Virus record (IMG/VR): IMGVR_UViG_3300031470_000033
Location: 14,222 to 78,221 of that record
Reading direction: 5' to 3' (one strand)
DNA from: a virus
DNA: 64,000 nucleotides
Shown here: one piece after another, positions 1 through 64,000 of the stretch
How positions within the stretch are numbered: position 1 is the stretch's first letter
How the letters are laid out: each line of letters starts with the position of its first letter
Notes under the pieces: generated by a model
The model's database searches: none
Seen by the model: the letters and a program-made list of their open reading frames with translations, nothing else
What the model was told of the DNA's origin: nothing
Made by a program: the position numbers and the translations under genes

Positions 1-697
1 GGTAGGCCAGGCTCTGCTGCATCAGGGACGCGATGGTCGGATCGCTCGCCGTCGCGCCCTTGCCGTCCAGGCCGCCCGTGAACGCTGTGCCGGGGGCCGC
101 GACCGCAACGCCTGGATACGCGGTCGCGCTGTTGACGGCCGAAACGGTGACGACCGACGAGGGATTGGCGACGGGTTGCGCGCCTGCGATACGGTCAGCG
201 ATAGCCTGCCACGACGAGAGGTCTCCCTGCGCGCTTGTGATGGCAAAGACGGGCGCGTTGGCCGCCGAGGTATCCACGACGATCACGGAGGTAATGGCGC
301 TGGTGGCGCCGCCCACGGTCGTCTGCACCGCTAGCGCGTTGCCGCGTGAGCCGGCGTACGCGCCGATCCCTTGTAGCGTCAGGCCACCGAGAGTGGCCGA
401 AGCGCGGGTAACGCCGACGCGGCAGCCGACGATATTGATGGGCGAGCTGCGGCGCGTTTGCGCCTGGCTCCCCAACACCTGGATGCCCAGCGGGCCGGTA
501 TAGCCAAGGGACAGGGGCGACGAGGCGAGACCATAGACCTGTTGCGCCTGCTGAGGAGACAGGTTGGGAATCGGCACGTCCGGGCCTTGCGGCGCGGTGA
601 AGTAGGCGGCGACGCTATTGGCTGCGTTGCCGGCGGTGAGTTGTGTCGCCACCTGCGTCGGGTTAACGACCGTCTTGGATGGAGCGTACGGGGGCAT
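1..697 (-). CDS. Tail sheath protein, N-terminal part (runs off the left edge; not in the ORF track)
   Basis: GGAGG RBS then ATG at 697; my translation MPPYAPSKTVVNPTQV...GAYAGSRGNALAVQTT...AFTGGLDGKGA has the sheath-type G..GN.L.V and F.GG.DG motifs; follows neck/terminator genes. Confidence 0.75.
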   Translation of the reverse strand, partial: MPPYAPSKTVVNPTQVATQLTAGNAANSVAAYFTAPQGPDVPIPNLSPQQAQQVYGLASSPLSLGYTGPLGIQVLGSQAQTRRSSPINIVGCRVGVTRASATLGGLTLQGIGAYAGSRGNALAVQTTVGGATSAITSVIVVDTSAANAPVFAITSAQGDLSSWQAIADRIAGAQPVANPSSVVTVSAVNSATAYPGVAVAAPGTAFTGGLDGKGATASDPTIASLMQQSLAY

Positions 698-882
698 GGC
701 GTGAACCTCCATCCCGTCGCGTGACACGAGGTGACGCAACAGGGTGGCTAAGGGCCACGCCCACGCGTGACCAGAGAACGGAGGGGGAACGAACAGGACC
801 GACGATGCGGAACAGCAACGGCAGCGGCAGCGGCAGCGTCAGCGCGCGCGTCAGCGCGCGCGTCAGCGCCGCACCCAGGGCA

Positions 883-1626
883 TCATGGGATGATGGTGCG
901 CGTCACGCTGACCAGTGAGGGAACAGGCGCGAGCGCGCCAGGGAGATACATGGGCGCGCCCCCCTGCCCCTGCGTGGCGGGCAGCGCCGTTACAGCCAAT
1001 GCAGGGCGCGGGTAGGGCGACAGGGGCGCGTACCACGCGCACGCGATGTCGGCCACCAGCGTCACCGTGGCGCGATAGATCTGGCCGTAGGGGCGATCAT
1101 CCGACAGGCGCGGTTCCGGCGCCTGATCGGCGGCAAAGCGTTTGGACACAATGCCGGAGTCGTCCAGTTTGTGCAAAACGATGGCGGTCTGTGTGGCGCC
1201 CGAGGGCAGCACGGCGTACGCGGTCTGCATGCTCCAGCGCAGGTAGCTCATCAGGTATGTGCGCTGGGCCTGGTCGAGCGCCGCTATCTCGAACACGATC
1301 TGCGAGTCGGTCGCTTCCTCGCCGAACGTGGCGTATCCACCAGGCGTGCGGTCGATGGCGACGATGTTGTCGCCCGAATTGATCGGTTGCGGCCCCAGGC
1401 GCACCTGCACCGCCACCTGTGGGTACTGCGCCTCTTCATCGGCCAGGATAGACGCCACGCGCACCGTCAACGGGGCGCCCGTATCATCTATGAGGGGCGC
1501 GAACAGGGGTTTGATAATGGCGCACACGTTGCGCACGGCGTCGTCGCCGAAGCCCGCGATGGTCTGGATGGGCGACGCCGTGAAGACATAGGCCGACGAC
1601 TCCGGGGGCGCGGACGACTGCGACAT
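883..1626 (-). CDS. Putative tail terminator/tail completion protein
   Basis: 247 aa, immediately upstream of the sheath gene; call is from synteny only. Confidence 0.5.
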   Translation of the reverse strand: MSQSSAPPESSAYVFTASPIQTIAGFGDDAVRNVCAIIKPLFAPLIDDTGAPLTVRVASILADEEAQYPQVAVQVRLGPQPINSGDNIVAIDRTPGGYATFGEEATDSQIVFEIAALDQAQRTYLMSYLRWSMQTAYAVLPSGATQTAIVLHKLDDSGIVSKRFAADQAPEPRLSDDRPYGQIYRATVTLVADIACAWYAPLSPYPRPALAVTALPATQGQGGAPMYLPGALAPVPSLVSVTRTIIP

Positions 1627-1657
1627 GGGCGCCCCCTATCCGTTCTACGCCCTAACT

Positions 1658-2125
1658 TTATAGATCGGCGGCGAAAGCGTAGGCCGCGAAGTGAGTGCGC
1701 ATCTCGCGCACGCGAGGTGACGCCCACGCGCGGGCCGCAAAGTCGTTCGCCGCCCGGCCCTTTGTCATGTCTGACGCCGACGCCGACGCCTGTGCCGTTG
1801 CCTGCGGGCGTCCTCGCGCGCCCTGACGACGCGAGGGCGAGGACGAGGCGCGCACCCCTCGTGTCGTCGTGCGCGTTATTGTGCGTGGGGACGACCCCGT
1901 GCGCACGAACTCACCGTCATGGACCATGCGCAATTCGCCCATCAGGTGGCCGGTCGGCACGAAGCGCACGCTCAGTTGCAGGCGTCCTGTACGGCGCGGG
2001 GCCTGCGCCTGTGTTTCCTCGGCCCACGCCTCGCCCACGGCCAGCAAGGCGGCGTCGGCACCCTGATCAAGACGTTCCAGCAGGGCCGCAACCGCGCCAC
2101 TTAAGCTCTCGTGTGACGCCACCAC
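1658..2125 (-). CDS. HK97 gp10-like tail completion/neck protein
   Basis: AQAPRRTGRLQLSV resembles the AP..TG.L..SI motif; C-terminal GRAANDFAARAW; position in neck cluster. Confidence 0.6.
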   Translation of the reverse strand: MVASHESLSGAVAALLERLDQGADAALLAVGEAWAEETQAQAPRRTGRLQLSVRFVPTGHLMGELRMVHDGEFVRTGSSPRTITRTTTRGVRASSSPSRRQGARGRPQATAQASASASDMTKGRAANDFAARAWASPRVREMRTHFAAYAFAADL

Positions 2126-2131
2126 GGCGGG

Positions 2132-2452
2132 TTAGCCGATAGACGGCGTGGCTATCGCCGCGCCCGGACGCGCGGACGCCGCCGATGGGGGCGGGGGCGT
2201 CACAACACTGGCTGTCGCCGTCGCCGTATCAGCAATGATCGTCGCCGCCTCCTTGGCGGCTTTAGCCGTGCCCGCGCTGGGGTCGGTGTAGCCCGCGCGC
2301 CGCAACTCATCGGCCTCCTCCTGCGAGTCGGCCGTGACCGTGCCGTCCGCTCCCGTCAGGTAGTAGCGCCCCGAGCGCACGGTATAGGATGCGTGGTAGT
2401 CCGGCGCGCGCAGCACGAGCGCGTTGTCTGCTTTTGTCGTCGTGGTCGCCAT
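2132..2452 (-). CDS. Hypothetical virion-associated protein (Ala/Thr/Pro-rich C-terminus)
   Basis: GAGG RBS before ATG 2452; lies in neck cluster. Confidence 0.5.
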   Translation of the reverse strand: MATTTTKADNALVLRAPDYHASYTVRSGRYYLTGADGTVTADSQEEADELRRAGYTDPSAGTAKAAKEAATIIADTATATASVVTPPPPSAASARPGAAIATPSIG

Positions 2453-2523
2453 AGCGTCGTGTCCTCTCTCTCGTCTCTCGTGAGCCATGCATCGCGTGGC
2501 GCGGGAATGTCATGCGTGGGGCG

Positions 2524-3129
2524 TCAGGTCCATGTCCCGGACACAGGGCCGCTCAGGTCTGGGACGGCCAGCCGATAGATGATGTCCGCTGGATCGCGCA
2601 TCTCAACAGCGCAGTGGTGCATCACGACCTGCCCGCCCAGCGTCTGCGGATCGTCCACGTCGGCGACCACGAAGCGCGTCGTCACCGTGGACGGCGGTAT
2701 CACGCGGACCACCACATCGTCTTTTTTTACGTCATGGTCGCCGGGGGCGAGGTAAAGCCGATCCTCGCTGTATTGCACGATGCCGTCATCCGTCTGCTGC
2801 GTCCGATTCTCGTTCTGTACCACGACCGCATCAATCGGGATGGGGTTCAGGTAGCCCCCCTGTTGCGGGGTTGTGACCGTCGCTGGGATGATGAAGCCTG
2901 TTCCAAAGCACGTCGGGTCGTTCGGACGCGTCACCTCGTGCCGGTCGGGGTCCCAACACGTCGGGCACGGCACAGCGCGTTGTCCTGTCGCGGGGTCAAT
3001 CGTCGTGGCCGTGATACGCACCGCCAGCCAGCAGCGTTGCGGCCCCGCCATCATGCGGACGCGATACAGCAGAGAGTCCCTGGCAAGCGTATAGGGATTG
3101 AACGACCCCATGCCCATCACTGGCTGCAT
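2524..3129 (-). CDS. Putative head closure/neck protein
   Basis: 201 aa, CPTC..C motif, beta-rich C-terminus (KKDDVVV...RFVVADV); synteny. Confidence 0.55.
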   Translation of the reverse strand: MQPVMGMGSFNPYTLARDSLLYRVRMMAGPQRCWLAVRITATTIDPATGQRAVPCPTCWDPDRHEVTRPNDPTCFGTGFIIPATVTTPQQGGYLNPIPIDAVVVQNENRTQQTDDGIVQYSEDRLYLAPGDHDVKKDDVVVRVIPPSTVTTRFVVADVDDPQTLGGQVVMHHCAVEMRDPADIIYRLAVPDLSGPVSGTWT

Positions 3130-3210
3130 CGCCCCCCCCCATGCCCGCTCAGTGGCTTCCAGGGCATAGCGCGCCCGTTGTGTCCGACACAGGGTGTCCG
3201 CTGCGCTGCG

Positions 3211-3645
3211 TTAGCCCGCTGTTTCCCGCTGAAATTCGTCCCAAATGATGCGGCCAGCCGCAGTAGGTCCTGTGTTTTGAGGGGAATACGATTCCGCCGG
3301 ATATAGATTTGCCTTCTCGAACCACACTTGCGCCTGCTTACTCAGAGCGGCGGCGCGGGCGGCCCAGTCAATGTTGCCGCCGCCACCAAGCTTGATGTCC
3401 TGGGACACCAACGCCGCGTTATTCGCCGCCACGGACAGCGCCTCGTAGGTGGCCCAGTCAAGGTTGCCCATGTTGTTTTGCAGGAACAGGGCGTACTCTT
3501 GGTCCGAAAACAGCACGGAGCGCTGGCCAAGGGCGCCCGTCACATTAGAGAAGTTTGTGTCAGAGAGACGCAAACGGAGCTGGTAGATAGGCGCGAGCGG
3601 GCCGGTCGTCGTGGGATTGTACGAGTAACTGGGACTATAAGCCAC
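3211..3645 (-). CDS. Head-tail adaptor/connector protein
   Basis: LRLRLSDT...LFSDQEY pattern typical of helical adaptor proteins; downstream of capsid. Confidence 0.6.
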   Translation of the reverse strand: MAYSPSYSYNPTTTGPLAPIYQLRLRLSDTNFSNVTGALGQRSVLFSDQEYALFLQNNMGNLDWATYEALSVAANNAALVSQDIKLGGGGNIDWAARAAALSKQAQVWFEKANLYPAESYSPQNTGPTAAGRIIWDEFQRETAG

Positions 3646-3667
3646 GGCGCGCTACCTCCCCTCTCAT

Positions 3668-4090
3668 CTAGCCACCGTGCTGCATCTGTTGCTGGCGTAA
3701 GTCGCCGCGCTGTGCCAGCGCGGCATCACGCTCGGCTTTCGTAGCCCACTGAGGCGACCAACCTCCCCACCATTTGCGTGCTTCCGTGATGCGTCCGGTG
3801 GCCTCATATTCGGCCACGCGCCCGCCCTGGGCGATGGCTTTTTCCAGAATGCCATTGGTCACGTCGAACGCGCCCGCCATGCCCAGGTCGCGCCGCACCG
3901 CGTCAAGGGATGCGCCTGCTTCACGCCGCCGGTAGGCTTCTCCTAAAATCTGCTCACCCGACCCGTGGATGAGGTCCGACTCCAAACTGTCGAGCAGCGG
4001 GGAGTCCGTCGCGTCGTACGAGGGCGTGTCGGCGGGCTCCCAGGCGATGTCAGACGCGGCAGGACCAAAAGATTGAACAGGGTCAATCAT
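3668..4090 (-). CDS. Hypothetical protein
   Basis: 140-aa ORF between capsid and adaptor genes, same strand. Confidence 0.5.
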   Translation of the reverse strand: MIDPVQSFGPAASDIAWEPADTPSYDATDSPLLDSLESDLIHGSGEQILGEAYRRREAGASLDAVRRDLGMAGAFDVTNGILEKAIAQGGRVAEYEATGRITEARKWWGGWSPQWATKAERDAALAQRGDLRQQQMQHGG

Positions 4091-4233
4091 GCGCGCGGAC
4101 TCCCAACGTTAGACATAGAAAATGATGACTCCCACGCCTAAGGCTGTGGGCTTTACAGGCTAGCAATGTAAAGAGTTGTGGTGATATCACTCAGGAGGGA
4201 GTGGGCTAACCCACCCCCTCCTGTTCTTACGCT

Positions 4234-5454
4234 CTAGGCGCCCGCAAACTTCAAGGCGCTGAAATATTTGAATCCAGCCATGGCAAGCGAGAAGCTCCAG
4301 CCCAGCAAAATGTCGTCATGTGTCAACAAATACTCATCGGCGCTGCCGCCGTTGATGCCCTGGCGCTGCGGGATATTGCGCCACAGGGTGGGGCGCAGGC
4401 CCTTGCCGCGCTGCGTAATGTACATCAGGGGGCCGGCGTCGGCGCGCGGCAGGATGTAGTACGCGGTCGGGTTGGTCAGATAGCGCTCCAGGACCAGTTG
4501 CAGGAGGGGCTGCAAGATGGTCTGTCGCAGCGGGCTCTCGTTGCCGAGCGTCGTAATGGGGTTCGCTGTGCCGGCGGCAATCAGCACCGTACTGTTGAGG
4601 ATCTGTGCGGCCTGCTGCGCGAGGCTAGCGGGCACGACCAGATACTTGGCCGGCTCGTTCATCGGCACGCCCGACGGGTTGAGGTCGGGGTCGCCCGTGA
4701 AGGAGTTGACGGCGGCGAGGCCCGCCTGGATGTTGTTGGGGGAGAGCGCCGAGGCGGCGCCGGAGATGAGGTTGCCGGTGAGGCCACCCATCTGGGCGCT
4801 GGCGCGCGAGGCCGAGAAAATGGGCAGACCGTCATAGGTCAGGGGATTGCCTTCCAACCCGCTGCGAACCACGATTTTGTTGATAGTCCTATCAACGGCG
4901 TTGGTCATGCGGCCAGGCATCGAGTTCAGGAACTGGAGGTCGTCGTTCTCGATGACCTGGAAGGGCAGCGAGATGTAGCGGCCCCACTTCTTCAGAGAGA
5001 ACTGCAAGGTCTTGTCCGAAAGCGCGGAATCGCGGTAATCGCTCTCCTGGAAGATTTGCAGCGCGTCTTCCAACTGGGCCGGGAAGACGATGGTATTGAC
5101 CTTGAAGTTGATGACCTGCTCTTCGTGCGCGTAGGTCTTGAAGGCCGGGTCGTACTGCTTGAACCAGTCATCCAGGCGGCGGTACATCAGGTTGGCCATC
5201 AGGCCGGGCAAGTCCGATGTGCTGGCAGACTCACGAACCACGGCCGCATCAATTGAGTTGCCGTTGGCGTCGTGCGCGGTGGTCTCGCGGATGACGCTGG
5301 ACTGATGGTCATAGTCAATCGGCGAGAGACCCTGCGACTCGCGGGCGCGGCCTAGGGCGATACCGAACTCCTTGAGTGGCATGGACCCCAGGCGCGTCAA
5401 ATCGACGCCAGGGATGGCCGGGAAGGCGGGGACGGTGTTGGTGGCAGTAGCCAT
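4234..5454 (-). CDS. Major capsid protein (HK97 fold, Mu gpT-like)
   Basis: STSDLPGLMAN, KKWGRYISLPFQVIENDDL, DGLPIFS..GNL, KYLVVP motifs; RBS before ATG 5454; N-terminal ~90 aa look like a cleavable extension. Confidence 0.9.
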   Translation of the reverse strand: MATATNTVPAFPAIPGVDLTRLGSMPLKEFGIALGRARESQGLSPIDYDHQSSVIRETTAHDANGNSIDAAVVRESASTSDLPGLMANLMYRRLDDWFKQYDPAFKTYAHEEQVINFKVNTIVFPAQLEDALQIFQESDYRDSALSDKTLQFSLKKWGRYISLPFQVIENDDLQFLNSMPGRMTNAVDRTINKIVVRSGLEGNPLTYDGLPIFSASRASAQMGGLTGNLISGAASALSPNNIQAGLAAVNSFTGDPDLNPSGVPMNEPAKYLVVPASLAQQAAQILNSTVLIAAGTANPITTLGNESPLRQTILQPLLQLVLERYLTNPTAYYILPRADAGPLMYITQRGKGLRPTLWRNIPQRQGINGGSADEYLLTHDDILLGWSFSLAMAGFKYFSALKFAGA

Positions 5455-5598
5455 TGCTGTCGTTCCTCTAGTGGTGTTACGGCCGCACCACAAAAGAGGA
5501 GCGGCAGGGGAAGGGTGAAACGCGAGAGATAGACGGAAAGCGATAGACAGAGGGCGCGCAGCGGACGCGCGCGCGCTGTATGGACGCGACTGCGGGGG

Positions 5599-5994
5599 CT
5601 ACTGGGGGGCAAGCTCAACGAAGGCGGCGGTCGTCAGACCATACGCCTGAGCGGCGCCGGTGGTGGTGCCGATGAGCGTGTTGCCCGTGGCGGTCGCCGT
5701 CAGCGTCGAGGGGTAAGCCGTCGAATAGTAGTTGGGGCCGAACGCCTGCACGGTCGAACCGTTGGCAATCGTGGTCCCCGTGGCGTACAGGGGCGTGCCT
5801 GCCGCCGTGCCCGCGGGCACGGGCAGCAGCACTTCGCCATGCTCAATCAGGACGGTCGTCCCGCCAATCGCGCACGTCAAGACGGATGTGCCAATTTTGT
5901 TGAGTTCTTTCGCCAACTCGTTGGACACATGCGCGCCGGCCGCAGCCGGTACATCGACCACAGGTGAAAGACGCTTACGAATCGTTGTCGCCAT
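5599..5994 (-). CDS. Capsid decoration/cement protein (DUF2190-like)
   Basis: Small Gly/Ala/Thr-rich protein directly upstream of MCP, AGTPLY and TATATGNTLIG patterns. Confidence 0.6.
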   Translation of the reverse strand: MATTIRKRLSPVVDVPAAAGAHVSNELAKELNKIGTSVLTCAIGGTTVLIEHGEVLLPVPAGTAAGTPLYATGTTIANGSTVQAFGPNYYSTAYPSTLTATATGNTLIGTTTGAAQAYGLTTAAFVELAPQ

Positions 5995-6121
5995 GGTGCG
6001 GTTTTCCTCTAGTGATAATCGCGCCAGTGCTTCAAGGCGCGCAACAAAAAACCGCCTGCCCCAGTGGGCGGCGGCGTCAAGCGTGGGACGGTAACGGGTA
6101 GGGGTGGGAGCGACGACGACG

Positions 6122-6718
6122 CTACTTGTCCTCAGCGAAGGCGTAGGACTCGTGCTTCAGCAGCCAGTCGGCCCAGAGGCGTGGAACGGGCGTGACCTCA
6201 TTGGTCACAAAATGCACGCTCGGTCCGGCCATGTGCAAGTTGCCGGCATGCGGGCCGCCCTGCGCGGCGACTTCCTTGAGCTTCTCTTTGGTGATGGGGC
6301 CGCTGGCGACCGATGTCTGCAAGAAGGCGGCGACCTGCGCGCGGTTGCGCGTGGAGGGGACCACCACGTCGATATGTTCGTTGCCAACGGGCATAATTGA
6401 CGACGTTTGGGCGTCGCCCTCATCGACCACGGCATCAGTGTCGGGGCCATCGCCCACGGCGTACTTGCGGCCCACGTAGCGCAGGTTGACCAGCTTATCG
6501 CGCTCCTCGGCCGACGCGTAGCGCAGGGCGGCGAAGCGGCTGTCGGCGGGGACGGCGACAGCGCCACCCTCGCGCGGGGTCATGTCCTTTAGTTCATCGT
6601 TATCGACAGTCACGGTCGCGCCGTCAACCTCGCGGTCATTCTGACGCGTGAGGGCCTCAGCGCCGGACGCCGCGCCATCGAGAACGGTCTTGCCGTTCTG
6701 GTCTTTCATAGCTGGCAT
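6122..6718 (-). CDS. Hypothetical head-cluster protein
   Basis: AGGAGG RBS before ATG 6718; acidic; between protease and decoration genes. Confidence 0.55.
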   Translation of the reverse strand: MPAMKDQNGKTVLDGAASGAEALTRQNDREVDGATVTVDNDELKDMTPREGGAVAVPADSRFAALRYASAEERDKLVNLRYVGRKYAVGDGPDTDAVVDEGDAQTSSIMPVGNEHIDVVVPSTRNRAQVAAFLQTSVASGPITKEKLKEVAAQGGPHAGNLHMAGPSVHFVTNEVTPVPRLWADWLLKHESYAFAEDK

Positions 6719-6760
6719 GGATCTCTCGCCTCCTGGCGGTCCCCTGCTCGGGGCAATAAG

Positions 6761-6797
6761 ATAAACCATCTCCCTTCTCAAAAGGGAGATGGTTTAT
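6761..6797. terminator. Perfect 16-bp inverted repeat, terminator-like
   Basis: ATAAACCATCTCCCTT-ctcaa-AAGGGAGATGGTTTAT downstream of the protease/scaffold gene. Confidence 0.6.
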
Positions 6798-6861
6798 AGC
6801 GTGAACAGTCTGTGTGGCGTGACCCTATGGGAGACGCGCGTCTACCGTGAAAGCGCCGCTG

Positions 6862-8568
6862 TTAGTTAGAGAGCGTGCCGCTCACCATGCGGTCGAGAAT
6901 GGACATGGCCATGTCATTGACGGTCGCGGGCGCGGCCGGAGATGTATAGCCGCCCTCAGCGACCGTCGCCGCCTCGGTCTTCGGCGCGTTCGGCGCGGTC
7001 AAACCGGCGTTGCCGACAGGACCGGCGTTGCTCTCAGCGGTCGGCGCAGCCAAACCACCGCCCAGGCCCGTTAGCTGGCCCTTCTTCGGGGCAGTCGGAG
7101 CGGACTCTTCCTTGACTGGCGCAGCGGTCGGGGGCAGGGTCTCGGCGTAGGCGTTCGCCTCGCGCGTCACGGCTGCTTCAAGGTCCTCTTGCGCCGTGTA
7201 CGTGCCGCGCTCACCCATCGTCGCGCCGTCAAACGAGCGCGTCACGAACGCCACCTGCATGTCCGTGAAAGCGGGATTGCTCTCGCGCACGACCTTCTCG
7301 ACGTGTGCGGCCACGAGGCGACGATTCTCAACGGCGAGCATCTCATCGACCGTGCCAGCCAGTTCGGTGTTCTGCGCGGCTAGCGTATCCTTCTCGGCGC
7401 GCAGGGCCTCGGCCTCACGGATGATAGCCTGGATAGCGGGCGACTCCTTGATGGCCGCCTCCATGTCAATCGTGGGAGCCTGTGCCGGAGCGGCGGTCTC
7501 GCGCACGACGGGGTGCGCGGTGGCATACTCACGGCCAATCTTCTCGTAGAGCGCCTCGTTGGCGTCCTTGACTTCGTGCGGGGTCAGGTTATCTAGCAGT
7601 CCCATGGCGAACTCATGCTCCTCATGGATAAGCGCGGGCGTATCGGCCTCGCGTACGGTCATACCGCCCGCGCCCCCTTCGGGCACGAGACAAAAACCTT
7701 GATAGTTGAGCCAGCCAACAATATCCGAGCTGCCGGGACCGGCCCGTTTCCCGACCGCCTCCACGCTGACCCCGATGGTGTCGCCCGCCGCGTGGGCCAA
7801 ATCAATGGCTTGCAGGGCCATGGGCGTGCATTCCACATCGGCCATGACCCGCTTCACCACGGGGTCGTAGTGGACGGTCTCGCGCACGGCGACACACGCG
7901 AGGTCTTTGAGGCTGCGTTCGTCGCCGCGCATAATCGCGTCAACGGGCGCATGGTTCCAGAAACCCTTTTTACGTCGCTGCACCTCGGTCACAAGGGCTT
8001 CGAGCGCCTGTTCGGTATAGCGATTACCGAAGCGCTTGTTTCCGCCCCCCAGGGCCATCAGCACCATGCGGCGACGGTTAGGGTACTGCTGTTCAAGCGC
8101 CGCCTCGCGCACCAGCGCGCCCGTCATCTGCTCGGGAATAGCTGCGCCCGCGCGCCGTGCGGCGTCAGGGGCGTCTATGATAGGGATAGCGTCCATAGCG
8201 GATTCCTTAACGGCGCTACTGGTATCACCCTCGCGCTTGAGAGCGCGTGTGGGATGATCCTCTATGTGGCCCGTCCGCTTGTGGTCGGCGTCGTGCCTGT
8301 CAATGCGAGCGGTGCGCTTGTCGCCCCGTCCATGCATTTTGGTAATGTCGCCGCAGTGACGCTCACCCGACGACGCATGTCCATTGGCATGGCCTACACC
8401 AACGTGCAGCGCCCACGACACATGGTCGCCGTTGGCAAAGCCGTTGTCATCGGCGTCGTTGTCCTCGGCGGGTCCGCTGTAGCCGGGCGCGTCGTCGGCG
8501 TCGCCATCACCAGCGTCCTCGACGACGACGGCGCTCTCATCTTCATCAGCGCTTGTCGTGGTTGGCAT
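6862..8568 (-). CDS. Prohead protease fused to scaffolding domain
   Basis: GNRYTEQAL...GFWNH...IGVSVEAVG...VPEGGAGG protease-like core (His and Ser present) followed by a long Ala/Glu-rich helical region; sits upstream of capsid genes. Confidence 0.75.
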   Translation of the reverse strand: MPTTTSADEDESAVVVEDAGDGDADDAPGYSGPAEDNDADDNGFANGDHVSWALHVGVGHANGHASSGERHCGDITKMHGRGDKRTARIDRHDADHKRTGHIEDHPTRALKREGDTSSAVKESAMDAIPIIDAPDAARRAGAAIPEQMTGALVREAALEQQYPNRRRMVLMALGGGNKRFGNRYTEQALEALVTEVQRRKKGFWNHAPVDAIMRGDERSLKDLACVAVRETVHYDPVVKRVMADVECTPMALQAIDLAHAAGDTIGVSVEAVGKRAGPGSSDIVGWLNYQGFCLVPEGGAGGMTVREADTPALIHEEHEFAMGLLDNLTPHEVKDANEALYEKIGREYATAHPVVRETAAPAQAPTIDMEAAIKESPAIQAIIREAEALRAEKDTLAAQNTELAGTVDEMLAVENRRLVAAHVEKVVRESNPAFTDMQVAFVTRSFDGATMGERGTYTAQEDLEAAVTREANAYAETLPPTAAPVKEESAPTAPKKGQLTGLGGGLAAPTAESNAGPVGNAGLTAPNAPKTEAATVAEGGYTSPAAPATVNDMAMSILDRMVSGTLSN

Positions 8569-8585
8569 AGGCTATCTCCAATAGA

Positions 8586-8613
8586 AAAGCCGCACAGTTT
8601 CCTGTGCGGCTTT
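8586..8613 (-). terminator. Intrinsic terminator after the 926-aa gene
   Basis: AAAGCCGCACAG-tttc-CTGTGCGGCTTT, followed by a T-run on the minus strand. Confidence 0.65.
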
Positions 8614-8642
8614 GTCGTTAACGAGCAGCGACGGGCGGGGCG

Positions 8643-11423
8643 CTACAGTGTGCTGTATTTATTGGCATGATGACTGATAGGCCCTGTATATGGAGCGTCC
8701 TTGCGCTTTTCGCGGAACTCATCCAACCTATCAGCAATCAACCCTATGCGATGATTTGCTTCATGCATGACGCGCTTTTGTTCGATATGCTCAGGGCCCC
8801 CATGTTTACCCTTCGCCTCTAGCGCGATCATCTTATTGGTGGCTTTTTGATGCACATCACGCAATCCGTCATGGTCACGGCGTAAAGACATCTCATCGCG
8901 CATAGGCAAGTAGTCTGTCGGATAGTGAGGCGTCGCATACAGCACGCGGTCCGTCTTGGCATTTAAGGGACCATCAGCATGCGCGACCCGCGCAAGAGCA
9001 TGGGCGGGTGTTGTTTCAACAGAGGCAGGCTTACTGCCCGCGCTCATCGCTTTCAACCGCTCCATCCGCTCGGCGTCGCTCTTGCTCCGCTCGGTGTCAT
9101 CAGCCGCCTTCTGCACAGCCCGTCTGTCCTGGTCTGCGCCCGCCTCAGACCGCGCCGCCTCGCTCTTTTTTAAGAAGTCGGCGTACTCGCGCTTGGTCTT
9201 GTCGGCGTAGGATTCAGGGGCAGTCCCCGTTGCCTGTCCCGCTGCCTGGGGAGTTGCGTAAGCTGACGTATGCGTCGCATCGCGTCCCGCATCCCGCGCC
9301 GCGTAGTCGGTCGGGCCATGCGCAGCCGTCGCGGCCATCGCAACGCGCGTCTTGGCTGCAAAGTCGTCTTGCTTCCCCTGTTCCGTCGCTTGGGGGGATC
9401 TGTAGGGCGTGGACAGTGACACATCTAGATTCTTAGATACGCGCGGCACATCCCATCGTTGCGGAAACCCGATGGGATGCTTTCCCGCTGTGAGATGCGT
9501 GTCCCGGCTGCCGTTCGTCCTATCAATCGCGTTCAGGAGTGGGTGCGTCGCCTCAATGGCATGGTGCAGCGCCGCCCCATGCTCGTCTACTTGCGCCTGC
9601 AACTTGTGCGGTGTGAACATCGAGTCAGATGGATTGTTCAGCGCATGTTGCAGTAGAGGGATAGTGCGGTGAATTGTCTGGAGATGGGCTTTCTGCTCAG
9701 GTGTCACCGTATCCGAGTCCATCGCCCGATAGGCTAGGTCGCGCAGGTCATGCTGGCCCTGATCGCCGTGTAACAACTGCTGATAGTGGTTAACATCCTC
9801 GTGGCGCGGCTTGTCTATAGCCTTCGGTGCGGTGACAGCATCGGCGGGGACACGTTTTAATTCGTCAGCCGTCGGCGCAGTGTTCCACTCTGGCTCAGGA
9901 ACATTCTTGAAGTCGATGCCCTGTGCCGCTAGATGTCGTTTGTTTGTTTTGAGCAAGCGATGAGCCTGCCGCGCCTCAAACTGACTAAGTTCAGGCTTCG
10001 CCAAGAGGTCTTGCGCTCGCTTTGCATCGGCCCTGGAGAGACTTGGGCCGGACGCCAACGCTTGAAGAGCATGGCGTACCGCATGACGAGCAGTATTGTG
10101 AGGGGCATCGCCCTTAGTCTCGGCCTTCGGCGCGTCCTGGGGCTTCTCAGCCGCTGTGGGCGCGTCTTTGGCGTCAGCCATCTGACGTAACCGCCTGGCT
10201 GCTTCCTCTAGAACGCGCTGCGGATGTGAGGGGACAATTCCCGCTTTTGCCATGCGTTCTTTGGCATCCGGTGTGTGCTGACTCTCTAAATTGCCAGCCA
10301 CATAGCGCATCTCATCAGGCGTTTTGCCACTATGCTGCGCGACAAGCGCCTTTGTCCGGTCTTCCCATGCCGCGCCTTCAACAGATGTCGCACGCGCACC
10401 GCGCTCATCATCGCTGACCCGTGGCGTGTCATAGGCGGGTTTCCTGGAATGCGCGGCTTGCTTTGCATGAACGCGCGTCACGTCGGCGCGCTGCGGGTCG
10501 TTCATCGCTTTGCCACGAGCAACCGCAGCCTCGGTCATGCGACGAGCGCCTGCCCGCATTGCCTCTTTGTCCTGCGCTTCTTTGCGCGCGTCAGCCACCT
10601 TTGTCGCAGTCGCGTCGGGCAACTGGGGCTTGGCATAGGGTTGAGCATTGCGGGTAACGCTGCCGCGCGCCTTGTGCTCGGGCGACAGGCGCGTACGGGC
10701 TTCGTTATTAGCCCATCGCTCAGCCTCACCGGCATGGCTTGTATCGGCATCAATATGTGCTTTTACATCGGGGTGCTGACTGAGCACCTGCTGCTTGTGC
10801 TTCTCAAACTCAGCAGTCGCCGCCACGTCGCGCGGGTCAGCATCGCCCGATGATGCAGGCGCGGCTGTCGCCGTGCTCTCCGCACGCGCCTTCGCCAGCC
10901 CCGCCTCAGCCTGCTCCTTCGTCAGCGGCTCCGGCCCCTCTTGCGCGCTGTGAGCCTCTGGCTCCGAGGCTGACGTGCCCTGTGCACCCTGTGCGCCGCT
11001 CTCAGGAGCTTTGCCCTGGTCCGCGCCATGCAGGCGCGCGTAGGGCTTGCCAGAACTCTTGACGCCCTCTTGCTGACCCTCTTGCTTGGTGACGGGCGCT
11101 GTAGGGGTGGGCTTATGCTCGGCGTAGGACGGGTGCTCTTTCGCGCCGGGAGGGGTGTGGTCTACGGGGTGATGCTTAATAGAGTGGGGACCATTGCTGA
11201 GATTGTTGAGTGAGGCTCCTATCAGAGACTTTGGGCCTTTGGTGACAATGCCCTTGCTGCCGCCCGAACCTGAGATGAACAAATGGACACCGCCGCCGTC
11301 ACCGTCTTCGTCGCCTCCCGCGGTGACCCAATGGCCTGCCGTGCTATTGAACTCGCGCACGACAGCAGCCACGGGCGCGGTGTAGCGCGACAGAAAGGCA
11401 GTGGGGCTCATCGGTATCTCCAA
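8643..11423 (-). CDS. Large (926 aa) charged, Ala-rich protein; probable head-packaged/ejected protein
   Basis: Between portal and protease; N-terminal VVREF..HWVT..G.H.FI.G.G..TKGPKSLIG; no recognisable enzyme motif. Confidence 0.5.
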   Translation of the reverse strand: MEIPMSPTAFLSRYTAPVAAVVREFNSTAGHWVTAGGDEDGDGGGVHLFISGSGGSKGIVTKGPKSLIGASLNNLSNGPHSIKHHPVDHTPPGAKEHPSYAEHKPTPTAPVTKQEGQQEGVKSSGKPYARLHGADQGKAPESGAQGAQGTSASEPEAHSAQEGPEPLTKEQAEAGLAKARAESTATAAPASSGDADPRDVAATAEFEKHKQQVLSQHPDVKAHIDADTSHAGEAERWANNEARTRLSPEHKARGSVTRNAQPYAKPQLPDATATKVADARKEAQDKEAMRAGARRMTEAAVARGKAMNDPQRADVTRVHAKQAAHSRKPAYDTPRVSDDERGARATSVEGAAWEDRTKALVAQHSGKTPDEMRYVAGNLESQHTPDAKERMAKAGIVPSHPQRVLEEAARRLRQMADAKDAPTAAEKPQDAPKAETKGDAPHNTARHAVRHALQALASGPSLSRADAKRAQDLLAKPELSQFEARQAHRLLKTNKRHLAAQGIDFKNVPEPEWNTAPTADELKRVPADAVTAPKAIDKPRHEDVNHYQQLLHGDQGQHDLRDLAYRAMDSDTVTPEQKAHLQTIHRTIPLLQHALNNPSDSMFTPHKLQAQVDEHGAALHHAIEATHPLLNAIDRTNGSRDTHLTAGKHPIGFPQRWDVPRVSKNLDVSLSTPYRSPQATEQGKQDDFAAKTRVAMAATAAHGPTDYAARDAGRDATHTSAYATPQAAGQATGTAPESYADKTKREYADFLKKSEAARSEAGADQDRRAVQKAADDTERSKSDAERMERLKAMSAGSKPASVETTPAHALARVAHADGPLNAKTDRVLYATPHYPTDYLPMRDEMSLRRDHDGLRDVHQKATNKMIALEAKGKHGGPEHIEQKRVMHEANHRIGLIADRLDEFREKRKDAPYTGPISHHANKYSTL

Positions 11424-11458
11424 CAGGCTAGAGGGGCGCGAGGGGCACGTAGAATCGC

Positions 11459-11704
11459 TCAGGGGCGCGGTTCAACGGTCGGCGCGATGACGCGCCCGCA
11501 GCGCCGGCAGTACAGGTGCAGACCACGGTTGTCGCCGTTGGGGTCGAAGCCCGCCGCGTGCCACTCGTGCGCGCAGGCGTTCGACAACACAGGAGCTTCG
11601 TCGACGTAAGGTAGGCGCTCAAAGTCTAGCCTTTTCGTCGGCACGTAGCCGTGGCCCGTGTAGACGCCCTGGGGTGTCGTGTCGTCATCGTCGTCGTGGC
11701 TCAT
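11459..11704 (-). CDS. Small Cys/His protein (C.H.W...CRRC), possible zinc binder
   Basis: GGAGA RBS before ATG 11704; 81 aa. Confidence 0.5.
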   Translation of the reverse strand: MSHDDDDDTTPQGVYTGHGYVPTKRLDFERLPYVDEAPVLSNACAHEWHAAGFDPNGDNRGLHLYCRRCGRVIAPTVEPRP

Positions 11705-11875
11705 AGTTCTCCCAGGTGGCGGGTTGTCAAATTGAGGATTATCTGACGTGGACGCAATCCCCTTAACGCCAATTGGCAAGAGCGAGTAATCAAAGGGTCT
11801 ATCTGCGGTATAGCAACCGCCCCTCGGCCTACTCATGCCTTAACCTCCGTCACGCTATGCCCATTCTCATGACTG

Positions 11876-12118
11876 TCACCCCGTCACAGCGAATGTGTTA
11901 TCTTCCACACTCGCATCAGGCGCACCGTCGCCAAGCGCCGGGCCCGTGTCAATCCCCAACGCCGCATTCCCACAATCGGTCAACCATTGCGCCTGCGTGC
12001 GACCATCGGGCGGGGTCTCGGGATAGCTGAACTGAGCGGCGGGCGTGGTCCCGTTCGTGGTGATGACGACGACGATGCCGCTGCCGGTATCGCTCGTGGA
12101 CAGGATGCTCGCGGCCAT
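11876..12118 (-). CDS. Small hypothetical protein
   Basis: Start overlaps stop of the upstream gene (TAATG coupling). Confidence 0.5.
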   Translation of the reverse strand: MAASILSTSDTGSGIVVVITTNGTTPAAQFSYPETPPDGRTQAQWLTDCGNAALGIDTGPALGDGAPDASVEDNTFAVTG

Positions 12119-12345
12119 CAGCGCGCCCCCAATATATACGCCGTCGCGTTCGGCCCCTTGGGCGTCACGCTATCGACGAGCGCGGTCGCCGCCGCCTGCA
12201 TCGCCGCCTGCGACGTGGGCAGGTCGGCGAGACCAGGCAACACAACGTTGCGGAAGCGCGGCACAACCACCTTGCCCGACGGGTGCAAGACGGTGATGTG
12301 AAAATGCCCGCCGATGGTCGCGGTGTTTGTCACGGTGGATGGCAT
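12118..12345 (-). CDS. Small hypothetical protein
   Basis: GGAG RBS; translationally coupled to next gene. Confidence 0.5.
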   Translation of the reverse strand: MPSTVTNTATIGGHFHITVLHPSGKVVVPRFRNVVLPGLADLPTSQAAMQAAATALVDSVTPKGPNATAYILGAR

Positions 12346-12366
12346 TAACGTCTCCCTGACCGTCGC

Positions 12367-12909
12367 TCATAGAATTAGTGCGCCTGCCAGCGAGTACGAC
12401 CAACTAGAGGCGTCGTTATGGGTCGCGCTCGCCGTCCACACGCGGGGCAACACGCCATTTTGCGCGAGCGTTAATCCACCAAGGGCAGCGGCCGTATTAG
12501 GGAATCCGGGATAGAGCGCATAGGTATAAAGCCCATTGGCGCTATTCGCCGTGGCGCCGGCGGCCACGGCGGGGGTTGTGAGCAGGTTAACAACCGCCAT
12601 ACCAGTCACGGGTTCTATCGCTCGAATTGCGACCGTCAGCGTGGACGTTGCCACCGCAGGCGATGCCGTCACATTGAGAAACAGCATCACCCCTCGGTGA
12701 TTTAAGCACGCCTGGGTGGCGATAGGAGGCGTGCTCGTGCGTGTGCCGGCGACGACGAGGACAAATTGAATGTTGTTCAATGCCAGGTCTGTGCCCGTGC
12801 CGTTGTTGTAGGTCATGCCCTGTTCGGGCACTTCGCCGAGCGGGGTGCCCTCAACGCGGACGGATGTGCCGCCGTAGGCTAGGTCAGTGCGTTCGCTCAT
12901 CGGCGACAT
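12367..12909 (-). CDS. Beta-rich hypothetical virion protein
   Basis: Thr/Ala/Val-rich 180 aa, GGAGG RBS; in head gene region. Confidence 0.5.
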   Translation of the reverse strand: MSPMSERTDLAYGGTSVRVEGTPLGEVPEQGMTYNNGTGTDLALNNIQFVLVVAGTRTSTPPIATQACLNHRGVMLFLNVTASPAVATSTLTVAIRAIEPVTGMAVVNLLTTPAVAAGATANSANGLYTYALYPGFPNTAAALGGLTLAQNGVLPRVWTASATHNDASSWSYSLAGALIL

Positions 12910-13124
12910 CCTCCAACGGGGCTAGGGTTTGCCGCTCATGCCGCCACTCGGCGTCCGGGCGCGATATACTATGGATGAGCGCAGTGTGCATACACGCGTG
13001 GCAGATGGCTACGGCCGCTGCCCCCTTAGCGGACGTACGTCCGCTCCTCTCGCATGAGAGGGCCTTGTGGAGAATGGCCCGCCTTTATGGCGGGCCTTCT
13101 CGTTGTCATCGCGCTACCGGCTCT

Positions 13125-13970
13125 TTAGAAAGGCAACCGTAACTGCTCAAGTTCCGGAAGATGCGACTTACGCCGACCGTTTTGTCTTTCTCGCTGCGAC
13201 TGCGAGAGTTTGGCCCGATGCTCTGCCGTCAGGGGCCGGCCGGTTTTGGCGCGTATGGACGCAGCGCGACACGCCTCTGGCATGCACCCAGGGGTTGCTC
13301 GCGCCTTCGACGCTGCTGACAGTTTCGCACGTGTCTCAGGCGATATCGTGTGGGTTTCTGCCCATTTGCGTTTCGCCTGGGACATGCGCTCTCGGACCTC
13401 AGGCGTAAAGAAGCGTTCGCGTTCACCGTCACGAGCCCAACGTTTACGCGCGGCAGCGCCGAGTTTCTCGCGCAATTCAGGGGAGCGCACTCCTGCATCC
13501 AGCCATCTGCGCTGACCCTCATGTAGGCGTTTTATCTGTTCAGGAGACTGGGCTTTCCCTTTGTGTGCAAGAGAGAGCTTGCGACGTGTCTCCTCAGACT
13601 TCACATGACCCGTCGCGCCATGTCCACCGTTTGTAGCATTGGTCAAGGGAAGACCGCGCTGGCGCGCTTCCGCAATATAAGCAATCTCGGCTACATTGGC
13701 ATCGGGGAGAGGAACCCATAGGAGAACACGTAAGACGGCCCATTCGCCATGCGCCAGAAGCGAACGTATCCAGTCGTTCTTATGGGTCTTAGTGCAAAGG
13801 AGACGCGGGTTATGATGCTCGCGAATCCTGTACGGCGGGTTTACTGCCTGCCCAATGTACCGGATTTGTCCGTCAGGAGCACATAAGCAATAAATAGCCG
13901 TTTCCCCGGGGCAGGGTTGCGGATTGAGGTTAGCATCGAAGTCAAGGGGGTACACTAAGGGCAGAGACAT
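13125..13970 (-). CDS. GIY-YIG homing endonuclease with NUMOD3-like repeats
   Basis: AIYCL...RYIGQ...RIREH...E..YI...LTN catalytic set; repeated H.KSEETRRKLS / ISPETRAKLS / LTAEHRAKLS units. Confidence 0.85.
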   Translation of the reverse strand: MSLPLVYPLDFDANLNPQPCPGETAIYCLCAPDGQIRYIGQAVNPPYRIREHHNPRLLCTKTHKNDWIRSLLAHGEWAVLRVLLWVPLPDANVAEIAYIAEARQRGLPLTNATNGGHGATGHVKSEETRRKLSLAHKGKAQSPEQIKRLHEGQRRWLDAGVRSPELREKLGAAARKRWARDGERERFFTPEVRERMSQAKRKWAETHTISPETRAKLSAASKARATPGCMPEACRAASIRAKTGRPLTAEHRAKLSQSQRERQNGRRKSHLPELEQLRLPF

Positions 13971-14049
13971 GGCAGGCTCCTATCTGCTATCGTCTTTAGG
14001 GGCGTGTTGGTGCTTGCTACACCGTGCGCCCCGCTCCCTTAATTATACC

Positions 14050-16131
14050 TCACATCGGCTTTCTACTTTGCCCGCCGCTCGGTGTCTTGGCGCTCGATGA
14101 GGGCGCTTGCGCGCCCATCGTCGCCGCTTCAGCGTGGGTCTTGGCGACCTGCGCGTCAACCAGCGCCCCGTGCTGGTCCGTCTTTTGCTGGTCCTGCGTC
14201 GCCTTCTGTTGCGCGGCCTGTTGCTGCTGCTCTTTCTCTTCGTTGGCTTGATCCAGGGCATCATTATGCTGTTCCAGGCGCAGGTCTACAGCTTGCTCCC
14301 AGTCGGTCATGGCATCGCTCACGTCGTCTACATTGAATAATTCATACGCCATACGTGCGGCTTGTTCCTGGGTGATGTATCCACCTTTGGCCGCCGTATC
14401 CACAGCTTGTATGGATGCGGGAATGTCGCGGGCTAGGATTTTGGGCATGGACACGTCATAGCCACCGCGTGATTTATTGGCCTTGCTCTTTTGCGCGTCG
14501 GCGCGACGCTTGCCCGTCATCACCGTCGGCATAACGGGGGCAGGTGGCAACGGGGATACATCAGATGGTGCGGGCATGGGCATGTCCGCCTCTTTCACCG
14601 GCGCGGCCTCGGCGTTGACCGCCTGCACGGGCGTCCCATCCAACCGCACCTTGTCGGGCGCAGGCTCTGCTCTATCCCAGTCAATCATCTCGTGGCCGTG
14701 CCGGTAGACGACGGGCGCTATGATGCGTTTGGCCTTAGCAGCCTGTGTCAGCGCGTAGTCAATCAGCGCACGTAGCAGGTCACGCCACGCGCTCTGGCGA
14801 TCCTCGTACATCTTGAGGACGGGCAACTCCATGGCGACCGCCGTCGCCAGCCTGCTCGTTTCCGTGGACATGAGGATGTAGTGCGTGGGCAACCCGAACG
14901 CCGTGCCGACCATTTGGGCCAGCGCCTCAAGGTCCTGCGTTGCGCCCGCCGCGCCTGTGTCGAACTTGGGGAAGTCGATATCGACGCCCTGGCTCTTGGT
15001 ATAGACCTGCGCCACGCCCGTCGGGTTGCGCTCCAGGCCCCGCCATGGGCTCGTGGCCATGGACGACCGTTCGAGCGCGGCTGACGCCTGCACCTGCTGC
15101 GGACCACCCTTGACGGTCTTGATCATGCTGATTTTGGCGAGCGCCTGCATAATCATCACGCGGGCGTCCATGAAGCGCTTGTGCTCCACGACCCACACCA
15201 CCGCCGCCGCCATGTCCGGTATACCCCTGAGCCCGCCAATCCTATTGACGGGGAAGTGCGCCATCACCGCGCCGTCAGGGGCGCGCTTGAAGCCGCGCTT
15301 CTCGCGGTACGGGTCGCGGTCCCCCTCGTCACTCTCCTCGGGAGGGGCGACATTCCGCCAGTCGGGATAGTACACGTAGTCAGCCTGATCGGCCATCGGC
15401 AACGGTTGCCCGTTGCCGAAGTCATACGCCTGGTCCATCGTCTGCACGCGGTAGTACAGCGGGCGGCGTCTATCTTCGGGGTGCGGCACGATGTCAGCCA
15501 CGCGCATCGTATCGACGGTGCGCCACTTACAATGGCCGTCGTCAGCGACGGCCACGACCACAAAGATTTCGCCCGCGATGCGCTGCTGCCTATCAGTCTC
15601 TTTCTGCCCCTCGTGCGTCGCAAACTCAAAATTGTCAGGGTCGTCCCAACAGTCTGAGATGACCGCCTGCACGTCCGCGTCCGACGACACGGGCATGGGA
15701 ATGCCCTGCCCAATGACGTAGCTTGTGCCCAGCCTCAGCGCGTTGTGGACGGGCGGCGAGGCGATCGCCAGGTTGCGGCCCATACCGACGTACTGGCGGC
15801 GCTGGCCTGGTTGGAGGTCAACGGCCAGTTGGGGGTCTTGCTGCCCGCCCTGCCCCCACTCATACAGACCGTTCAGTTGCAGGTCGATGTCAGGGTTAGA
15901 GTTCGAAAGAAACGACGTGACCTCACGAATTATGCACAATTCTGCCCCATCGTAGTCCCCCGCCTCCAGCGCCGCCATCGCATCAGGGAAGTTTTGCCGC
16001 GCCTCTTTGACGATAGGGTCGGCCTCAATCTGCTCGCGCACCGCAGCGGCGTAGATTTCGGCCTCGGAGAGGGGACGTGTGTCCTCAACATCGGTGCCTG
16101 TCAGCGTGGGGTAGGCTGGCATCGGCAACAC
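14050..16131 (-). CDS. Portal protein
   Basis: 693 aa downstream of terminase; GEIF, H..VN...G.RG..D, QMVGTAFGLPTHY...ATAVAMELP...RQ..W motifs; probable start ATG 16122. Confidence 0.85.
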   Translation of the reverse strand: MLPMPAYPTLTGTDVEDTRPLSEAEIYAAAVREQIEADPIVKEARQNFPDAMAALEAGDYDGAELCIIREVTSFLSNSNPDIDLQLNGLYEWGQGGQQDPQLAVDLQPGQRRQYVGMGRNLAIASPPVHNALRLGTSYVIGQGIPMPVSSDADVQAVISDCWDDPDNFEFATHEGQKETDRQQRIAGEIFVVVAVADDGHCKWRTVDTMRVADIVPHPEDRRRPLYYRVQTMDQAYDFGNGQPLPMADQADYVYYPDWRNVAPPEESDEGDRDPYREKRGFKRAPDGAVMAHFPVNRIGGLRGIPDMAAAVVWVVEHKRFMDARVMIMQALAKISMIKTVKGGPQQVQASAALERSSMATSPWRGLERNPTGVAQVYTKSQGVDIDFPKFDTGAAGATQDLEALAQMVGTAFGLPTHYILMSTETSRLATAVAMELPVLKMYEDRQSAWRDLLRALIDYALTQAAKAKRIIAPVVYRHGHEMIDWDRAEPAPDKVRLDGTPVQAVNAEAAPVKEADMPMPAPSDVSPLPPAPVMPTVMTGKRRADAQKSKANKSRGGYDVSMPKILARDIPASIQAVDTAAKGGYITQEQAARMAYELFNVDDVSDAMTDWEQAVDLRLEQHNDALDQANEEKEQQQQAAQQKATQDQQKTDQHGALVDAQVAKTHAEAATMGAQAPSSSAKTPSGGQSRKPM

Positions 16132-16171
16132 GTCCTATCGTCTTAATGCGCGATACTGAGAGCGGGAGGAT

Positions 16172-16444
16172 ATGGACATGAAAGATAGACACACAGGGAC
16201 GCCCTGCACCGTCATTGGCTGGTGCGACCGCTCAGGGCCAGATGGCACACCGTTCACGCGCCTGCTTGCCACGCCACTCACTGGCAAGATACGAACAGTC
16301 AGCGATGACGGACGCCCTATCGGTGTTGTCTTTGATGACATAGACGCAGCACGCGCTGTCATGCCGATTGAGGCCGACAAAATTGTGACATGGAACAGAC
16401 AGAAGTCAGCACTGATTAAGAACGTAAGCAATGGCCATGACTGA
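16172..16444 (+). CDS. Hypothetical protein (antisense to late operon)
   Basis: GGGAGG RBS before ATG; fills an otherwise empty gap. Confidence 0.5.
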   Translation: MDMKDRHTGTPCTVIGWCDRSGPDGTPFTRLLATPLTGKIRTVSDDGRPIGVVFDDIDAARAVMPIEADKIVTWNRQKSALIKNVSNGHD

Positions 16445-16685
16445 GACAGATAGACGATGCGCCGTATGTGACACACCCCTTACATCGGACGCGCACTACT
16501 TAACCAGCGTCATTGCCACAGAGCAAGATGGCGACACAGGCGACGCCTATCTCTATGCCTGCGAGAAGCATGGATGGGACGCCCTCAATGCACGCGTGAA
16601 CGCATTACCGCGCGACGACGATGACTGGATGATTGTGCCGGGCTACAGGCGCTCAGGAGGCGCATACGCGCCGCTAACGTCGTAG
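16431..16685 (+). CDS. Small acidic CxxC...CxxH protein (antisense to late operon)
   Basis: Overlaps upstream plus-strand gene; CAVC and CEKH motifs. Confidence 0.5.
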   Translation: MAMTETDRRCAVCDTPLTSDAHYLTSVIATEQDGDTGDAYLYACEKHGWDALNARVNALPRDDDDWMIVPGYRRSGGAYAPLTS

Positions 16686-16946
16686 GTAATGGTCGCACTC
16701 GCTAATGGGCACACAGACCGCCTTGGCCTCGGGCACATGCCAGCGCGTGCTGCCGTTCGACATGACACGGGCGCCGGGCGCGAACACATACTCCGTGTCG
16801 GTGGTCGCCACCAGCACACCGTCAATGGTCGTGCCCGCCTTGGTAATCATCCAGACCGTGTAGACGCGGCGTGCGTCTATAGGATCACCAGAGGCGGCCA
16901 TAGCCTCACGGAGAAGCCAGCGGGTGGCGCGATGGACGATGCTCAT
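16674..16946 (-). CDS. Small hypothetical protein
   Basis: ATGA-type overlap with upstream gene. Confidence 0.5.
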   Translation of the reverse strand: MSIVHRATRWLLREAMAASGDPIDARRVYTVWMITKAGTTIDGVLVATTDTEYVFAPGARVMSNGSTRWHVPEAKAVCVPISECDHYLRR

Positions 16947-17824
16947 GGCTGATGGGCCACCATCTTGACAGCATTGCGCGTGGCGACAGGGGTGGCGCTG
17001 AACTCCATGCCCACTTGCATCATCAATGGCGCATCTGTCTCAATCTCGGCAGCGTCTTTGGACTGGACGCGTCGGAATGAAAACGCCAATCCTTCAGGTC
17101 GTCGCGTGGTCACATGCACCGGGCTTTTATCGGGCGTTGGCAGTAGGAACCATTCGTTCGGACGGCGCAAAGACTTCTCGCACACCACCTGCACGATAGG
17201 GCGCAGCATCAATGAACGGCGCGCATCGCGTGCGTACCTCTCATCAACTGAGTTGCCCGTCCCACTAGCAATCAAAACCGTCGCATTAAGCAATTGCGCC
17301 GCCTCTTGCGCGAGGGCAGGCGGGACAATGAGATAAACCGCTGTGCCCCGAAGATGGTCAAGTCCGTCGAGTATCGCCTCGTGCGTCAGTGCCGCGCCCG
17401 ACCCTTCAATAACATTGCCGCGCTCAACGGCAAAAGCGGGCAGGCCATCATCCGCAAGAGCGTGACCCTCAAACACGGCGCGTATCTGCGCGGCAACCGT
17501 GCGCTCCATCATGCCTATCACTTTGTAGGGAATGCCGCGCAGAAAGCCTTGGTCATCGTTATCCAGCACGGCACGCGGGATCGTGATGATGCGCCCCCAT
17601 TGCGTGAGTGGCGTCTCCGTATCAGGAGGGGTAGGCGCGCTATCGGGAGAGGTCGTGTGATGCGCGTACATGCGCCATGCAGCTTCCGTGTTGTACTGCG
17701 TAGCCCAAGCAGCCATCTCACGATACACCGAGGCGCAATAGCCGTCGGCCCACGCGTCGAAGCCTAGCCTGGCTATCTGCTCAGTCAACGGTCGTGTGTC
17801 ACTCGGATCGAAAACGACACCCAT
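16943..17824 (-). CDS. Divergent paralog of the major capsid protein
   Basis: Colinear motifs with MCP: QWGRIITIPRAVLDNDD vs KWGRYISLPFQVIENDD; DGLPAF..GN vs DGLPIF..GN; YLIVPPALAQEAAQLLNATVLIASGT vs YLVVPASLAQQAAQILNSTVLIAAGT; strong GGGGGAGG RBS. Confidence 0.85.
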   Translation of the reverse strand: MGVVFDPSDTRPLTEQIARLGFDAWADGYCASVYREMAAWATQYNTEAAWRMYAHHTTSPDSAPTPPDTETPLTQWGRIITIPRAVLDNDDQGFLRGIPYKVIGMMERTVAAQIRAVFEGHALADDGLPAFAVERGNVIEGSGAALTHEAILDGLDHLRGTAVYLIVPPALAQEAAQLLNATVLIASGTGNSVDERYARDARRSLMLRPIVQVVCEKSLRRPNEWFLLPTPDKSPVHVTTRRPEGLAFSFRRVQSKDAAEIETDAPLMMQVGMEFSATPVATRNAVKMVAHQP

Positions 17825-17852
17825 TCCTCCCCCTTACTAACGCCGCTCACAC

Positions 17853-19502
17853 CTAGTAGCGCGAGTCGGTTGTCCAGCCTGGCCCGTCCGCGTTGCCTGC
17901 GTACGGGTTAGCGCCGTACGGGTCGTTCATGCCATCGACGCCGTAGCGGTCGTCCACGGTGTGCGCTGAAACGCCGAGTTGGTCGGCAAGACTCACCAAC
18001 TCAGCAGCGGGCGGTGCAAACAAACGCGCCTGTTCACAGATAGCCGCGGCCATGACGATATCATCGTGATTATTGCCAGAGGCTTCGGTACTGCCATTCT
18101 CGTTGCGAATGTAGGTCCGCGCCTCACGGATAGTGGCGCGGTTACGCCATGGACGCAATTGGGTGAACGTTTCCCCCAGCGCGTCTATCAGAATAGCTTT
18201 TGTGCGGGAATTGGTCGGATAGCCATACCGCTCAGTCGCGCCCGTGGCGTCGTAATCCATGTGAGCGTAGAGATTGGGATAGTCTTGAATGCTCATCAAC
18301 GCCAGGAGCACAGCGGGGCCAGGTGTATTGCGCTCGACCGCAAGGTACGCGTTATTGTAGAACGCGCCCAGCGTAGCTAACTGCGTCGCAAACTCTTGGG
18401 GGGTGGCATGGTTGTGGAGTGTGGCGACATCCAGGCCCGTATGGTAGTCCATCACCACAGCGGCGCTATAGTCGCCCTTCAACAACCCTTCGGCTGTATC
18501 CGCGCCAATCACGTAGCGCCCCATCTCGGTCGGCTCGGCCCATATCTCAAGGTCGCCGTTCCACATGGTACGGATAGGGTCCGTGCATTGAGCGAGGATG
18601 GTATCAAGTGCCGCGATGTCAAAGCGTGGGCGGCCTGACAAGATAAACGCCTCTTCGGGCGTCGTGGGCAGCTCCTGTGCAATCTGCCAACTGGAGTAGC
18701 CACGCGTCGCCCCCTCATACCACGCCTGGTCCCGCCCCGGCCGCACATGCCACGGCAGGAACGTGGGGTGCATCCCCTCACCGTTAATGGCGAGGTCCCA
18801 TTGGCGTGCAAAGAAATTACCCGCGCCGTTCGCCGTAGACAGGGCAACAATCTTGTTACCGCCCGAGCGTGCGGCCGGTGACGCCGCTGTGTAGACAATA
18901 TCAGACCACATCATATGCGCCATCTCATCAAGGATGAGCACCTGCGCGTTGAAGGAACGGCCAGCGCCTGGCGAGGTCGGCTTGGGGATGATACGGCTGC
19001 GGTTCGTCAACTTGAGCGTGGACGTAATGTTCGGGTTAATGACCGGCACCTTCACGTCGTCGGGCAGGTAGTCGTAGGCGATGCGGCACTTTGACAGGAC
19101 TTCGTTCGCGGCGTCCTGATCCTTCGATAGAATGATGATGGTCCAGGCCGGGAACGTGATCGCGCAATACACGGCGATAGCCGCGACCGTCTCGGTCATG
19201 CCCAACTGCCGCGCCTTGAGGATGATGTTCTCGCGGTACAGCCAAAAGGAGCGGATGAACTCTTCCTGGTAGGGAAAGAGTTTGAAGGGAATAACGCCTT
19301 GACCACGGTCGCCGAGCAGTTTGCAGTACGCATTAATCCACGCGATGCAGTGGTCCGCGCGCTCGTCGGGCGTCAGTTCGGCTTTAGGCGTCGTCTGTGC
19401 GCGGCGGCGCATCTCCATGAGAGCTTCCGCTCGCAACTGCAAGGGGGTCTTCCCCAGCGGCGATGCGTGCGAGCTGGTCATCGGTGAGGGTGGATACATC
19501 AA
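17853..19502 (-). CDS. terL: Terminase large subunit
   Basis: IILKARQLGMT Walker A, LILDEMAH Walker B, STANG coupling motif, VIGADTAEG..GDYS and HDDIVMA nuclease motifs; exact start uncertain. Confidence 0.95.
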   Translation of the reverse strand: MMYPPSPMTSSHASPLGKTPLQLRAEALMEMRRRAQTTPKAELTPDERADHCIAWINAYCKLLGDRGQGVIPFKLFPYQEEFIRSFWLYRENIILKARQLGMTETVAAIAVYCAITFPAWTIIILSKDQDAANEVLSKCRIAYDYLPDDVKVPVINPNITSTLKLTNRSRIIPKPTSPGAGRSFNAQVLILDEMAHMMWSDIVYTAASPAARSGGNKIVALSTANGAGNFFARQWDLAINGEGMHPTFLPWHVRPGRDQAWYEGATRGYSSWQIAQELPTTPEEAFILSGRPRFDIAALDTILAQCTDPIRTMWNGDLEIWAEPTEMGRYVIGADTAEGLLKGDYSAAVVMDYHTGLDVATLHNHATPQEFATQLATLGAFYNNAYLAVERNTPGPAVLLALMSIQDYPNLYAHMDYDATGATERYGYPTNSRTKAILIDALGETFTQLRPWRNRATIREARTYIRNENGSTEASGNNHDDIVMAAAICEQARLFAPPAAELVSLADQLGVSAHTVDDRYGVDGMNDPYGANPYAGNADGPGWTTDSRY

Positions 19503-19887
19503 TGTTCACGTTTGCCTGAATAACTGTCTTATCGAGCCCAAGCATCTTCCGACGTTCCTTCGAGACGGCTAAGGCCACGGCGATGGACTGTACGTCGCCA
19601 TACTCGGCTCTCGTTGAAAGGGCGCGCAGCATACTATCGTAGCGCGCCAACTCTATATCGACGTAGGCCCCGGCCTCGGCGGCTTTCTCAGCCTGCACGA
19701 GCGCGAGCACGGCAGCGAGATCCTGACGTATTTGCTCGTGACTCACGCCGAGTTGAGCGCCAATGTCACGCAAAGACCAGCCGCAGCGGCGCATCTCCCA
19801 CGCGTCGTGCTGACGCGTGGCGACCTTCTCAGCCGTGCCAGGGGGGTGATTTTGTTTCCGCGCCATTGTCAACCTGCTATATGTCAA
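19384..19887 (-). CDS. terS: Terminase small subunit
   Basis: N-terminal HTH (RRCGWSLRDIGAQLGVSHEQI), coiled region, RRKMLGLD motif; directly upstream of and overlapping terL; possible start 19866. Confidence 0.75.
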   Translation of the reverse strand: MTYSRLTMARKQNHPPGTAEKVATRQHDAWEMRRCGWSLRDIGAQLGVSHEQIRQDLAAVLALVQAEKAAEAGAYVDIELARYDSMLRALSTRAEYGDVQSIAVALAVSKERRKMLGLDKTVIQANVNIDVSTLTDDQLARIAAGEDPLAVASGSSHGDAPPRTDDA

Positions 19888-20294
19888 GTGGTTTTGCGTT
19901 CTTCAAAGTGCAGCCGCCCGAGGGGAGCCGTTTAACGGCTCCCCCCCATCCACAACGCCACAGGGCGAACGGCGGCTTATGGTTCAGCGCACGCCATACC
20001 CCTGCGCCTGCCTCTGTTGGGCAAGCGAGAGCGGGACTCTAACTCCCACGAGCGGCGCACGCTGTGTTTGGAAGCAGGCTGCGGGCGCCGTTGTCCCGCG
20101 CTGAAAGGAGGGCAGCGCGGCGGTCGCCCGCTCATGCAATGCAGCCAGTCGCAGATTGATGTGGCTTAACGCGCCGCAAACCACGGGGTTTTAACCCCGG
20201 TGGGTAGGCGCGATGTCCATCTCAGCCGCGCGCAGGCGGTCGCTCGTCCCATCCTCATCCGTGCCCGTCTCGGGGTCAGGCGTGTCGCCCACGC

Positions 20295-20774
20295 TCACAC
20301 CCCTTCTGTTGCCGTCACTGTCTCGCGTGGCCCAATACCCACCCGCATGAGGTCCTCGCACACGCTACACACACGCTTGCAATAGTGCGGGCCTTGCACC
20401 GTAACGGACGAATAGGCGGGCAACCAGTCGCATAACTCACACCACCTATCATCGTGGTAGCGCGACCTGATCGACTGATAGAACAACTGCGCCCACGACG
20501 CGCGGCCCTCAAACAGGGCGCGTTGCAGCACCGGTTCATCGGGGATGCACGACGCCTTGAACTCAGCATTGCGATGGCAGCGATAGGCCATCTCAATGAG
20601 GTCGCGCGCCGCCTTGTCTTCAAGGTCAGGGTGCATCTCGCGCACGAGGGGTAGCCAAACGGCGACCGTGGCGCCGCGCTGAATCATCCCGATGATGCCG
20701 CGCATCATCACGACGCCGGGAACAATGCGTTCACGCGTGGCCGCGCTAGTGTCCATCGTCCACGGCCTTAACAC
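20295..20774 (-). CDS. Hypothetical protein with C-terminal CxxC-CxxxC zinc ribbon
   Basis: 159 aa, CELC and CKRVCSVC. Confidence 0.5.
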   Translation of the reverse strand: MLRPWTMDTSAATRERIVPGVVMMRGIIGMIQRGATVAVWLPLVREMHPDLEDKAARDLIEMAYRCHRNAEFKASCIPDEPVLQRALFEGRASWAQLFYQSIRSRYHDDRWCELCDWLPAYSSVTVQGPHYCKRVCSVCEDLMRVGIGPRETVTATEGV

Positions 20775-21004
20775 GCCCCCGGTCGCCCATGATCGGCCTC
20801 ATCATCCCACAGTCTCGTCACTCAACATCCACCGTTATCGCTTTCGCGCGCGCCTTATCGCCGACAATTGGAATTTCATGTTTTAGCATAAACGATTTGC
20901 TTATTGTGACAAATAACAAGCGAGTATTGAGCTAAAATGGTATAATAAGGTAGGTAAATAGAAATGCTGGGCGGTGCGTCAACACCCCCAGCAGTGCCAC
21001 AGAG

Positions 21005-21553
21005 ATGGGAGTCTCCATGGACCTCAATGATACAACATCGGCCTGCGCTCAACGGTTAATCGCAAAGCTACAACGATACACCATAATAACCCCGACCTGC
21101 CACCATTACACAGGCGTCCTTAGCAAGAAGGGGTATGGCTATATCAACACATGTGACTATTCAAGCGGAAAGAGGAAGACAATCAATGCCTTTGCCCATC
21201 GCATAGCGCATGAATTAGCCCATGGCCCAATCCCCAACGGGCTATGTGTTCTGCACACATGCGATGTCCCATGCTGCGTCAACCCTATGCACCTAACGCT
21301 AGGGACAAACGACGACAATATTAGGGACATGATGCGCAAAGGAAGGTCTAGCAAGGGCAAGAAACGTCCTAACGCCGCTGTTGTGCGCGGGGAGCAACAC
21401 GGCGAAGCCAAGCTAAACAACAACGTCGTTTTAACAATTCGGGACATGGCCGCTAGCGGGGTGCGCGGATGCGACATAGCGCAACAGTTGGGCATTTCGC
21501 GTCAAACCGTGTCAAAAATCGTCTTACGGCAACAATGGAAGCATCTCCCTTAG
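21005..21553 (+). CDS. HNH homing endonuclease with C-terminal HTH
   Basis: AHRIAHE...VLHTCDVPCCVNPMHLTLGTNDDNIRDM; GEQHGEAKLN tail; own AT-rich promoter region (TGGTATAAT near 20938). Confidence 0.85.
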   Translation: MGVSMDLNDTTSACAQRLIAKLQRYTIITPTCHHYTGVLSKKGYGYINTCDYSSGKRKTINAFAHRIAHELAHGPIPNGLCVLHTCDVPCCVNPMHLTLGTNDDNIRDMMRKGRSSKGKKRPNAAVVRGEQHGEAKLNNNVVLTIRDMAASGVRGCDIAQQLGISRQTVSKIVLRQQWKHLP

Positions 21554-21843
21554 CGAGACTCCCCGCGCAGTGGCGCCAGGACGCGCGCCCGCTCTAACGG
21601 CGTGTCGCACGCGGCCAGGAGCGCGGCCTGCTCCGTGTACTGGCGGTGGGCGTTCGTGGCCCGTACAAGGGCGCGACGCGCGGCGGTCGGGTCATGGCCG
21701 TTGCGCAGAACGCCCGCAAGCAGATCGAGCTCGGCCGGGTCGCCCCAGGTAGGCGGCGGCGCGGCCTGGTAGTAGCGCCGGCCAAACGAGGATGAGGCAG
21801 GCAGAGACATGGCCTGACCTCCACCACGACGCCGACACAACAA
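21550..21843 (-). CDS. Hypothetical protein
   Basis: GGAGG RBS before MSLPASS (about 21810). Confidence 0.4.
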   Translation of the reverse strand: MLCRRRGGGQAMSLPASSSFGRRYYQAAPPPTWGDPAELDLLAGVLRNGHDPTAARRALVRATNAHRQYTEQAALLAACDTPLERARVLAPLRGESR

Positions 21844-21844
21844 G

Positions 21845-21883
21845 ACGCCCCCGCGACCTGTGTAGTAGAGGTCGCGGGGGCGT
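21845..21883. terminator. 15-bp inverted repeat, terminator-like
   Basis: ACGCCCCCGCGACCT-N9-AGGTCGCGGGGGCGT. Confidence 0.55.
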
Positions 21884-22077
21884 TGTATAACGGGTAAAAA
21901 GGCAACAGGGCGTAATTATCCACCCCCAGCATACGGGAGAAAAACAGCGATTTGCGGCGTTTGCGCGCATACGCAAAAAGTGGGGGCGTTGTAGCCGTAG
22001 GAGGGAGAAGGCCAGGGAATGAAAAAGGGATGGCCTGGAGCCCTGGAAACTTTCAAGGCCATCCCGTCCGTCGCCAT

Positions 22078-22151
22078 CCGCCCGTAGCTCAGTGGATTAG
22101 AGCAAACCAATTCGCATGGGGAGGCCGTGGATTCGAGTCCCACTGGACGGA
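22078..22151 (+). tRNA. Degenerate tRNA-like element, anticodon loop centred on UCG (Arg-like), probably not a functional decoder
   Basis: Acceptor CCGCCCG/TGGACGG (one mismatch), TA-GCTC-AGTGGATTA-GAGC D arm, loop ATTCGCA on a 3-bp stem, TTCGAGT T loop with A53-C61 mismatch; no CCA. Confidence 0.6.
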
Positions 22152-22276
22152 TGCCTGTTTCATTTTACATGCAATCGTGCGTTTTGGTCAACTATTTGGG
22201 TTGACGAGGCGCGCTGAACATCCTCATGCGAGCGCGGACTGGTCCGCTCGGTCGCGTGAACGACGCTGGGAGAAGG

Positions 22277-22939
22277 TCAACCTGCCTCATCCATGTCGTC
22301 GCCGCGGCTCGTCATCAGCGCCTCCACGATAGCGGAGGGTGGCACAATGCCGATGTAGAGCGTACGAAAATGCAGGCGAGCGCGCTCTAAACGACGGGTC
22401 ACGGTTGAATCGGTCACATGTAGATGCGACGCGATGACCTTTTGCTGGATGGCAGTCCGGCGCCCGAAGGAGAGCAGACGCTGTGCCAACGTTTCCTCGC
22501 CCTGCGCGGGATCGCCCGGCGCTGCGGCGTCGTCGTCGAGCGGATAGGCCAGGACGAACGCGGCGAAATCGTCAGGGTACACTTGGGCCATCAGGTCATA
22601 CGCGCGCCGGACAGAAAAGCGGTCCACCTTGCGCATCAGGGCATCCTTGACCGTCACGTCGTAGACGTGGCTGCCCTCGTGCATCTGCTCCGTCATCGCA
22701 AAATAGGTCACCTCCGGCCGGTCAGTGTTGCGGTACGCGTCGCCTATTTCCGCGCCCACGCGCCGCGTGCGCTCGTCTGTAAATGCCTTCTGTTTGCCAA
22801 AGTTGACCGCACGGCGATCTAGACACGGTTTACACTCACACGACGGCGCGTGAAAAACACCCTTCGTCGTCACACGCGGTCGGGTGCTCTGCGGCCCACT
22901 CGCATACACGGAGCGGTGGTTCTGTGCTTTGCTTCCCAC
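22277..22939 (-). CDS. Putative late transcriptional activator (sigma70 region-4-like HTH)
   Basis: C-terminal QKVIASHLHVTDSTVTRRLERARLH; N-terminal CECKPC; located upstream of terminase genes. Confidence 0.6.
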   Translation of the reverse strand: MGSKAQNHRSVYASGPQSTRPRVTTKGVFHAPSCECKPCLDRRAVNFGKQKAFTDERTRRVGAEIGDAYRNTDRPEVTYFAMTEQMHEGSHVYDVTVKDALMRKVDRFSVRRAYDLMAQVYPDDFAAFVLAYPLDDDAAAPGDPAQGEETLAQRLLSFGRRTAIQQKVIASHLHVTDSTVTRRLERARLHFRTLYIGIVPPSAIVEALMTSRGDDMDEAG

Positions 22940-23287
22940 GAGGCGATCTCCTCTCGGAGTACAGGGCGCGTCTCAACTGGCGCGCCGTCTGCCCTCAGCA
23001 TAACGACAGGCTATGATTAGCGCCACATACTATATCGCAATCGCTATGCAAGGGTGAAAGGACGGCCGCGCCGTGTGCACGACGGTGTCGGAGGGGCTCT
23101 CCTTCGTATCCTTGCTCAACCGGCAGACCCAATCAAACAGGTTCATCGTTCCTCTCATGGTTATCGTCCTTCAGGATGCTACTAGCACGCGATAGGGACG
23201 TTGGACCAGGATGCGATGTCGCGTCGCGCCAACAGGCCGCCGACGGCGAGCGCCCCTGTCTTCCTTGTTGCCCTCTCCCTCGTGCGC

Positions 23288-23536
23288 TTATCGTACGACC
23301 TCATGGCCGTGTTCACTTAGGGCGATGATATAGGGCGTCTTCGGGTTTACCCTGTCCGACAACCGCTCGCGTTTCGGTTTCACCGCGTCGATATGCATCG
23401 TCACGAGTGGCTCACCGCAGGCGGAACACTCGACGTGGTAGGCCGCACCATCACGCGCCGCACCCTCGATCTCGGCAAGGGCTATAGGGAGCGCCACGTT
23501 ACGGCAGTAATCGCAATAGAGCCTAATGTACAACAC
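23288..23536 (-). CDS. Small zinc-ribbon protein
   Basis: CDYC and CSAC pairs. Confidence 0.5.
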   Translation of the reverse strand: MLYIRLYCDYCRNVALPIALAEIEGAARDGAAYHVECSACGEPLVTMHIDAVKPKRERLSDRVNPKTPYIIALSEHGHEVVR

Positions 23537-23582
23537 GGTGTGTCCTCCTTGCTATCGACCCCGCCTCGCTCCGCACCAGGCG

Positions 23583-24092
23583 TTAGCGGGGCGTGTCCGT
23601 CCGCTCGCCCCCGGCGCGGGCCTCGGTCAGCCCGCGCTCGGCCTCAACCTGTCGCGCCACGGCCTCAGCCTCCCGCACGACGGATGCGGGCGCGCGTTCA
23701 TGCCGCGCCTGCCAGCGCGCCCAGAGCCCCAGGACATCGCGCCTGGCAAACACGAGCCCGCCCAGCGCGCCCAGAAAGCACACAGCGGCGGGCGCGACAG
23801 TTGCGCCGTACCCGAGGGCAGACAGCGCGCAGCCACATCCGAGCGCCACGGCAAGGAGGAACCACAGCAGGTCGCCATCCGCGCGCGTCAGACCCAATCG
23901 CCGCATCGTTTCGCCCATAGCCGCGTGCCCATCCGCTAGGATGTCGCGCAGCATCACGGGCAGTACCCAGCGCACAAAAGGACGCGGCTCTCCGCTTTGA
24001 CGCGTCCACCGCGCCCGTCGCGCGCGTCTGCGGAACATCATCCGCGCCTGTCGTTGCCGTACCTGTCGCATAGTATCACTCTCCTTCATCAC
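23583..24092 (-). CDS. Membrane protein, last gene of conjugation cluster
   Basis: Two hydrophobic segments; 6 nt from upstream VirB6-like gene. Confidence 0.55.
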   Translation of the reverse strand: MMKESDTMRQVRQRQARMMFRRRARRARWTRQSGEPRPFVRWVLPVMLRDILADGHAAMGETMRRLGLTRADGDLLWFLLAVALGCGCALSALGYGATVAPAAVCFLGALGGLVFARRDVLGLWARWQARHERAPASVVREAEAVARQVEAERGLTEARAGGERTDTPR

Positions 24093-24098
24093 ACAGCG

Positions 24099-25685
24099 TC
24101 ATAGCCAGCCGGGCGCGAGGGCGCGGGCTTTGCCGCGCGCCCTGGTCGCCGCGGCCAGGGCCGGCGTCGCCATGATGTTCAGAGCGCGCCCGCCGCCACC
24201 GCCGACGCGCGCTACCGCTTCCGTCGTCAACTCCGGCGCCGCCAGCAACACAGCCACGAGCGCCACGCCCGCCGCCACGTGCACCAGCGGATTGTTGAAC
24301 ACGTCGTGCGGGTCCGTGCCCCCGGTCAACGCAAACACGAAAGCCACGCCCGCGCTTATCTCGATGACATACACCAGCGGCAGCGCCGTCAACGCCGTGA
24401 TGCTTTTGGCCCACCACGCGAAGACCGGACGTGTCGCCGGCAGCAGCACGAGCGGAATACACAACGGCGCGATGACGTAGAGCGCCACCAGGAGCACGAA
24501 TGTCCCGATACGTGTCAGCAGCATGATGCCGAACAGCACGACCATAATCACGAGCAGGACCAACGACACGAGGACGCCCAGCGTGAACTTTGCCAGGCTG
24601 GCTGTGTCGTTTTTGTCGATGGTGGTGAGCTTCGTCAAGGCGTCGTTGAGGGGCTTCAAGGCATCTTTGCCGATATAGGTGACGGCCTCCTGTATCCAGG
24701 TCCACACGCTATGCTCCACCGTCGATAGAATCGAGGCGTACCAATACACGAGGATGATCTCGCCCGCCAGGATCAGCACGGCACGCGCTGGCCTGAGCCG
24801 AAACAGGTCCACGACGTAGGCGACGACGCGCATGGACACCAGCACGCCCAACGCCGCTTTGCCGAACAGCATAAAGTAGCGCAGGAACGTGTTGAGCGGG
24901 CTGTACTGCGCGCCCGTCAGGTCGGGTTGATGCAGGATGGCCGGCACGATCCCGCCCGCGAGCGCCGTGCGCCCCCCCGCCTGGAGGTGATTCCACCACG
25001 ACAACGACCCCATCAGCAGCGACCCCATCAGCGCGCCCATGTCGATACACTGGTTGCCAAAGACGCAGAACACACCAGGCTTGTTGCCCGGCCCTGGCGG
25101 ATTCTGCACCTCCACTGCGCCCTGCGCGACTTTTGGCCCGAGGTCCTGGCCACCAAACACATCGCGTAGTGTGTGCGCCTCGATGACGTATGTGCCCGCT
25201 TTCGTCTGAGGAGGCAGGGCGCCCCGCCACGTCAACTCGCCGCGGGCGTCTGTCTTAGCCTTGTTTCCTGGGTCAGGCAGGGGTCCGTCAATCGCTTGGC
25301 CATCAGTCTTCGGGCCACCTGTCAGGTCCAACTCTAGCGACGCGTTCGGTGGCAGGTTGTGGCCAACCACGGTGATCGGTGGATTATTGTCTGCAGAGAA
25401 GGTCAATGGACTTGGCCGCACATCGAGTGTGCCGGCGTGGGGCCGCTCCGTTGCCGTCGCCACAGGCGTGTACGTCGGCCGCTCTGTTGCCGTCGCCTGC
25501 GGGGTGTACGTCGGCAACGGGGCCTGGGGCGTGTATGTCGGCAACGGGGCCAGCGTGGGCACGGGCGGGGCCGGGGCCGGGGAGGACGCTCCCCACGCGA
25601 GCGCGGGAAAAAGCACCACCACGAGGCCCGCGACTGCAAAGGTGAGGTGCGTCAGGCGGCGCGACAGCGGAGGACGCGTTCTCAT
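24099..25685 (-). CDS. VirB6/TrbL-like polytopic T4SS membrane protein with signal peptide, PTYTP repeats and an Ig-like domain
   Basis: Many hydrophobic segments in C-terminal half (LLTRIGTFVLLVALYVIAPLCI...FAWWAK); overlaps virB4 stop. Confidence 0.7.
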   Translation of the reverse strand: MRTRPPLSRRLTHLTFAVAGLVVVLFPALAWGASSPAPAPPVPTLAPLPTYTPQAPLPTYTPQATATERPTYTPVATATERPHAGTLDVRPSPLTFSADNNPPITVVGHNLPPNASLELDLTGGPKTDGQAIDGPLPDPGNKAKTDARGELTWRGALPPQTKAGTYVIEAHTLRDVFGGQDLGPKVAQGAVEVQNPPGPGNKPGVFCVFGNQCIDMGALMGSLLMGSLSWWNHLQAGGRTALAGGIVPAILHQPDLTGAQYSPLNTFLRYFMLFGKAALGVLVSMRVVAYVVDLFRLRPARAVLILAGEIILVYWYASILSTVEHSVWTWIQEAVTYIGKDALKPLNDALTKLTTIDKNDTASLAKFTLGVLVSLVLLVIMVVLFGIMLLTRIGTFVLLVALYVIAPLCIPLVLLPATRPVFAWWAKSITALTALPLVYVIEISAGVAFVFALTGGTDPHDVFNNPLVHVAAGVALVAVLLAAPELTTEAVARVGGGGGRALNIMATPALAAATRARGKARALAPGWL

Positions 25686-28600
25686 GACGCTTCCCGCATA
25701 GGGGTCGCGCCATCGGCAGGGGTCGCGGCGTCCGGGAGGTCGGGGAGGTCGGGGAGGTCGGTGGTCCAGCCACGCGCGGCGCGGCGGGCGCGGATCGCGG
25801 CCACCACGCCGGGCCAGAGTCCACCGTGCGCCGCCGTCCAGGCGTCGCGCGCGTCGCGCTCGGCGGGCTGTGTGGTGAACAGCGCCAGGTCCACGTCGGG
25901 GATCTCTAGATTAATTTTCCCGCGCTTGGCGATGCTGGAGCGTTGCGAACGCACGATCAGGTACGCCTGGGCGTAGCCGTCCGCGGACGCGTCAGGGGGG
26001 ACGACATGCAGGCCGGGCAGCTCGCCCGCCTCGCGCTCAGTAATCATGAGCGTCCGGGCCAGCCACGCGCTGCCGGCCTCCGCGCCCACCTGTTCGTTGC
26101 GCGTGTTACACACGATAATCACCGGGAGCGTGTTGAGCATGTCCAGGGCGCGCGCGGACGCCTTCATATGCGTGATGTACTGCGTGCCAAAGAACACGCG
26201 CCGGCGCTTGTGCCGGCTCTCCAGCGTGATCGTGCCGATGTGCTCGGCGGCCACGTCGATCACGTGGTGCCCCTCGTCGATCACCTCGACCTCCAGGGCC
26301 GGGCGACCATCGACGCGCCGGAGGTGCGCGCGCGCGGCCGTGCGCAGCTCCATGAGCCCCTCCATGATGCGGAAGGCGGCCACGGCGATTTTGCCTTTGC
26401 AGTGCCGCACATCGAGCACGACCATCGGGGCCAGCACGTCCGCCGTCATCTCCCGATCGGCCAGCGACGCGTAGATACCCTCACCAACGTACTCGGAGAA
26501 CCCGAGCACCATGTTCTCTAATTCAACCTTGCGCGCGGCCGGTACTTTCAGGCCCGTCAGGTGCGCGATCATCTCGCGCTCAAGCGGGTAGAGGTGCTCG
26601 TCGGGGCCGCGTTCGCGGGCGTACACGGCGCGGATCGCCGCCGCCAGCGTAGCGTATTGCCAACTCGTCAGCCGTTCGACCGACTCGCCCCGTCCAAAGA
26701 AGGTCTCGTGCAGGGTGAGCATCTCGGTCACGCGCGCCTCCGCGTTGAGCCGCGCGTAGAGCTGCCACGGGTTGAGCGCCGGCGGCGTCACCCCCCGCTC
26801 CTTATCCAGCAGCGTCAGGTAGGCGCCGCACCAGAGCGCGCACAGGGGCCGGTAGCTCCCCGAGCTGTCGAACACGACGGCCCCGTTGCCCTCGGCTAAC
26901 GACTGTTTCGTGAGCTCATTCATGATGACGGATTTGCCGCTGTTGGGAACGCCGAAGACGCCGACCTGCTGGGTGCCGATGTCCGTAGCGTCGAGGTTGA
27001 GGTAGACCGGCTCCTTGGTGTCCGACGTGACGCCCAGTGGCATCCCCGACGTATGACCAGGGTTGTCCGTGTGGTACGGGAACGTCGTGGCCACGGCCGC
27101 GGTCATGTCCCGCAGCAGATGCAGGTCCCCACCATCGGCGGTGGGCAGCGTGGCCCGGTACAGGTCGAGTTGGTCGAACCAGCCCTGCCCGATGCCGCAC
27201 TTGGCCCCGCGTAGCGCCGCCTTCGCCAGGGCAACGCGCCGGCGCAGCGCGGCGGGCGAATCGGCCAGGACCGTCACGATCAGCGAGATCTGGAAGATAT
27301 TGGTGTCGGGGTCCTCGGTCTCGTCCAGGGTGCGCCGGTGCTCCGCTTCAGCACGCGACAGGCGCACTTTCCGGCCGCCAGTGCGGTCCGCGCGGGTCTC
27401 GTTGAACGCCAGCGCCTTGCCGGCCAAGCGTTCGACACGCCCGGCCTCGCGGGTCTGGTCGAGGCCCGCAATAGTCAACGCGACGCGCGCGTGGGGCAGC
27501 GCCAGCAGGGGCTTGACCCAGCCGGGATAGGCCGTTTGCCGCAGGCGCGTGACGTACAAAGAGCGGGCGTAGCGCACCCCCCACGGTCCCGCGACCCGCA
27601 CGTAGCCCGCGTGTTCGTGCAGGTCGAGCGCCGTGGCGCGCGCGTGCAGCGGGTCCAGGCGCGGCGCGCCGGTCACCACCTGCCGCGGCTCCCGCCCCTG
27701 CGGGGGTGGCTCATCGTGCGTTGGCGCGGCGGCCGTGGACCGCACGAGCAGCGCGGCCATCTCGTCGGGGGACAGGCGTCGGTTGTCCAAGCCCATCGCC
27801 GTGTACAGCCGGCTCACGTCGGTGAGGTAATGCCCGAACTCGGTCCGGCGCTGCTCCTCCACCGCCGCCTTGTCGCGCTGGAAGCGGCTGGCCAGGACCT
27901 CCAGGCCCACGGGCCGGCGCGCTTCCAGCACCAGATAGGCGCGCCGGTCGGGGATGTCCGTCGCGTAGCGCCGGGTGTACCACTCGTTCTCCAGCGCGAG
28001 GAGCGCGGCGGTCGGGCCGTGGCCGGGCAGGCCGCGCTGGCGGAGGTTCAGGTCGGCCAGGGCCGCGTCCCCGCGCACGGCGCGGTTGTCGATGACGACG
28101 CGCGCGCGCTGGCTCGGCGCCAGCAGCGCGGCCGCGTCGGCGAAGAGCGCGAGGATGCGCGCCTGGTCCTCATCGTCACGTCCCGACAGGTTGAGGCCCT
28201 GCACGGCGCGCACCTCCACCAACCGGCCGTCCGGACGCGTGAGCAGCCCGTCCTCGGTGAGGGACAGGCCCGCGCTCGCGTCCGTGGAGCCCGACAGGAC
28301 GCGCCAGGAGGGCGCGGGGGCCGTCAGCGCGGCCCACACAGCCCCGAGGGTTACCAACCCGCGGCGCCCCGCCGCCGTGGCGACCGCCGCGCCCCAGGCC
28401 ACCCACGCGCCGGCCACCGGCGCCCAAGCGCGCCGCGCACCCCAGGCCGGCCGGGCGGGGCGGGGGGGGAGCGCCGGTGGCGCCCAGGACGCCAGGGGGT
28501 TAACGGGAGGGTGCTGGGCGTAGCGATGGCGCCGCAGCACGAACGCCTCAATCTGACGGAGGTAAGGCTCGCGCGCCGTGGTGGACCAGTAGGCCAGCGC

Positions 28601-28825
28601 CACGCCCAGCACGACGCCCGGTAGAGCAAAGTCAAGGGCATCCCCCAGGGCCGCGCCCAGGGCAACGAACGCGCCCACCACGCCGGCCAGCACGCAGAGG
28701 GCGACCCAGCCGAACTGATCCCAGGGCGCGCCTAGGTCCGCAAGGGGACCTGGCGCGCGGTCGATGTACTGCTTCGTGTGCACGCGCGCGTAGGGCGTCG
28801 CGTGTTCCTGTTCGGCTGTCGTCAT
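25682..28825 (-). CDS. virB4: VirB4-like T4SS ATPase with N-terminal PrgI/VirB3-like membrane segment
   Basis: 1047 aa; GVPNSGKS Walker A, VFDSSGSY, EVIDEGHH Walker B, SRHKR...GTQ; N-terminal TM hairpin. Confidence 0.85.
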   Translation of the reverse strand: MTTAEQEHATPYARVHTKQYIDRAPGPLADLGAPWDQFGWVALCVLAGVVGAFVALGAALGDALDFALPGVVLGVALAYWSTTAREPYLRQIEAFVLRRHRYAQHPPVNPLASWAPPALPPRPARPAWGARRAWAPVAGAWVAWGAAVATAAGRRGLVTLGAVWAALTAPAPSWRVLSGSTDASAGLSLTEDGLLTRPDGRLVEVRAVQGLNLSGRDDEDQARILALFADAAALLAPSQRARVVIDNRAVRGDAALADLNLRQRGLPGHGPTAALLALENEWYTRRYATDIPDRRAYLVLEARRPVGLEVLASRFQRDKAAVEEQRRTEFGHYLTDVSRLYTAMGLDNRRLSPDEMAALLVRSTAAAPTHDEPPPQGREPRQVVTGAPRLDPLHARATALDLHEHAGYVRVAGPWGVRYARSLYVTRLRQTAYPGWVKPLLALPHARVALTIAGLDQTREAGRVERLAGKALAFNETRADRTGGRKVRLSRAEAEHRRTLDETEDPDTNIFQISLIVTVLADSPAALRRRVALAKAALRGAKCGIGQGWFDQLDLYRATLPTADGGDLHLLRDMTAAVATTFPYHTDNPGHTSGMPLGVTSDTKEPVYLNLDATDIGTQQVGVFGVPNSGKSVIMNELTKQSLAEGNGAVVFDSSGSYRPLCALWCGAYLTLLDKERGVTPPALNPWQLYARLNAEARVTEMLTLHETFFGRGESVERLTSWQYATLAAAIRAVYARERGPDEHLYPLEREMIAHLTGLKVPAARKVELENMVLGFSEYVGEGIYASLADREMTADVLAPMVVLDVRHCKGKIAVAAFRIMEGLMELRTAARAHLRRVDGRPALEVEVIDEGHHVIDVAAEHIGTITLESRHKRRRVFFGTQYITHMKASARALDMLNTLPVIIVCNTRNEQVGAEAGSAWLARTLMITEREAGELPGLHVVPPDASADGYAQAYLIVRSQRSSIAKRGKINLEIPDVDLALFTTQPAERDARDAWTAAHGGLWPGVVAAIRARRAARGWTTDLPDLPDLPDAATPADGATPMREAS

Positions 28826-28837
28826 CCGTCCTCCCCG

Positions 28838-29209
28838 TTACCCGGTAATCGCACCGAACTTATCGGTTAGGTACGTCAAGAAGGGACCCAGAATGAAAAA
28901 GACGGCGAACAGGCCAAGAACGGTGCGCATCAGGATCGTGCGCCCCATCTGCACGCCCGCAATCATCAGGACAACGCCAATGACGGCGAGCCCAAGGATG
29001 ATGCCGATGCCACGCTTCAGCACCGCCGTCTTGAAGTCGTCGCCAACCCCAAAGAGTTGGTCGAAAATGTTGGGCGTGCCTCCGTTCCCGCCTCCCCCTG
29101 GAACGGGTGGTCCCGCGACGATAGCGTCCAGCACGCCGTGTGTCGCCGTCAGTCTATGCGCCACAAAGGGCGCTGTCGTATGCAGGACGTGTAGTGTCTC
29201 GTAGATCAT
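28838..29209 (-). CDS. VirB2/TrbC-like pilin
   Basis: 123 aa with two hydrophobic helices separated by a short loop, directly upstream of virB4. Confidence 0.6.
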   Translation of the reverse strand: MIYETLHVLHTTAPFVAHRLTATHGVLDAIVAGPPVPGGGGNGGTPNIFDQLFGVGDDFKTAVLKRGIGIILGLAVIGVVLMIAGVQMGRTILMRTVLGLFAVFFILGPFLTYLTDKFGAITG

Positions 29210-29245
29210 CGTGTGCCCCTCGTCCTTTCCCCGTACACCGTGTAC

Positions 29246-31681
29246 TCAGTCCGCGTCGTCGGTCCAGTCGGTCGCCGTATCCCATCCATCATCGATCTCA
29301 TCCCCCTTACCTCCATCACTCTCCACGTCCTCCTTTTCCTCCTTACCCTCACCGTCATCTTCCGCCACGGCGGACACCGTTTCCGTCGCGCCTCCGGCAG
29401 CGCGACGCAGAGGCGTGTCTAGACTTTTCGACACGCCCCCCGGTCCGCGCGTCGCCTCCTGTTCGCCTAGCAGCGTTGCCAGGGTACAGCGCGCCTTCGC
29501 CGCTGTTACCTCAGCCACCAGCGTCTTATCCGCGAACCAGAACGCAATATGAACTTGAATGGGGCTCCCACCGTTTCGGTGGATCAGGACCGTCCCCTTG
29601 CGCGACAGGGTGCGCACCGTAATGCGTTTGTCCTTGTACTGGCTGGCGTAATAGGCTTTGTCCTCCGCGTTGCTCCGATAGAACTGCGCCTGCATTGTGA
29701 CGTTCGGCCAGATGCGGTCGGCCTTGGCTTTGTACTCCGTGCGAATGTCCCGCCGCCCCTGCGTGGCGAAGTAAATGCCCACGTCTCGGAAGCCCATGGC
29801 GCTAAAGTGCATCTCCATCTCAGGCACCTCGCCCATGTTTGCGAACTCGTCGGCGATGATACGCACGGGCCGGGGCAACGGACGGTTGCCCTCACCCGCG
29901 ATGCGGTCGAACTCTCCCATCGCGCTCGTCAAAAACGTCACCAGGAACGGACGTACCGTCGCGTACGACTTCATGGGCACGGTCACGATGACGACGGTCG
30001 GCTCGGCCACGAACGTGGCCCAGCCCATCTCCATCCCATCCACGCTCTCACCCACCGTCGCACGCTGGTCTAGGGTCTCGGTTTGCAGGCGCTCCATGAC
30101 CTGCCGGTAGCCCGACATGATACCCTGCTTCTGCCGTGGTGACGTGGCCATCCCCGCCAGGGTTTGCACAATATCCGTCAGCGTCTCGTCCCCCGACGCC
30201 TCCACCCGCGCCTTGAGCGCCATTAGCCGCTCGTCCACTTCCTCCTCACTGCCGGCCTCCATCGCTCGATACCACCGCGCCACCGACAGCAGCGAGACCG
30301 CGCGCGGGTCGCGACCCGCCGCCTTTTCCTCGGCGCGCGTCATAATAACGCCCCCCGTCAAGAGGTCGATGGTCCCCTTCGTCCAGTAGTCTGACTCATC
30401 CTTGCCCGTCACCGACCGCACGAAAATAGAGGTGTACGCCTTGACCTGACCTGTACTTGGCATCAACGCCAGCGGATTGTAGCGCAGGCCACCCGCCCGC
30501 ATGGGGTCGTACACGCGCACGCGGTAGCCCCGTGCCCGCAGAATGCCGCCGAACTCCTCGGCCAGCTCTCCCTTCGGGTCGAACAGGATCAGCGACGCCC
30601 GCCGGGCGAGGGGGACCGTTGATTCGGCCAATATCCACGGCGCGAGGAATCCGGCCGTTTTGCCGGCGCGTGTCGCCGCCATGACGCCGCCATGCTGATT
30701 CTGCGCGGAGCGGGCTAGGTACACCATGCGCCCGCTCTGCACGTCGATCCCGAGCGGCCAGTCCCCCGGCTCTCCCGCCAGCCACCCCTCGTCCTCCAAC
30801 TCCTCTTCCGTGGCGAACGGCGGGTCCACCACCACACTCGCCTCTTCGATCGCCTTATCCACCTCCCTCTTGCGCAAGGCTTTGGCGACCTCATCGGCGG
30901 TCGTGACCGGTGCAATCTCCTCCTGAACCCGCTTCTTGATTTCCGCTTTCCTGACCGCCTCGCGGGCCTCGTATTCCTCCAGCGCCGCCGCCCCCTGTAG
31001 CGCGCCCCCGCTCCCCGTTCCTCCTGTAGTAGCGCCGGCCGTGAACGTTTCACGCACGACCGCCATCCTGACGGCGCGGGCGACGGTATCCTTCTCCACT
31101 CCCTCGCGCACCAAATCGGCCAGCGTCGTCGTGTCAAACTCAGCCTTTGCCATCTCGGCGATCTTCGCCTTGCGCGCCTTCTCGCGTGCCTCGTGCATCT
31201 CCAGCGCCCGCGCCTCAACCGACCGCCCCGCCTTGCCCTCCATCCTGGCCCGTTCAGCCGCAACCTTGACGGCCTCGTGCTCGGCCGCAAGGTCCTCACG
31301 CGCCCTCTGCTTCGGCGACTTCCGCGCACGCTCCTCCTTGCGTTGCGCTACCTGCTCGGCCTGCGCTAGTTGCGCGTCGATCTTCGAGACGCGCGACGCG
31401 CGCACGACGCCCCCCGCGACCACGCCGAGGATGATGAGCCCGCCAAGGCCCCCACCTGCCGCCGCCAGCTCAACCGTGACATGCGGGACTGCTGGATCGG
31501 CCCAGCGCGCCTGACCCCACGCCATGAGGGCGTCCGCGTCCAGCCGCAGCAGCGCCGCGTTCAGGGCCGCGTCCAACGCGGGGACGGACGAGCCGGCGTG
31601 CGCGATCACGGGCCGCAGCACCACGCCTGCCGCCGCACACAGACTGGCCCCCAGACCCAGCGCTGTCAGCGTCCCTTTCAT
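29246..31681 (-). CDS. virD4: Type IV coupling protein (VirD4/TraG family)
   Basis: N-terminal TM segments; AATRAGKT Walker A, LFDPKGEL, YNPL, YW, IIADEFANMG Walker B, ATQ. Confidence 0.9.
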   Translation of the reverse strand: MKGTLTALGLGASLCAAAGVVLRPVIAHAGSSVPALDAALNAALLRLDADALMAWGQARWADPAVPHVTVELAAAGGGLGGLIILGVVAGGVVRASRVSKIDAQLAQAEQVAQRKEERARKSPKQRAREDLAAEHEAVKVAAERARMEGKAGRSVEARALEMHEAREKARKAKIAEMAKAEFDTTTLADLVREGVEKDTVARAVRMAVVRETFTAGATTGGTGSGGALQGAAALEEYEAREAVRKAEIKKRVQEEIAPVTTADEVAKALRKREVDKAIEEASVVVDPPFATEEELEDEGWLAGEPGDWPLGIDVQSGRMVYLARSAQNQHGGVMAATRAGKTAGFLAPWILAESTVPLARRASLILFDPKGELAEEFGGILRARGYRVRVYDPMRAGGLRYNPLALMPSTGQVKAYTSIFVRSVTGKDESDYWTKGTIDLLTGGVIMTRAEEKAAGRDPRAVSLLSVARWYRAMEAGSEEEVDERLMALKARVEASGDETLTDIVQTLAGMATSPRQKQGIMSGYRQVMERLQTETLDQRATVGESVDGMEMGWATFVAEPTVVIVTVPMKSYATVRPFLVTFLTSAMGEFDRIAGEGNRPLPRPVRIIADEFANMGEVPEMEMHFSAMGFRDVGIYFATQGRRDIRTEYKAKADRIWPNVTMQAQFYRSNAEDKAYYASQYKDKRITVRTLSRKGTVLIHRNGGSPIQVHIAFWFADKTLVAEVTAAKARCTLATLLGEQEATRGPGGVSKSLDTPLRRAAGGATETVSAVAEDDGEGKEEKEDVESDGGKGDEIDDGWDTATDWTDDAD

Positions 31682-31908
31682 CGGTCACGCTCCTCTGCCC
31701 GTTCCATCTGGCGTTCCTCACGCCGCCTCTCGGCGCGCAGGCGCAGCTTGAGGGTGTCCTCGCGGTCACCCTCTGCCCGCTCCCGCTCGCGCATCACCGT
31801 CCGGTCCATGCGCTCCTCACCGCACACCGTGCAGGCGCGGTACAACGCACCGTCGCGTTCGGTGAACGTCGTGCCCCAGGTATGCCACCCCGTCGCACAT
31901 CCGTTCAT
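31678..31908 (-). CDS. Small hypothetical protein (C...H.W...CxxC)
   Basis: Between relaxase and virD4, ATGA overlap. Confidence 0.5.
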   Translation of the reverse strand: MNGCATGWHTWGTTFTERDGALYRACTVCGEERMDRTVMRERERAEGDREDTLKLRLRAERRREERQMERAEERDR

Positions 31909-31921
31909 CGCTCAATGCTCC

Positions 31922-32698
31922 TCATCGCTCACGCTCCTGTTCGTGCGTCCGCTCAGATAGACGCGTGATGGCGCGCCGGGCCGTGCGCTCCACGACGCGC
32001 GGGCGCTCAACCGTGCGCTCTCGCGTCGGAGCAGAGCAATAGGCCAGGCCCCGGCCTTCCAGGAAGCGCGCATCATCGGTCGTCAGTCGGACCAAGCCTT
32101 GCCCATAGCGGTGGTAGCCCGCGCCGGATAGGGCCACATGCACATGCGGCTTCGGCAAGCCCGCCGCCGTCCAGCCCGCGTGCTGCACGGCCACCCAGCG
32201 CAGCGCGCGGAAGCCTTTGCGCTCACGCAGGTCAGCCAGAACGCGCGTTGTCCAGGCGGGCCACCCATCAGGAGAGACGCGCTCAGTGCTGTGCGGCGAC
32301 AAGACGAGGTGGTGATACCCAACGACCTGCCGGTGCGCCAACACGTAGCCGTGCACGCCCTCCAGCCCTACCAGATGGTGGGATGCGCGTGACACGCCGC
32401 TAGCGCTGTTCGTAGCGGCGCCCATGTCCGGGCTGTCAGCGTGCTCATCATCTCCCGTTGTTAGCGAGGTCAGGCGTGTCGCCACGATATGACCGTCAGC
32501 GTCAAACAGGGGACGGGGCGCAACCAAAGGTTCGTCATGCCCCGTGGCATCCGCGTCCGGCCGCGTCGCCATGTAGGTCAGCAGCGCGCCCAGCCGTCCG
32601 GTCACGCGCCGACGCGCCTCGGGCATTGTCTCGCGCCGCCCGTCCCGCACGCGCATGCGCCGCGCGTAGCTCTCATATCCTTTGAGCGACACAATCAC
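31922..32698 (-). CDS. HUH relaxase (MOB-P/MobL-like, short)
   Basis: LTYMATRP catalytic Tyr motif, YHHLVLSP, WVAVQH...PHVHVAL metal-binding motif; adjacent to MobC-like gene and virD4. Confidence 0.8.
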   Translation of the reverse strand: MIVSLKGYESYARRMRVRDGRRETMPEARRRVTGRLGALLTYMATRPDADATGHDEPLVAPRPLFDADGHIVATRLTSLTTGDDEHADSPDMGAATNSASGVSRASHHLVGLEGVHGYVLAHRQVVGYHHLVLSPHSTERVSPDGWPAWTTRVLADLRERKGFRALRWVAVQHAGWTAAGLPKPHVHVALSGAGYHRYGQGLVRLTTDDARFLEGRGLAYCSAPTRERTVERPRVVERTARRAITRLSERTHEQERER

Positions 32699-33105
32699 GA
32701 CGCCACTCCCACGTCCTCTGTCCCCGTTCCCGTTCCTGTGTCACCCACATCTGCCGTCAACACGAATAAAGGATTGTCCTGGCCGGCGCCGCGCCTGCGC
32801 CATTCGTTGACACGTTCCTCCATGCGCGCCCGCTCCTCTGTCCGTAGTAGAACGCTGTACTCCAACAGGCGCCGCATATCGGCCCGCGCCCGCGCCGTGT
32901 CCGTGGTGATAGCCCGCAACGCCTCAGCTACTTCGTCGCGCAGCGGCCCCTCGTCGTCCCGTGCGATTTCGCGCTCAATGGCCGCGATTACGAAGTCTTG
33001 CAAGCTCACGCCACGGCGCGCCGCCGCCAGTTTGGCCGCGTCTCGTACCAGCAGGGAGCCACGCGCGATAATCTGCACCTGCCCCCGTGTCGTGTCGGCG
33101 CTCAT
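32695..33105 (-). CDS. MobC-like ribbon-helix-helix relaxosome accessory protein
   Basis: VQIIARGSLLVRDAAKLAAARRGVSLQDFVIAAIERE; overlaps relaxase start. Confidence 0.65.
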   Translation of the reverse strand: MSADTTRGQVQIIARGSLLVRDAAKLAAARRGVSLQDFVIAAIEREIARDDEGPLRDEVAEALRAITTDTARARADMRRLLEYSVLLRTEERARMEERVNEWRRRGAGQDNPLFVLTADVGDTGTGTGTEDVGVAS

Positions 33106-33259
33106 TGTGGTTTCCTCGACCTACCCTATCTATCGTCCGTGTACGTCACAGCATCTGTGCTATCAGGCGTGCTATCGCTGTTATGGTGTGTGTTGAGTGG
33201 ACGTGATAGCAGCGCGACCTGCACGCTTTAGCTTGCCTATTCGCGCCTATCGCCCTCAT

Positions 33260-33850
33260 CTACCGCGCCCCCACAGGCGCCGACACCGCAGGCAACCCCA
33301 CCACGGCGCGTATGCCGGTGAACAGCGCATCGTGGGCCGCAGGGACGTAGGCCACCAGCACGAGGGCGATACAGGCTATCGTGATGAGGCCAGCGACCAG
33401 TGTGGCGACCAAGCTATCTGAGCGGAAGTGAAACCAGCGAGGGGTGATATGCCAGTGCGTCCACAGTCCGGGAATCAGAGGCACGCCATCTTTGGTCATG
33501 GCGTCTTCAGCGAGGTGCAGCAGCCCACCAGCCCACCAGGCACCCACCAGGGGCGCGAGCCAGGGAGCGTTCGTCCCCGACGTGGCGTAGACGCTCAGGG
33601 CGGCTAGGGCCACCCACAGCGGCACAAGATGCGTCAGCCCGCGATGGCCGAATGACACCTGGCGCACCAGCCACGAAAGCCAGGGCACGCGCGATGATAA
33701 CAAAGAATGCTCGGTATCGAGGTCGGGAGTCAGACCGGCAATCCCCGCCACAATGGCGCAGGGCGCAAGCATCCAGGGAGACGCCCCTACCAGAGGCACA
33801 GAGGCCGCGCCTAACGCGGTCGCTGATAGACCGTGCGGAACTCCGTTCAT
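33260..33850 (-). CDS. Membrane metal-dependent hydrolase (YdjM-like)
   Basis: H near N-terminus, PDLD, GHRGLTH, HLAEDAMTKDGVP motifs; hydrophobic. Confidence 0.8.
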   Translation of the reverse strand: MNGVPHGLSATALGAASVPLVGASPWMLAPCAIVAGIAGLTPDLDTEHSLLSSRVPWLSWLVRQVSFGHRGLTHLVPLWVALAALSVYATSGTNAPWLAPLVGAWWAGGLLHLAEDAMTKDGVPLIPGLWTHWHITPRWFHFRSDSLVATLVAGLITIACIALVLVAYVPAAHDALFTGIRAVVGLPAVSAPVGAR

Positions 33851-33956
33851 TCCCTACCCCTTTCTATGCGACAATCGCTGCCGCTTCATGGCATCAGTGT
33901 AGCATAATGTTCCCAACGTATACCAACTATAATACGAGAGAAACGGCAACGGTAGC

Positions 33957-34247
33957 ATGTCAGGGGGTGAATATGTGAGAATAGGTGCAGAAACACTGCG
34001 TCGGCGATTAGTGAGGAGAGTTCTGTCAGTGCCACGTAAGGCGCGCGAGGGCTTTGAATGGGTATCGTCCTATGTCCCCATTCAGGTGTATCGCACGCTC
34101 ATTGACATTGCTCGCGCCGAAGGGCGCACCAAATCGGTCATGGCATGGCGGCTGATGGCAGAGGCGATGAAGGCTAGGGGACACGATGTCGATGCGGACT
34201 TCCCCGACCCCACACGCGGCGCACCCCCGTCAGCGCCACCGAACTAA
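33957..34247 (+). CDS. Small ribbon-helix-helix regulator (divergent)
   Basis: WVSSYVPIQVYRTLIDIARAEGRTKSVMAWRLMAEAM; true start may be GTG near 34030. Confidence 0.55.
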   Translation: MSGGEYVRIGAETLRRRLVRRVLSVPRKAREGFEWVSSYVPIQVYRTLIDIARAEGRTKSVMAWRLMAEAMKARGHDVDADFPDPTRGAPPSAPPN

Positions 34248-34266
34248 CCTGTCCATACTGAAACAG

Positions 34267-34299
34267 AGAGGGGTGGTAGCTATCGGCTACCACCCCTCT
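34267..34299. terminator. Bidirectional terminator between convergent genes
   Basis: AGAGGGGTGGTAGC-tatcg-GCTACCACCCCTCT with T-runs on both sides. Confidence 0.7.
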
Positions 34300-34325
34300 T
34301 TCACGGCCTTAATATTGGAGGCGCG

Positions 34326-34778
34326 TCAGATATGGGGTTGACCATGCATCGCCATCCACTCCGCGATGTAGTCTTCCATGGTTTCTTCCATCACCTCCTA
34401 CATCTTGCGATCTTCCTGAGCCGCCACCCGGCGCATGCGCCTCACCAAACTAGCGCGGACAGCAAAGCCATGGGGTTTGCGCTCTGGGCCTTCGACCGGG
34501 ACATACTGTTTGTTGGTCAGAGATGCCCCTTCGGCTAGATAGCGCCGAATGTACTCTTTCTCAACCGTGCTAACTGAAGCCCTATCCACCGTAGCGAGGA
34601 TATGCATGTGCGGGCGTTTACCCTCTGAGCGGATGGCAGATATCCATCCAGCGTTAAGGCCGTCATGGTTGTTGATGTGGCTAGTTAACCGCATAGCTGG
34701 CTGTGTTGTTTGCCCGACATATCGCACCACGCCCAGGTGGTCCATCAGGGCGTAAACGTACACCGCATCATCCATCAC
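34326..34778 (-). pseudogene. GIY-YIG nuclease-RHH fusion whose RHH is interrupted by an in-frame TAG at 34398-34400
   Basis: VYVYAL..RYVGQT..RLTSH..EKEYI..LTN; C-terminus ERKPHGFAVRASLVRRMRRVAAQEDRKM*EVMEETMEDY matches the ParG-like gene, which has TAC (Tyr) at the stop. Confidence 0.7.
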
Positions 34779-34822
34779 GGCTTACCCCGTATGCGACGAC
34801 AAACTCGCGTAGCGCCTGCACG

Positions 34823-35542
34823 TCAACCCTCCTCACGTTGCAGGTATTGAGTCATAGCCTCGTCCATGACTTCGTAGAGCTTGCGCTTCTTTTTGATAGC
34901 GACGATCTTCAGCCGGTCTACTAAATCGGGGGACACTGCGATCCCGCGCGCACCTGAAACAGGCGTGGACAAGGGCGCCTCCTGTTTTTCTTGCTGCGCC
35001 AGATATAACTCAACCGCCTCTTCCAGCGCATCGTACAGTTTGAAATGCCGGCGCACAGCTACGATCCGCAGTCGTTGGCGCAAATCTTCTCGCAACTGCA
35101 TCGCCGCCACCGAACGAGTCAGTGCCGTCAGGGGTGGTTTTGGAATAGACCGCTGCATATCTAGCATTTCAGCCGCCGTGATGGTTATGCCGCTAAAGCC
35201 TCCCCACATGAGCGTGTAATAGGGATTGTATTGTGAGTTGGTCAGTGGTTCCCCTTGCGTGACGTATCGGACGATATACCTCTTCTCGCAGGCATGCGCT
35301 TCATCCCGAGGCACAAGGTCAAGCACGCGCATTAATGGGGGCAAACCGTGTTCTTTCAACCCGTTGATCCACGCCATCTTAATCGGCGTGCCAACAGGGG
35401 TCTGCCAATGAGCAGCAAGGCGGTTCGTCATCGACTCTTCACTCGCCTCCTCAACCTGGCCGATATAGCAGGTAGCACCACAGGGGTCTTCAAGCCCATA
35501 GATAACGGCCGTCCTACTCGGAATATCCAATGAAACGTCCAT
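34823..35542 (-). CDS. GIY-YIG nuclease fused to two tandem RHH domains
   Basis: VIYGL..CYIGQ..RLAAH..EKRYI..LTN; then LREDLRQRLRIVAVRRHFKLYDALEEA and VSPDLVDRLKIVAIKKKRKLYEVMDEA. Confidence 0.8.
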   Translation of the reverse strand: MDVSLDIPSRTAVIYGLEDPCGATCYIGQVEEASEESMTNRLAAHWQTPVGTPIKMAWINGLKEHGLPPLMRVLDLVPRDEAHACEKRYIVRYVTQGEPLTNSQYNPYYTLMWGGFSGITITAAEMLDMQRSIPKPPLTALTRSVAAMQLREDLRQRLRIVAVRRHFKLYDALEEAVELYLAQQEKQEAPLSTPVSGARGIAVSPDLVDRLKIVAIKKKRKLYEVMDEAMTQYLQREEG

Positions 35543-36051
35543 TATGCCCGCACCTCGTGCTTGCCGATGAAATCGCGTAGCGCCTCCTCCATCGCTTCAT
35601 AAAGCGGTCGCTGCTGCTTCGCAGCAATTGACTTGACCCCAGCCACCAAATCAAGGTCGAGAGCATACCCCCGATTACGACGCCTAATATCGTCGTAATC
35701 ATCAAATTCAGGGTCAACGAAAAACATGCCAGCAAGAGGATTATGCATTCTATTCGTCAGGAGAACACCAGCAGCCGCACAATCCTCTATGTACCGCTTC
35801 TCTTCGGCATCGGCATCCAACTTGGAAACCGTCGTCAATATACGTACTCCCGGCATTAAGTCGTCATGCATGAGTCTTCGCAAGACCGACCGCTGCGCTC
35901 TACTGGCAGACGTTAACCGCATGTGCTGTATCAATCGCGCATCAGGGTCAAGACTCTGACCGATGTAGAAAATGCAGTTTTTGTTCAGCGGGTCTGTTAA
36001 ACCGTAAATATAAACAACGGCCGCGTCACACGTTGCCATGACTAATCTCAT
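35542..36051 (-). CDS. GIY-YIG nuclease fused to one RHH domain
   Basis: YIYGL..FYIGQS..RLIQH..EKRYI..LTN; C-terminal GYALDLDLVAGVKSIAAKQQRPLYEAMEEALRDF. Confidence 0.8.
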   Translation of the reverse strand: MRLVMATCDAAVVYIYGLTDPLNKNCIFYIGQSLDPDARLIQHMRLTSASRAQRSVLRRLMHDDLMPGVRILTTVSKLDADAEEKRYIEDCAAAGVLLTNRMHNPLAGMFFVDPEFDDYDDIRRRNRGYALDLDLVAGVKSIAAKQQRPLYEAMEEALRDFIGKHEVRA

Positions 36052-36343
36052 TACGGGCGAGGAAATCCTCCATGGCTTCTTCCATCACCTCGTACATCTT
36101 GCGATCTTTTTGAGCCGCCACCCGGCGCATGCGCTTCACCAAGCCAACGCGTACTGCAAAACCATGAGGCTTACGCTCACCGTCATCCACCTTAGCGGGA
36201 GTTGCCCCGGATGCGGGCTTGCTATCCTGCATATCTGCACTTATAGCGCCCTCGGTCGATAGCCGCACGCCACGACCGCGCCGTATCTCTGGCAGGGGGG
36301 CGGGCGCGTTGAGGAGGGCGTCCAGGTCTTTCTTAGACGGCAT
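36026..36343 (-). CDS. ParG-like (type Ib) centromere-binding RHH protein
   Basis: Flexible N-terminal tail then KPHGFAVRVGLVKRMRRVAAQKDRKMYEVMEEAMEDFL; ATG 36343 overlaps parA stop. Confidence 0.7.
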   Translation of the reverse strand: MPSKKDLDALLNAPAPLPEIRRGRGVRLSTEGAISADMQDSKPASGATPAKVDDGERKPHGFAVRVGLVKRMRRVAAQKDRKMYEVMEEAMEDFLARNEISHGNV

Positions 36344-37112
36344 AGCGTACCCCCACTTCCGCAGCAAGCGCGGTGTAGGCGGACGCCCCCATGCTCGTCG
36401 GCGCATACCGAGCAATGGGCAATCCGGCCAACGGCGCTTCAGCCAGGCTGATGTTGGTCGGAATGACCGTATTGAACACGAGGTCGCCGTAGCGATCCCG
36501 CACCTTACGCTCAATAGCGTCGGCTAGCTTCGTCCGTGTTGCCAGCGTGCACACCACACCGCCGACATGGAGCGGCGGATTCAAGTCGCGCACCAGCGCG
36601 ATGGTCGCTTCGAGTTGGGGCAACGCCCTGAATGAATAAGCATGCAGTTGGAACGGCACCAGCGCCGCATCGGCCGCGGCGAGCGCATTGAGCGTGAACA
36701 AGCCCAACGACGGCGGCGGGTCAATCAGGATGTAATCGTATCGTGCCCGCACGTCAACGAGCGCCTTGCGCAGCAAGAGTTCGCGCCCGACCTTGCCTGC
36801 GAGTTCCATTTCGGCGCCCGCCAATGCAAGCGTTGAAGGGATCAAGTCTAGATGTCCCGTTGTATTCAATCCCCCAGCGTTGGGCACAATGGCAAAGTCC
36901 GCGCCCCGCTCGGGGTTCAGCAAAACTTCATAAATGCTGAACTGCAAGGCGTCGGGATCAAGACCTAACCCCTGCGTAAGATTGGCTTGAGGGTCTAGGT
37001 CGATCAGCAACACACGCGCTCCCCTATCCGCGAGCGCCACACCCACGGAGAGCGTCGTCGTCGTCTTACCAACACCGCCCTTCTGCATCGTTGAAGCTAG
37101 AATATACCCCAT
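36333..37112 (-). CDS. parA: ParA/Soj partition ATPase (no N-terminal HTH, type Ib)
   Basis: QKGGVGKTTT, LIDLDPQANLT, YILIDPPPSLG, VIPTNISLAEAP. Confidence 0.95.
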   Translation of the reverse strand: MGYILASTMQKGGVGKTTTTLSVGVALADRGARVLLIDLDPQANLTQGLGLDPDALQFSIYEVLLNPERGADFAIVPNAGGLNTTGHLDLIPSTLALAGAEMELAGKVGRELLLRKALVDVRARYDYILIDPPPSLGLFTLNALAAADAALVPFQLHAYSFRALPQLEATIALVRDLNPPLHVGGVVCTLATRTKLADAIERKVRDRYGDLVFNTVIPTNISLAEAPLAGLPIARYAPTSMGASAYTALAAEVGVRYAV

Positions 37113-37150
37113 ACCGCCCCTCCTGTCTGCTCATACTTTTGCATAAATAC

Positions 37151-37175
37151 ATTATAGCATATGTGCAATATAGCA
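37151..37175 (-). promoter_or_regulatory. Extended -10 promoter (TGCTATAAT) for the par block with a TGCTATA direct repeat; candidate operator/parS
   Basis: Plus-strand ATTATAGCA at 37151-37159; TATAGCA again at 37169-37175; AT-rich; GGAGG RBS before parA. Confidence 0.55.
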
Positions 37176-37226
37176 GTTTCATGACGCGCAAGACGGCGCG
37201 TTTGCGCGTAAAGGGTAATACAAACA

Positions 37227-37266
37227 CAAGGGGGCCGGCGCTACAGTGGTAGCGCCGGCCCCCTTG
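37227..37266 (-). terminator. Intrinsic terminator separating the phage early operon from the par/conjugation block
   Basis: 18-bp perfect inverted repeat CAAGGGGGCCGGCGCTAC/GTAGCGCCGGCCCCCTTG followed by TGTTTGTATT on the minus strand. Confidence 0.7.
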
Positions 37267-37324
37267 CGCGCGAATGCCATGGATCGCCAAGTGTATAAAG
37301 TGTCACCATGACACCAACCGTGTG

Positions 37325-39582
37325 TCAACCAAAGCGCCCGCGCTTCTCAACGGCATCCAGCAATTCCCATACCTGCCGGAGATCATCTATGTCATCGGCT
37401 ACGGCGTGGCGACGCGCGCGATCCTGCTCGCCATCCAAACGCGCCTGCGCGGACGCCGACAGGACGGCCATGGCGTGCTTGGCGCGCTCGTACCAGTACG
37501 CAATGGGCCTATCCGTTGCGTCTATGTCCACGTCTGCCTCGTGGTCGGCAGCAATGTGATACCCATGGGCGCGCTTCTCGTCCATCACCAGCCCCATCCC
37601 ATGCTGTCGCTGACCAGAACAAGAAGAACCCATGTAAACAAACCAGCGGCCATGCCAACGGGGACCATGACCCACAACGTCGGGGCGAGGAGGCCGATGA
37701 GCAACGCCGCGCCCAATCCCGCGCTGACCGTCACAACTGCTGGAAGAATGATGTAAACCAGGATGACAAAGGGCAGGCCAAAAAGGATCGCCGCCGTGAG
37801 GACTACGGCGTCTTTGGTGATCCCCCAGAGCGTCACCCGCTCAACGCCACCCCTCCCACTGGTGATCGCTATCCTCCACCTTTCTTGTCTCATTGGCGCC
37901 ATGCCCCCCTTTGTCATCCCTTCACCCGCCCCTCACAGGTTGCCCGTCGTCATCCACGAAAATCACGTTATTCAGCATCCGCGCCAGTAGCGTGACCAAC
38001 GTGGTCTGCGTGTCAAAGAAACCACGACAGGCTACCCCTGGCCCCGTGCGGTCGTGCCCGTGGCGCATGGTGAAACTATGGCACTCCTGATAGCCGCCCG
38101 TGGCCTCGATGCGCTTCAGGCGATCCTCTAGAGAGTCGTGGCTAATCGGGGATCGCTTGCCAAAGATGCACGATTCACAACGTTTGTGACGCACGTGGAA
38201 TGTGCCCTGATCTAGACATGGCGCCTTGCTCATAATTCCCACCCCTCTCCGCTATACGAGCGCCGCGTGCAACGGCATCGCGTTAAACACATCAAACGAC
38301 CTGTCCCCGTTCCGCTCCTCCTCATCGCGGGCTAGGGCATTGACCTGTGCCACCGCTTGCTCCCACGAGGCGTACGACTCACCCACGAGCATGGCGTGCA
38401 TGATCGCGCCCTCCGGCCCCTCGCCCTCATGCGCCTCATTGGGCTCCAGCCACCGCGCCACCACGTAGTACATCGCCTTCTAACCCTCCTTGCCAGACAC
38501 GTCCATCAGCACGCCCCGCTCATCGTCGCCGTAGGTCGGACACGGCACACGCACATCCTGCACGCAGAACGGCCCCACCTCAACGCGCCCGTGCGCCAGC
38601 GCGCCGCACCGCTCGTGCTGACAGGTCGCGGCCCAGTCGTCATCAGGGCCATCCTCGCCGCCTTCACGCGCTCCCAGGACGTGGCCGTTAGCCGCCGCAA
38701 CGGTCAGCACGTCATACCATGTCGCCACGACATCCGTTGAACACTCGCTCACGCTTTCCTCCTGCTCCTACTACTCCTTACCCGTCGCGCCGTATTTGGC
38801 GCGTAGCGAAGCAAAGAGGGCGCGGTCTTGTTTCTCCCTGTCGCGCTTCTCACGCGCACGAAACGCGGCCACGCTGGCGTTGAACTCAGCCGTGCGCTTC
38901 TCGCGCTCGGCGGCGTCCCACATGTACGCAAGGGGCATCTCGCCTTCCTCCTCCAGCATGTGCCCGTACTCGTTCGCATAGACCCGACAAAAGGCCAGTT
39001 GCCCCTGCTCATCAACGCCCTGGGGCGTGTATTCGTCAGGACAGTCGTCAGTGTGATCCAGGTGGTACTCCGAATACCACCCCATGGGCGTATGCCGCGC
39101 GTAATGACAGATCGCGTCCCGCGCCTGCGTTAGAAAGCGCATATAGGCGGCTTCATCACGGGCACAGGTAGCGTGATCCGTATACGGCGTATAGTTGTCT
39201 ATCTCGTCATCGTTCGTCATCGCTTGTTGGTCTCCCGATACTGCAACGACATGACCACGCCATCCAGTCCCTTAAAATCTACGCCGCCGGCCAGCGCCGC
39301 CTTGACGACATCGCTGACCAGCAGATCAACCTCGGTCGCGCCATCTTCCCAGGCCGCATCCTGCGCGGGGGAACTCACGATCGCGTACCGCTCCCCGTTG
39401 TAACTGATTTCAAAGCGCAGGTAGGGGCGCCCGTCTGGCCCATCGGCCGGCGCGTCCTCGACAGGGCCAAACCAGGCCGCGCGCTCGTACCGCGCCTTCT
39501 GAGCGTCCTGGGCTTGCCCTAACCGCTCCCGACCGACTGCCGTCAGATCGCCGCGCATCGTAGCTGTGTATGTCTCGTTCAT
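37325..39582 (-). other. Run of seven small coupled hypothetical early genes (37325-37585, 37585-37917 membrane, 37922-38242 Cys-rich, 38252-38473, 38480-38752, 38771-39220, 39217-39582)
   Basis: Same strand, GGAGG-type RBSs and start/stop overlaps; no function recognised. Confidence 0.55.
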
Positions 39583-39983
39583 GCGGCCCCTTCCTGTTCA
39601 TCGCTGGCGTCCCATATCTCAATACGGACGCCGCGCTTTGGGCCTTTCTCCTGCCGCACGTCTAAATCAAGGTGGTCGGGAGCGTCATCTATTAATAGAC
39701 TGCCCCCGTGTTTGGCCGTGAGACCATCTATGGCCCCTTTCAGCGAACTATAGGCATTGTCTTGATCTTTGGGCAGACCGCCGACACGGACCAAAGTACA
39801 GACGACGCGAACACGCCCTAACGGGGCCGGGATAGATGACCAGTACTCACGGCACAGCCACGCGACCGTATCCCGGTAGTACATCTTGTCGCGGATGCGT
39901 GAACGTAACGTTCCGCCGCCGTTCGGCCCCTTCGGATGTCCGTCAACCCAGATCGTGCAAAGTGGTGGCTTTGTATCGCTCAC
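39579..39983 (-). CDS. rusA: RusA-like Holliday junction resolvase
   Basis: PKDQDNAYSSLKGAIDGL..LLIDD followed by GVRIEI matches the RusA D.DN..K..D.L..DD pattern. Confidence 0.7.
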   Translation of the reverse strand: MSDTKPPLCTIWVDGHPKGPNGGGTLRSRIRDKMYYRDTVAWLCREYWSSIPAPLGRVRVVCTLVRVGGLPKDQDNAYSSLKGAIDGLTAKHGGSLLIDDAPDHLDLDVRQEKGPKRGVRIEIWDASDEQEGAA

Positions 39984-40399
39984 GGCGCACCGCCTTCGGA
40001 GTCCCCGGCGTCGATGTACGCGCCAGGAGGCAACGTAACGGGTGGTGGCCCCTCGGTTGACAGAACGCCTTCCCCATCACAGGACGGACACGCCACGGTA
40101 TCAGTGTTGGGCGCGTGGCCGTGCCCCTGACACTGCGGGCACTCGACAAGGTTCCCCCACGCTCGCTCGACCGTGCCATCAGGACGCCGCACTACCCCTG
40201 ACTTCGTGGACACGGGGCACTGTGTGTGTAACGCAAGGCCCATAACCGCGTTATGACCCCTGTCCTCAAGCCATGCCACGCACCCCTTGTTCGTGCAAGT
40301 CGTGCGATCCTCGTTGCCCTTGTCGCCGAGTGGGTCTAGGCGATGCTCGTTCCAGATTGCACGGCCTATCGCCTCGTTACGTGTGAGTCCTGCAACCAT
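39980..40399 (-). CDS. Zinc-finger hypothetical protein
   Basis: CPQCQGHG and CPSCDGEG motifs. Confidence 0.5.
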   Translation of the reverse strand: MVAGLTRNEAIGRAIWNEHRLDPLGDKGNEDRTTCTNKGCVAWLEDRGHNAVMGLALHTQCPVSTKSGVVRRPDGTVERAWGNLVECPQCQGHGHAPNTDTVACPSCDGEGVLSTEGPPPVTLPPGAYIDAGDSEGGAP

Positions 40400-41343
40400 T
40401 ATGCGCCCCCTGCTGCGGGCCGCTTCCCCGCCAGGTCTTCCAGTCGCTTGATGCCGTTCTCTGCGGTCGTCTTGTTGGCTCGCACATCGGCCACGGTCTG
40501 CCGGATGCCCGCGCGCAACTCCTCCGTTTCCCCGCGCGCCTGTCGCAACTTGTCTTCATACCAGGTCACGTACTCCTCATGGCCCATGATTCGATTGAGC
40601 CGAGCGAAATCACCAAAAAGGAGACGAGCGGCGTCGTTATAAGCCCCTGCTGCTTCGTGCGCGCTATCGAACACGCCCAGATGACGCGCCCTCCCCTCGA
40701 CGGTGATAGCGGCAACCCAGCATGTGCCCTTCGAATGTACCCACACGCCTTTATAACCGCTAAGGGCTTGATTTTTTTTCAGGATATTGCGTCCGTTCTC
40801 CATGTGCGTCGCTTCACGCAGATTGCACATGCGATTATCTAACCTGTTCCCGGAAACGTGATCAACCTCTTTCCCTTCGGGCACAGGCAGAATAACGCGA
40901 TGCATCCACACAGATGCGTCGTCTTTTTGCGAAGATCGTGCGGCGTAGCCGTAATGTGTCACATGCCACTTGAACTGCGCCAGGTAATCGTACACACACG
41001 CATCAACATACGCGACACGACCCTGCGTCAGCGGGATAACGCGCATGTCGCGGTCGTAAATGTCTGGTAAGGTGTACGCCCTTTTCGCCGCAGGATGGTC
41101 CAGCCACGAGTGCGGTTTAGGGATGCTGAGTTTCGCACGCACGGCGAGAAGTGTAGCGCGCTTCGCCACTCGCTCAGGGGCAGCTTTCACATACTGACGC
41201 CAACATGCCTTGCACAGCGTGTCATACCCATCTTTCTGGCTCTGCTTCTTTGGAAAACTCGATAGATCCTTAGGTTGACCACATTGACGGCAAACGCGTC
41301 GCGCATCGGGCTTAACAAGCGAAATTACTGAGGTCACATCCAT
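40399..41343 (-). CDS. HNH-AP2 homing endonuclease with N-terminal zinc finger and extra C-terminal coiled coil
   Basis: CRQC..C.AC; WMHRVIL..EVDHVSGNRLDNRMCNLR; SGYKGV..W.A.I...HLG.F..A.EAA..YN.AA..LFGDFARLN. Confidence 0.85.
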   Translation of the reverse strand: MDVTSVISLVKPDARRVCRQCGQPKDLSSFPKKQSQKDGYDTLCKACWRQYVKAAPERVAKRATLLAVRAKLSIPKPHSWLDHPAAKRAYTLPDIYDRDMRVIPLTQGRVAYVDACVYDYLAQFKWHVTHYGYAARSSQKDDASVWMHRVILPVPEGKEVDHVSGNRLDNRMCNLREATHMENGRNILKKNQALSGYKGVWVHSKGTCWVAAITVEGRARHLGVFDSAHEAAGAYNDAARLLFGDFARLNRIMGHEEYVTWYEDKLRQARGETEELRAGIRQTVADVRANKTTAENGIKRLEDLAGKRPAAGGA

Positions 41344-41418
41344 GGCATGTCTCCCTTCCGTGCTTCTGTATTTAATGAATTATAGCATATTTCTGTACTT
41401 CTGTGGTATACTGGCCGT

Positions 41419-41586
41419 ATGAGACAAAGAGACACAAATCGCCTCACGCTCGATCTACCCCCCGAATTGCATCGGCAAATCAAGGTCAAAGCGGCCCAGG
41501 AAGGGGTGTCTATGCGCGTGCTCATAGAGCGGTGGATTCGCAAGGAACTGCCTGTCGGCGACAGCAGGTCGCCAGCAGACAAGTAA
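41419..41586 (+). CDS. 55-aa RHH/ParG-like regulator, probably leaderless (not in ORF track)
   Basis: My translation MRQRDTNRLTLDLPPELHRQIKVKAAQEGVSMRVLIERWIRKEL...; TGGTATACT extended -10 six nt before ATG. Confidence 0.7.
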   Translation: MRQRDTNRLTLDLPPELHRQIKVKAAQEGVSMRVLIERWIRKELPVGDSRSPADK

Positions 41587-41685
41587 CTACAGGGGGCATG
41601 CCCTTAGCCCACATCACAGTTCCCTGACCAATTGCCCGTCCCCCCGTCCATCAGCGTCACTCCTCTTTGCCCGTGTTGTTAAACG

Positions 41686-43527
41686 TTATTCGCGGTGCCG
41701 CCGATCCGTTTCCAGGGCATCGCGCAAAATCTTACGCGCGCCGCCAACAACGACGGCGCCAAGGACAAACCAGAACAGCCAGGCGAGGCCATTAATAAAC
41801 AACCAGATTGCGCCACCTATGACCGCCACGGCCATGCCCGCACAACCAATGATCGTGGCGGCCAGAAGCGCCCCGCCTGTCCCATCTGGCATCGCCATCA
41901 CCAGCCAGTCATAGTAGGCAAACCAGCGGGCCGGCCATGGCTTCGCTAACGCCTTGCGCCGCAAGCCCACTTCATAACTGTCGCGCTGAACGGTGGGTGG
42001 CCATTCGCGGTCAACGCCATTCATGCCGCACTCTCCTTCTGTCCCACTATCACCTCCACTAGCGCGCGCCCCGGTGGGGCATCGCTCCCCGTCGCCCGCC
42101 AGCGCGTCCAACCGCGCTGGGCATCGGCGTCCGTGCGGTATGTCCGCGACACAAACACCTTATCGGCGTCGGCCTGCACCATCCACGCGTCGCGCCCGTT
42201 GCCGACGCCGCGCCACAAGATGTAGCCGTCCTCGCTGCCAACCACGGTCTCCATTGCTGCCATTAGTTGCCCTCCCTGTCCAACGCAATATCCAGCCGGG
42301 CCGCTACTTGCGCTAGCACATCCCGCGCACTCCCGGTGTTGTCGGCGTGCATTGTCCTGAGCCACAACGGAAAGCCGGGCGGAAGCGTTGGCGGCGTCTG
42401 CCCCCTTGGCCCGAGGCTCGCCACGCCATAAATCGGCGCGCACCCGCCATAGATGGCCGCTAACTGCTCTGGCGTCAGGCCGTACGGGTGTTGCTGTGCC
42501 AGCATATGTCCTCCTCGATTCATCGTCGCGCCTCCTGACGGCTCTCAGCGCCGTGCAGCGGCGCATCCTCTGGCCGCGCATGGGTGCACGCGCCGCAGTC
42601 CATACCCTTGGCGTCGCACAGGGAGCACATCTCCCGGCCGCAGGCCGCGCACCGGCGCCACGTCGCGCCCTCTGGCGCTGGACGGCACAGGAAGCACAGC
42701 CCAGAAGGGTCGCGCGTCAGCACGCCCTCACAAGCAGCGCACACCACCGACGCCGCAACGACCTCGGCCGACTTGGCCGGCAACACCACACCCAGCGCGG
42801 CTATCGTCGCCGTCCGACGCGGGGCCAGATGATTGGCCCACCACGCATCTTTGCACACGCCCACGCACACGCGGCCCGCGAGGAATGAACATGCACCGTA
42901 GCCGTGGGCTACCGGCACGGTCTCGCGGCCCTCTACCCGTTCGTTACACCAGCAGCAGCGCGTGCCGCGCGCTCGCTCGCGGCTCTCCCTCCAGCGTCGA
43001 AGCATAGCCCCTCCTGTGTCCTCTCAAGCCCGTATGCGGCCTTTCGATTACACCGTATATGTGTCAATCGTGCGGCAAAACCTTGATACCCTCGACCAGC
43101 CGCCGCGCTACGTTTACCCCCTCGTAAAACCCGTGCCAGTACGACGGGTCGGACGAGTCGCAGGCAAGATTGTTGAAGGCGGCGACTAGGGCATCGCCAA
43201 TGCCTGCCATCGTTTCGCCTATGGTCGTTGCAATCGCTAGGTTGCCCTGGATTGCCTGCTGCACCTGGTCGTGGAGCATCTGGCGCACTTCCCGCTCACT
43301 CATGCTGTCTCCTCCATCCGTGGCCCAATAATCCGCCACGCCATGTCCCATTCCTCGACGCTGCGATAGGTGGCCACGAGGGCGCCGAGCCGGTTGTTGC
43401 TAGCCGGCGCATACAACTCAACACGGTAGGCGCCGTCTGCCTCACGGACCATTGCGCGCCCGCCCGTCACCTCAGAGATGCGCCGTGCCAACTGCCCCGC
43501 GTCAGCCCCGGTCATTGTTGCTGCCAT
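41686..43527 (-). other. Run of small hypothetical early genes (41686-42024 membrane, 42021-42263, 42263-42505, 42520-43005 Cys-rich, 43064-43303, 43300-43527)
   Basis: Coupled starts/stops and RBSs; no function recognised. Confidence 0.5.
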
Positions 43528-43981
43528 GTTGCTCCTCTACGTTGGTGGCGACGCGCTTACCTGCCACGAACCACCCGCCCAGGACCAAGCGCGGCCTATC
43601 CGAAAACCGCGCGGCCATGGCTGTCGTCTGAATCTGGAAGTCAACAGGGAGGCCCGTCATGTGTCGCGCCGTGAGCGCATAGGCCATACTAAACGATGCC
43701 CATGGCGTATTCGGGCGCGACTCACCATAGCGGTCGCCGCAGTACCGCTTAAACTCTAGGTTGCCCAGGACAAGCCGCACGTCGATATCGTGCGAGTCAC
43801 GCTCCGTCAGGGCCGTCCCCACCAGCCACGGGTAAACCCTGAAGGCGTCGTAGACAACCTGCCCGAATTGGTGAAACAGCAATAGGCCAGGCATCCCCGT
43901 AGCACGCGCCTCAGTCACCCAGAGGTCGTCGGACACCCCGAATGTCTTGGCGTACCACGCAGCATCACGTTTCTCTGTCAT
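43502..43981 (-). CDS. Minimal nucleotidyltransferase-like protein (Pol beta superfamily)
   Basis: WLVGTAL...HDIDVRLVL...TGLPVDFQIQ: G[S/T]..D.D..D catalytic pattern. Confidence 0.6.
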   Translation of the reverse strand: MTEKRDAAWYAKTFGVSDDLWVTEARATGMPGLLLFHQFGQVVYDAFRVYPWLVGTALTERDSHDIDVRLVLGNLEFKRYCGDRYGESRPNTPWASFSMAYALTARHMTGLPVDFQIQTTAMAARFSDRPRLVLGGWFVAGKRVATNVEEQHGSNNDRG

Positions 43982-44267
43982 AATCACCTCCTCCTACGCC
44001 TGGCACATCCCTGCGTGCCCCGCTGGCAGCGCGCACAGTGACATTACCCGCGACTGTGGGTCGCGCGTCCTCCCGATCCGGCACGGGGCACGGCTCCCCA
44101 TCGACGGCATCCCGATAGTACAACCGCCCCTCGTAGCAGTCGTGCAGCTCATGCCACGGCCCGTCGTAGCGGCAAAAGTAGACCCAACACCCCGTGCCCA
44201 CGGCGTACCAGCCGTACGGCTCGTGCCCCAGCGCCCGCGCCCGCTGCTCTGCCTCTTCGCGTGTCAT
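43965..44267 (-). CDS. Cys/His-rich small protein, tandem paralog copy A
   Basis: MTREEAEQRARALGHEPY.W...C..Y.CRYDG..HELH.C. Confidence 0.6.
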   Translation of the reverse strand: MTREEAEQRARALGHEPYGWYAVGTGCWVYFCRYDGPWHELHDCYEGRLYYRDAVDGEPCPVPDREDARPTVAGNVTVRAASGARRDVPGVGGGDYDRET

Positions 44268-44482
44268 CGCACGTCCTCCCCTCCCGCGCGGGCGAGCGAG
44301 GGGCACGGCTGATTATCGACCCTATCCCGCCACGGCTTCAACGCCTCGGGGCAGCCGTGCAGCTCGTGCTTTTGCCCGTCGTAGCGGCAATAGTAGCCCC
44401 AGCACCGCTCGCCCATCGCAAACCACCGGTACGGCTCGTGCCCCAGCGCCCGCGCCCGCTCCTCTGCTTCAGCGTGTGTCAT
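44264..44482 (-). CDS. Cys/His-rich small protein, tandem paralog copy B
   Basis: MTHAEAEERARALGHEPY.W...C..Y.CRYDG..HELH.C. Confidence 0.6.
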   Translation of the reverse strand: MTHAEAEERARALGHEPYRWFAMGERCWGYYCRYDGQKHELHGCPEALKPWRDRVDNQPCPSLARAGGEDVR

Positions 44483-44484
44483 GT

Positions 44485-44694
44485 CTACTCCGACCCCTCG
44501 GCTTTCCACACCAACTCCAGCGTCAGGATGCCGACGCTCTCAGCCGCGCGCCCCGGCGGCGCTAACTCCTTTTGCAACGCCAGAAGCGCGGCGTTGTCCT
44601 CAATGGCGGCCCCGCGCTCTATGAAGCGCGCTCGGAACTCCGGCCCCGTCGAGGTGCTGATGGCGTAAGACACAAAATACCTATATAACGTCAT
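44485..44694 (-). CDS. Small hypothetical protein
   Basis: AGGA RBS; 69 aa. Confidence 0.45.
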   Translation of the reverse strand: MTLYRYFVSYAISTSTGPEFRARFIERGAAIEDNAALLALQKELAPPGRAAESVGILTLELVWKAEGSE

Positions 44695-44714
44695 ATTCCT
44701 CTACCCCCCACGTA

Positions 44715-45458
44715 TCAGGCCGTCGCCTCCTGAACGTTTGGCCTGTACACCGTCCCCCGCAGATAGACCGCCCCATTGCGATCGCGCTCAAACAGGTGGT
44801 CGGCCAGGTCGGCAACCTGCATCCCGAGCGCGCTCCGCTGGTACCCGCGCAGCGCCATCATGCGGTTCGCCCGCTCAATGCACTGCTGCACATTGACAGG
44901 GCACGTGTCGCCAATGAGAGCGCACAGATCAACGAGCGCATACGGGGTGTAGCGTTTGAGGAGCACGAGCACCAACATGAGCGTCCAGTCGTTCTCCGCA
45001 TGGACCGGGTGCGTGGTCTGCGCACGCGCCACCTCAGAGGGGTAGAGGCAGTGCAAGCGCGTGCGCACCTCCTGGACGGAGACACCCCGGTAGGCCGCGA
45101 CCACGTTCATAATCGCGCGGGCGCGCGCCAGGAAATCATCGGCGCGCTTCTTGGCGAAATACTGCCGGCGGACGGCGATATCGTGCGCGTACATCGTCGG
45201 GTCAGTGTGGCGCCGCTCGTAGTTGGCGCGGCTTTTCCGCGTCAGACGCCGGGGGTGCCGCATGCGTTCGCGCTTCGTTATTTTGTTGTGGGACGCCTTG
45301 CAGGTCAACGCCCACCCCTCGGGGTACATGCTCGGGCGCCCATCTGAGCGCGTGATGGCCCGCCGACCGAAATAGGCATCGGTCCACGGATGGAAAGTCG
45401 CGCACCCACTACAATAGCGTTGCCCCTCGGGCGCTGCCGGTCGCCGCTGTGTCATCAC
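44715..45458 (-). CDS. Zinc finger plus C-terminal helical DNA-binding domain (loosely DnaA domain IV-like)
   Basis: CSGC..C; NVVAAYRGVSVQEV...LVLLKRYTPYALVDLCALIG. Confidence 0.4.
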   Translation of the reverse strand: MMTQRRPAAPEGQRYCSGCATFHPWTDAYFGRRAITRSDGRPSMYPEGWALTCKASHNKITKRERMRHPRRLTRKSRANYERRHTDPTMYAHDIAVRRQYFAKKRADDFLARARAIMNVVAAYRGVSVQEVRTRLHCLYPSEVARAQTTHPVHAENDWTLMLVLVLLKRYTPYALVDLCALIGDTCPVNVQQCIERANRMMALRGYQRSALGMQVADLADHLFERDRNGAVYLRGTVYRPNVQEATA

Positions 45459-46369
45459 CCCACCTCCCCAGTAGCAGCACCCGCGTCGCCACTGCCACCA
45501 GCCGCCGCGTCAAACGCGGGCGCCTCAACCAGTCCCGCGCACCAACCGCAGAACAGCGCGCCGCCAACCTCAACCCGCTCATAAGGCAGCACCCCTTTGC
45601 CGCACGAGGCGCACAGCCGCGTGACCGCCATGTGGGCGCGCAACCCGCTACCGTTGCCCGCCAGATGCAACCCGCGCCGCCTGTTGGCGAGCGTCGCGTA
45701 TGACAGTCCCATCGCCCTCATGTCAGCCCCCTCCCCTCTTCCGTCACGGTCGCTCCCCCTCCCCTCCCTGGTCGTGTCCCCGTCTCTACCCGGCGCCGAC
45801 CGCATCCCGAGCGCCCGCTCAGCCCCGAGGTCCATCGGCACAGCCGTAGACCCGCCGCTATCTGCGCCATAATCGTAGACGGTGCTCTGCCGGCGGCACC
45901 TCAACGCCAGCGCCACCCCGACGTAGCGCACCCCGTCCGGTGTGTCGCGCTCAATCACCGTCATGAGGCACCAGGCGCACTCAACATAGCGGTAGGGCAT
46001 GCCCCGCCCCACAGGCGGCATCGGCCACCAGACGGCTTCGGGGTCTACGTCGTGCCCCTTGACGGCCGCAAGAAACAGCGCCTCGCCGCGCGTGCCAATA
46101 CCCTCTCTCGGCACGCCCAGCGGCCAGCTTTCAGTCGAGAGTGCGGACGCGTCCGCAGACGGACCCGCGGAGACATGCCGCTGCATCTCCACGCGGCACG
46201 GCTCCCCGTACCGCTCCATCAGAAACGCTTCGGCCAGCCGGCGTGAGCCTGTTGTGATGTGGCCACCACCGGGGATGTCCACGCGCACGCGCCGGCCGGC
46301 GGTCAGATAGCCTCTGTACACGCGCGCCACCTTCTCGCCTTCCTGCCCCTCGATTAGTCGCTTTGCCAT
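45455..46369 (-). CDS. Hypothetical protein
   Basis: 304 aa with three CxxC pairs; coupled to neighbours. Confidence 0.45.
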   Translation of the reverse strand: MAKRLIEGQEGEKVARVYRGYLTAGRRVRVDIPGGGHITTGSRRLAEAFLMERYGEPCRVEMQRHVSAGPSADASALSTESWPLGVPREGIGTRGEALFLAAVKGHDVDPEAVWWPMPPVGRGMPYRYVECAWCLMTVIERDTPDGVRYVGVALALRCRRQSTVYDYGADSGGSTAVPMDLGAERALGMRSAPGRDGDTTREGRGSDRDGRGEGADMRAMGLSYATLANRRRGLHLAGNGSGLRAHMAVTRLCASCGKGVLPYERVEVGGALFCGWCAGLVEAPAFDAAAGGSGDAGAATGEVG

Positions 46370-46401
46370 CGTCTGCCGCCCTCTCTACGCCGTCTGCGCC
46401 G

Positions 46402-46926
46402 TTACACGCATGCCCACTGCCGCGCTATCGCTGTGTAGCCGCCCGTATAAAGCAGCCAGCAAAATAGATGTATTTGCGCGTCATAACTCCACACACCCCG
46501 CCTTTCGGGGTCGTACACCGATAGGCCGGGCGCGAGGCTGGCATCACTCAGTTCGGACGCCTGGATTGCGTAAAAAGTAGCTGGCTTGTATTGCAGCACC
46601 CCCACAACCCCGCTCGGATTCATGGCGTTCACGTCGCCGCCGCTTTCGCAGGCAATCACGCGCTCCACATACGCGCTCGACACGCCGTAGGCGGCTGACC
46701 AGTACGAGACCGAGGCGTCTACTTGGCTATCGGCGTGGACGTGCTTGGGGACGCTTAGGAGCGCCACGGCCAGCGCCACGGCCACGATAGCCCTCCTGCC
46801 TCTACCACCACACCAGAGACAGCCACGGTCCCCACGTCGCGCCGCACGCCCCCTGCGGCGACCGCTGGCCGCGACCGCCCATCCGGCGCTCACCGTCCGC
46901 GTAGTCGTTTCAGTGGCTGTGCTCAC
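46402..46926 (-). CDS. Secreted lytic transglycosylase (SLT/lysozyme-like fold)
   Basis: Signal-like RRAIVAVALAVALLS..HA then VIACESGG..NA.N.SG..GVLQY...TF; true start may be later than ORF start. Confidence 0.7.
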   Translation of the reverse strand: MSTATETTTRTVSAGWAVAASGRRRGRAARRGDRGCLWCGGRGRRAIVAVALAVALLSVPKHVHADSQVDASVSYWSAAYGVSSAYVERVIACESGGDVNAMNPSGVVGVLQYKPATFYAIQASELSDASLAPGLSVYDPERRGVWSYDAQIHLFCWLLYTGGYTAIARQWACV

Positions 46927-48673
46927 GCCGCCCTCCGCTCGCGCGCATCCCTGCTAGCCGGTGACGTACCGCGGCTGGCGGGGTTACTCCATTCGACACG
47001 CATCCAGTCCAGGCGCGTTGTGTCCCACCGCACACGCTCTTCCTGCAACTGGGCGATGCGTGCCTGCACGCCAGCCGGCAACGTCGTTACGGCGTCGGCC
47101 GCATCGCCCCATTCCCACGTGAGGGCGCGCTGGGCGCGGCGTATCCCGATGAGGATGCCATCGCACTGGCGCAGCGCCGCCACCACGTCGATAGCCTCGG
47201 CCCAGGGCGCCATGTATGCCGCCCAGCGGGCGTCGACGCGCTCTTGCTGCCGACACGACGCCAGGACGTACGTCAGGTGCCAGATGAGGGCGGATCGGCC
47301 CTGTGAAGGGCGTCGTTTCCAGGGGCGCACGCGGTGGACGCTGCGGGGCGCTGTCGTTAATGTCGCTCTTGCTGTCGTTGTCACACCCCCGCCTCCTTCT
47401 CCTTCAGCAGCCGCACTCGCTCCGTGCGTAGCGTCGTTACCTGCTCGTAGTAGTGCTGCCAGAGCATCTGACGCCAATGGTCCGACAGCCAGTCTAGCCG
47501 CGCGTCAATGGACATGATGCGGTCGTCTAGCGTGACCGTGGCCGTGGTTGTGGCCGGCCCCATGACGCCCTCGCTGCTCCCGTCCCTGTGCGTCGTCGTC
47601 ATGCGCGCCATTGCTCCTCCCCGTCGTGCGCTATCCGTTTGCGCGCGTCCCATTGCCGGCAGAACTCGGCCTTACGGGCGATCAGCGCCCCCATCATGTC
47701 GGTGTAGCGCGGCGACGACACAGGCTCGGCCGTGTCCCCCCGGCCGCAAAGCAGCGTGTCGAGATACGCGATCTGCTCGTCAAGCGTCATAGTCTGCGGC
47801 GCACTTCCCGGCGTCGTATCGTTCATCACTACCTCTGTCCTTTCCGCGCCCACGGGCTTGACCACCAATCGCTGTACTGACCGACGACCCGCCACGCCGC
47901 GTCCTCGTCATCAGGGGTGAGCATGTGGCGCATCTCCAGGTCGGATGCGCCACATGAGGGGCACATGTAGGCGATGGCGCCCGTGCCGCCGTTCGTCGCC
48001 TCGTAGATGGCCGTGGGCGTCCAGGCGTGTCGGTGGCGTCCCGTGCGCCTCATGACGCGGCCCCTTTTGACACACACTGCATATCCTCCGGTGACGATAG
48101 CGCCTCAATGAGCGCGACTACCTGCCCAGCCGTAAAATGCTTGCGAATGAGTGACGCCGCCCTCTCGGCGTCAAGCGGGATACTCACGCGCCTCTTGACG
48201 ATCCCTGCATCATCGGCTGCCGCCCGCACACTCTTGTACTCACCCGCCTGCATGCGCTCCAAAATGTCGGGACGGTCGCGGGCAATGCGTGATGTGAGAT
48301 AGTCGGCGTTGGTACCCCCGCCTTTAGGAGTAGAGTTGATATTATCAACTCTACTCCGGCCATTTCCGACCTCCCCGTGAAAGGGCAGTGGTAGCGTGTC
48401 CTCTGCCCGCGCCATAACGCGCGCCGTCGAGGATGTCGCCGTTTCGCCAATTTCGGCAAGGAGCAGGGCGTCCATGGTGCCATAGGGCTTCTCAGGCGGT
48501 ATGCGCTCATAAATACGATGCTGGTCCGCTTCCTCCAACGCCGCTACCCATTGGTTGTCGCCTAGCGGATCACCGCACGCCTGGCACATCCCTCCTGCGA
48601 CCTGCCACAACAACCTGCGATCCCGCGGCGACCGCACCGTGCGCTGCTGTTTTATGACTGTGCCCCTCCCCAT
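46923..48673 (-). other. Small hypothetical early genes (46923-47477, 47381-47653, 47599-47895, 47829-48077, 48050-48673)
   Basis: Overlapping coupled ORFs; exact starts uncertain. Confidence 0.4.
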
Positions 48674-48697
48674 CTGCCCTTCTTCTCCTCACTGGCC

Positions 48698-50122
48698 CTA
48701 AAACGGGCATCCCGCCGTGCGCGCGCTCTCAAAACGCGTCAACGTTGGCTCCCACCACAGCGGCACCGTCCCTGTCGCGCCGTCGCGCTGCTTGACCACA
48801 ATCAACTCGGCATGGTTCTCCTTACTGGGGTCGTCGGTCACATAGGCCCCATCGCGGTACAGCAGGCCAATAATGTCCGCCGCCTGCTCAATGCCGCCCG
48901 CCTCGCGCAGGTCAGCCATGGTCGGACGCTTGTCCACGCGTTGCTCCACGCCCCTGTTTATTTGAGCCAGGGCTATCACCGGCACGGCGAGCGTGCGCGC
49001 TAGGGCCTTGAGTCCCCACGCAATCAGGTCAACCTCGCGGCTGCGGTTATCGGTCGGTCGCCCGTCGCCGCCCACGATTTGCAGGTAGTCCACGATAATG
49101 AGCGAGAGCGGTTCGCGGGCATGATAACGGCGCGCTATGCGCGCTATCTCACCGAGCGTCGCGCCTGGCTTGTCGTAGATGCGCCAGGGCTGCGCCGCCA
49201 GCCGCTGGGCCTGCGCGGTCAAGGCGCCGTGCCACGCGGACGCAGGCTCAACCGCGCGCACCGTCGCCAGAGGGATGCTCGTCTCCAGCGTCAAGAGGCG
49301 ACTAAAGACCTGCTTGCGCGACATCTCAAGGCTGAACATCAACACGCGCCGCTCAATAGGCGGGGTCAGCACATTGCGCATGATGGTCAGGGCAAGACTC
49401 GTCTTGCCGATAGCCGGGCGTGCGCCGATGACACACAAATCTACGGGACGCACGCCGCCCCCAAGCATCTCGTCAACCTCGACCAACCCTGTCGGCAGGA
49501 CGTGGTTGCGCTCCACGAGGGGCCGATCGGCGTCGGCGAGCCATTCGGCCAGCACGGCGTCACCGCTGTAGGCGTCCCACTCTTCCGTGCCGCCCTCTGA
49601 CGCCGTCGACACAACCTCAGTGGCGCGGCTACGCAGCGCGCCAAGGTCATCGCCCATGCTCGCCACGACATCAGCGCGGATACAGGTGGACGCCTCCCAC
49701 AACGCGCGTCGCCCCGCCACATCGGCCAGGCGGTCGGCATACTCAAACGCGTGCGCCACGTCGGGCGTCGCGGCCACGAGCTCGCGCAGCATCGGCGCGC
49801 CGTCGTAGCCAGGGATGGAGTGGCCGACAGCCTCCTCGGCGAGCGTGAGCCAATCAACCACCGCCCCACGCTCGCACATGGCACAGACGAGGGCGAACAG
49901 GTCGCCATAGGGCGGCACACAGAAGTCAGGCGCCGCCACCCGCGCGATAATCGCGTCGGGGTCACTGTGAACAAGCAGCGCCCCCAGGACGGCGCGTTCC
50001 AGATCTGCGCTCATGAGCGCGGACGGGATATCGCCCTCACGCCGCCCGCTCACGGCCGGTCTCCGGCCATCACGGCTGGGGGCGGCGTGAGCCCATAGGT
50101 CACGCAGCGGCATGGGCGGCAA
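48698..50122 (-). CDS. dnaB: Replicative DNA helicase DnaB
   Basis: GARPAIGKT, FSLEMS, IIVDYLQ, ALAQINR..E.R.DKRP..ADLRE.G.IEQAAD. Confidence 0.95.
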   Translation of the reverse strand: MPPMPLRDLWAHAAPSRDGRRPAVSGRREGDIPSALMSADLERAVLGALLVHSDPDAIIARVAAPDFCVPPYGDLFALVCAMCERGAVVDWLTLAEEAVGHSIPGYDGAPMLRELVAATPDVAHAFEYADRLADVAGRRALWEASTCIRADVVASMGDDLGALRSRATEVVSTASEGGTEEWDAYSGDAVLAEWLADADRPLVERNHVLPTGLVEVDEMLGGGVRPVDLCVIGARPAIGKTSLALTIMRNVLTPPIERRVLMFSLEMSRKQVFSRLLTLETSIPLATVRAVEPASAWHGALTAQAQRLAAQPWRIYDKPGATLGEIARIARRYHAREPLSLIIVDYLQIVGGDGRPTDNRSREVDLIAWGLKALARTLAVPVIALAQINRGVEQRVDKRPTMADLREAGGIEQAADIIGLLYRDGAYVTDDPSKENHAELIVVKQRDGATGTVPLWWEPTLTRFESARTAGCPF

Positions 50123-50979
50123 TCACAAGACGCGCAGATAACGGCCCGCCCACGGCGGCGATGATAGTCCGTGACCTCGCCGCCGACCGGCTGTCCGCCC
50201 TCCCAGCGCGCCATACGGTGCGTCAGACCATCCTCACGGATACTGCGGCCACGCAGCACGAAGCAGGCGTACACATCGCGGTCTATGAAGCGGTCGGCCA
50301 TGCGCGCCCCGAGCGCGTCCAGCGTTTCGTTCGTCCCCACAACTGTCGGCAGACGCCGCTCATAGCGGCCATCGAGAATCTGTAGCATCTTCTGGCCGAC
50401 ATACTCGGTGGCGTGATGCGCGCCCAGGTCATCAACGAACAGGATGGGCGCGGCGACAAAAGCCCGGACGCGCGCCGCAACACTATCGTCCTTGATGCCT
50501 TCCTTGAGGTGGTCGGCCAGCGCCGCCGCGTGGACGTAGCGCGGCTGCACGCGTGGGTCTTGGTGGTCGCACAGCGCCAGCGCCGCGCCAAGCATCAGGC
50601 GGCTCTTGCCCGTGCCGAAGTCGCCCAGCAACAGGAGGCACGGCGCGAGAGTGGCTGCAAACGTCACCGACGCCGCGTAGGCTGCGACCTGCCCTCCATT
50701 CGGGCTCAGGGCAGCCAGAGAGCGAGCCACGGGGACGTACCAGCCATCCGCGTCGGGGTCGCCGGGAACGGAATCGAGCGAAGACAGCACGAGTTCGTGC
50801 CGGCGCGCGCGGCCGGCGCCACACGCGCAGGGATACCAACGCCCATCACGGGCCAGCACGCGCCCACGGCCCGCGCAGAGCGGACAGACAGCGGGAGTGT
50901 CAAGAGTGTCAGGACGCATGGGGGAACTCGGTGATGTGCTCATCGTTGTACACGTTCGGATTGGCGACGCGCGCCCCAT
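50050..50979 (-). CDS. DnaC/IstB-like helicase loader ATPase
   Basis: CPLC..C.C zinc motif, GDFGTGKS Walker A, LFVDDLGA Walker B, ILDGRY...GTN. Confidence 0.85.
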   Translation of the reverse strand: MGRASPIRTCTTMSTSPSSPMRPDTLDTPAVCPLCAGRGRVLARDGRWYPCACGAGRARRHELVLSSLDSVPGDPDADGWYVPVARSLAALSPNGGQVAAYAASVTFAATLAPCLLLLGDFGTGKSRLMLGAALALCDHQDPRVQPRYVHAAALADHLKEGIKDDSVAARVRAFVAAPILFVDDLGAHHATEYVGQKMLQILDGRYERRLPTVVGTNETLDALGARMADRFIDRDVYACFVLRGRSIREDGLTHRMARWEGGQPVGGEVTDYHRRRGRAVICASCDCRPCRCVTYGLTPPPAVMAGDRP

Positions 50980-52207
50980 TGCCCATCTCGACCAGGCCAG
51001 TCCGCCCGCACATGACTGTATCGTGCGGGTGCCCCATCGCCATGCGGCAACTGGTCCGGCCAGGCAGTCCTACCGCGCAGTAGTCCTCGATGGTGAAGGT
51101 TTCCGCACGCCAGCCATCCGTGCGACCCATGCCGCTATGGGTGTTGCGTGCGCTCGCCCCCCCTGATGACGCGGAGGGACGCGAGGCGAGGCATCCGTCG
51201 CGGAACGCCTTGAGCTTGCCGGGACACGCCGACAGCTTGAACGGGGCGCGGTTGGGATACGTCCCGTTGCTCCACCGCTCGTCGTAGACCGCCTGCATCA
51301 GGGCAAGGGCTTCATCGAGCGAGGCGCAGGCCCGCGCTATGCGCTCGGCGTCAGCATTGGCGTACTTCTGGCGCGACGCAGGCAGAGTGTCCCATGGCTC
51401 AGCCGTGTAGCGCTCGAAGTAGCGCGCCTTGATAGCCTCGCGCCGCGCATACACCTTGGGGTCAGCCTGTTGGAGCGATGGCTTGGATGGCGTGCGCGGC
51501 GCCTTCGGGCTGTTGCCAGTATCAGGCTTGACGGCGGAAGCACCCCCCGCCTCATGCTTACCCTCGGCATCGTGAAGAACGTCAGCAAAATTAGGCAGGG
51601 GGAGCGGCGTCGGCACGTGAGCGCCGTCCCACTGTGTAGGTGGGTGTTGTGAACGTGGGTGTTGTGTGGGTGTTGTGAACGTGGGTGTTGTTAGTTCACT
51701 GAGCGAACTAGGGGGGGTTCGCTCAGTGAACTGGCTACTAGTTCGCTCAGTGAACGCCGGGGGTTCGCTCAGTGAACTAGTAACGTCGGCGTTAGGGGTT
51801 CGCTCAGTGAACGCCTCCTGCTCATTGTTCACGAGATACAAGCGTTCGTTGTCTTGATCGCGCGCGAGTGGCTTGAACTCATACACTGTCGCGACCGTCT
51901 TGACGCCCTTGACCTTGGGGGAGATAGTACGACCGACGAGGCCGCGCTTCTCCAACTCGGTCAGTGCTGCTGATAACGTCGCGTGTGATTTAATGCCACA
52001 TCCGTGATTGACATAGGAACCATCCGAACGCTTCATGCCGTCGGCAAACTGCGTGAAGCTGATGCTATCTGTGGTCTTGCGGAACCCGTATGTATGTCGC
52101 ACGATGTAACACAGCACCTTCCACTCGGCGTGTGATACGTGGGCCATCCAGTAGTCGAGCAGTTCATCGGGGAATTGCGTCGTGTTCGGGTAAAAGGCGT
52201 TCATCAT
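50909..52207 (-). CDS. Phage replication initiator (replisome organizer, N-terminal winged HTH)
   Basis: TQFPDELLD..LS.AEWKVLCYIVRHTYGFRK..DSISFTQF motif; internal iterons; upstream of DnaC/DnaB. Confidence 0.85.
   Translation of the reverse strand: MMNAFYPNTTQFPDELLDYWMAHVSHAEWKVLCYIVRHTYGFRKTTDSISFTQFADGMKRSDGSYVNHGCGIKSHATLSAALTELEKRGLVGRTISPKVKGVKTVATVYEFKPLARDQDNERLYLVNNEQEAFTERTPNADVTSSLSEPPAFTERTSSQFTERTPPSSLSELTTPTFTTPTQHPRSQHPPTQWDGAHVPTPLPLPNFADVLHDAEGKHEAGGASAVKPDTGNSPKAPRTPSKPSLQQADPKVYARREAIKARYFERYTAEPWDTLPASRQKYANADAERIARACASLDEALALMQAVYDERWSNGTYPNRAPFKLSACPGKLKAFRDGCLASRPSASSGGASARNTHSGMGRTDGWRAETFTIEDYCAVGLPGRTSCRMAMGHPHDTVMCGRTGLVEMGNGARVANPNVYNDEHITEFPHAS
51694..51812. repeat. 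Iteron cluster (probable replication origin)
   Basis: GTTCGCTCAGTGAAC at 51717, 51741, 51763, 51798 plus an inverted copy at 51694; adjacent GGGTGTTGTG repeats. Confidence 0.8.
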
Positions 52208-52221
52208 GATCCACTTTTCTG

Positions 52222-52668
52222 TTAATGACGCCGCGCGTTATAGGCGCGGATGGTATCAATAGCGTTGTTGATGCGTGTCGCCGAGGCGGTATCCCCGCCC
52301 ATGTCGGGATGGCACACCTTCATGGCGGCCTTGTAGATGGCTTCAACGGCCCACACGGGGGCGTCAGAAACGAGATAGAGAGCCTGGTAGGCGTTGGCGA
52401 TATACGACAGGTCATCAGGCGCGGGCGCTTCGTCCTGCCACGTCACCGCGTCAGATTCAAACGTGGCATCCACCCAGTGACGGACCTGCGCGGCCCATCC
52501 TTTGGCCAGCATCCATTCCTTTGTGTAACCGTCATAATGCGCCGTGGTGAACTGCGCACGGAACGCTTGTAGGATGGCGATGAAATGATCGGCGCTGCGC
52601 CACGTGACGGCGATGTCTGCGCCGCACCACACCGTTATGGTGGCCTCGCGTTTGGTGTAGCGAGTCAC
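52222..52668 (-). CDS. J-domain (DnaJ-like) protein
   Basis: C-terminal AIYKAAMKVCHPDMGG..A.RINNA with HPD motif. Confidence 0.7.
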   Translation of the reverse strand: MTRYTKREATITVWCGADIAVTWRSADHFIAILQAFRAQFTTAHYDGYTKEWMLAKGWAAQVRHWVDATFESDAVTWQDEAPAPDDLSYIANAYQALYLVSDAPVWAVEAIYKAAMKVCHPDMGGDTASATRINNAIDTIRAYNARRH

Positions 52669-53615
52669 GGTTTTACTCCCGTCTTGAGTGCGTGCGCCGC
52701 CGCCGTGTAATCACCGTCATGCTCAAGCAGCGTGTAGGCGGCAAACTTGCTGTAACTCTTTTCCGACTCGAAAGGGTGAGCATTGGTGCTGAACACATAG
52801 AGCACATCGGCGGCGCCGTAGCCCGTCGTGGCGCTCAGGCCCTCGTCCTTACCGGGGCGACGCCAGAACAACTCCTCGCCGCGCGAGCGCTCCACGCGCC
52901 AGCCATGCGGCTGCAGGATGCGCCGCCAATCGTTCTCGGCGTTGAAACGGTCGCCCGGCCGGTCGCCATCAGGTTCTTGCGCGCGCATCGTGCGTGTGTC
53001 GCGCACGGAGGGCTCCCACGTCCCGAGCGCGCGGGCGGCGTCAATCAGGCATAACCGCTCTCCGATATTCAGCACGGGCAACGCGCCGAATGACCCGTGC
53101 GTTAACTGATAAGGGCGTCCCGTCGGGTGGCAGGCGAGAGCCGAACCTGGCAGAAGCGCATACCCGCCCTGTCCGCGTGTCTCAATGAGTGTGTACGGAC
53201 GCTCACGGCCGTTGTCGTCTGTGCGGGACTCCTGGGCCAATTTCTTATTGCCCATCGGCACGTCACGGTGGCGATACCAGTAATGCGCGCCCCCTGTCGG
53301 CGTTTCAACATGCACCAACCTATCCAGAAGTCCCGACCGTAGCCGCTCGACTCCCGTGCGCCACGCCTGTACGAGGTCCGGCGCGTCAATGTCCACGGCC
53401 TCAAGGTTGCCGCTGACGCGTCCGCAGATAGCAGCCATGCCAATGGGGTCGGTTGGCTCGTCAAACCATGCCACCAGTTCGTCAGGCGTTGGCAGGCGCT
53501 CCTGAAGATACGCCCACTCGGGCAACGCCGGCCGCTTGGTCCCGTCGGCGCGTATGGGTAAGAGACCTATGCCCGCGTCAACAAACTTATGCGCTCTCTG
53601 CACGCGCGGACTCAT
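52665..53615 (-). CDS. Bifunctional DNA primase/polymerase (prim-pol) domain protein
   Basis: LPIRADGTKRP..W..., CG.VSG.L..DID, ETPTGGAHYWY, IETRGQGGY. Confidence 0.85.
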   Translation of the reverse strand: MSPRVQRAHKFVDAGIGLLPIRADGTKRPALPEWAYLQERLPTPDELVAWFDEPTDPIGMAAICGRVSGNLEAVDIDAPDLVQAWRTGVERLRSGLLDRLVHVETPTGGAHYWYRHRDVPMGNKKLAQESRTDDNGRERPYTLIETRGQGGYALLPGSALACHPTGRPYQLTHGSFGALPVLNIGERLCLIDAARALGTWEPSVRDTRTMRAQEPDGDRPGDRFNAENDWRRILQPHGWRVERSRGEELFWRRPGKDEGLSATTGYGAADVLYVFSTNAHPFESEKSYSKFAAYTLLEHDGDYTAAAHALKTGVKP

Positions 53616-53858
53616 CGCGCACCGCCCGCACCGCCCGCACCGCCGACAGCGCCGGTGACTTCAACCCATACCCGTTTTAAGCAGGCGATTTGTTCAGGGC
53701 GCAACTCGCCCGTTCCCTTGCATTCCTGAATAGCCGCCACGGCGTTATCGAAGCGACGCGGGACGCGCAGCCCCTCTTCGAGTAACGCCGCCCATCCATC
53801 CTGTATCTCGCGTGTCACCGGCAGCGCTGGTTCTGCCGTCGCTTTCTGTGTTAATGTC
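53612..53858 (-). CDS. Small hypothetical protein
   Basis: GAGG RBS before MTLTQKA; start approximate. Confidence 0.4.
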
Positions 53859-53946
53859 ATAGCGCCCTCTTCGTGTAAGCGGGTGGGTAGGTGGGGTCGT
53901 GGCTTCCTGGCAGTTGGCACGGCCCCGCGTTTGGTTGCTGCTACGT

Positions 53947-54639
53947 TTACCGCTTGGCGCGATGACGTAGCCACGTCAGGGCCTTGTCAAGCTCCTCCGG
54001 CGACATCTCGTCGGCCGTCTTTTTGAGCAGGGCCGCGCCGTCGGTGTCTTTCGCTAGCAGGCCCGTTACCTCGCTCTTGAGTTGCGCCGGGCCGAAGGCG
54101 GGCGCGGTACTGGAGGCACCGGGGGACATCGTTGCTGCCCGGTGCGGGGGGGGCTGTTGCGATGTTTGCTGCTGTCCTGCACGTTTATGCAGGTCGCTCG
54201 TCTTGTCGTAGAGGACGTTGCCAAACTGGTCGCCCAGGCACCGCAGGGCGCGTTTCATGGCGTCCGTCACCGCCCCTTTCATGGCCGTTTCGTGGCCTTC
54301 CGCGCGATCCCCCTGCACGATGCCGCATCCCACGTCCTCATGCCGGCAGAGCGTCACGCCACTGGGGTTATGCACCTCCACCAACACGAGTGCCATGTAG
54401 CTCTTGATGTCGGGGTTGTAGTCGAGTCGCGAAATGGTGTGCGACCACCCGTCGTAGCCGAGGATGTCGTTCGCCTGGTTGATCGCCTCAAAGCCTTCTA
54501 AGTACGAGAGGGATCGCCCCGCCTGTTGGCGCTGCGACACGAGGTCAGGCGCCAACGGCGTGCGGAGTTTGGCGAGCTGATCATCGTCAAATGGCATCCT
54601 GTCCCCCTCCTTTACTTGATCCGTATGGCGATCTATCAA
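53947..54639 (-). CDS. Rad52/Rad22-family single-strand annealing recombinase
   Basis: LSYLEG..AI..AN.ILGYDGWS, HEDVG.G, KGAVTDAMKRALR.LG..FGN.LY; probable start 54594. Confidence 0.9.
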   Translation of the reverse strand: MIDRHTDQVKEGDRMPFDDDQLAKLRTPLAPDLVSQRQQAGRSLSYLEGFEAINQANDILGYDGWSHTISRLDYNPDIKSYMALVLVEVHNPSGVTLCRHEDVGCGIVQGDRAEGHETAMKGAVTDAMKRALRCLGDQFGNVLYDKTSDLHKRAGQQQTSQQPPPHRAATMSPGASSTAPAFGPAQLKSEVTGLLAKDTDGAALLKKTADEMSPEELDKALTWLRHRAKR

Positions 54640-54823
54640 TTTTCACGTTCACGCTCTGACTCCTCTTTTCGGTGTTCCTGCATCGCCCTAACCCATACCA
54701 TAATCGTATCACGTCGTATCACCTAGCGTCAACTCGCCTTAGTTGTTATCATAATGTTGTGGGTCGTGCCGTTTTGGGTCATGTTGCGCCACACGCGCCA
54801 TGCGGGTGCGGTAAGATTGGCTC

Positions 54824-55039
54824 ATGGCAGGGGAGGAAAATGTGTTAGGGCTAGATGACACGCTGACGTTGCTCAACGTGAGCAAGCCGACGCTGTATCG
54901 GCTTATTGATCGTGGCGTCATTACACCGTTGCCGCGACCAGAGCATCTAAAAAAGCGCGCCCAGGTACGCTTCATGCGCGACGATGTTGAGGTGGCGCGG
55001 CGTAAGATCTTGGGACTGCCCGCGCAACAGGGTGAGTAG
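54824..55039 (+). CDS. MerR/excisionase-like HTH protein
   Basis: LDDTLTLLNVSKPTLYRLIDRG...RF.RDDV. Confidence 0.7.
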   Translation: MAGEENVLGLDDTLTLLNVSKPTLYRLIDRGVITPLPRPEHLKKRAQVRFMRDDVEVARRKILGLPAQQGE

Positions 55040-55111
55040 CCACGCATAGACGCGGGCAGGTGTGACCGCTCGGGTGGGCGATGAGGCATGGGGCTGGTCC
55101 TTTCTGTCACG

Positions 55112-55501
55112 CTATACGAGGGACGGGAGTGTGATGTGGACGGTCACAACCGCCTCTAGCGCGGCTTGTCTATCTGGCTCTATGTGTGGCTCGTATTCCC
55201 ACACGCGCATCCCGAGCGCCTTGGCGATCACGACCTCAAGCCGAGCGCCCTTGGAGTGCTCCCACCCTGGCAGGACGACAACGGCATCCGTGCCGAGTAG
55301 GGCGCGTATGTCAGCGCGCATGTAGCACTCCCACGTCTGAGGGTTGGTCACGGCGTCGTGGTGCAGTTCAGCGGGATTAACGACGGTATGGCCGCGCGAG
55401 CGCAGGTCGGCTGCGGCGGCGTGGAACGCTGGATAGTTATGGGTCGGGTTGCCGTGTTCGTCGGTGATGCCTGTCATGGGGCCGGCGATGTATAAACTCA
55501 T
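55112..55501 (-). CDS. DUF4406-like protein (nucleoside deoxyribosyltransferase-like fold)
   Basis: LYIAGPMTG..NYPAF..NPA..W..YM..DI..L...D....LPGWE.SKGA..E. Confidence 0.8.
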   Translation of the reverse strand: MSLYIAGPMTGITDEHGNPTHNYPAFHAAAADLRSRGHTVVNPAELHHDAVTNPQTWECYMRADIRALLGTDAVVVLPGWEHSKGARLEVVIAKALGMRVWEYEPHIEPDRQAALEAVVTVHITLPSLV

Positions 55502-55503
55502 GG

Positions 55504-55812
55504 CTACACCGTCCCTGCGAATAACTGAGGCAGTGGGTGGCGGCAGGGTGACACGATGCGCAGAGCATCGACGTAGCCAACGCCGGGACGCTCCCCGACC
55601 GTTGGTGTGTACACAAGTTCACCATCGTCGGTGCCGGCCAGCATCCAGTAATCGCACGTAGCGCATGCACACTGCGGCAGGTCGTAGGGCGGGGTGCCGT
55701 GGATGGCCCACGCGCTCATCGCGTGGCCCGCTAGCGTCGCCTCATGGCGCACGAGAGCGGCCGGCGCGTCAGCAGGCCAACCGGGATACTGGTGCTCAAT
55801 ATCAGTTGCCAT
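55504..55812 (-). CDS. Small hypothetical protein
   Basis: GAGG RBS; CACATC motif. Confidence 0.45.
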   Translation of the reverse strand: MATDIEHQYPGWPADAPAALVRHEATLAGHAMSAWAIHGTPPYDLPQCACATCDYWMLAGTDDGELVYTPTVGERPGVGYVDALRIVSPCRHPLPQLFAGTV

Positions 55813-55993
55813 ACGGCCCCCTCTCTTGCTCTCGGACGATACACAGGCCGTGACGGTTCTGGTAGCGCTGTCTACCCAGACCGCAGAGCGCCCAAACGCT
55901 GCCTGCGATGACCGATAGGCCAGTCCAGGCGGCAGCGATGATTAATAGGGGAATCACGCCTCTACTCTCTTCTCTTTAATTGACGATGGGTCG

Positions 55994-56356
55994 TTAGACG
56001 AGGATGCGCTGTCTCGGGTTCGTGCGAATGCGAATGCGGGTTGCGGGTGGTTTGGGCAGGTCATTGTTTAGCGGGCCGGGGCGGTAGCATGCCGTGGTAC
56101 GGCATACATCGCACGGGTGTTGTGCCGCATACCCGTCGAAGGTCGCCCCGCCCTCTGGAGCGCGGATGATGAGGAACTCGCACCCGCACCGCAGACACAG
56201 GGCGAGGGCGTTGTAACTCTCCGTGTTGGGTGGTGGTGATTGCCAGTTGCCCAGGATGTGCCCGTGCTTGCCCGCGTAGGCGCGGGCTGACCTGTTCGCA
56301 CCGCCGCTTGGTGGCGTAAAGGGCAGGTCGGTCTTATGCCGGGATGTGGTTGTCAT
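55994..56356 (-). CDS. Small hypothetical protein
   Basis: ATGA overlap with methyltransferase stop; two CxxC pairs. Confidence 0.45.
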   Translation of the reverse strand: MTTTSRHKTDLPFTPPSGGANRSARAYAGKHGHILGNWQSPPPNTESYNALALCLRCGCEFLIIRAPEGGATFDGYAAQHPCDVCRTTACYRPGPLNNDLPKPPATRIRIRTNPRQRILV

Positions 56357-57150
56357 GTTGAGAACATCCTTAGCTGCGCCTGTTCATCGGTCAGTCTCTT
56401 GCGGCCCACTTCGACATATCCAGCATCGCGTTCAATGCAGATGAAATCGCGGCCCTCACGGTGTGCGGCGATGGCCGTGGTTGCCACACCACAGGCGTTG
56501 TCGAGTACAAGATCGCCGGGATTGGTGTAGGTGCGGATCAAGTAGCGAAAGAGGTCCACGGGCTTCTGCGTCGGGTGAAGATGTCCTATCTGCGGGTCAC
56601 GTGCAAAAAAAATAGATGTGACCGGACAGCGGCCACCAGCAACCTCGCGTGGCTCACTCGTCTGCGTTCCGTAATTCGCGGAAAACGAGCGCGTCGGCGT
56701 ACGCCTATAAGATTTACCTTCGCGCCGTTGGGGGTTGTAAACGGGCAACTTATCATGGAAGACGAGCACATTCTCATGGATTTTCATGGGTGCATGTGCA
56801 GCATTGAGATGCCCGCTCGGCTGATTCTTCAACCATACCCACTCATAACGCAACCACGCGAGATTAGAGCAGCCTAGCACTTTGTCAAATGGCGTCTGCG
56901 CCGTCAGGACAATCGCACCATCGCGCTTGACGACACGCTTGTACTGCGCCCATAGCGCATTGAGTGGGATGATGCTATCCCACGGGTTCGCGGTCGTACC
57001 GTAGGGCAAATCACACAGCACCATATCTACGCTGCCGTCAGGAATAGACGGCAGCACGTCCAGACAATCGCCGTGGATAATCGTGTTCCGTAGCCCATCA
57101 AGGTCAGAGGGCGCGGAATTGAGTGTTGAGTCTGAGGGTCGTTTTGTCAT
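56353..57150 (-). CDS. Orphan N6-adenine/N4-cytosine DNA methyltransferase (beta class)
   Basis: DMVLCDLPYG catalytic motif, HPTQKP, VLDNACGVATT SAM-binding motif. Confidence 0.9.
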   Translation of the reverse strand: MTKRPSDSTLNSAPSDLDGLRNTIIHGDCLDVLPSIPDGSVDMVLCDLPYGTTANPWDSIIPLNALWAQYKRVVKRDGAIVLTAQTPFDKVLGCSNLAWLRYEWVWLKNQPSGHLNAAHAPMKIHENVLVFHDKLPVYNPQRREGKSYRRTPTRSFSANYGTQTSEPREVAGGRCPVTSIFFARDPQIGHLHPTQKPVDLFRYLIRTYTNPGDLVLDNACGVATTAIAAHREGRDFICIERDAGYVEVGRKRLTDEQAQLRMFST

Positions 57151-57854
57151 GCCGGCATCGCCTCACGTCCGACCACTGCTATCATCTGTCGCCCGAGATG
57201 TTCCGTGAATGCTGGCGGAATTGCTTGGCACAAATCGTGGCGCCGGCTGATCCAGTTGATGCCCATAGCGTGCTCCCAACGCTTGCGTTGCTCGGCGTAC
57301 GGGATGGTGTGCGTAGACCGCTGGCCGCCGCCGTGGACGCTGACGTAGGTGCCATCGGCCACGCTGCCCGCGTGCCGGTGGGGGCCGGGCGCGAACAGCA
57401 GCATGTTGGACTCGAACAGGCGATGCCGGATGACCTGCAATCCGAACATGGTGCCGCACAGCAACAAGGGATTGATGAGCGGAGCGCCTACCACGTTTTC
57501 GATGATGTAGGGCAGGCCCGAGGCTTTAAGGGCGTCCCGTGTGGGGCCGACTAGATCAAGGAGAAGATCCTTTGCCCCGTGATTAATTCTCGTGTACTTC
57601 TGGCAAGGCGCACTCGCATGGACGGCGTCGAAATCGCGCCAGTGAGTATTTAAGTACTCAATAGCATCCCCTTGATGGAACTCAAAAGGGTAATCCGGCA
57701 TGTCGGCAATATCGACCCCGGTCACGTCCCAGCCGGCCTGATGGTAGCCTACAGCGGCGCCGCCACAGCCAGAATACAGGTCTAACAGGCGGGGACGGCG
57801 CCCGGATGCCACCCATGCCCCTAGCGGCTTAGGGGCGTCCTGTGTGTTGCTCAC
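57147..57854 (-). CDS. Orphan C5-cytosine DNA methyltransferase (short phage type)
   Basis: LLDLYSGCGG motif I, SAPCQ catalytic motif IV, IIENV motif VI, RHRLF motif VIII. Confidence 0.85.
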   Translation of the reverse strand: MSNTQDAPKPLGAWVASGRRPRLLDLYSGCGGAAVGYHQAGWDVTGVDIADMPDYPFEFHQGDAIEYLNTHWRDFDAVHASAPCQKYTRINHGAKDLLLDLVGPTRDALKASGLPYIIENVVGAPLINPLLLCGTMFGLQVIRHRLFESNMLLFAPGPHRHAGSVADGTYVSVHGGGQRSTHTIPYAEQRKRWEHAMGINWISRRHDLCQAIPPAFTEHLGRQMIAVVGREAMPA

Positions 57855-58288
57855 GCCGCGCCCCTCCCCGCCGCTTGCCTCGGCGCCGCATCGGTGCTTT
57901 GCAATCGCTCCGAGAGCAGCGTCCGATACTCAAAGAAGCCGGGATGCACGATGCCGTCGGTTTCCAGGTCGCGCGCCAGTCGTGACAAATAGTTATTGTT
58001 CACCGCAAAACTTTGGTCGCGGCGCTGCACGCGGATACGATAGCGCACGACCTCCCCGATCGCTTTGATCCCGTATCGGCCGATACCCTCGGCCACGATC
58101 TCGCGCGTCACCTGCACGAAGGCGGCATAGATGTCGGGACGTGTCGCTCGCCAGTTCTGGTAGGCTACCTCCAGGTGGTCATTAAACGGCCGTCCAAAAA
58201 GTCCTAACTGGCGCCCGCTAGTGAAGGGGTGCTGGGAGCCACCGCCGTTAGGCGGCGGGGGAAAGCGCCCGGCTATGCGCGTAGTCAT
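57851..58288 (-). CDS. Phage hypothetical protein; start lies inside the IS end
   Basis: YAAF..REI..G..YGIKAIGEVVRY..F.VNNNY.SRLAR..GFF..R; AAAGGAG RBS and ATG within the iscB 3' end. Confidence 0.55.
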   Translation of the reverse strand: MTTRIAGRFPPPPNGGGSQHPFTSGRQLGLFGRPFNDHLEVAYQNWRATRPDIYAAFVQVTREIVAEGIGRYGIKAIGEVVRYRIRVQRRDQSFAVNNNYLSRLARDLETDGIVHPGFFEYRTLLSERLQSTDAAPRQAAGRGAA

Positions 58289-59531
58289 ATCCGTCTCCTT
58301 TCTGTATAAGCGCGAGATACTTTGGGTGGACATTGACGCCGCAGACGCAAAAACACGGTCGTTGGCGGATAGTCACCCGCCCGACACGGGTACCTCGGTA
58401 TTTACCTGTGGGCACGACGGCGCGCACGACATCGCCGGTGCGATAGCCGCCGAAGGTGCGCACGCGGGAACGGTGGTGGATGGGGAACCCGTACTTGTCC
58501 GTCCCGCACATCTGGCGTGTGCCCCGCCCCATCGCCCGTATCTGGAGCGGCGCGACACCCGCGATAGATAGCGCCTCGGGCGTGCCGGCCCCCACGCAGG
58601 CGGCGTCAACCCAGTGGGCCTTGGGCATCCCCCGCTTGGCGCGGTTGTACGCGGTGCGCCCACCCGTCCCCACCTCAACGGGCAGCCCCATCGCCTTGAG
58701 TTGCCCGTAGAGTGCCCAGCGAGTCGCGTTCACCGCCGCCGCGTCCTTGAGGGACGCCTTACAGCGCCCCTGCACCTCTGGGTGCCCGAACTCGGCGGCG
58801 GTCATGGCCCCTTTTGCCTTGTTGCACGGCTCGCACGCGAGCGCCAGGTTACTCACGCGGTCGCTGCCACCCCGGCTGCGCGGGACAACGTGCTCGACCT
58901 CAAGTCGCACGCCCTCCCCCTTAGCGCCGCAGAAGACGCACGTCCGGTTGAACTTCAGGAGGAGGTATTGCCGCACCTCGTACCCGGCCACTTCGCCCTG
59001 TTGGTATTCGACGCCGCTGATCTCGGGGTTCTGCATGGACTGTGTATCGAAACGGACCACCTCGACTGAGATTGCATCAACGGGCGCGTAGCGGCGGAGA
59101 CGCCCGACCCACGCCATGACGTTGGCGACGCGGCTCCCCAGCGACGGCGGCAGCCAGCCCTCGGGGCGGCGGCGGTTGAGGAAGCGGGGCTGCCGGTAGC
59201 GTGTCTTGCGCGCACGGCGTCCATGGCGCAGCGCACGCCTGGCCGTCAGCCTCGCCTTGATGGCCTCCCCGCGGTGGGCAACCTCGGCGGCCCACACGAC
59301 CGACCCCACAGCGTCATCCACGAGCGCCAGGCCCGTCGTCTTGCTGCCAGGGTCAACCTTCACCCGCAACAGCGCGGGCGTCGCCACGGGCGTCGCCTCC
59401 TTCAGGATGATTGTGAAGGGGTAGCAGCGAAACACCGCAGCCTCTCCCCTGGACAGTCTGCGGCGCGCCTCGCCCGGATGGACCGGGTCCAGTGGACGCC
59501 TCTCGGTGTCTAGCACGAACACGTTGCTCAT
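58248..59531 (-). CDS. iscB: IscB RNA-guided endonuclease (427 aa)
   Basis: MSNVFVLD...PLDP (PLMP-like), VDPGSKTTG RuvC-I, Arg-rich bridge helix, WLPPSL, EVVRFD RuvC-II, CVFC..EHVVPRSRGGS..NL..AC..CN HNH, HWVDAACV RuvC-III. Confidence 0.95.
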   Translation of the reverse strand: MSNVFVLDTERRPLDPVHPGEARRRLSRGEAAVFRCYPFTIILKEATPVATPALLRVKVDPGSKTTGLALVDDAVGSVVWAAEVAHRGEAIKARLTARRALRHGRRARKTRYRQPRFLNRRRPEGWLPPSLGSRVANVMAWVGRLRRYAPVDAISVEVVRFDTQSMQNPEISGVEYQQGEVAGYEVRQYLLLKFNRTCVFCGAKGEGVRLEVEHVVPRSRGGSDRVSNLALACEPCNKAKGAMTAAEFGHPEVQGRCKASLKDAAAVNATRWALYGQLKAMGLPVEVGTGGRTAYNRAKRGMPKAHWVDAACVGAGTPEALSIAGVAPLQIRAMGRGTRQMCGTDKYGFPIHHRSRVRTFGGYRTGDVVRAVVPTGKYRGTRVGRVTIRQRPCFCVCGVNVHPKYLALIQKGDGYDYAHSRALSPAA

Positions 59532-59816
59532 ATCTTCTCCCCCTCTCCTCGTGCCCTTGCGGGGCCTCCCCTTACGGGGGTAATGATCACCTCGCCGATG
59601 TCTCCGAGGCTTGTCATGCCCTGCACCTTTGCGCTTTGACCTATGACGCTCATGATGCGGGGCGACAGAGCGGAAGGCTGGTGGAGCACCCTCCGGTGTC
59701 GTGACCCCCGAAACGTAGCCCGATGGCACCTTCACGGATGCCCTGGCTGGGGCTGGTCAGCTATGGCCCGGAGAGACGCCTCCCCAAGCCGCCCCTTTCA
59801 AGGGGCGGTCACTGAC
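59532..59816 (-). ncRNA. omegaRNA scaffold for IscB
   Basis: Minus strand reads GTCAGTGACCGCCCCTTGAAAGGGGCGGCTTG...GCTGACCAG...CTACGTT...ACACC...CCAG...ACATCGGCGAGG...ATTAC, the usual scaffold landmarks upstream of iscB. Confidence 0.8.
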
Positions 59817-60181
59817 AACCACAGGCGCAGGCCGGCCGACACCCGCGCCGTCATCGACCCGCGCCGGTCGTAGCCCCAGCCGTACGCGGCGATGATGGCG
59901 CACGACACGGCGATACCTACGCCCCCCATGGTGGCGGTGAGTGCGATGCAGAGAGCCGACATGCCTGCCCATGCGCCCCATGCCGCATTCCTATGGCCTG
60001 CCGTTGTGCGTGTGTCCTGTACCTGTGTGTCCTCTGTGGCTGCTGTCGTAGGCAAGGACGTTACGTCAGCGGCGCCGCTTGTGTCTGCGATGAACGTGAG
60101 ACCGCCGCTGTCGTGCGCCCGTGGTTTGTAGGCCACGACACGGCCCCTGGCGGGGTCGTTATCTGTCCAACGATGTGACAT
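59798..60181 (-). CDS. Small membrane protein whose 3' end is replaced by the IS end
   Basis: Hydrophobic C-terminal segment; last codons (SVTAP*) come from the omegaRNA 5' sequence. Confidence 0.5.
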   Translation of the reverse strand: MSHRWTDNDPARGRVVAYKPRAHDSGGLTFIADTSGAADVTSLPTTAATEDTQVQDTRTTAGHRNAAWGAWAGMSALCIALTATMGGVGIAVSCAIIAAYGWGYDRRGSMTARVSAGLRLWLSVTAP

Positions 60182-60220
60182 GCTATGCGTCCTCCGTGGG
60201 GTGACTCTCTTGCAACACGC

Positions 60221-60616
60221 TCACGCCGCCACCGCGTCTGCGTCGTTGTTCGCGCTGGAAACCTTCTGTTGTTGTTGTGGCGTGCACAGCCCGATGTTAC
60301 CGCGTTGGGCGCGGGCTACGGCGTTCTCATGCAGTAGGTCGAGCGCGGCCCGGTCGGTCGTATCGTGAACCTCGTGGTAACGACCCGCGCCGTCCGGCGC
60401 GTCCAGCAGCGCACAGTAGTCGTCAAAGTCGATGCGGCCGTAGGTGTTGATGGGCACGGCCTCACTGTAGGCGCCTGGCGCATGCGCCAGGACGCTCCAT
60501 GTCGCCGTGAGAATAGCGAAGCCGCGCTCAGTGATATCCGTGCGCTTGTAGTAGTAGTCGCGCACGATGATGGCCTCATTGAGCACAGGAGCGTCGTGAG
60601 CACTGAGGGCGCTCAT
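60221..60616 (-). CDS. Hypothetical protein
   Basis: ATGA overlap with upstream gene. Confidence 0.5.
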   Translation of the reverse strand: MSALSAHDAPVLNEAIIVRDYYYKRTDITERGFAILTATWSVLAHAPGAYSEAVPINTYGRIDFDDYCALLDAPDGAGRYHEVHDTTDRAALDLLHENAVARAQRGNIGLCTPQQQQKVSSANNDADAVAA

Positions 60617-61050
60617 GACACTACGCCGTCGGTGATGACACAGAAGCCGCACAACCCGTCGCGCAGCGGACGGTGTGCCGCGTCGCATACGCGACACACG
60701 CCGCGCGCCATGACGGGCGCGGCGACGACAACCGTGCCGCCCGCGTCAACGGCGGCGCGTAGACATCTGAGCGCCAGGAGGTGCTTGCAGCCTCCGTCGA
60801 AAGGCCGGGAGCCAGAGGTAAAGCCGGGGCAGGTGCAGGCGCCCGTGAGCAGATCGACGGTGTAGACGGCTGGGTAGCCATCGTCGTCTAATCGCCCCGT
60901 AAAAGACGGTACATCGTACTGTTCGAGTCCAACCCAGCGCCATGCGCGGGGCCAGGTCGGGGCATCACCGCGTCGGGACGCGCGGGCATCGTCGGCGGGT
61001 GTGCGCGGCTGTGCTTGACAAACGATCTCGTGCTGTGCTGTAATGGTCAT
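60613..61050 (-). CDS. SWIM zinc-finger protein
   Basis: YTVDL..GACTCPGF......CKHLLAL. Confidence 0.75.
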   Translation of the reverse strand: MTITAQHEIVCQAQPRTPADDARASRRGDAPTWPRAWRWVGLEQYDVPSFTGRLDDDGYPAVYTVDLLTGACTCPGFTSGSRPFDGGCKHLLALRCLRAAVDAGGTVVVAAPVMARGVCRVCDAAHRPLRDGLCGFCVITDGVVS

Positions 61051-61077
61051 TGGAGCAAACCTCAGTTCAGTTTCGTT

Positions 61078-61491
61078 CTATGCCGCAGCCGCCGACACGT
61101 CGCCCGTGTCGGCGGCTTGTTTATTTTGTGGAGCGTCAGGTAAGGGTGATTCCTCGGTGGTGATGAATGCGCGCGGGCATCGCTTGCCAAAGCCTTTTGG
61201 TAGCAATGCGCACAACTTATCTGCGTGTAGATCAAGTAGATCTGCCACGACACGCACCTCCGCTTCATCGGGGCGCACGTTGTTGTGTCGTATATGCCCC
61301 CATCGGATAGCGTCAAGGCGACCGTGGGAGGCGCGCACGAACGCGGCATTTGTTCCATACCGCTGTGTCATGGCCGGAGTAATCGCGGTGAGCCATGCGT
61401 CATTGCCGACGGGGTACGGGCCGTACTCTGTCTTGCGCCTGCTCCGTGGTCTGCCCCGTGGCCTGCTAACCGACTTGACCGTCTGTTCCAT
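61078..61491 (-). CDS. Cro-like HTH regulator
   Basis: First gene of the early operon, divergent from repressor; RPDEAEVRVVADLLDL resembles XRE helix. Confidence 0.5.
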   Translation of the reverse strand: MEQTVKSVSRPRGRPRSRRKTEYGPYPVGNDAWLTAITPAMTQRYGTNAAFVRASHGRLDAIRWGHIRHNNVRPDEAEVRVVADLLDLHADKLCALLPKGFGKRCPRAFITTEESPLPDAPQNKQAADTGDVSAAAA

Positions 61492-61546
61492 AACCGTATC
61501 CGTCCTCTATGTAGTCGATCATGCATATTTTAATGCACGCATGAAT

Positions 61547-61575
61547 ACTATAGCGTGGATGCAGGCGCATGTCAA
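61547..61575 (-). promoter_or_regulatory. Consensus sigma70 early (PR-like) promoter overlapped by ATGC/GCAT palindromes (candidate operators)
   Basis: TTGACA-17 nt-TATAGT on minus strand; ATGCACGCAT, ATGCAGGCGCAT and GTGCATGCGCAC nearby. Confidence 0.75.
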
Positions 61576-61739
61576 GCGGTGCATGCGCACAATAAAAATT
61601 GGGGAGGGATTGTGGATAGAGGGCGTACAGGTTTCGTTGCAGCGCCGGATGGCGGTATAGTATTAATGCGCGCAAGAAGAAATGCTAAGAGACGGGAGGT
61701 GCCGAGGCTGATGGTAGGGCGAGGAGAAAGAAGGTTGAC

Positions 61740-62318
61740 ATGAGCAAAAAATCAATTGCGTTGCTCAACGCTGCGGGGTCCGTGTCTAGCGCCCCACAGG
61801 GGGCCAAGAACGCGGGTGCGCAGAGACGGTCTGCGTCGCAGCCAGAAGGGCCCACGGCGCCCTGGATAGAACGTGAGCCGGACTGGTCTCAGTTCGATAG
61901 CATGATTGACGACCTAGCCCGTCGCAAGACAGACGGGAATCTCTACGCGCTTGGTAAACTCGTCTATCCAAAAAATGGGCGGCGCTTGCATCAATATCGC
62001 ACGCCGAAGAAGAACGGGCGGCGGATGGCGCCGAGCACTGAAACGCTTGTCGCGCTCGCCTTGGTGGCTGGCGATGATTTGCGCGTATGGCTAGAGGTTG
62101 GTGGTAAGATCCCCTCTACGCCTGGCGAGGAGATGTCCCCCACGGGTCGGCAGTTGGCCCTGTTTTTTACGCGCGTAGGACTGACCGTCGCCGATGGTGA
62201 ATATCTTATGCGCATCGCCGAGTCCTTTCGGGCACGCGCCGATGCGCGCACGGGCGACGACATGGTTATCGAGGGCGAGGCGCGGGACGTTCACGCAGCA
62301 ACAGGTGAAGGTTTGTGA
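61740..62318 (+). CDS. Putative immunity repressor (XRE-like HTH, no S24 peptidase domain seen)
   Basis: Divergent from cro-like gene; PSTETLVALALV pattern; near integrase. Confidence 0.5.
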   Translation: MSKKSIALLNAAGSVSSAPQGAKNAGAQRRSASQPEGPTAPWIEREPDWSQFDSMIDDLARRKTDGNLYALGKLVYPKNGRRLHQYRTPKKNGRRMAPSTETLVALALVAGDDLRVWLEVGGKIPSTPGEEMSPTGRQLALFFTRVGLTVADGEYLMRIAESFRARADARTGDDMVIEGEARDVHAATGEGL

Positions 62319-62360
62319 TTGCAGTGTCATAACCGTAGGCCACGGCGACCTTGCGTGTCG

Positions 62361-62810
62361 TTAATTATCGCTTGGTGGAACGATCCGTAGGGGCCGGATA
62401 GCGCGTATGCGCGTTCGTGCCCTGTGGGACTCGCGATAGCGCCGTTGACCAAGGGCTGCCCCCTCCGGTTTTGGTTGTTTCATCAGATTCGTCTGTTCCT
62501 GCGTCCGTGCCGCGGGAGGGACGAGAGGACCTCCTAGCACGTGAGACGCGATCTCGGTCGGGCGTAGGTGCCGCTTCATAATCGCCGTAGCGTTCACCAG
62601 GACCGCTACCAGAGGGTCGTTAACCGACGCATCAACCATGTCGCACCAATCCGCGAATAGCACCGGCGCCAGGATGTTCTCAAGCGTGGTAGACAAGACG
62701 GCAATCTCGTCGGCGGTCATCAGGCGACTGCCGTTTGTTTTGTCCTCGGCGCGGCGTTGCGCTACGGACCCCGGCTCGTCGGGGGCATACACCATCTCTC
62801 TCATCTCCAT
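62361..62810 (-). CDS. Hypothetical protein
   Basis: 149-aa ORF between repressor and integrase. Confidence 0.4.
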   Translation of the reverse strand: MEMREMVYAPDEPGSVAQRRAEDKTNGSRLMTADEIAVLSTTLENILAPVLFADWCDMVDASVNDPLVAVLVNATAIMKRHLRPTEIASHVLGGPLVPPAARTQEQTNLMKQPKPEGAALGQRRYRESHRARTRIRAIRPLRIVPPSDN

Positions 62811-63156
62811 GAGCGCCCAGCAGGACGCTTATCCAGCCCGGATACACGAGGTGGCGGGGACGCGCTACCTGGGTTTTGTCTTTACTAGAACAACTGTCCT
62901 ATCAACGTACAGCGAAAACGGCTCCCCGTCAAGCACCTGTGCGGACTGTTCCCATTGGCGGGGTGATACTCTCGGGGGCTGTACCGAGGTATTGACTGCC
63001 TAGCTGCGAGGTTGATGCCCTTTTCATCCTTGAAACATAGCATGCTCCACAAACAGACGCAATGATTATCTCTGCAAGGGAGTGGCGTCCGTTGCAGGTT
63101 TGCAATAGACAGATAGACGACAGAAAAAGACGGTGGTGGGGAGGAAGGCAACGCCG

Positions 63157-64000
63157 ATGGCCTCGGGGTCGGTGCGTGAGCGGCAGGATCGGCCAAAGAA
63201 GCCGTGGGAGGTGGTCGTGCGTTTGCCGCCGGTGGTCGATCCGGCGACAGGCAAAAAAACGTATCCGCAACGGTCACGGTCCTTCGATACGGAGCGCGAG
63301 GCCGAGCGGGCGCTCCGGCGGTGGCTGGTGGAGATCGAGGCGGGCGAGGCAGTGGACCGCACGCCGCTGACGGTCGGCGCCTGGTTGCAGCGGTGGCTTG
63401 ACGACTACGTGCGGCCAACGCGTCACGCGAAAACGCTTGAGTCGTATGAGATAACGATTCGGGTCCATATCACCCCCCATATCGGCGGACTTGGCCTTCA
63501 GGCGTTGACGACCGATCGCGTTCAGCGTCTATACGCCGATCTTCTCACGGCGGGTGTGGGGCGCCGCTCCATCGAGCTTGTGCATCTCCGTCTCCGTCAG
63601 GCGTACAACGCGGCGCTGCGCGCGGGCCTGGTCGCGCGCAACCCGGCGGCGTTGGCGACGCCGCCGCGCGCACAGGCGCGGGAAATGGTCATATGGAGCG
63701 TTGAGGAGCAGCGACGCTTCCTGGCCGCCGCCGAATCGGCGGTGCTGGGCCGTGGCCCACTCGGCAGCAAGACAGCGCGTATCGGAAGCCGGTTCGGCCC
63801 CCTCTGGCACGTCGCCCTCTCGACGGGGATGCGCCGCGGCGAGCTGTTGGGCTTGCGCTGGCGTGATGTCGGATGGACCGAGCGCACCTTGCACGTGCGC
63901 CAGTCCGTGACGCAGATACGGGGGAAGCGCGTCTTTGGCGCGCTCAAAGGCGGCAAGCGGCGCCGCGATGTGGCCATCTCCGACCATATCATCAGTGTGC
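63157..64000 (+). CDS. int: Tyrosine recombinase/integrase, N-terminal part (runs off right edge; not in ORF track)
   Basis: GGAGG RBS; MASGSVRER...TVGAWLQRWL..Y..TI..HI.P.IG..L..L...RNPA...ALSTGMRRGELLGLRW.DV. Confidence 0.93.
   Translation, partial: MASGSVRERQDRPKKPWEVVVRLPPVVDPATGKKTYPQRSRSFDTEREAERALRRWLVEIEAGEAVDRTPLTVGAWLQRWLDDYVRPTRHAKTLESYEITIRVHITPHIGGLGLQALTTDRVQRLYADLLTAGVGRRSIELVHLRLRQAYNAALRAGLVARNPAALATPPRAQAREMVIWSVEEQRRFLAAAESAVLGRGPLGSKTARIGSRFGPLWHVALSTGMRRGELLGLRWRDVGWTERTLHVRQSVTQIRGKRVFGALKGGKRRRDVAISDHIISV

Follow-up and report, generated by a model that had tools for sequence, protein, structure and literature searches.

The window analysed here is a 64,000-nucleotide stretch of a virus record in IMG/VR that is 81.6 kb long and estimated to be 73% complete. 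An initial annotation had placed a second capsid-fold gene at positions 16943–17824, between the terminase and portal genes, and a capsid-like gene, here called P0001, is indeed present there. It runs on the minus strand, where it encodes 293 amino acids from an ATG start; the frame on the plus strand over the same interval is full of stops. The genes read in the order TerL (17853–19502; PF03237, phrog_2), P0001, orf90 (16674–16946) and portal (14050–16131; phrog_10963), all on the minus strand. TerL is the upstream flank of the slot occupied by P0001. The downstream flank, orf90, is a conserved small gene of 90 residues with 81–83% amino-acid identity in relatives, and it too lies ahead of the portal gene.

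Between the TerL stop codon and the P0001 ATG is a spacer of 28 bp (17825–17852, minus strand), which is near-identical in relatives that carry a 194-residue allele in the slot. The spacer holds the Shine–Dalgarno run AAGGGGGAGGA immediately 5′ of the ATG, in agreement with the strong ribosome-binding site described initially. At its other end, the P0001 stop codon overlaps the orf90 start in the sequence ATGA (16943–16946, minus strand), an arrangement for translational coupling that is conserved for all three alleles of the slot; a strong ribosome-binding site is likewise common to all of them. No promoter-like and no convincing terminator-like site was found between P0001 and its neighbours. 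Judged from its sequence context P0001 is part of the late head operon, since neither promoter nor terminator separates it from the adjoining genes and its ribosome-binding site and ATGA coupling are in place. GC3 is 0.64 in P0001 versus 0.85 in the gene for the phage's own MCP, whose codon bias sets it well above the other head genes (0.64–0.79). A value as low as that of P0001 would be expected of a gene under weak expression or weak constraint.

Sequence and predicted fold of the capsid paralogue

The MCP gene lies at 4234–5454 on the minus strand and encodes 406 residues from an ATG. Its frame is open upstream as far as a TTG at 5493, and database homologues begin at the ATG (M14). BLASTP aligned residues 33–246 of P0001 with residues 103–366 of the MCP, read from 4234–5493, at 32% identity (E = 2e-38). 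The alignment is colinear, as had been claimed, and is interrupted by gaps of 26 residues (the E-loop), 9 residues and 13 residues. Against the Pfam family PF25209 (Phage_capsid_4), which has a curated cut-off of 27 bits, P0001 scores 37.8 bits (E = 3.4e-9) and the MCP 76 bits, so that both proteins lie above it. The genome contains exactly two capsid-like genes, the MCP gene and P0001. Identity between the two proteins is uneven, reaching 51% in the A-domain core and only 12% in the C-terminal strands. P0001 keeps 23 of the 49 columns that are invariant among MCPs (conserved in at least 12 of 13); deletions alone account for the loss of another 13, and conservative replacements for several of the remainder. 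The phage genuinely carries its MCP gene a second time, in the form of P0001, an HK97-fold paralogue with the MCP as its parent.

AlphaFold2, supplied with a 21-row alignment, returned a model of P0001 with a pLDDT of 84.5 and a pTM of 0.80. Foldseek searches of PDB and BFVD with this model matched HK97-fold capsids and encapsulins at a probability of 1.00, and P0001 is confidently predicted to fold as an HK97-type capsid protein. The N-arm, the spine helix, the P-domain sheet and the A-domain core are all kept. The losses were read from 13 MCPs aligned with the paralogues and from the models of P0001 and the MCP; in the alignment the deletions are clean and in frame, and fall at domain or loop boundaries.

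At the N terminus, the prodomain of the MCP, an extension of roughly 90–100 residues with IRE/VRE sites, has no counterpart in P0001, and on this point the alignment upholds the initial annotation. In the alignment, P0001 begins some four residues ahead of the conserved mature start of the MCP (VVRE/SASTSDLPGL in the MCP, GVVFDPSDTRPLT in P0001). Its N-terminal sequence shows no hydrophobic signal segment. Its first 17 codons (17774–17824, minus strand), with the motif MGVVFDPSDTRPLTEQI, parallel this mature start. In the same region 16 of 21 residues are shared with the 189- and 194-residue proteins found in the slot of relatives, despite synonymous differences between the genes.

Of the E-loop only a stub is left. 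Residues 55–74 of P0001 (17603–17662, minus strand) stand in place of the hairpin and comprise a four-residue strand (55–58) followed by a disordered Pro/Thr linker, modelled as a 16-residue coil of low confidence (59–74); no extended β-hairpin was found in the model. The MCP segment that is absent from P0001 (4999–5130, minus strand; model residues about 109–152) is a hairpin with a helix insert, composed of strands 109–114, 120–124 and 148–152 and a helix at 137–142. The strings that the initial annotation had quoted for this exchange were located at 17659 (HTTSPDSAPTPPD), 5124 (EEQVINFKVN) and 5013 (KTLQFSLKK). The 26-residue gap and the two models agree that a short Pro/Thr linker has replaced the E-loop segment, and the structure prediction that had been proposed as a check returned an HK97-like protein with only a remnant of this loop. 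Two loops of the A domain are also deleted, one of them the GDPDLNPSG loop conserved in nearly all MCPs, as is a C-terminal P-domain loop with a GG motif. Prediction of a complex between the mature region of the MCP and P0001 gave a score of 0.28, against a mark of 0.32, and enters none of the arguments below in either direction.

A variable slot between TerL and the portal gene

The P0001 family is very small as judged by exhaustive sequence search, a phmmer run over 1.84 billion representatives having given 15 matches. In the phage GenBank collection, neither megablast with positions 12000–20000 nor tblastn with P0001 found a match; the MCP had only distant matches there, at most 30% identical, to capsids of the protease–MCP fusion type. 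A word-based protein search with P0001 returned only P0001 itself, and a pattern scan of IMG/VR with P0001 returned nothing. A metagenome scan with a TerL alignment gave one contig, G001, among the matches listed, and an IMG/VR scan with a portal alignment gave G001 only.

This closest phage (IMGVR_UViG_3300031460_000004, 32.9 kb) is 89–100% identical to the window in amino-acid sequence across most head and neck proteins, with values of 96% for the MCP and 95.5% for the portal protein. The exceptions are a 568-residue protein (79%), a 926-residue protein whose middle has diverged, and TerL (58%). P0001 is absent from the 32.9-kb fragment, in which 13 bp correspond to 889 bp of the window (16948–17836).

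Other relatives have an occupied slot. The 293-residue gene is found in five further contigs from several samples with three nucleotide differences, two synonymous and one altering the last residue. This divergence, 3 of 882 nucleotides, is part of a near-identical recombination tract of about 1.66 kb that includes the 3′ part of TerL, and the proposal that P0001 is more conserved than its flanks was rejected on that ground. A 194-residue gene occupies exactly the same slot in seven contigs (L025, L026, L030–L033 and one more), and a 189-residue gene occupies it in L024. All versions share the N terminus MGVVF[DN]xxDTRPL. In the 189- and 194-residue proteins an N-arm, a shortened E-loop and the spine helix are followed by the C-terminal strands, the whole A domain being missing.

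Slot alleles are 31–43% identical to one another, whereas their flanks are 82–93% identical. L025 matches the window at 93% in TerL, about 93% in the MCP and 82% in its orf90 homologue, and its slot protein is 31% identical to P0001 over the shared part; no further capsid-like gene was found in the L025 head module. In phages with an MCP 93–96% identical to that of the window, the portal protein is 74–96% identical and the slot is either empty or filled by the A-domain-less version. The 194-residue allele is 97% identical between L025 and L030 although their TerLs are only 59% identical, which links the slot gene, at the level of these sequences, to orf90 and portal and not to a TerL type; the candidate explanation that P0001 travels with its TerL type was rejected on this comparison. 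Alleles of the slot keep recurring in many independent metagenome samples. With a gene either present or absent, and with deeply diverged alleles set between conserved flanks, the slot is similar to accessory conflict loci.

A tree of the segment from N-arm to spine helix, which leaves out the shared first 17 residues, groups P0001 with the 189- and 194-residue proteins (SH-aLRT 83), and the slot genes probably share a common origin. In a tree of the A domain P0001 falls on the MCP side, near the clade of its own MCP, on a branch of 1.63 against a median of 0.26. P0001 is optional, because close relatives carry either no version or a shorter one, and by its sequence relationships it is a cassette-like derivative of the MCP in a variable slot between TerL and orf90/portal.

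Further capsid derivatives are encoded elsewhere in this group of phages. Proteins of 137–170 residues that consist of the A domain only (P0011, P0014, P0015 and P0017) lie downstream of the portal gene in relatives (L003:9058–9471, which is G001 23423–23836; L041:10001–10977; L038:787–2495; L039:1740–2177), singly, as a tandem pair (L041) or as the C terminus of a 324-residue protein (L038). They form a clade with support of 100/100 that is separate from the MCPs. The gene in G001 is a clean insertion of 527 bp at a point where the window has 16 bp (11460–11475). That the P-only and A-only proteins are the halves of one split gene was considered and rejected: L025 has a P-only gene alone and G001 an A-only gene alone, and the A-only clade lies apart from the A domain of P0001. 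In L027 (8924–9799), whose portal protein is 49% identical, a trimmed capsid-like protein of 291 residues (P0013) is encoded directly after the portal gene. The prodomain is missing from P0013, its E-loop is short and its branch very long. P0013 may be the MCP of that phage or another paralogue, the contig ending ahead of the usual MCP position.

Several neighbouring regions of the head module are variable as well. TerL is a mosaic, 93% identical to that of L025 and 58–59% identical to those of G001 and L030, with neighbours at 82–97%; its mismatches to L034 are clustered in patches, with recombination break points inside the gene. Between orf90 and portal, the window has an insertion of 536 bp (16139–16675) relative to L034–L037, which have 37 bp there. 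It holds two overlapping plus-strand open reading frames, 16172–16444 (with a strong ribosome-binding site) and 16431–16685, neither of which has a Pfam or PADLOC match; PADLOC also gave no match for P0001, the 194-residue protein, the 137-residue protein or orf90. L025 and L030 have a different, 82-residue reverse-strand open reading frame at this site, making it a second variable slot. A GIY-YIG/NUMOD3 homing-endonuclease gene (13125–13970, minus strand; GC3 0.55) lies between portal and a gene of 180 residues; it is missing in G001 and L025, and portal and the 180-residue gene directly adjoin each other there. The 926-residue head-module protein (8643–11423, minus strand) is 93–98% identical to its G001 homologue at its ends, and its middle is replaced or diverged in both G001 and L025.

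Selection and candidate roles

Conservation and dN/dS in related phages had been put forward as a check on the function of the gene. P0001 is kept intact in L034–L037; it is absent from G001 and represented by the A-domain-less version in others. No frameshift or internal stop was found in the window, in L034–L037 or in any 189- or 194-residue allele. P0001 and its nearest allele differ by two synonymous changes and one non-synonymous change, all within the near-identical recombination tract, and two 194-residue alleles differ by one synonymous and five non-synonymous changes (omega about 1.6, not significant). The long-term omega of 0.34–0.44 rests on saturated dS. In the flanks the ratio of synonymous to non-synonymous changes is 30:0 for TerL and, in comparison with L034, 17:1 for orf90. 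The N-terminal motif is conserved across synonymous differences.

These counts bear on whether the slot gene is merely decaying. An old MCP duplicate might have been whittled away, losing its prodomain, its loops, its A domain and in the end the whole gene, a course of events to which we give some weight but which we do not expect. It is equally a minority possibility that the frame has stayed open only since ribosomes must cross P0001 to reach the ATGA for orf90. The states of the slot can be laid out as a reduction series (293 residues, 189–194 residues, empty), and the coupling to orf90, kept in every allele, could hold a useless frame open. The excess of non-synonymous changes in the 194-residue pair, set against the ratios in the flanks, would suit decay, as would the very long branch of P0001 and its low GC3. 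However, the N-terminal peptide stays conserved where its codons differ synonymously, the columns that define the fold in MCPs are retained in spite of the long branch, with the A-domain core still 51% identical, and the deletions fall exactly at domain and loop boundaries. The confident fold prediction and the persistence of the alleles in many independent metagenome samples also speak against decay. Moreover, useless DNA is usually purged from phage genomes, and in G001 orf90 does without any such conduit.

A minor subunit of the capsid lattice is a very improbable identity for P0001. The initial annotation had proposed a vertex or size-control factor, useful if the genome carries extra cargo, and on this reading P0001 would be a penton protein like gp24 or a size determinant like Ccm that fits the capsid to a large genome with conjugation functions; TraG and TrbL Pfam matches are present in a relative, and L025 and related contigs have conjugation genes. 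P0001 is a full HK97 protein with P and A domains, is co-transcribed with the head genes and is closest to its own MCP, and known capsid paralogues do fill pentons (PMC8569155). Yet an essential penton or size protein would be expected wherever the same capsid and portal occur, and the slot varies, which makes the proposed role unlikely and a poor fit to phages whose MCPs are 93–96% identical. P0001 is absent from the G001 fragment despite the near-identity of the MCP and portal proteins, and in L025 and related contigs, with the same conjugation genes and near-identical head proteins, the A-domain-less homologue is present instead. In the HK97 fold the A domains make up the capsomer core, and because of this the A-domain-less homologues would be unable to occupy a capsomer position. 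P0001 also lacks both the prodomain and the E-loop, which gp24 and Ccm retain. We infer that P0001 is not a lattice subunit, whether penton, hexon or size determinant, because it has neither the module for recruitment to the procapsid nor the loop by which a subunit grips the next.

The second role suggested initially, a dominant-negative poison of capsid assembly directed at co-infecting or superinfecting relatives, is weakened by the same comparisons and now looks improbable. Its supposed mode of action, in which the P domain would accept the E-loop of a neighbour and offer none in return, so terminating capsomer rings, has a correspondingly small chance of being correct. What remains of the idea is the architecture, which is that of a chain terminator with its acceptor surfaces kept and its donor loop lost, together with the presence or absence and deep allelic divergence expected of a conflict locus. 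Against it, the MCPs of carriers and non-carriers are 93–96% identical, so that the phage's own capsid would be struck, and no promoter of its own was found from which P0001 could be expressed in a lysogen. Nor could the A-domain-less alleles take up a similar position in a capsomer ring. With these points in hand we rate inhibition of rival assembly as a low-probability role for P0001.

The explanation that we favour, with a probability of about 45%, is that P0001 arose from the MCP of its own phage group as an accessory, optional protein and most likely acts as a soluble mimic of the mature MCP. In HK97-type shells, a subunit meets its neighbours, the prodomain or scaffold and also the portal through the surfaces of its N-arm, P domain and N terminus. 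A mature-MCP-like N terminus, the N-arm and the P domain are what all alleles retain, and it is this retention that makes a soluble MCP mimic the most likely reading. All of them have lost the recruiting prodomain, and P0001 also the clamping E-loop. P0001 would be translated together with the late head genes and would occupy a binding site meant for the MCP. One candidate site is on the MCP or on procapsid components, in which case assembly would be capped or modulated. The other is on a host or rival factor that recognizes the MCP, for which P0001 would serve as a decoy. Such a diversity of alleles in the slot would be less expected of a core structural role than of a function in conflict or one that is useful only under some conditions.

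A broader proposal would have this phage group repeatedly turning pieces of the MCP into movable accessory genes that act as MCP mimics in conflicts, which is speculative and somewhat unlikely. That one such process spans P0001, with its P and A domains and no E-loop, the P-domain-only proteins of 189 and 194 residues, and the A-domain-only clade is likewise doubtful. The roles that these derivatives would play, as decoys or inhibitors of capsid-sensing host immunity or as weapons against the assembly of rivals, are suggested with the same reserve. If the proposal is true, capsid mimics would form a new class of capsid-derived genes for counter-defence or competition. If these capsid-derived proteins are functional, the phages have put the capsid fold to use outside the shell, possibly in phage–host or phage–phage conflict, and the allele series provides ready-made test constructs. 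If they are decaying, they would be an unusually clear case of translational coupling holding a dying gene open.

Comparison with known capsid proteins

P0001 resembles the MCPs of the Phage_capsid_4 or Mu gpT-like family (PF25209) in its profile match and in having an N-arm, a spine helix and both P and A domains. Its 293 residues are a typical length for members of the family that have no prodomain, and its relatives of solved structure, by sequence profile, are 9jod and 8rkc. It differs from the shell proteins of this family in that a separate MCP of 406 residues is present, its E-loop is a stub and further loops are deleted, and relatives dispense with it.

In phage T4, gp24 is a paralogue of gp23 and the vertex protein, filling the pentons of every particle; it keeps both its prodomain and its E-loop. 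Like gp24, P0001 is a diverged paralogue of the MCP within the same genome and would be expressed with the head genes. Unlike gp24, it has no prodomain, no protease site and no E-loop, and it is absent or truncated in phages where the same MCP occurs.

A literature search found no described MCP derivative that is trimmed by domains, dispensable and cassette-like. Ccm of SaPIbov5, a homologue of the MCP with 24% identity, forms pentons and has an N-arm, an E-loop and a delta domain that is cleaved; its gene belongs to a satellite, and the protein works against the helper phage (PMC8569155). P0001, at 32% identity, is similarly a low-identity homologue of the MCP and is not the main shell protein. 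It differs from Ccm in being encoded by the phage, inside the TerL–portal operon, and in having neither the delta domain nor the E-loop. The known extra capsid-fold genes, T4 gp24 and SaPI Ccm, encode whole shell subunits whose places in the lattice are fixed, whereas P0001 is trimmed at domain boundaries and behaves like a cassette that can be exchanged between phages with a common capsid.

Follow-up and report, generated by a model that had tools for sequence, protein, structure and literature searches.

Does a tailed phage carry a conjugation machine as a regular part of its genome? Autonomous horizontal transfer is treated as having two separate routes, phages and conjugative elements, and classifiers and host-range models assume that a sequence is either a phage or a conjugative element. 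Three sorts of overlap are known: tandems in which the elements lie side by side, recent plasmid fusions, and the FtsK-type Streptomyces element pZL12. The question is raised by a window of 64,000 nucleotides, part of an 81.6-kb virus contig from a rock metagenome, which an earlier note made from the sequence alone had described as a phage-ICE hybrid, that is, a tailed prophage with an apparently complete conjugation core. Judging from sequence comparisons, we favor, at a probability of roughly 55%, the reading that the temperate tailed phages of a rock-community lineage possess, as an intrinsic and selected part of their genome, a minimal monoderm-style conjugation module. The intact core, its embedding among phage genes and its linkage to the phage in independent samples uphold the hybrid interpretation in part; the prophage state finds no support.

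The phage genome

The record encodes an integrase, ParA, DnaB/DnaC/RepO replication proteins, a terminase, a portal, a major capsid protein and a tape measure. By its terminase, portal, capsid, tape measure and integrase genes it belongs to the tailed temperate phages (Caudoviricetes). The large terminase TerL (17853..19502, minus strand) matches PF03237 (3.3e-7) and 2354 phage records. The portal protein (14050..16131, minus strand) gives a weak PF05136 match and is 91–96% identical in the relatives L010 and L020, and the major capsid protein (4234..5493, minus strand) matches PF25209 (7.5e-21). These three genes are intact, as are a second capsid-fold gene and a gene for a 1092-aa tape-measure-like protein with an SLT domain. 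The integrase is a tyrosine recombinase with PF14659 and PF00589 matches, encoded on the plus strand at 63133..64000 and continuing past the window. ParA and replication genes on a phage genome are traits by which a phage-plasmid is defined, together with extrachromosomal maintenance; here an integrase is present as well. The two ends of the 81.6-kb contig have no repeat of 15 nt or longer in common and carry no recognizable host genes; the flanking att repeats and host DNA of an integrated prophage or ICE were thus not found there. The term prophage is not supported for this virus contig, which may be a free or episomal genome.

ParA, an integrase and a conjugation module also make up a typical ICE or plasmid kit. 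The element could on this basis be mainly a conjugative plasmid or ICE and no true phage, its particle genes having been domesticated or become defective, as in GTA-like or transducing particles. Most ORFs of the virion region have no PHROG or Pfam match, so a full set of virion and lysis genes is unproven. This explanation is nevertheless quite improbable, given the intact TerL, portal, both capsid-fold genes and tape measure, and the phage-type replication and recombination genes in the window (DnaB, DnaC, RepO, PrimPol and Rad52). The head genes are moreover strongly conserved among relatives, with a dN/dS of 0.06 for TerL, and the record and one close relative are both filed as viral genomes.

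Layout of the conjugation module

The module is a single co-oriented operon that has the ParA region on one side and the late sigma-like regulator and terminase on the other, with the gene order YdjM, RHH protein, HUH relaxase, VirD4-type coupling protein (T4CP), small pilin-like membrane protein, VirB4 and VirB6. All genes are intact and lie on the minus strand, and neighbors overlap or are separated by –4 to +46 nt. The flanking genes bear out the proposed position between early and late phage genes. On the late side, the sigma-like regulator directly downstream of the module (22277..22939, minus strand; weak Sigma70_r4_2 matches) is 100% identical in L010, 82% in L003 and 61% in L019. On the early side stands the ParA partition ATPase (36333..37112, minus strand; PF13614, 3.5e-49), 65% identical in L003. 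A strong intrinsic terminator with a 20-bp GC-rich stem followed by a T-run (37225..37268, minus strand) closes the early operon and forms the right border of the stretch singled out in the earlier note. A variable region with small RHH and GIY-YIG-RHH genes, recognized by GIY-YIG and RHH Pfam matches, separates ParA from the module (33957..36514, unstranded).

The first conserved module gene encodes a YdjM-family membrane hydrolase (33260..33850; PF04307, E 7.5e-17). The gene immediately precedes that for the RHH protein in L003, L006 and L020, the last of which carries a divergent module that we call type B, with a YdjM copy 44% identical to that of the window (type A). The intergenic region that follows (33106..33259, minus strand) is 95% identical to L003 and contains three GATAGCA-type repeats, the 8-nt GTGCTATC twice, and the inverted pair TGCTATCA/TGATAGCA. 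No significant hairpin is predicted in it (z –1.1), and we infer only a candidate operator and/or oriT. The 136-aa RHH-like DNA-binding protein (32695..33105), whose gene overlaps the relaxase start by 4 nt and has a dN/dS of 0.17, is presumably a relaxosome accessory protein or a regulator. It had been called MobC, an identity that finds no support: there is no PF05713 match at E ≤ 0.01, and only weak RHH-type matches are found (NCBIfam YlcI/YnfO, 0.01; PDB TTHA0139, 0.095).

Among the smaller genes, a 76-aa Cys-rich (Zn-ribbon) protein (31678..31908), an ORF reading that overlaps the T4CP start, has no match to any Pfam or NCBIfam family. Directly upstream of VirB4, where a VirB2-like gene had been proposed, there is indeed a gene for a 123-aa two-TM protein (28838..29209). 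Its identity as a VirB2/TrbC-like candidate is a lead only, from Atlas feature matches scoring 0.88–0.89, and no Pfam or NCBIfam HMM matches it. The last conserved module gene encodes a 169-aa membrane protein (23583..24092) that is conserved in L003 (89% over 131 aa) and L005 (63%) and has no family match. Beyond it, where the module meets the late region, lies a variable joint that holds an 82-aa Zn-finger ORF with no L003 match (23288..23536, minus strand).

The relaxase

The 258-aa protein encoded at 31922..32698 consists of a trans-esterase domain only, and the window protein has no Pfam or NCBIfam match. It has 30 distant homologues, in a small family of about 30 representatives, two of which (P0009 and P0013) give weak PF03432 matches, and the homologous genes adjoin T4CP, CHAP, PrgI and VirB4 genes. 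Y42 is conserved in 23 of 24 homologues, and H129, H173, H185 and H187 in 25–27 of 27. The order of motifs, Tyr, h-h-S-P and H-x11-H-x-H, is that of the MOB_P/PF03432 relaxases (RP4/pKM101 TraI class); unlike those and other HUH relaxases, the protein is a trans-esterase domain alone and lacks a Pfam match. The sole PDB profile match, “Relaxase” 9qq7, is located at the HUH motif. An AF2 model (pLDDT 76), with a disordered insert at residues 79–106, gives Z-scores of 7.7–9.7 to 21 solved relaxases (TraI, TrwC, MobA, NES), after which the scores drop; the best match is the trans-esterase domain of pKM101 TraI, with Z up to 9.7. Profile motifs, homologue family, PDB match and predicted fold together establish the protein as an HUH relaxase.

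Coupling protein, VirB4 and VirB6

The VirD4-type T4CP (29246..31681, 811 aa) has an N-terminal TM segment and a long charged region, matches PF02534 (5e-32) and PF12696 (9e-11), and retains a Walker A motif at residue 335 and the sequence IIADE at 608. It matches the NCBIfam CD1115 family at 1e-35, below the curated cut-off, and in an Atlas structure comparison its TM-scores to this family are 0.80–0.82. The protein is 91% identical to that of L003 (dN/dS 0.33) and only about 24% identical to any T4CP in PLSDB. The VirB4-family ATPase (25682..28825, 1047 aa) has a membrane-spanning N-terminal extension, a Walker A motif at residue 625, a dN/dS of 0.17 and a PF19044 match (1.8e-8) above the Pfam cut-off. 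Its NCBIfam matches to TraC (5e-15), VirB4_plasma (5e-13), CD1110 (6e-13) and VirB4_CagE (5e-9) all lie below the curated equivalog cut-offs. No VirB4 homologue was found among 50,697 deposited phages, which points to a gap in the reference collections. The third protein (24099..25685, 528 aa) is a VirB6/TrbL-like polytopic channel protein with a signal peptide, a Pro/Thr linker and an extracellular domain. It matches PF04610 at 1.7e-7 (31.7 bits against a cut-off of 25.9) and is 30% identical to the type-B copy over its full length.

A CONJscan-style definition of a self-transmissible element calls for a relaxase, a T4CP, VirB4 and MPF accessory genes in one locus. Here the relaxase, a T4CP with intact NTPase motifs and VirB4 are all found by sequence or fold; for the MPF accessory genes, VirB6/TrbL is matched and the small TM proteins are positional or Atlas leads only. 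The conjugation core described earlier is therefore real, intact and co-oriented as judged by domains, motifs and the relaxase fold.

Physical linkage of module and phage

Could the block be a recent accident, that is, a chimeric assembly, an ICE/IME nested in the phage or a newly formed cointegrate, possibly already decaying? The GC content of the block (0.65–0.72) exceeds that of its immediate flanks (0.55–0.60), and unitig breaks or variant branches occur at 23225–23319 in sequencing runs X1 and X3; the identity of L010 to the window also stops at 23319. Other segments of the phage are, however, equally GC-rich. One 13.6-kb contig of run X2 covers the sigma gene through the entire module, a 39-kb contig of run X3 spans 23317 to past 39.9 kb, and sequencing depth inside the block equals that outside in X1, X2 and X3. 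The junction check suggested by the earlier note thus gave spanning contigs at equal depth in independent samples and studies. In two runs other sequence takes the place of the variable region between ParA and the module, 1292 nt instead of 3061 nt in X2 and 671 nt instead of 1927 nt in X3.

The block has no integrase, transposase or att repeat of its own, as had been noted: scanning of its larger ORFs revealed no integrase or transposase domain, its two borders share about as many 11-mers as chance predicts (2 against an expected 1.2), and the 81.6 kb hold no second integrase. All block ORFs are intact, with dN/dS below 0.6, and the same slot is filled in relatives. With junction-spanning contigs at equal depth and synteny conserved in relatives, the chimera or cointegrate proposed as an alternative is unlikely, and a recent accident of any kind is already largely refuted and hardly credible.

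Relatives and selection

The search for related phages showed that the slot between early and late genes is occupied in relatives at 80% and at about 24–36% protein identity. No relatives were found among 185,579 species genomes. A JGI contig has an identical gene order with 75–97% aa identity. In the deeper relatives L019 and L020, T4CP, VirB4 and VirB6 at 24–36% identity lie upstream of sigma, TerL and portal. Module genes have dN/dS values of 0.17–0.40, compared with 0.25 for the portal gene, and are under purifying selection.

The very divergent type-B module sits in this slot in phages with a 92%-identical terminase, and retains YdjM, RHH, T4CP, VirB4 and VirB6. No relaxase of the 258-aa family is present throughout 23 kb. 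The conserved core is therefore T4CP-VirB4-VirB6 and not the relaxase, and the machine may not serve classical relaxase-led self-transfer in all members, so that a non-conjugative role is possible. In that case T4CP, VirB4 and VirB6 would be a phage accessory for a job other than self-conjugation, such as export of DNA or protein, spread of replicating genomes among the joined cells of a filamentous host or mobilization of other DNA, and the type-A relaxase would be an add-on or act in rolling-circle replication. That no oriT was found, and no significant hairpin in the repeat region upstream of the RHH gene, agrees with such a role. Nevertheless, translational coupling links the type-A genes for the RHH protein, relaxase and T4CP, which form the most conserved stretch between the window and L003 (95–96% DNA identity). 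T4CPs are best known as substrate receptors in conjugative systems, 253 of the 316 PLSDB records with a match to this T4CP are typed conjugative, and type B may carry an unrecognized relaxase. We therefore regard an accessory role of this kind as unlikely.

A possible second route of spread

For an intrinsic conjugation module, the following sequence of events can be proposed. Upon induction or derepression, the RHH protein would bind the conserved repeats upstream of its own gene, and the relaxase, using Y42 and H173/H185/H187, would nick a nearby oriT on excised or episomal phage DNA and remain bound to the 5' end. The VirD4-type protein would then pass the relaxase–DNA complex to a channel made of VirB4, VirB6 and small membrane subunits, through which single-stranded phage DNA could enter a touching neighbor cell and be re-established by the replication, ParA and integrase functions of the phage. 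Such contact transfer would give the element two routes, by virions and by cell contact. We suggest tentatively, and as a little less than an even bet, that in these dual-mode phages the relaxase/VirD4/VirB4 machine is a standard exchangeable module that comes in two or more deeply diverged alleles at a single slot. If so, a conserved, selected and swappable relaxase/T4SS slot would mean that both strategies are stably combined in one genome, and would offer a concrete system for asking when a virus favors contact transfer over lysis. Dual-mode transfer would let a virus move through biofilms that are dry and limit diffusion, and bypass receptor barriers. It would also be a warning that binary virus/plasmid tools mis-sort such contigs.

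In phage-ICE tandems, two distinct elements have accreted next to each other at an att site, and the authors expressly state in the abstract that these are not hybrids (Huang et al. 2026, PMC13651849). Tandems resemble the present case in that phage and conjugation functions move as one unit and the phage integrase may serve excision. Here, unlike in tandems, the module is internal to the phage genome, with the early operon on one side and the late operon on the other; it brings no recombinase or att repeats of its own and occupies a slot conserved across diverged phages. With a single integrase in 81.6 kb, an internal block and no flanking repeats, we reject a tandem. Streptomyces pZL12 is one replicon with ParA/ParB that combines phage particles with conjugation (Zhong et al. 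2010, as cited in PMC3583192 and PMC4487206). It provides a precedent for an element with both modes, and comes from a high-GC monoderm host; its transfer is of FtsK type and uses no relaxase/VirD4/VirB4 T4SS. The E. coli element p1002-1 is also a phage genome with conjugation genes, a conjugative phage-plasmid described as a known conjugative plasmid fused to a known phage-plasmid (10.1101/2025.03.14.643293). Unlike the module here, it is a proteobacterial plasmid fusion and not a lineage-wide conserved module.

The closest likeness is to monoderm T4SSs (MPF-FA/FATA; CD1110/CD1115-type VirB4/VirD4, Bacillota), with which the module shares a relaxase, an RHH protein, a CD1115-like T4CP, VirB4, a VirB6-like channel and small membrane proteins. 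An outer-membrane core of VirB7/9/10 is absent from the module, and its relaxase homologues keep company with CHAP, PrgI and VirB4. Probable hosts are high-GC monoderms, for example members of the Actinomycetota or Chloroflexota. The module differs from MPF-FA/FATA systems in its low T4CP identity to PLSDB, in VirB4 and T4CP scores below the NCBIfam curated cut-offs, and in being housed in a tailed phage and not in a plasmid or ICE. It also lacks a recognized VirB8/TcpC-like protein and an adjacent wall hydrolase. In the early region, 13 kb from the module, a gene at 46402..46926 (minus strand) encodes a secreted SLT/Rpf-like transglycosylase with an N-terminal TM/signal segment (PF06737, 4e-5; PF01464, 1.5e-4), which might, speculatively, act as a VirB1-like wall hydrolase.

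Genome context and composition of the module

The window covers bases 14222–78221 of one record of 81,614 bp, which is filed as viral. Nearly all genes of the record lie on the minus strand, and they are described here in the direction of transcription. A tyrosine integrase (63133 onward, + strand) comes first, followed by an early operon encoding an IscB-like RRXRR-HNH protein, a DNA methylase, Rad52, PrimPol, RepO, DnaC and DnaB. A strong terminator (37268–37225, – strand) separates this operon from ParA and from small RHH and GIY-YIG genes, the set of which varies; the module follows. After the module come a sigma-like regulator, a tRNA-Arg, the large terminase, a capsid-fold gene, the portal and the major capsid protein, in this order, and, beyond the window, a tape-measure-like protein of 1092 aa. 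The earlier note had called the element a prophage. Neither host genes nor matching att repeats were found at the contig ends, where att-like repeats were not above chance, and the label “temperate phage genome” is therefore justified, while “integrated prophage” is not. Near-identical DNA was found in rock metagenomes only.

The open reading frames of the module are intact and packed as an operon, neighbours overlapping by 4 nt or lying no more than 46 nt apart. The VirD4-type coupling protein (T4CP) matches PF02534 (5e-32), PF12696 (9e-11) and the NCBIfam CD1115 family (1e-35), and has Walker A and DE motifs. VirB4 matches PF19044 (1.8e-8) and four VirB4/TraC NCBIfam models (5e-15 to 5e-9), the latter all with scores under the curated equivalog cut-offs, which makes it a distant member of the family. 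The match of VirB6 to PF04610 exceeds the family cut-off. The components listed in the earlier note are all there, but the 136-aa protein preceding the relaxase, named MobC in that note, is RHH-like and not demonstrably MobC by Pfam, NCBIfam or PDB comparisons, and we rejected the assignment. For the 123-aa protein preceding VirB4, the term “VirB2-like” holds only through its place in the operon, a pair of TM helices at the C terminus and an Atlas lead (0.88–0.89). No homologues of VirB7/9/10, VirB8 or VirB11 were seen, and PHROGs gave almost no matches to the ORFs of the block and the tail region. A secreted SLT/Rpf-like transglycosylase (46402–46926) is encoded in the early region, distant from lysis or tail genes; that it serves as the wall hydrolase of the type IV secretion system (T4SS) is only a guess.

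Identity of the relaxase

The relaxase was at first the weakest link of the core, because the 258-aa ORF, used as a single query, has no match in Pfam, NCBIfam, PHROG or the PDB sequences. An exhaustive search yielded 30 distant homologues, and their alignment follows the relaxase motif order, with a tyrosine (Y42, 23/24), h-h-L-S-P with H129, and H173-x11-H185-x-H187 (26–27/27). The sole PDB match of the resulting profile is 9qq7, deposited as “Relaxase” and aligned precisely at the HUH motif. The AlphaFold model (pLDDT 76) superimposes on 21 solved relaxase domains with Z-scores of 7.7–9.7 over about 150–170 residues, matching pKM101 and pCU1 TraI, TrwC, F TraI, MobA and NES; next in the ranking are a plant-virus Rep (Z 7.0) and unrelated proteins (6.1, 5.1 and lower). 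Motifs, homologues, profile match and fold together bear out the relaxase proposed earlier. The gene context agrees with this identity: one homologue lies next to a T4CP or is fused to it, with a CHAP hydrolase, PrgI and VirB4 after it, and the order YdjM-RHH-relaxase-T4CP recurs in one 40%-identical relative. Two other homologues weakly match PF03432. In the distant relative L008 (10001–12631), the relaxase domain and the start of the T4CP share one 632-aa ORF, followed by a 127-aa T4CP fragment, an arrangement that reflects either natural fusion or a frameshift in the gene.

Continuity of the module with the phage genome

We compared the contigs of four metagenome runs (X1–X4) over window positions 20–40 kb. 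In X2, from a different study, a single 13.6-kb contig runs unbroken from 22114 in the sigma gene to 34263 and rejoins the window at 37325, and a 39-kb contig of X3 covers the stretch from 23317 to past 39.9 kb. Within each of X1, X2 and X3, depth is equal inside and outside the block (35–38, 42–44 and 71–74). A close relative, the 69.9-kb JGI contig L003, repeats the order ParA, YdjM, RHH, relaxase, T4CP, small TM protein, VirB4, VirB6, TM protein, sigma, TerL, portal, with protein identities of 75–97% in the module and head genes, 65% in ParA and 36% in YdjM. We therefore rejected the chimera. A nested ICE with its own recombinase was likewise rejected: as the earlier note had remarked, the block has no such gene or border repeat, the larger scanned ORFs having no integrase or transposase domain and repeats common to both borders showing no excess over chance. 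Comparison of the window with its JGI relative gives dN/dS values of 0.17 for RHH and VirB4, 0.25 for the relaxase, 0.33 for the T4CP and 0.40 for VirB6, compared to 0.25 for the portal and 0.06 for TerL. The module genes are thus kept by selection.

The conserved block of this module type occupies roughly 23.6–33.3 kb. Its left joint (23225–23319) is a mosaic point around a non-conserved 82-aa ORF, where unitigs branch and where identity to the 97%-identical IMG/VR contig L010 ends, at 23319, 121 nt short of that contig's end. This border is also where at least two more variants diverge, namely the L010 end and a minor X1 branch, neither of which has a match among the sequences compared. The right joint falls within YdjM, and the ParA/GIY-YIG region past it is other sequence in X2 and X3. 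Nothing else in the neighbourhood varies as much as the segment 33687–37325, with the partition and GIY-YIG-RHH genes, which is exchanged for unrelated sequence of 671 nt in X3 and 1292 nt in X2, with ParA at 65% identity in L003.

One slot with exchanged alleles

Searches that started from the sigma-like protein and continued with a divergent VirB4 recovered three further contigs (L019, L020 and L021). L020 is 92% identical to the window in terminase and 91% in portal; its module, at the same position, is only 44% identical in YdjM, 32% in T4CP, 24–27% in VirB4 and 30% in VirB6. L019 is diverged throughout (TerL 57%, sigma 61%) with the same gene order. This second module, type B (L020:6279–14856; L019:297–7699), occupies the slot of window positions 23.6–33.9 kb and encodes YdjM, a 165-aa RHH protein, T4CP, two small TM proteins, VirB4, VirB6 and a 181-aa protein, the RHH protein directly preceding the T4CP. 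The relaxase profile has no match to type B in any frame across 23 kb, and the conserved core accordingly excludes the relaxase and consists of YdjM-RHH-T4CP-small TM proteins-VirB4-VirB6-TM protein. Upstream of the type B module, ORFs of 303 and 211 aa gave no match in a PDB sequence search, which thus neither found nor excluded a hidden relaxase there. The terminase and portal of 91–92% identity next to a module of 24–44% identity in L020, and the same order in L019, indicate that this phage group reserves one place in its genome for a T4SS module and swaps whole alleles there. Whole-allele exchange is usual in phages for other functional modules. The search for related phages proposed earlier found the slot filled in the JGI contig, L019 and L020.

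Comparison with known elements

Megablast of the block against phage and plasmid collections gave no match, and searches with VirB4, the T4CP and a T4CP alignment found no related loci in species genomes or IMG/VR. Among 50,697 deposited phage records there are no VirB4 homologues and only three weak T4CP matches, all in unannotated faecal contigs. On plasmids, the closest T4CPs share about 24% identity with that of the window. Phage-ICE tandems are explicitly side-by-side elements and not hybrids (PMC13651849), whereas the module here lies between early and late phage genes. The “conjugative phage-plasmid” of E. coli is a plasmid fusion (10.1101/2025.03.14.643293), and P1-derived plasmids gained mob or oriT only once phage genes were lost (PMC10879196). 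Streptomyces pZL12, as cited in PMC3583192 and PMC4487206, combines phage and conjugative plasmid but uses an FtsK-like Tra route, in contrast to the relaxase/VirD4/VirB4 genes here. Our literature search found no paper on a lineage of tailed phages to which a relaxase/VirD4/VirB4 module is intrinsic. Domain, motif, fold and synteny evidence confirms the earlier observation of a conjugation core in a phage, and the reading of a phage-ICE hybrid is partly supported.

Proposed transfer and host

Of the readings considered, the best supported has the relaxase lead a single strand through a minimal, monoderm-style channel. The transferred molecule would be the excised or episomal phage genome, with nicking by the relaxase and all later steps inferred. 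Upstream of the RHH gene, an intergenic stretch of 154 bp, 95% conserved and with three GATAGCA-type repeats, may act as operator and possibly as oriT. Its DNA fold is no better than that of shuffled sequence, and the oriT is therefore a candidate only. The predicted RHH-relaxase complex scored 0.00, which speaks neither for nor against an interaction. Families of Bacillota/Actinomycetota are closest to the T4CP, and the Atlas neighbours of the small membrane protein and VirB4 are from Actinomycetota/Chloroflexota. A monoderm host, read from Atlas neighbours and habitat only, would fit, which is not proof.

Other features of the genome

A second capsid-fold gene (PF25209, 3e-9; 16943–17824) lies between terminase and portal, and relatives have in its place a shorter gene that is only 31–38% identical. 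The tRNA-Arg(TCG) (22077–22152, + strand) is opposite to all its neighbours, between an HNH insert and the sigma-like gene, and unitigs of all runs break there. The insert, a 1.28-kb segment (20289–21572) with an HNH endonuclease/HTH gene (21005–21553, + strand), is replaced by 92 nt in X2, X3 and X4, is missing from both L003 and L010, and probably represents a mobile homing-endonuclease insertion. Another likely insertion of this kind, because it is absent from L003 and L010, is the segment 12961–14071 between the portal and the next head gene, with a GIY-YIG/NUMOD3 endonuclease gene (13125–13970). The IscB-like RRXRR+HNH protein of the early operon is encoded at 58248–59735, and the record also has a TnpB (OrfB_IS605/Cas12f-like) gene (L001:12069–13379), which lies among its tail genes.

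Follow-up and report, generated by a model that had tools for sequence, protein, structure and literature searches.

Predicted homing-type GIY-YIG nucleases with RHH domains of the centromere-binding kind in the partition locus of a phage-plasmid-like virus

Introduction

Exchange of DNA-binding modules is the presumed route by which homing endonucleases acquire new targets. To our knowledge, clear natural cases of such swapping are few, and Odn of the vibriophage ICP1 is the best known of them. This 'chimeric nuclease' (Gp88) combines a T5orf172 domain of the GIY-YIG superfamily with a DNA-binding domain that is 42% identical to PLE RepA_N; directed by its RepA-like head to an essential cis site of its rival, it cuts the rival's origin (PMC8263062). 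Odn is the closest precedent for the locus described here, a par unit of five genes in an uncultured phage-plasmid-like virus, analysed within a stretch of 64,000 nucleotides (the window). The head proposed here comes from a partition (centromere-binding) protein, is C-terminal and dimeric, whereas that of Odn comes from a replication initiator; the contest would pit sister phage-plasmids with alternative par cassettes against each other, rather than a phage against a satellite.

Two further groups of described systems share features with this locus. Free-standing phage GIY-YIG homing endonucleases (I-TevI / I-BmoI type; T4 Seg) have, like the nucleases of the window, an N-terminal catalytic domain of ~95 residues with the GIY/YIG/R/H/E/N set, a linker and a separate C-terminal DNA-binding module. 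In both cases the genes lie between conserved phage genes, their presence and type vary among sister genomes, and the flanks are mosaic, as break repair would leave them. The tracts of the window that match other genotypes at 100% would be only indirect evidence of site-specific cleavage and copying. However, the module in the window is an RHH, which is an obligate dimer and copies a centromere-binding protein, in place of the 'beads on a string' of NUMOD, zinc-finger or HTH units; the genes show translational coupling to a par operon, and homing and cleavage are here predicted from sequence. Type Ib partition systems (ParF/ParG of TP228; delta/omega of pSM19035) likewise consist of a small ParA of the Walker type and, overlapping its gene, a gene for a small protein whose N-terminal tail is flexible and contains Arg and whose C-terminal part is an RHH, but the operon in the window has nuclease genes appended.

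Results

Organization of the par unit

The parA gene, the parG-like gene and the three GIY-YIG+RHH genes that the first-pass annotation had reported are real; all five are on the minus strand, bounded by two terminator hairpins (Table 1). Overlaps of 11 nt and 14 nt link parA to parG and parG to GIY1, respectively, GIY1 and GIY2 are joined by a TAATG overlap, and GIY3 starts after a gap of 47 nt. The downstream hairpin faces a convergent small plus-strand ORF.

Table 1 Features of the par unit, in window coordinates
Feature	Position	Strand	Description
Upstream terminator hairpin	37225..37268	-	18-20 bp stem, then T run; ends the preceding genes and is the upstream limit of the par unit
Promoter/operator region	37113..37224	-	Hybrid of L type and W type, from comparison with sister contigs
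parA, W type	36333..37112	-	259 aa; small Walker-type partition ATPase (Pfam AAA_31, PHROG)
parG-like RHH gene, W type	36026..36343	-	105 aa; RHH coded at ~36187-36038
GIY1	35542..36039	-	165 aa; GIY-YIG ~36021-35740, C-terminal RHH ~35697-35548
GIY2	34823..35542	-	239 aa; GIY-YIG ~35518-35225, RHHa ~35128-34982, RHHb ~34966-34829
GIY3, truncated	34398..34775	-	125 aa; premature TAG at 34400-34398
Cut-off remainder of GIY3	34326..34397	-	RHH helix 2 and tail; in frame to TGA at 34328-34326
RHH-coding repeat copy in GIY3	34362..34484	-	84.6% identical to the parG copy at 36056-36178
Downstream hairpin after GIY3	34267..34299	-	14-bp perfect stem; downstream limit of the par unit
Tract identical to L-type contigs L008, L173 and L175 except base 34398	33262..34948	.	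Contains RHHb, GIY3, the intergenic region and ydjM

The partition pair has the gene layout of type Ib. ParA matched Pfam AAA_31 (3.5e-49), CbiA and the PHROG ParA-like family (2e-56), and the small gene that overlaps it downstream encodes an RHH protein by both profile and fold. This protein (ParG_W) did not match the Pfam ParG family (PF09274) at E<=0.1, so that 'ParG-like' denotes a functional analogy, drawn from position, size and fold. Its best Pfam match was 56B_RHH at 15.8-16.7 bits, under the cut-off of 27.2, and no RHH model reached threshold; an RHH profile gave weak matches to omega repressor structures (2bnw, E 0.023; 1irq, E 0.037). The disordered N-terminal tail of ParG_W carries the motif IRRGRGVRLS. 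A conserved IRRGxGxRLS tail was common to all ParG types but missing from the nucleases, and nothing supported the role in segregation that had been suggested for them.

The nucleases and their relatives

All three nucleases retain the catalytic set previously noted (the Tyr of GIY, the Tyr and Gly of YIG, Arg, Glu and Asn), together with a His. The corresponding residues of GIY2 (Y15, Y26, G28, R41, H45, E86 and N102) lie in columns that are nearly invariant among 150 relatives. GIY3 scored 22.8 bits against the Pfam GIY-YIG model (cut-off 22.6) and GIY1 fell just under it at 17.3, whereas GIY2 had no Pfam GIY-YIG match and was recognised by a profile built from relatives. The AlphaFold model of GIY2 (mean pLDDT 81, >90 over residues 10-110, the nuclease domain) is predicted to form a three-stranded sheet with flanking helices, the fold of I-TevI and the N-terminal domain of UvrC. 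Foldseek matched this model to the GIY-YIG domains of UvrC and I-TevI (1yd6, 1ycz and 1ln0; probability 0.97-0.99, TM (target) 0.54-0.68) and to the RHH domains of CopA/PutA (probability 0.99), with E-values that are weak (0.016 or more) because the model holds several domains. RHHa was modelled at pLDDT 57-77 with no strand predicted. A single-chain RHH dimer in GIY2 was considered but found no support, as the AlphaFold monomer did not pair RHHa with RHHb.

Relatives of the nucleases came solely from an exhaustive profile search. Word-index searches for homologues, with GIY2, GIY1 and the ParG RHH as queries, recovered the window's own proteins and GIY3 only, and curated plasmids and phages, searched at the DNA and protein level, yielded nothing of use. 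A match in Streptomyces was discarded as an unrelated larger protein. GIY-YIG was matched in 143 of the 150 nearest relatives, with NUMOD3 (16), HTH_17 (10), several RHH families, ParG (2) and HTH_ParB (1) as added domains, and AP2 versions also occurred. Such a mix of predicted NUMOD3, HTH, AP2, ParB-HTH and RHH modules is typical of homing endonucleases, which are commonly modular. These 150 included about a dozen unrelated GIY-YIG+RHH proteins, so the architecture is not new in the way that the first-pass annotation had supposed. Some GIY-YIG+RHH proteins were encoded away from par genes (L179, L180, L181/L182). In one of the proteins found (P0028), the RHH was unlike that of the NikA-like RHH gene just upstream (E 2.8), and copying from the neighbouring gene was dropped as a general rule for GIY-YIG+RHH proteins. 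The gene at 13125-13970 carries NUMOD3 (5.4e-11), as had been stated, and is a second free-standing GIY-YIG version, located in the structural module.

Sister contigs carry one nuclease each

All sequences compared were metagenomic contigs from a few related studies. Eight sister contigs each had one nuclease behind parG. The slot was occupied by GIY1 alone in L009, L176 and L177, by intact GIY3 alone in L008, L173, L174 and L175, and by a 302-aa GIY-YIG protein without an RHH in L171; in the distant L170, a GIY-YIG+RHH gene followed a diverged parA and a 79-aa RHH gene. No nuclease gene occupied it in 8 loci of the same ParA-ParG family, which came from MAGs of Chloroflexota and other uncultured bacteria, or in 160 generic ParA loci. 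Together with the three genes of the window, the slot is thus polymorphic in the manner of a free-standing homing endonuclease gene. Within this phage group, no par cassette lacked a nuclease, which could point to a built-in function rather than a selfish rider.

Two cassettes were distinguished among the sister contigs, namely W (ParG_W with GIY1) and L (ParG_L with intact GIY3). The window consists of the W cassette (parA, parG_W and GIY1) and a unique GIY2 between L-type flanks. Upstream, positions 37450-37185 are 100% identical to L174 and the sequence switches to W type at ~37180, placing the left recombination junction at ~37178-37185. Across the cassette, identity to L009 was 97.3% at the nucleotide level for parA, 95.6% for parG and 91.7% for GIY1. 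Downstream, 34948-33262 is identical to L008 except for base 34398. Judged by these tracts, the window is a recent recombinant, whichever way the events ran. The three-gene array is accordingly a mosaic and not the single evolved 'extended partition operon' of the first-pass annotation; the disabling of one nuclease gene and the probable origin of one RHH as a leftover of a displaced parG also speak against one evolved operon.

GIY1, which has orthologues in L009, L176 and L177, shows 20 synonymous against 11 nonsynonymous changes, and the first 143 codons hold only 2 of the nonsynonymous ones, indicating purifying selection. A segment of ~600 bp in GIY2 (35553-34956) is unique to this virus and was found in no other contig. 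From 34948 on, GIY2 is base for base the 3' end of the parG of the L-type sister phages. The two RHHs that had been read in GIY2 are indeed present, but RHHb is this parG end and not a designed duplication. It may be a leftover of the displaced parG_L, which the protein may or may not use.

GIY3 carries the recognition strand of a ParG beside which it is not natively found

The nuclease RHH domains and those of the ParG proteins in this phage group fall into one narrow RHH family, and GIY3 alone among the three closely matches a known ParG type. Its RHH is 73-78% identical to that of ParG_W and 40-42% identical to that of ParG_L, whereas the RHH of GIY1 is 38-40% identical to that of ParG_W, and against every ParG seen the RHHs of GIY1 and GIY2 (RHHa) show an identity of ~40%. 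Rival targets for the latter two are hypothetical. The near copy of ParG noticed earlier was thereby borne out, along with its DNA repeat: 36178-36056 in parG and 34484-34362 in GIY3 differ at 19 of 123 nt, with 10 synonymous, 7 nonsynonymous and 1 nonsense difference by codon. In the ten codons of the recognition strand ERKPHGFAVR, which is identical in GIY3 and ParG_W, there were 6 synonymous and 0 nonsynonymous changes. The native neighbour of GIY3 in four contigs is ParG_L and not ParG_W. A head copied from the protein of a rival rather than that of the carrier, as in Odn, was thus found in GIY3 only; GIY3 would follow the same logic as Odn. An RHH heterodimer of ParG_W and GIY3 had weak in-silico support.

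GIY3 is broken by a single base in the window

In the sister contigs GIY3 is intact and encodes 149 aa. In the window, an in-frame TAG lies inside RHH helix 2 at a codon that is TAC (Tyr) in parG; the truncated product retains the whole GIY-YIG domain with the RHH strand and helix 1, and the end at 34326 assigned earlier is reached only by reading through this stop. Recoding of TAG was rejected, as TAG ends 4 of 27 long genes of this virus and is an ordinary stop. An exact look-up of the truncated product found no record. An independent ENA assembly (L178, a contig of 80,205 bp) is 100% identical to the window over 6,720 bp, including the TAG and both junctions. An 85-aa GIY3 variant (P0153) was set aside as a second inactivation, since split genes occur all along its contig (L189), pointing to error-prone sequencing and making the variant uninformative.

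The base 34398 of this TAG is the sole difference in the 1,686 bp common to the window and the L-type contigs. The chance that a random single substitution in that tract is a nonsense change in GIY3 is 51/5,058 = 0.010. The argument for selected loss of GIY3 is thus one from a single mutation (p ~0.01), and a broken copy would also be expected from simple decay of a homing gene after fixation.

The promoter region

The promoter/operator region is a hybrid. From 37224 to ~37185 it is of L type and holds an inverted repeat, ACGCGCAA/TTGCGCGT, at 37184-37209; from ~37180 down it is of W type, with a TGnTATAAT-like -10 element, ATGC/GCAT boxes and an RBS. The inverted repeat was rejected as the ParG_W operator, because the W-type promoters of L009, L176 and L177 lack it and the L-type ones have it; its 8-mer was not enriched in the window (9 found against 5.6 expected). 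No boxes could be defined with confidence for ParG_W or ParG_L, and a centromere search of the window for ATGC-type box clusters and tandem arrays found none outside the promoter. ATGC/GCAT around the -10 of W-type promoters and GCGC in L-type promoters are candidate boxes only.

Discussion

We slightly favour, with a probability of roughly 0.55, the reading that these genes encode free-standing homing-type nucleases whose DNA-reading heads were captured from rival centromere-binding proteins, which move along with par cassettes and probably cleave the par sites of rivals, and that GIY3 was disabled after meeting a matching ParG. The RHH of ParG-type proteins would serve as the interchangeable DNA-binding module, and the nuclease genes would occupy the slot just after parG. 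Dimerisation through the RHH would give an enzyme with two catalytic heads, which would bind the sites read by the rival ParG type (par operator or centromere) and cut nearby. When two related phage-plasmids share a cell, such cutting would destroy the rival or convert its par region by break repair, and the 'par + nuclease' cassette would combine the roles of drive and incompatibility weapon. If its RHH matched the resident ParG, a nuclease would instead attack its own genome or poison ParG through mixed dimers, which would explain the knock-out of GIY3 once recombination had placed it beside parG_W. The earlier suggestion of nucleases addressed to ParG-type sites in related elements survives in spirit, as GIY3 has the ParG_W recognition strand, is natively found beside the other ParG and is broken where it is joined to ParG_W; the idea of one operon does not. 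A more specific version is put forward tentatively and is rather less probable than this reading. It describes a 'centromere-directed' gene drive among phage-plasmids, in which the nuclease of each par cassette, bearing the head of the rival's centromere-binding protein, would cut the rival par site and replace or eliminate the rival, with the shared RHH-coding DNA as a recombination arm and the TAG of GIY3 as an escape from self-targeting, caught after the joining of cassettes.

The locus offers a population snapshot in which the borrowed module is that of a centromere-binding protein, near-identical genomes exchange cassettes, and a single base change appears to have disabled one nuclease when the head it had borrowed came to match the resident partition protein. 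If the proposed targeting is true, par loci would be not only a passive basis of plasmid incompatibility but also battlegrounds where nucleases enforce the surviving par type. It would further offer a mechanism, open to testing, by which par cassettes turn over as modules in phage-plasmids, and extend the known site-specific nuclease designs by a GIY-YIG nuclease that is guided by an RHH and probably dimeric.

The genes could also be ordinary selfish homing genes whose RHH reads a conserved sequence near the slot (e.g. in parG or ydjM) and not ParG sites, the likeness to ParG arising from local recombination and the TAG from decay in the homing cycle. The modular family with its many alternative DNA-binding modules, the GIY-YIG+RHH proteins away from par genes, the close ParG match of GIY3 alone, the varying content of the slot and the second, NUMOD3-bearing version in the structural module would all fit. 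Yet the recognition strand of GIY3 stayed identical to that of ParG_W through its six synonymous changes, the order parA-RHH-GIY-RHH recurs in the distant L170, and the sole change in the tract shared with L-type contigs is a nonsense change in the RHH. RHH domains with the same reading strand are, moreover, expected to read the same boxes, which would hold for GIY3 and ParG_W. Taken together, we regard ordinary homing genes as an unlikely but serious explanation. An addiction or partition accessory, with toxins or nickases that ParG restrains by forming mixed RHH dimers or by sharing an operator with them and that act in post-segregational killing or segregation help, appears improbable. Translational coupling with parA-parG, the nuclease in every par cassette of this phage group and the weakly supported ParG_W/GIY3 heterodimer are in its favour, as is the fact that RHH proteins are common antitoxins. 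Against it, the resident ParG and the co-resident intact nuclease share ~40% RHH identity, a poor ground for mixed dimers, and the sole alike pair is the one with the broken nuclease. Nuclease types are swapped freely among cassettes, the same ParA-ParG family occurs in MAG contigs without any nuclease, and the ParA-facing N-terminal tail is missing from the nucleases.

Two further explanations carry little weight. The contig could be a chimera of co-existing W-type and L-type strains with the TAG as a consensus error, given that the relatives of both types stem from one metagenome project or from related ones and that the window flanks are 100% identical to L-type contigs. This is very improbable in view of the identical independent assembly, of junctions at which the types have ~10 bp (left) or no sequence (right) in common, not enough to cause a mis-join in a k-mer graph, and of the 600 bp of GIY2 that no other contig contains. 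Least probable is that the proteins are nuclease-dead DNA-binding regulators that merely occupy par operators. I-TevI is known to double as an autorepressor and the RHH is a classic repressor fold; however, the full catalytic residues are retained in all three genes and their orthologues, and the catalytic domain of GIY1 is under purifying selection.

The par cassette and its nuclease genes

The first-pass annotation, which placed parA, a parG-like gene and three genes for GIY-YIG+RHH nucleases (GIY1, GIY2 and GIY3) in one coupled operon, was largely right, and, as it had stated, every GIY-YIG catalytic residue was present in all three nucleases. The 105-aa ParG-like product had a low-complexity tail with an IRRGRGVRLS motif and an RHH at the C-terminus. 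It did not reach the threshold of the Pfam ParG model, so the name marks an analogy that rests on its position, size and fold. The AlphaFold model of GIY2 (mean pLDDT 81; >90 across the nuclease domain and last RHH) resembled the GIY-YIG domains of UvrC and I-TevI and the RHH domains of CopA/PutA in Foldseek.

Coordinates of the par unit and of other genes in the window
Feature	Position	Strand	Remarks
Strong terminator hairpin	37268-37225	-	one bound of gene set
parA	37112-36333	-	AAA_31 3.5e-49; PHROG ParA-like family 2e-56
parG-like gene	36343-36026	-	105 aa; overlaps parA by 11 nt
GIY1	36039-35542	-	overlaps parG-like gene by 14 nt
GIY2	35542-34823	-	joined to GIY1 by TAATG overlap
GIY3	from 34775	-	47-nt gap after GIY2
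Second hairpin	34299-34267	-	other bound of gene set
VirD4/TraG-like coupling protein	29246-31681	-	T4SS-DNA_transf 5e-32, TraG-D_C
TraG/VirB4-like P-loop protein	25682-28825	-	1047 aa
Free-standing GIY-YIG + NUMOD3 homing-type gene	13125-13970	-	NUMOD3; immediately downstream of portal gene 14050-16131

The third nuclease is cut short: the end assigned to it, 34326, belonged to a TGA (34328-34326) reached 23 open codons past an in-frame TAG (34400-34398), an ordinary stop codon in this virus, where parG has TAC. An independent ENA assembly was identical to the window across 6.7 kb, including this TAG. The reported DNA repeat between parG and GIY3 exists (123 nt, 84.6% identity) and its codon differences were most often synonymous (10), with 7 nonsynonymous and 1 nonsense; within the recognition strand ERKPHGFAVR, ten codons long, 6 changes were synonymous and 0 nonsynonymous. 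A small plus-strand ORF (33957-34247), which points away from ydjM (33850-33260) and towards GIY3, gave a weak RHH_5 match, and therefore a further RHH regulator adjoins the cassette; it was kept in L-type contigs, where it was called as 72 aa.

The slot after parG is variable

Word-based homologue searches found no relatives of the nucleases or ParG. An exhaustive profile search yielded 14,262 GIY-YIG matches (E up to 0.001) and also close relatives of GIY1 and GIY3; ParG-like proteins matched the profile via its RHH part. The contigs of the close relatives carried two allelic cassettes within a common phage backbone. Cassette W (L009, L176, L177), the type of the window parG, comprised ParA of 259 aa, ParG_W of 105 aa and GIY1; cassette L (L008, L173, L174, L175) comprised ParA of 261 aa (73% aa identity to window ParA), ParG_L of 110 aa and an intact GIY3 of 149 aa. 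L174 and L176 had common upstream genes and different cassettes. In L171, an L-like cassette preceded the gene for a 302-aa GIY-YIG protein that has no RHH, and the distant L170 contained a diverged parA, a 79-aa RHH gene, a GIY-YIG+RHH gene and then an IS4 transposase. The nuclease was absent from eight MAG loci of the same ParA/ParG family, and a same-strand GIY-YIG+RHH gene followed parA in 0/160 generic ParA loci. The slot behind parG thus differs in content among contigs and MAG loci, and such variability is the hallmark of homing endonuclease genes of the free-standing kind.

The nearest 150 relatives joined GIY-YIG to NUMOD3, HTH, AP2, several kinds of RHH and even ParB HTH, the modular design typical of homing endonucleases. 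The GIY-YIG+RHH architecture, initially not recognised as described, was as such recurrent, with some examples away from par genes. In an unrelated phage group (L181 3825-4468, L182 2673-3316), a GIY-YIG+RHH protein was encoded directly after, and overlapping, a 59-aa NikA-like RHH gene, and its RHH had no similarity to the adjoining one (E 2.8). Three sister contigs, L174 (3737-4978), L176 (3852-5093) and L171 (1323-2480), had TnpB genes (OrfB_IS605 / Cas12f1-like_TNB) inserted upstream of their par cassettes; the window did not align at these insertions.

Recombination mosaic

The window was identical to L174 at ~37450-37185 and changed to W type within the promoter at ~37180, at a common CTGCTATA. 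Against L009, nt identity was 97.3% in parA, 95.6% in parG and 91.7% in GIY1, and the segment 35553-34956, covering the nuclease domain and first RHH (RHHa) of GIY2, had no match elsewhere. The following 1,686 bp (34948-33262) differed from L008, L173 and L175 in one base, which turns TAC into TAG in GIY3; if substitutions fall uniformly, a single one in this tract would create a nonsense codon in GIY3 with a probability of 51/5,058 = 0.010. At its start, this tract corresponds to the part of parG_L in L-type phages that encodes the RHH. The second RHH of GIY2 (RHHb) is therefore an in-frame fused remnant of a displaced parG_L and not a duplicate of GIY2's own RHH. A chimeric assembly is an unlikely origin of the array, because the junctions have almost no sequence common to both types and two assemblies agree. 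The mosaic instead fits mobile nuclease genes stacked by recent recombination, which better describes what had been read as an extended partition operon.

RHH types and a proposed mechanism

All RHH domains here shared the helix-2 signature R-x-LYE-x-MEEA and formed one family. The GIY3 RHH was 73-78% identical to ParG_W and 40-42% to ParG_L, its cassette partner in four contigs; identities were 38-40% between the GIY1 RHH and resident ParG_W, and 38% between the L170 nuclease RHH and the adjoining RHH protein. Among the compared cassettes, only the window places a nuclease beside a ParG whose reading strand it shares, and that nuclease is broken. The closest relative of RHHa (42%) was a 256-aa ParG-like protein (L172 74-844) that shares the N-terminal tail and has, in addition, a long repeat region rich in Ser/Pro/Glu and a tandem pair of RHH domains. 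Sequence comparison showed the conserved ParG N-terminal tail to be absent from the nucleases; these could thus bind at ParG sites without being able to act on ParA, the tail presumably having the role known from ParG of TP228.

GIY1 held 2 nonsynonymous changes in 143 codons and 20 synonymous changes in the whole gene, indicating purifying selection on its catalytic domain. GIY1 residue 144 (window ~35608-35610), a family-wide conserved Arg preceding RHH helix 2, varied among otherwise near-identical genes, with three alleles: Arg (R) was kept in the window, L009 had Y, and L176/L177 had C. Between window and L009, parA had 19 synonymous and 2 nonsynonymous changes, and parG (36343-36026 vs 7697-8014) 3 and 9, mostly in the disordered tail.

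Candidate boxes in the promoters were ATGC/GCAT repeats around the -10 element (W) and GCGC repeats (L). An inverted repeat, ACGCGCAA(N10)TTGCGCGT (37184-37209), is an L-type feature absent from other W-type promoters; the window keeps it upstream of the W-type -10/operator, and it could be a putative ParG_L-type site still readable by RHHb.

From the anatomy, variable slot, mosaic, RHH relationships and lone nonsense change, all directly observed, we infer a mechanism in which the nucleases would dimerise through their RHH domains, bind boxes read by the rival ParG type and cut nearby, whereby rival par cassettes would be eliminated or converted. A nuclease matching the resident ParG would harm its own carrier, and this would account for GIY3 having lost RHH helix 2. 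The weapon role suggested by the first-pass annotation appears the best-supported function. Among experimentally studied systems, ICP1 Odn (PMC8263062) comes nearest.

The heterodimer prediction that had been proposed for ParG and a fusion gave the ParG_W and GIY3 RHH pair a score of 0.54 (best of 3 controls, 0.00), with at least 94% of contacts shared between runs and a partner pLDDT of at least 71. The mark was reached by 51/78 solved complexes and 2/108 mismatched pairs, and scores of 0.60 or under included only 5/78 solved complexes together with each of the 4 passing mismatches out of 180. The prediction lends the heterodimer weak support; RHH dimers have been solved many times, so the pass may reflect likeness only.

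Virus and likely host

The parent record is an 81.6 kb linear uncultured virus of estimated 73% completeness. The window encodes a large terminase, portal protein, DnaB-like helicase and O-like initiator besides a coupling protein and a P-loop protein of conjugation type; together with the partition operon, this gene content gives it the look of a phage-plasmid-type element. Both conjugation-type ATPases lie on one contig with the terminase (17853-19502) and portal genes, an arrangement kept in sister contigs. The same ParA/ParG family on Chloroflexota MAG contigs (Caldilineaceae, Anaerolineae, Chloroheliaceae) suggests this phylum as host. The O-like initiator gene (50909-52207) holds iteron-like tandem repeats at 51640-51777 (units of 11/15/26 nt and 22 nt), probably the replication origin. 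The free-standing homing-type gene carried NUMOD3, as had been noted, and its nuclease domain was 37% identical to that of GIY2.
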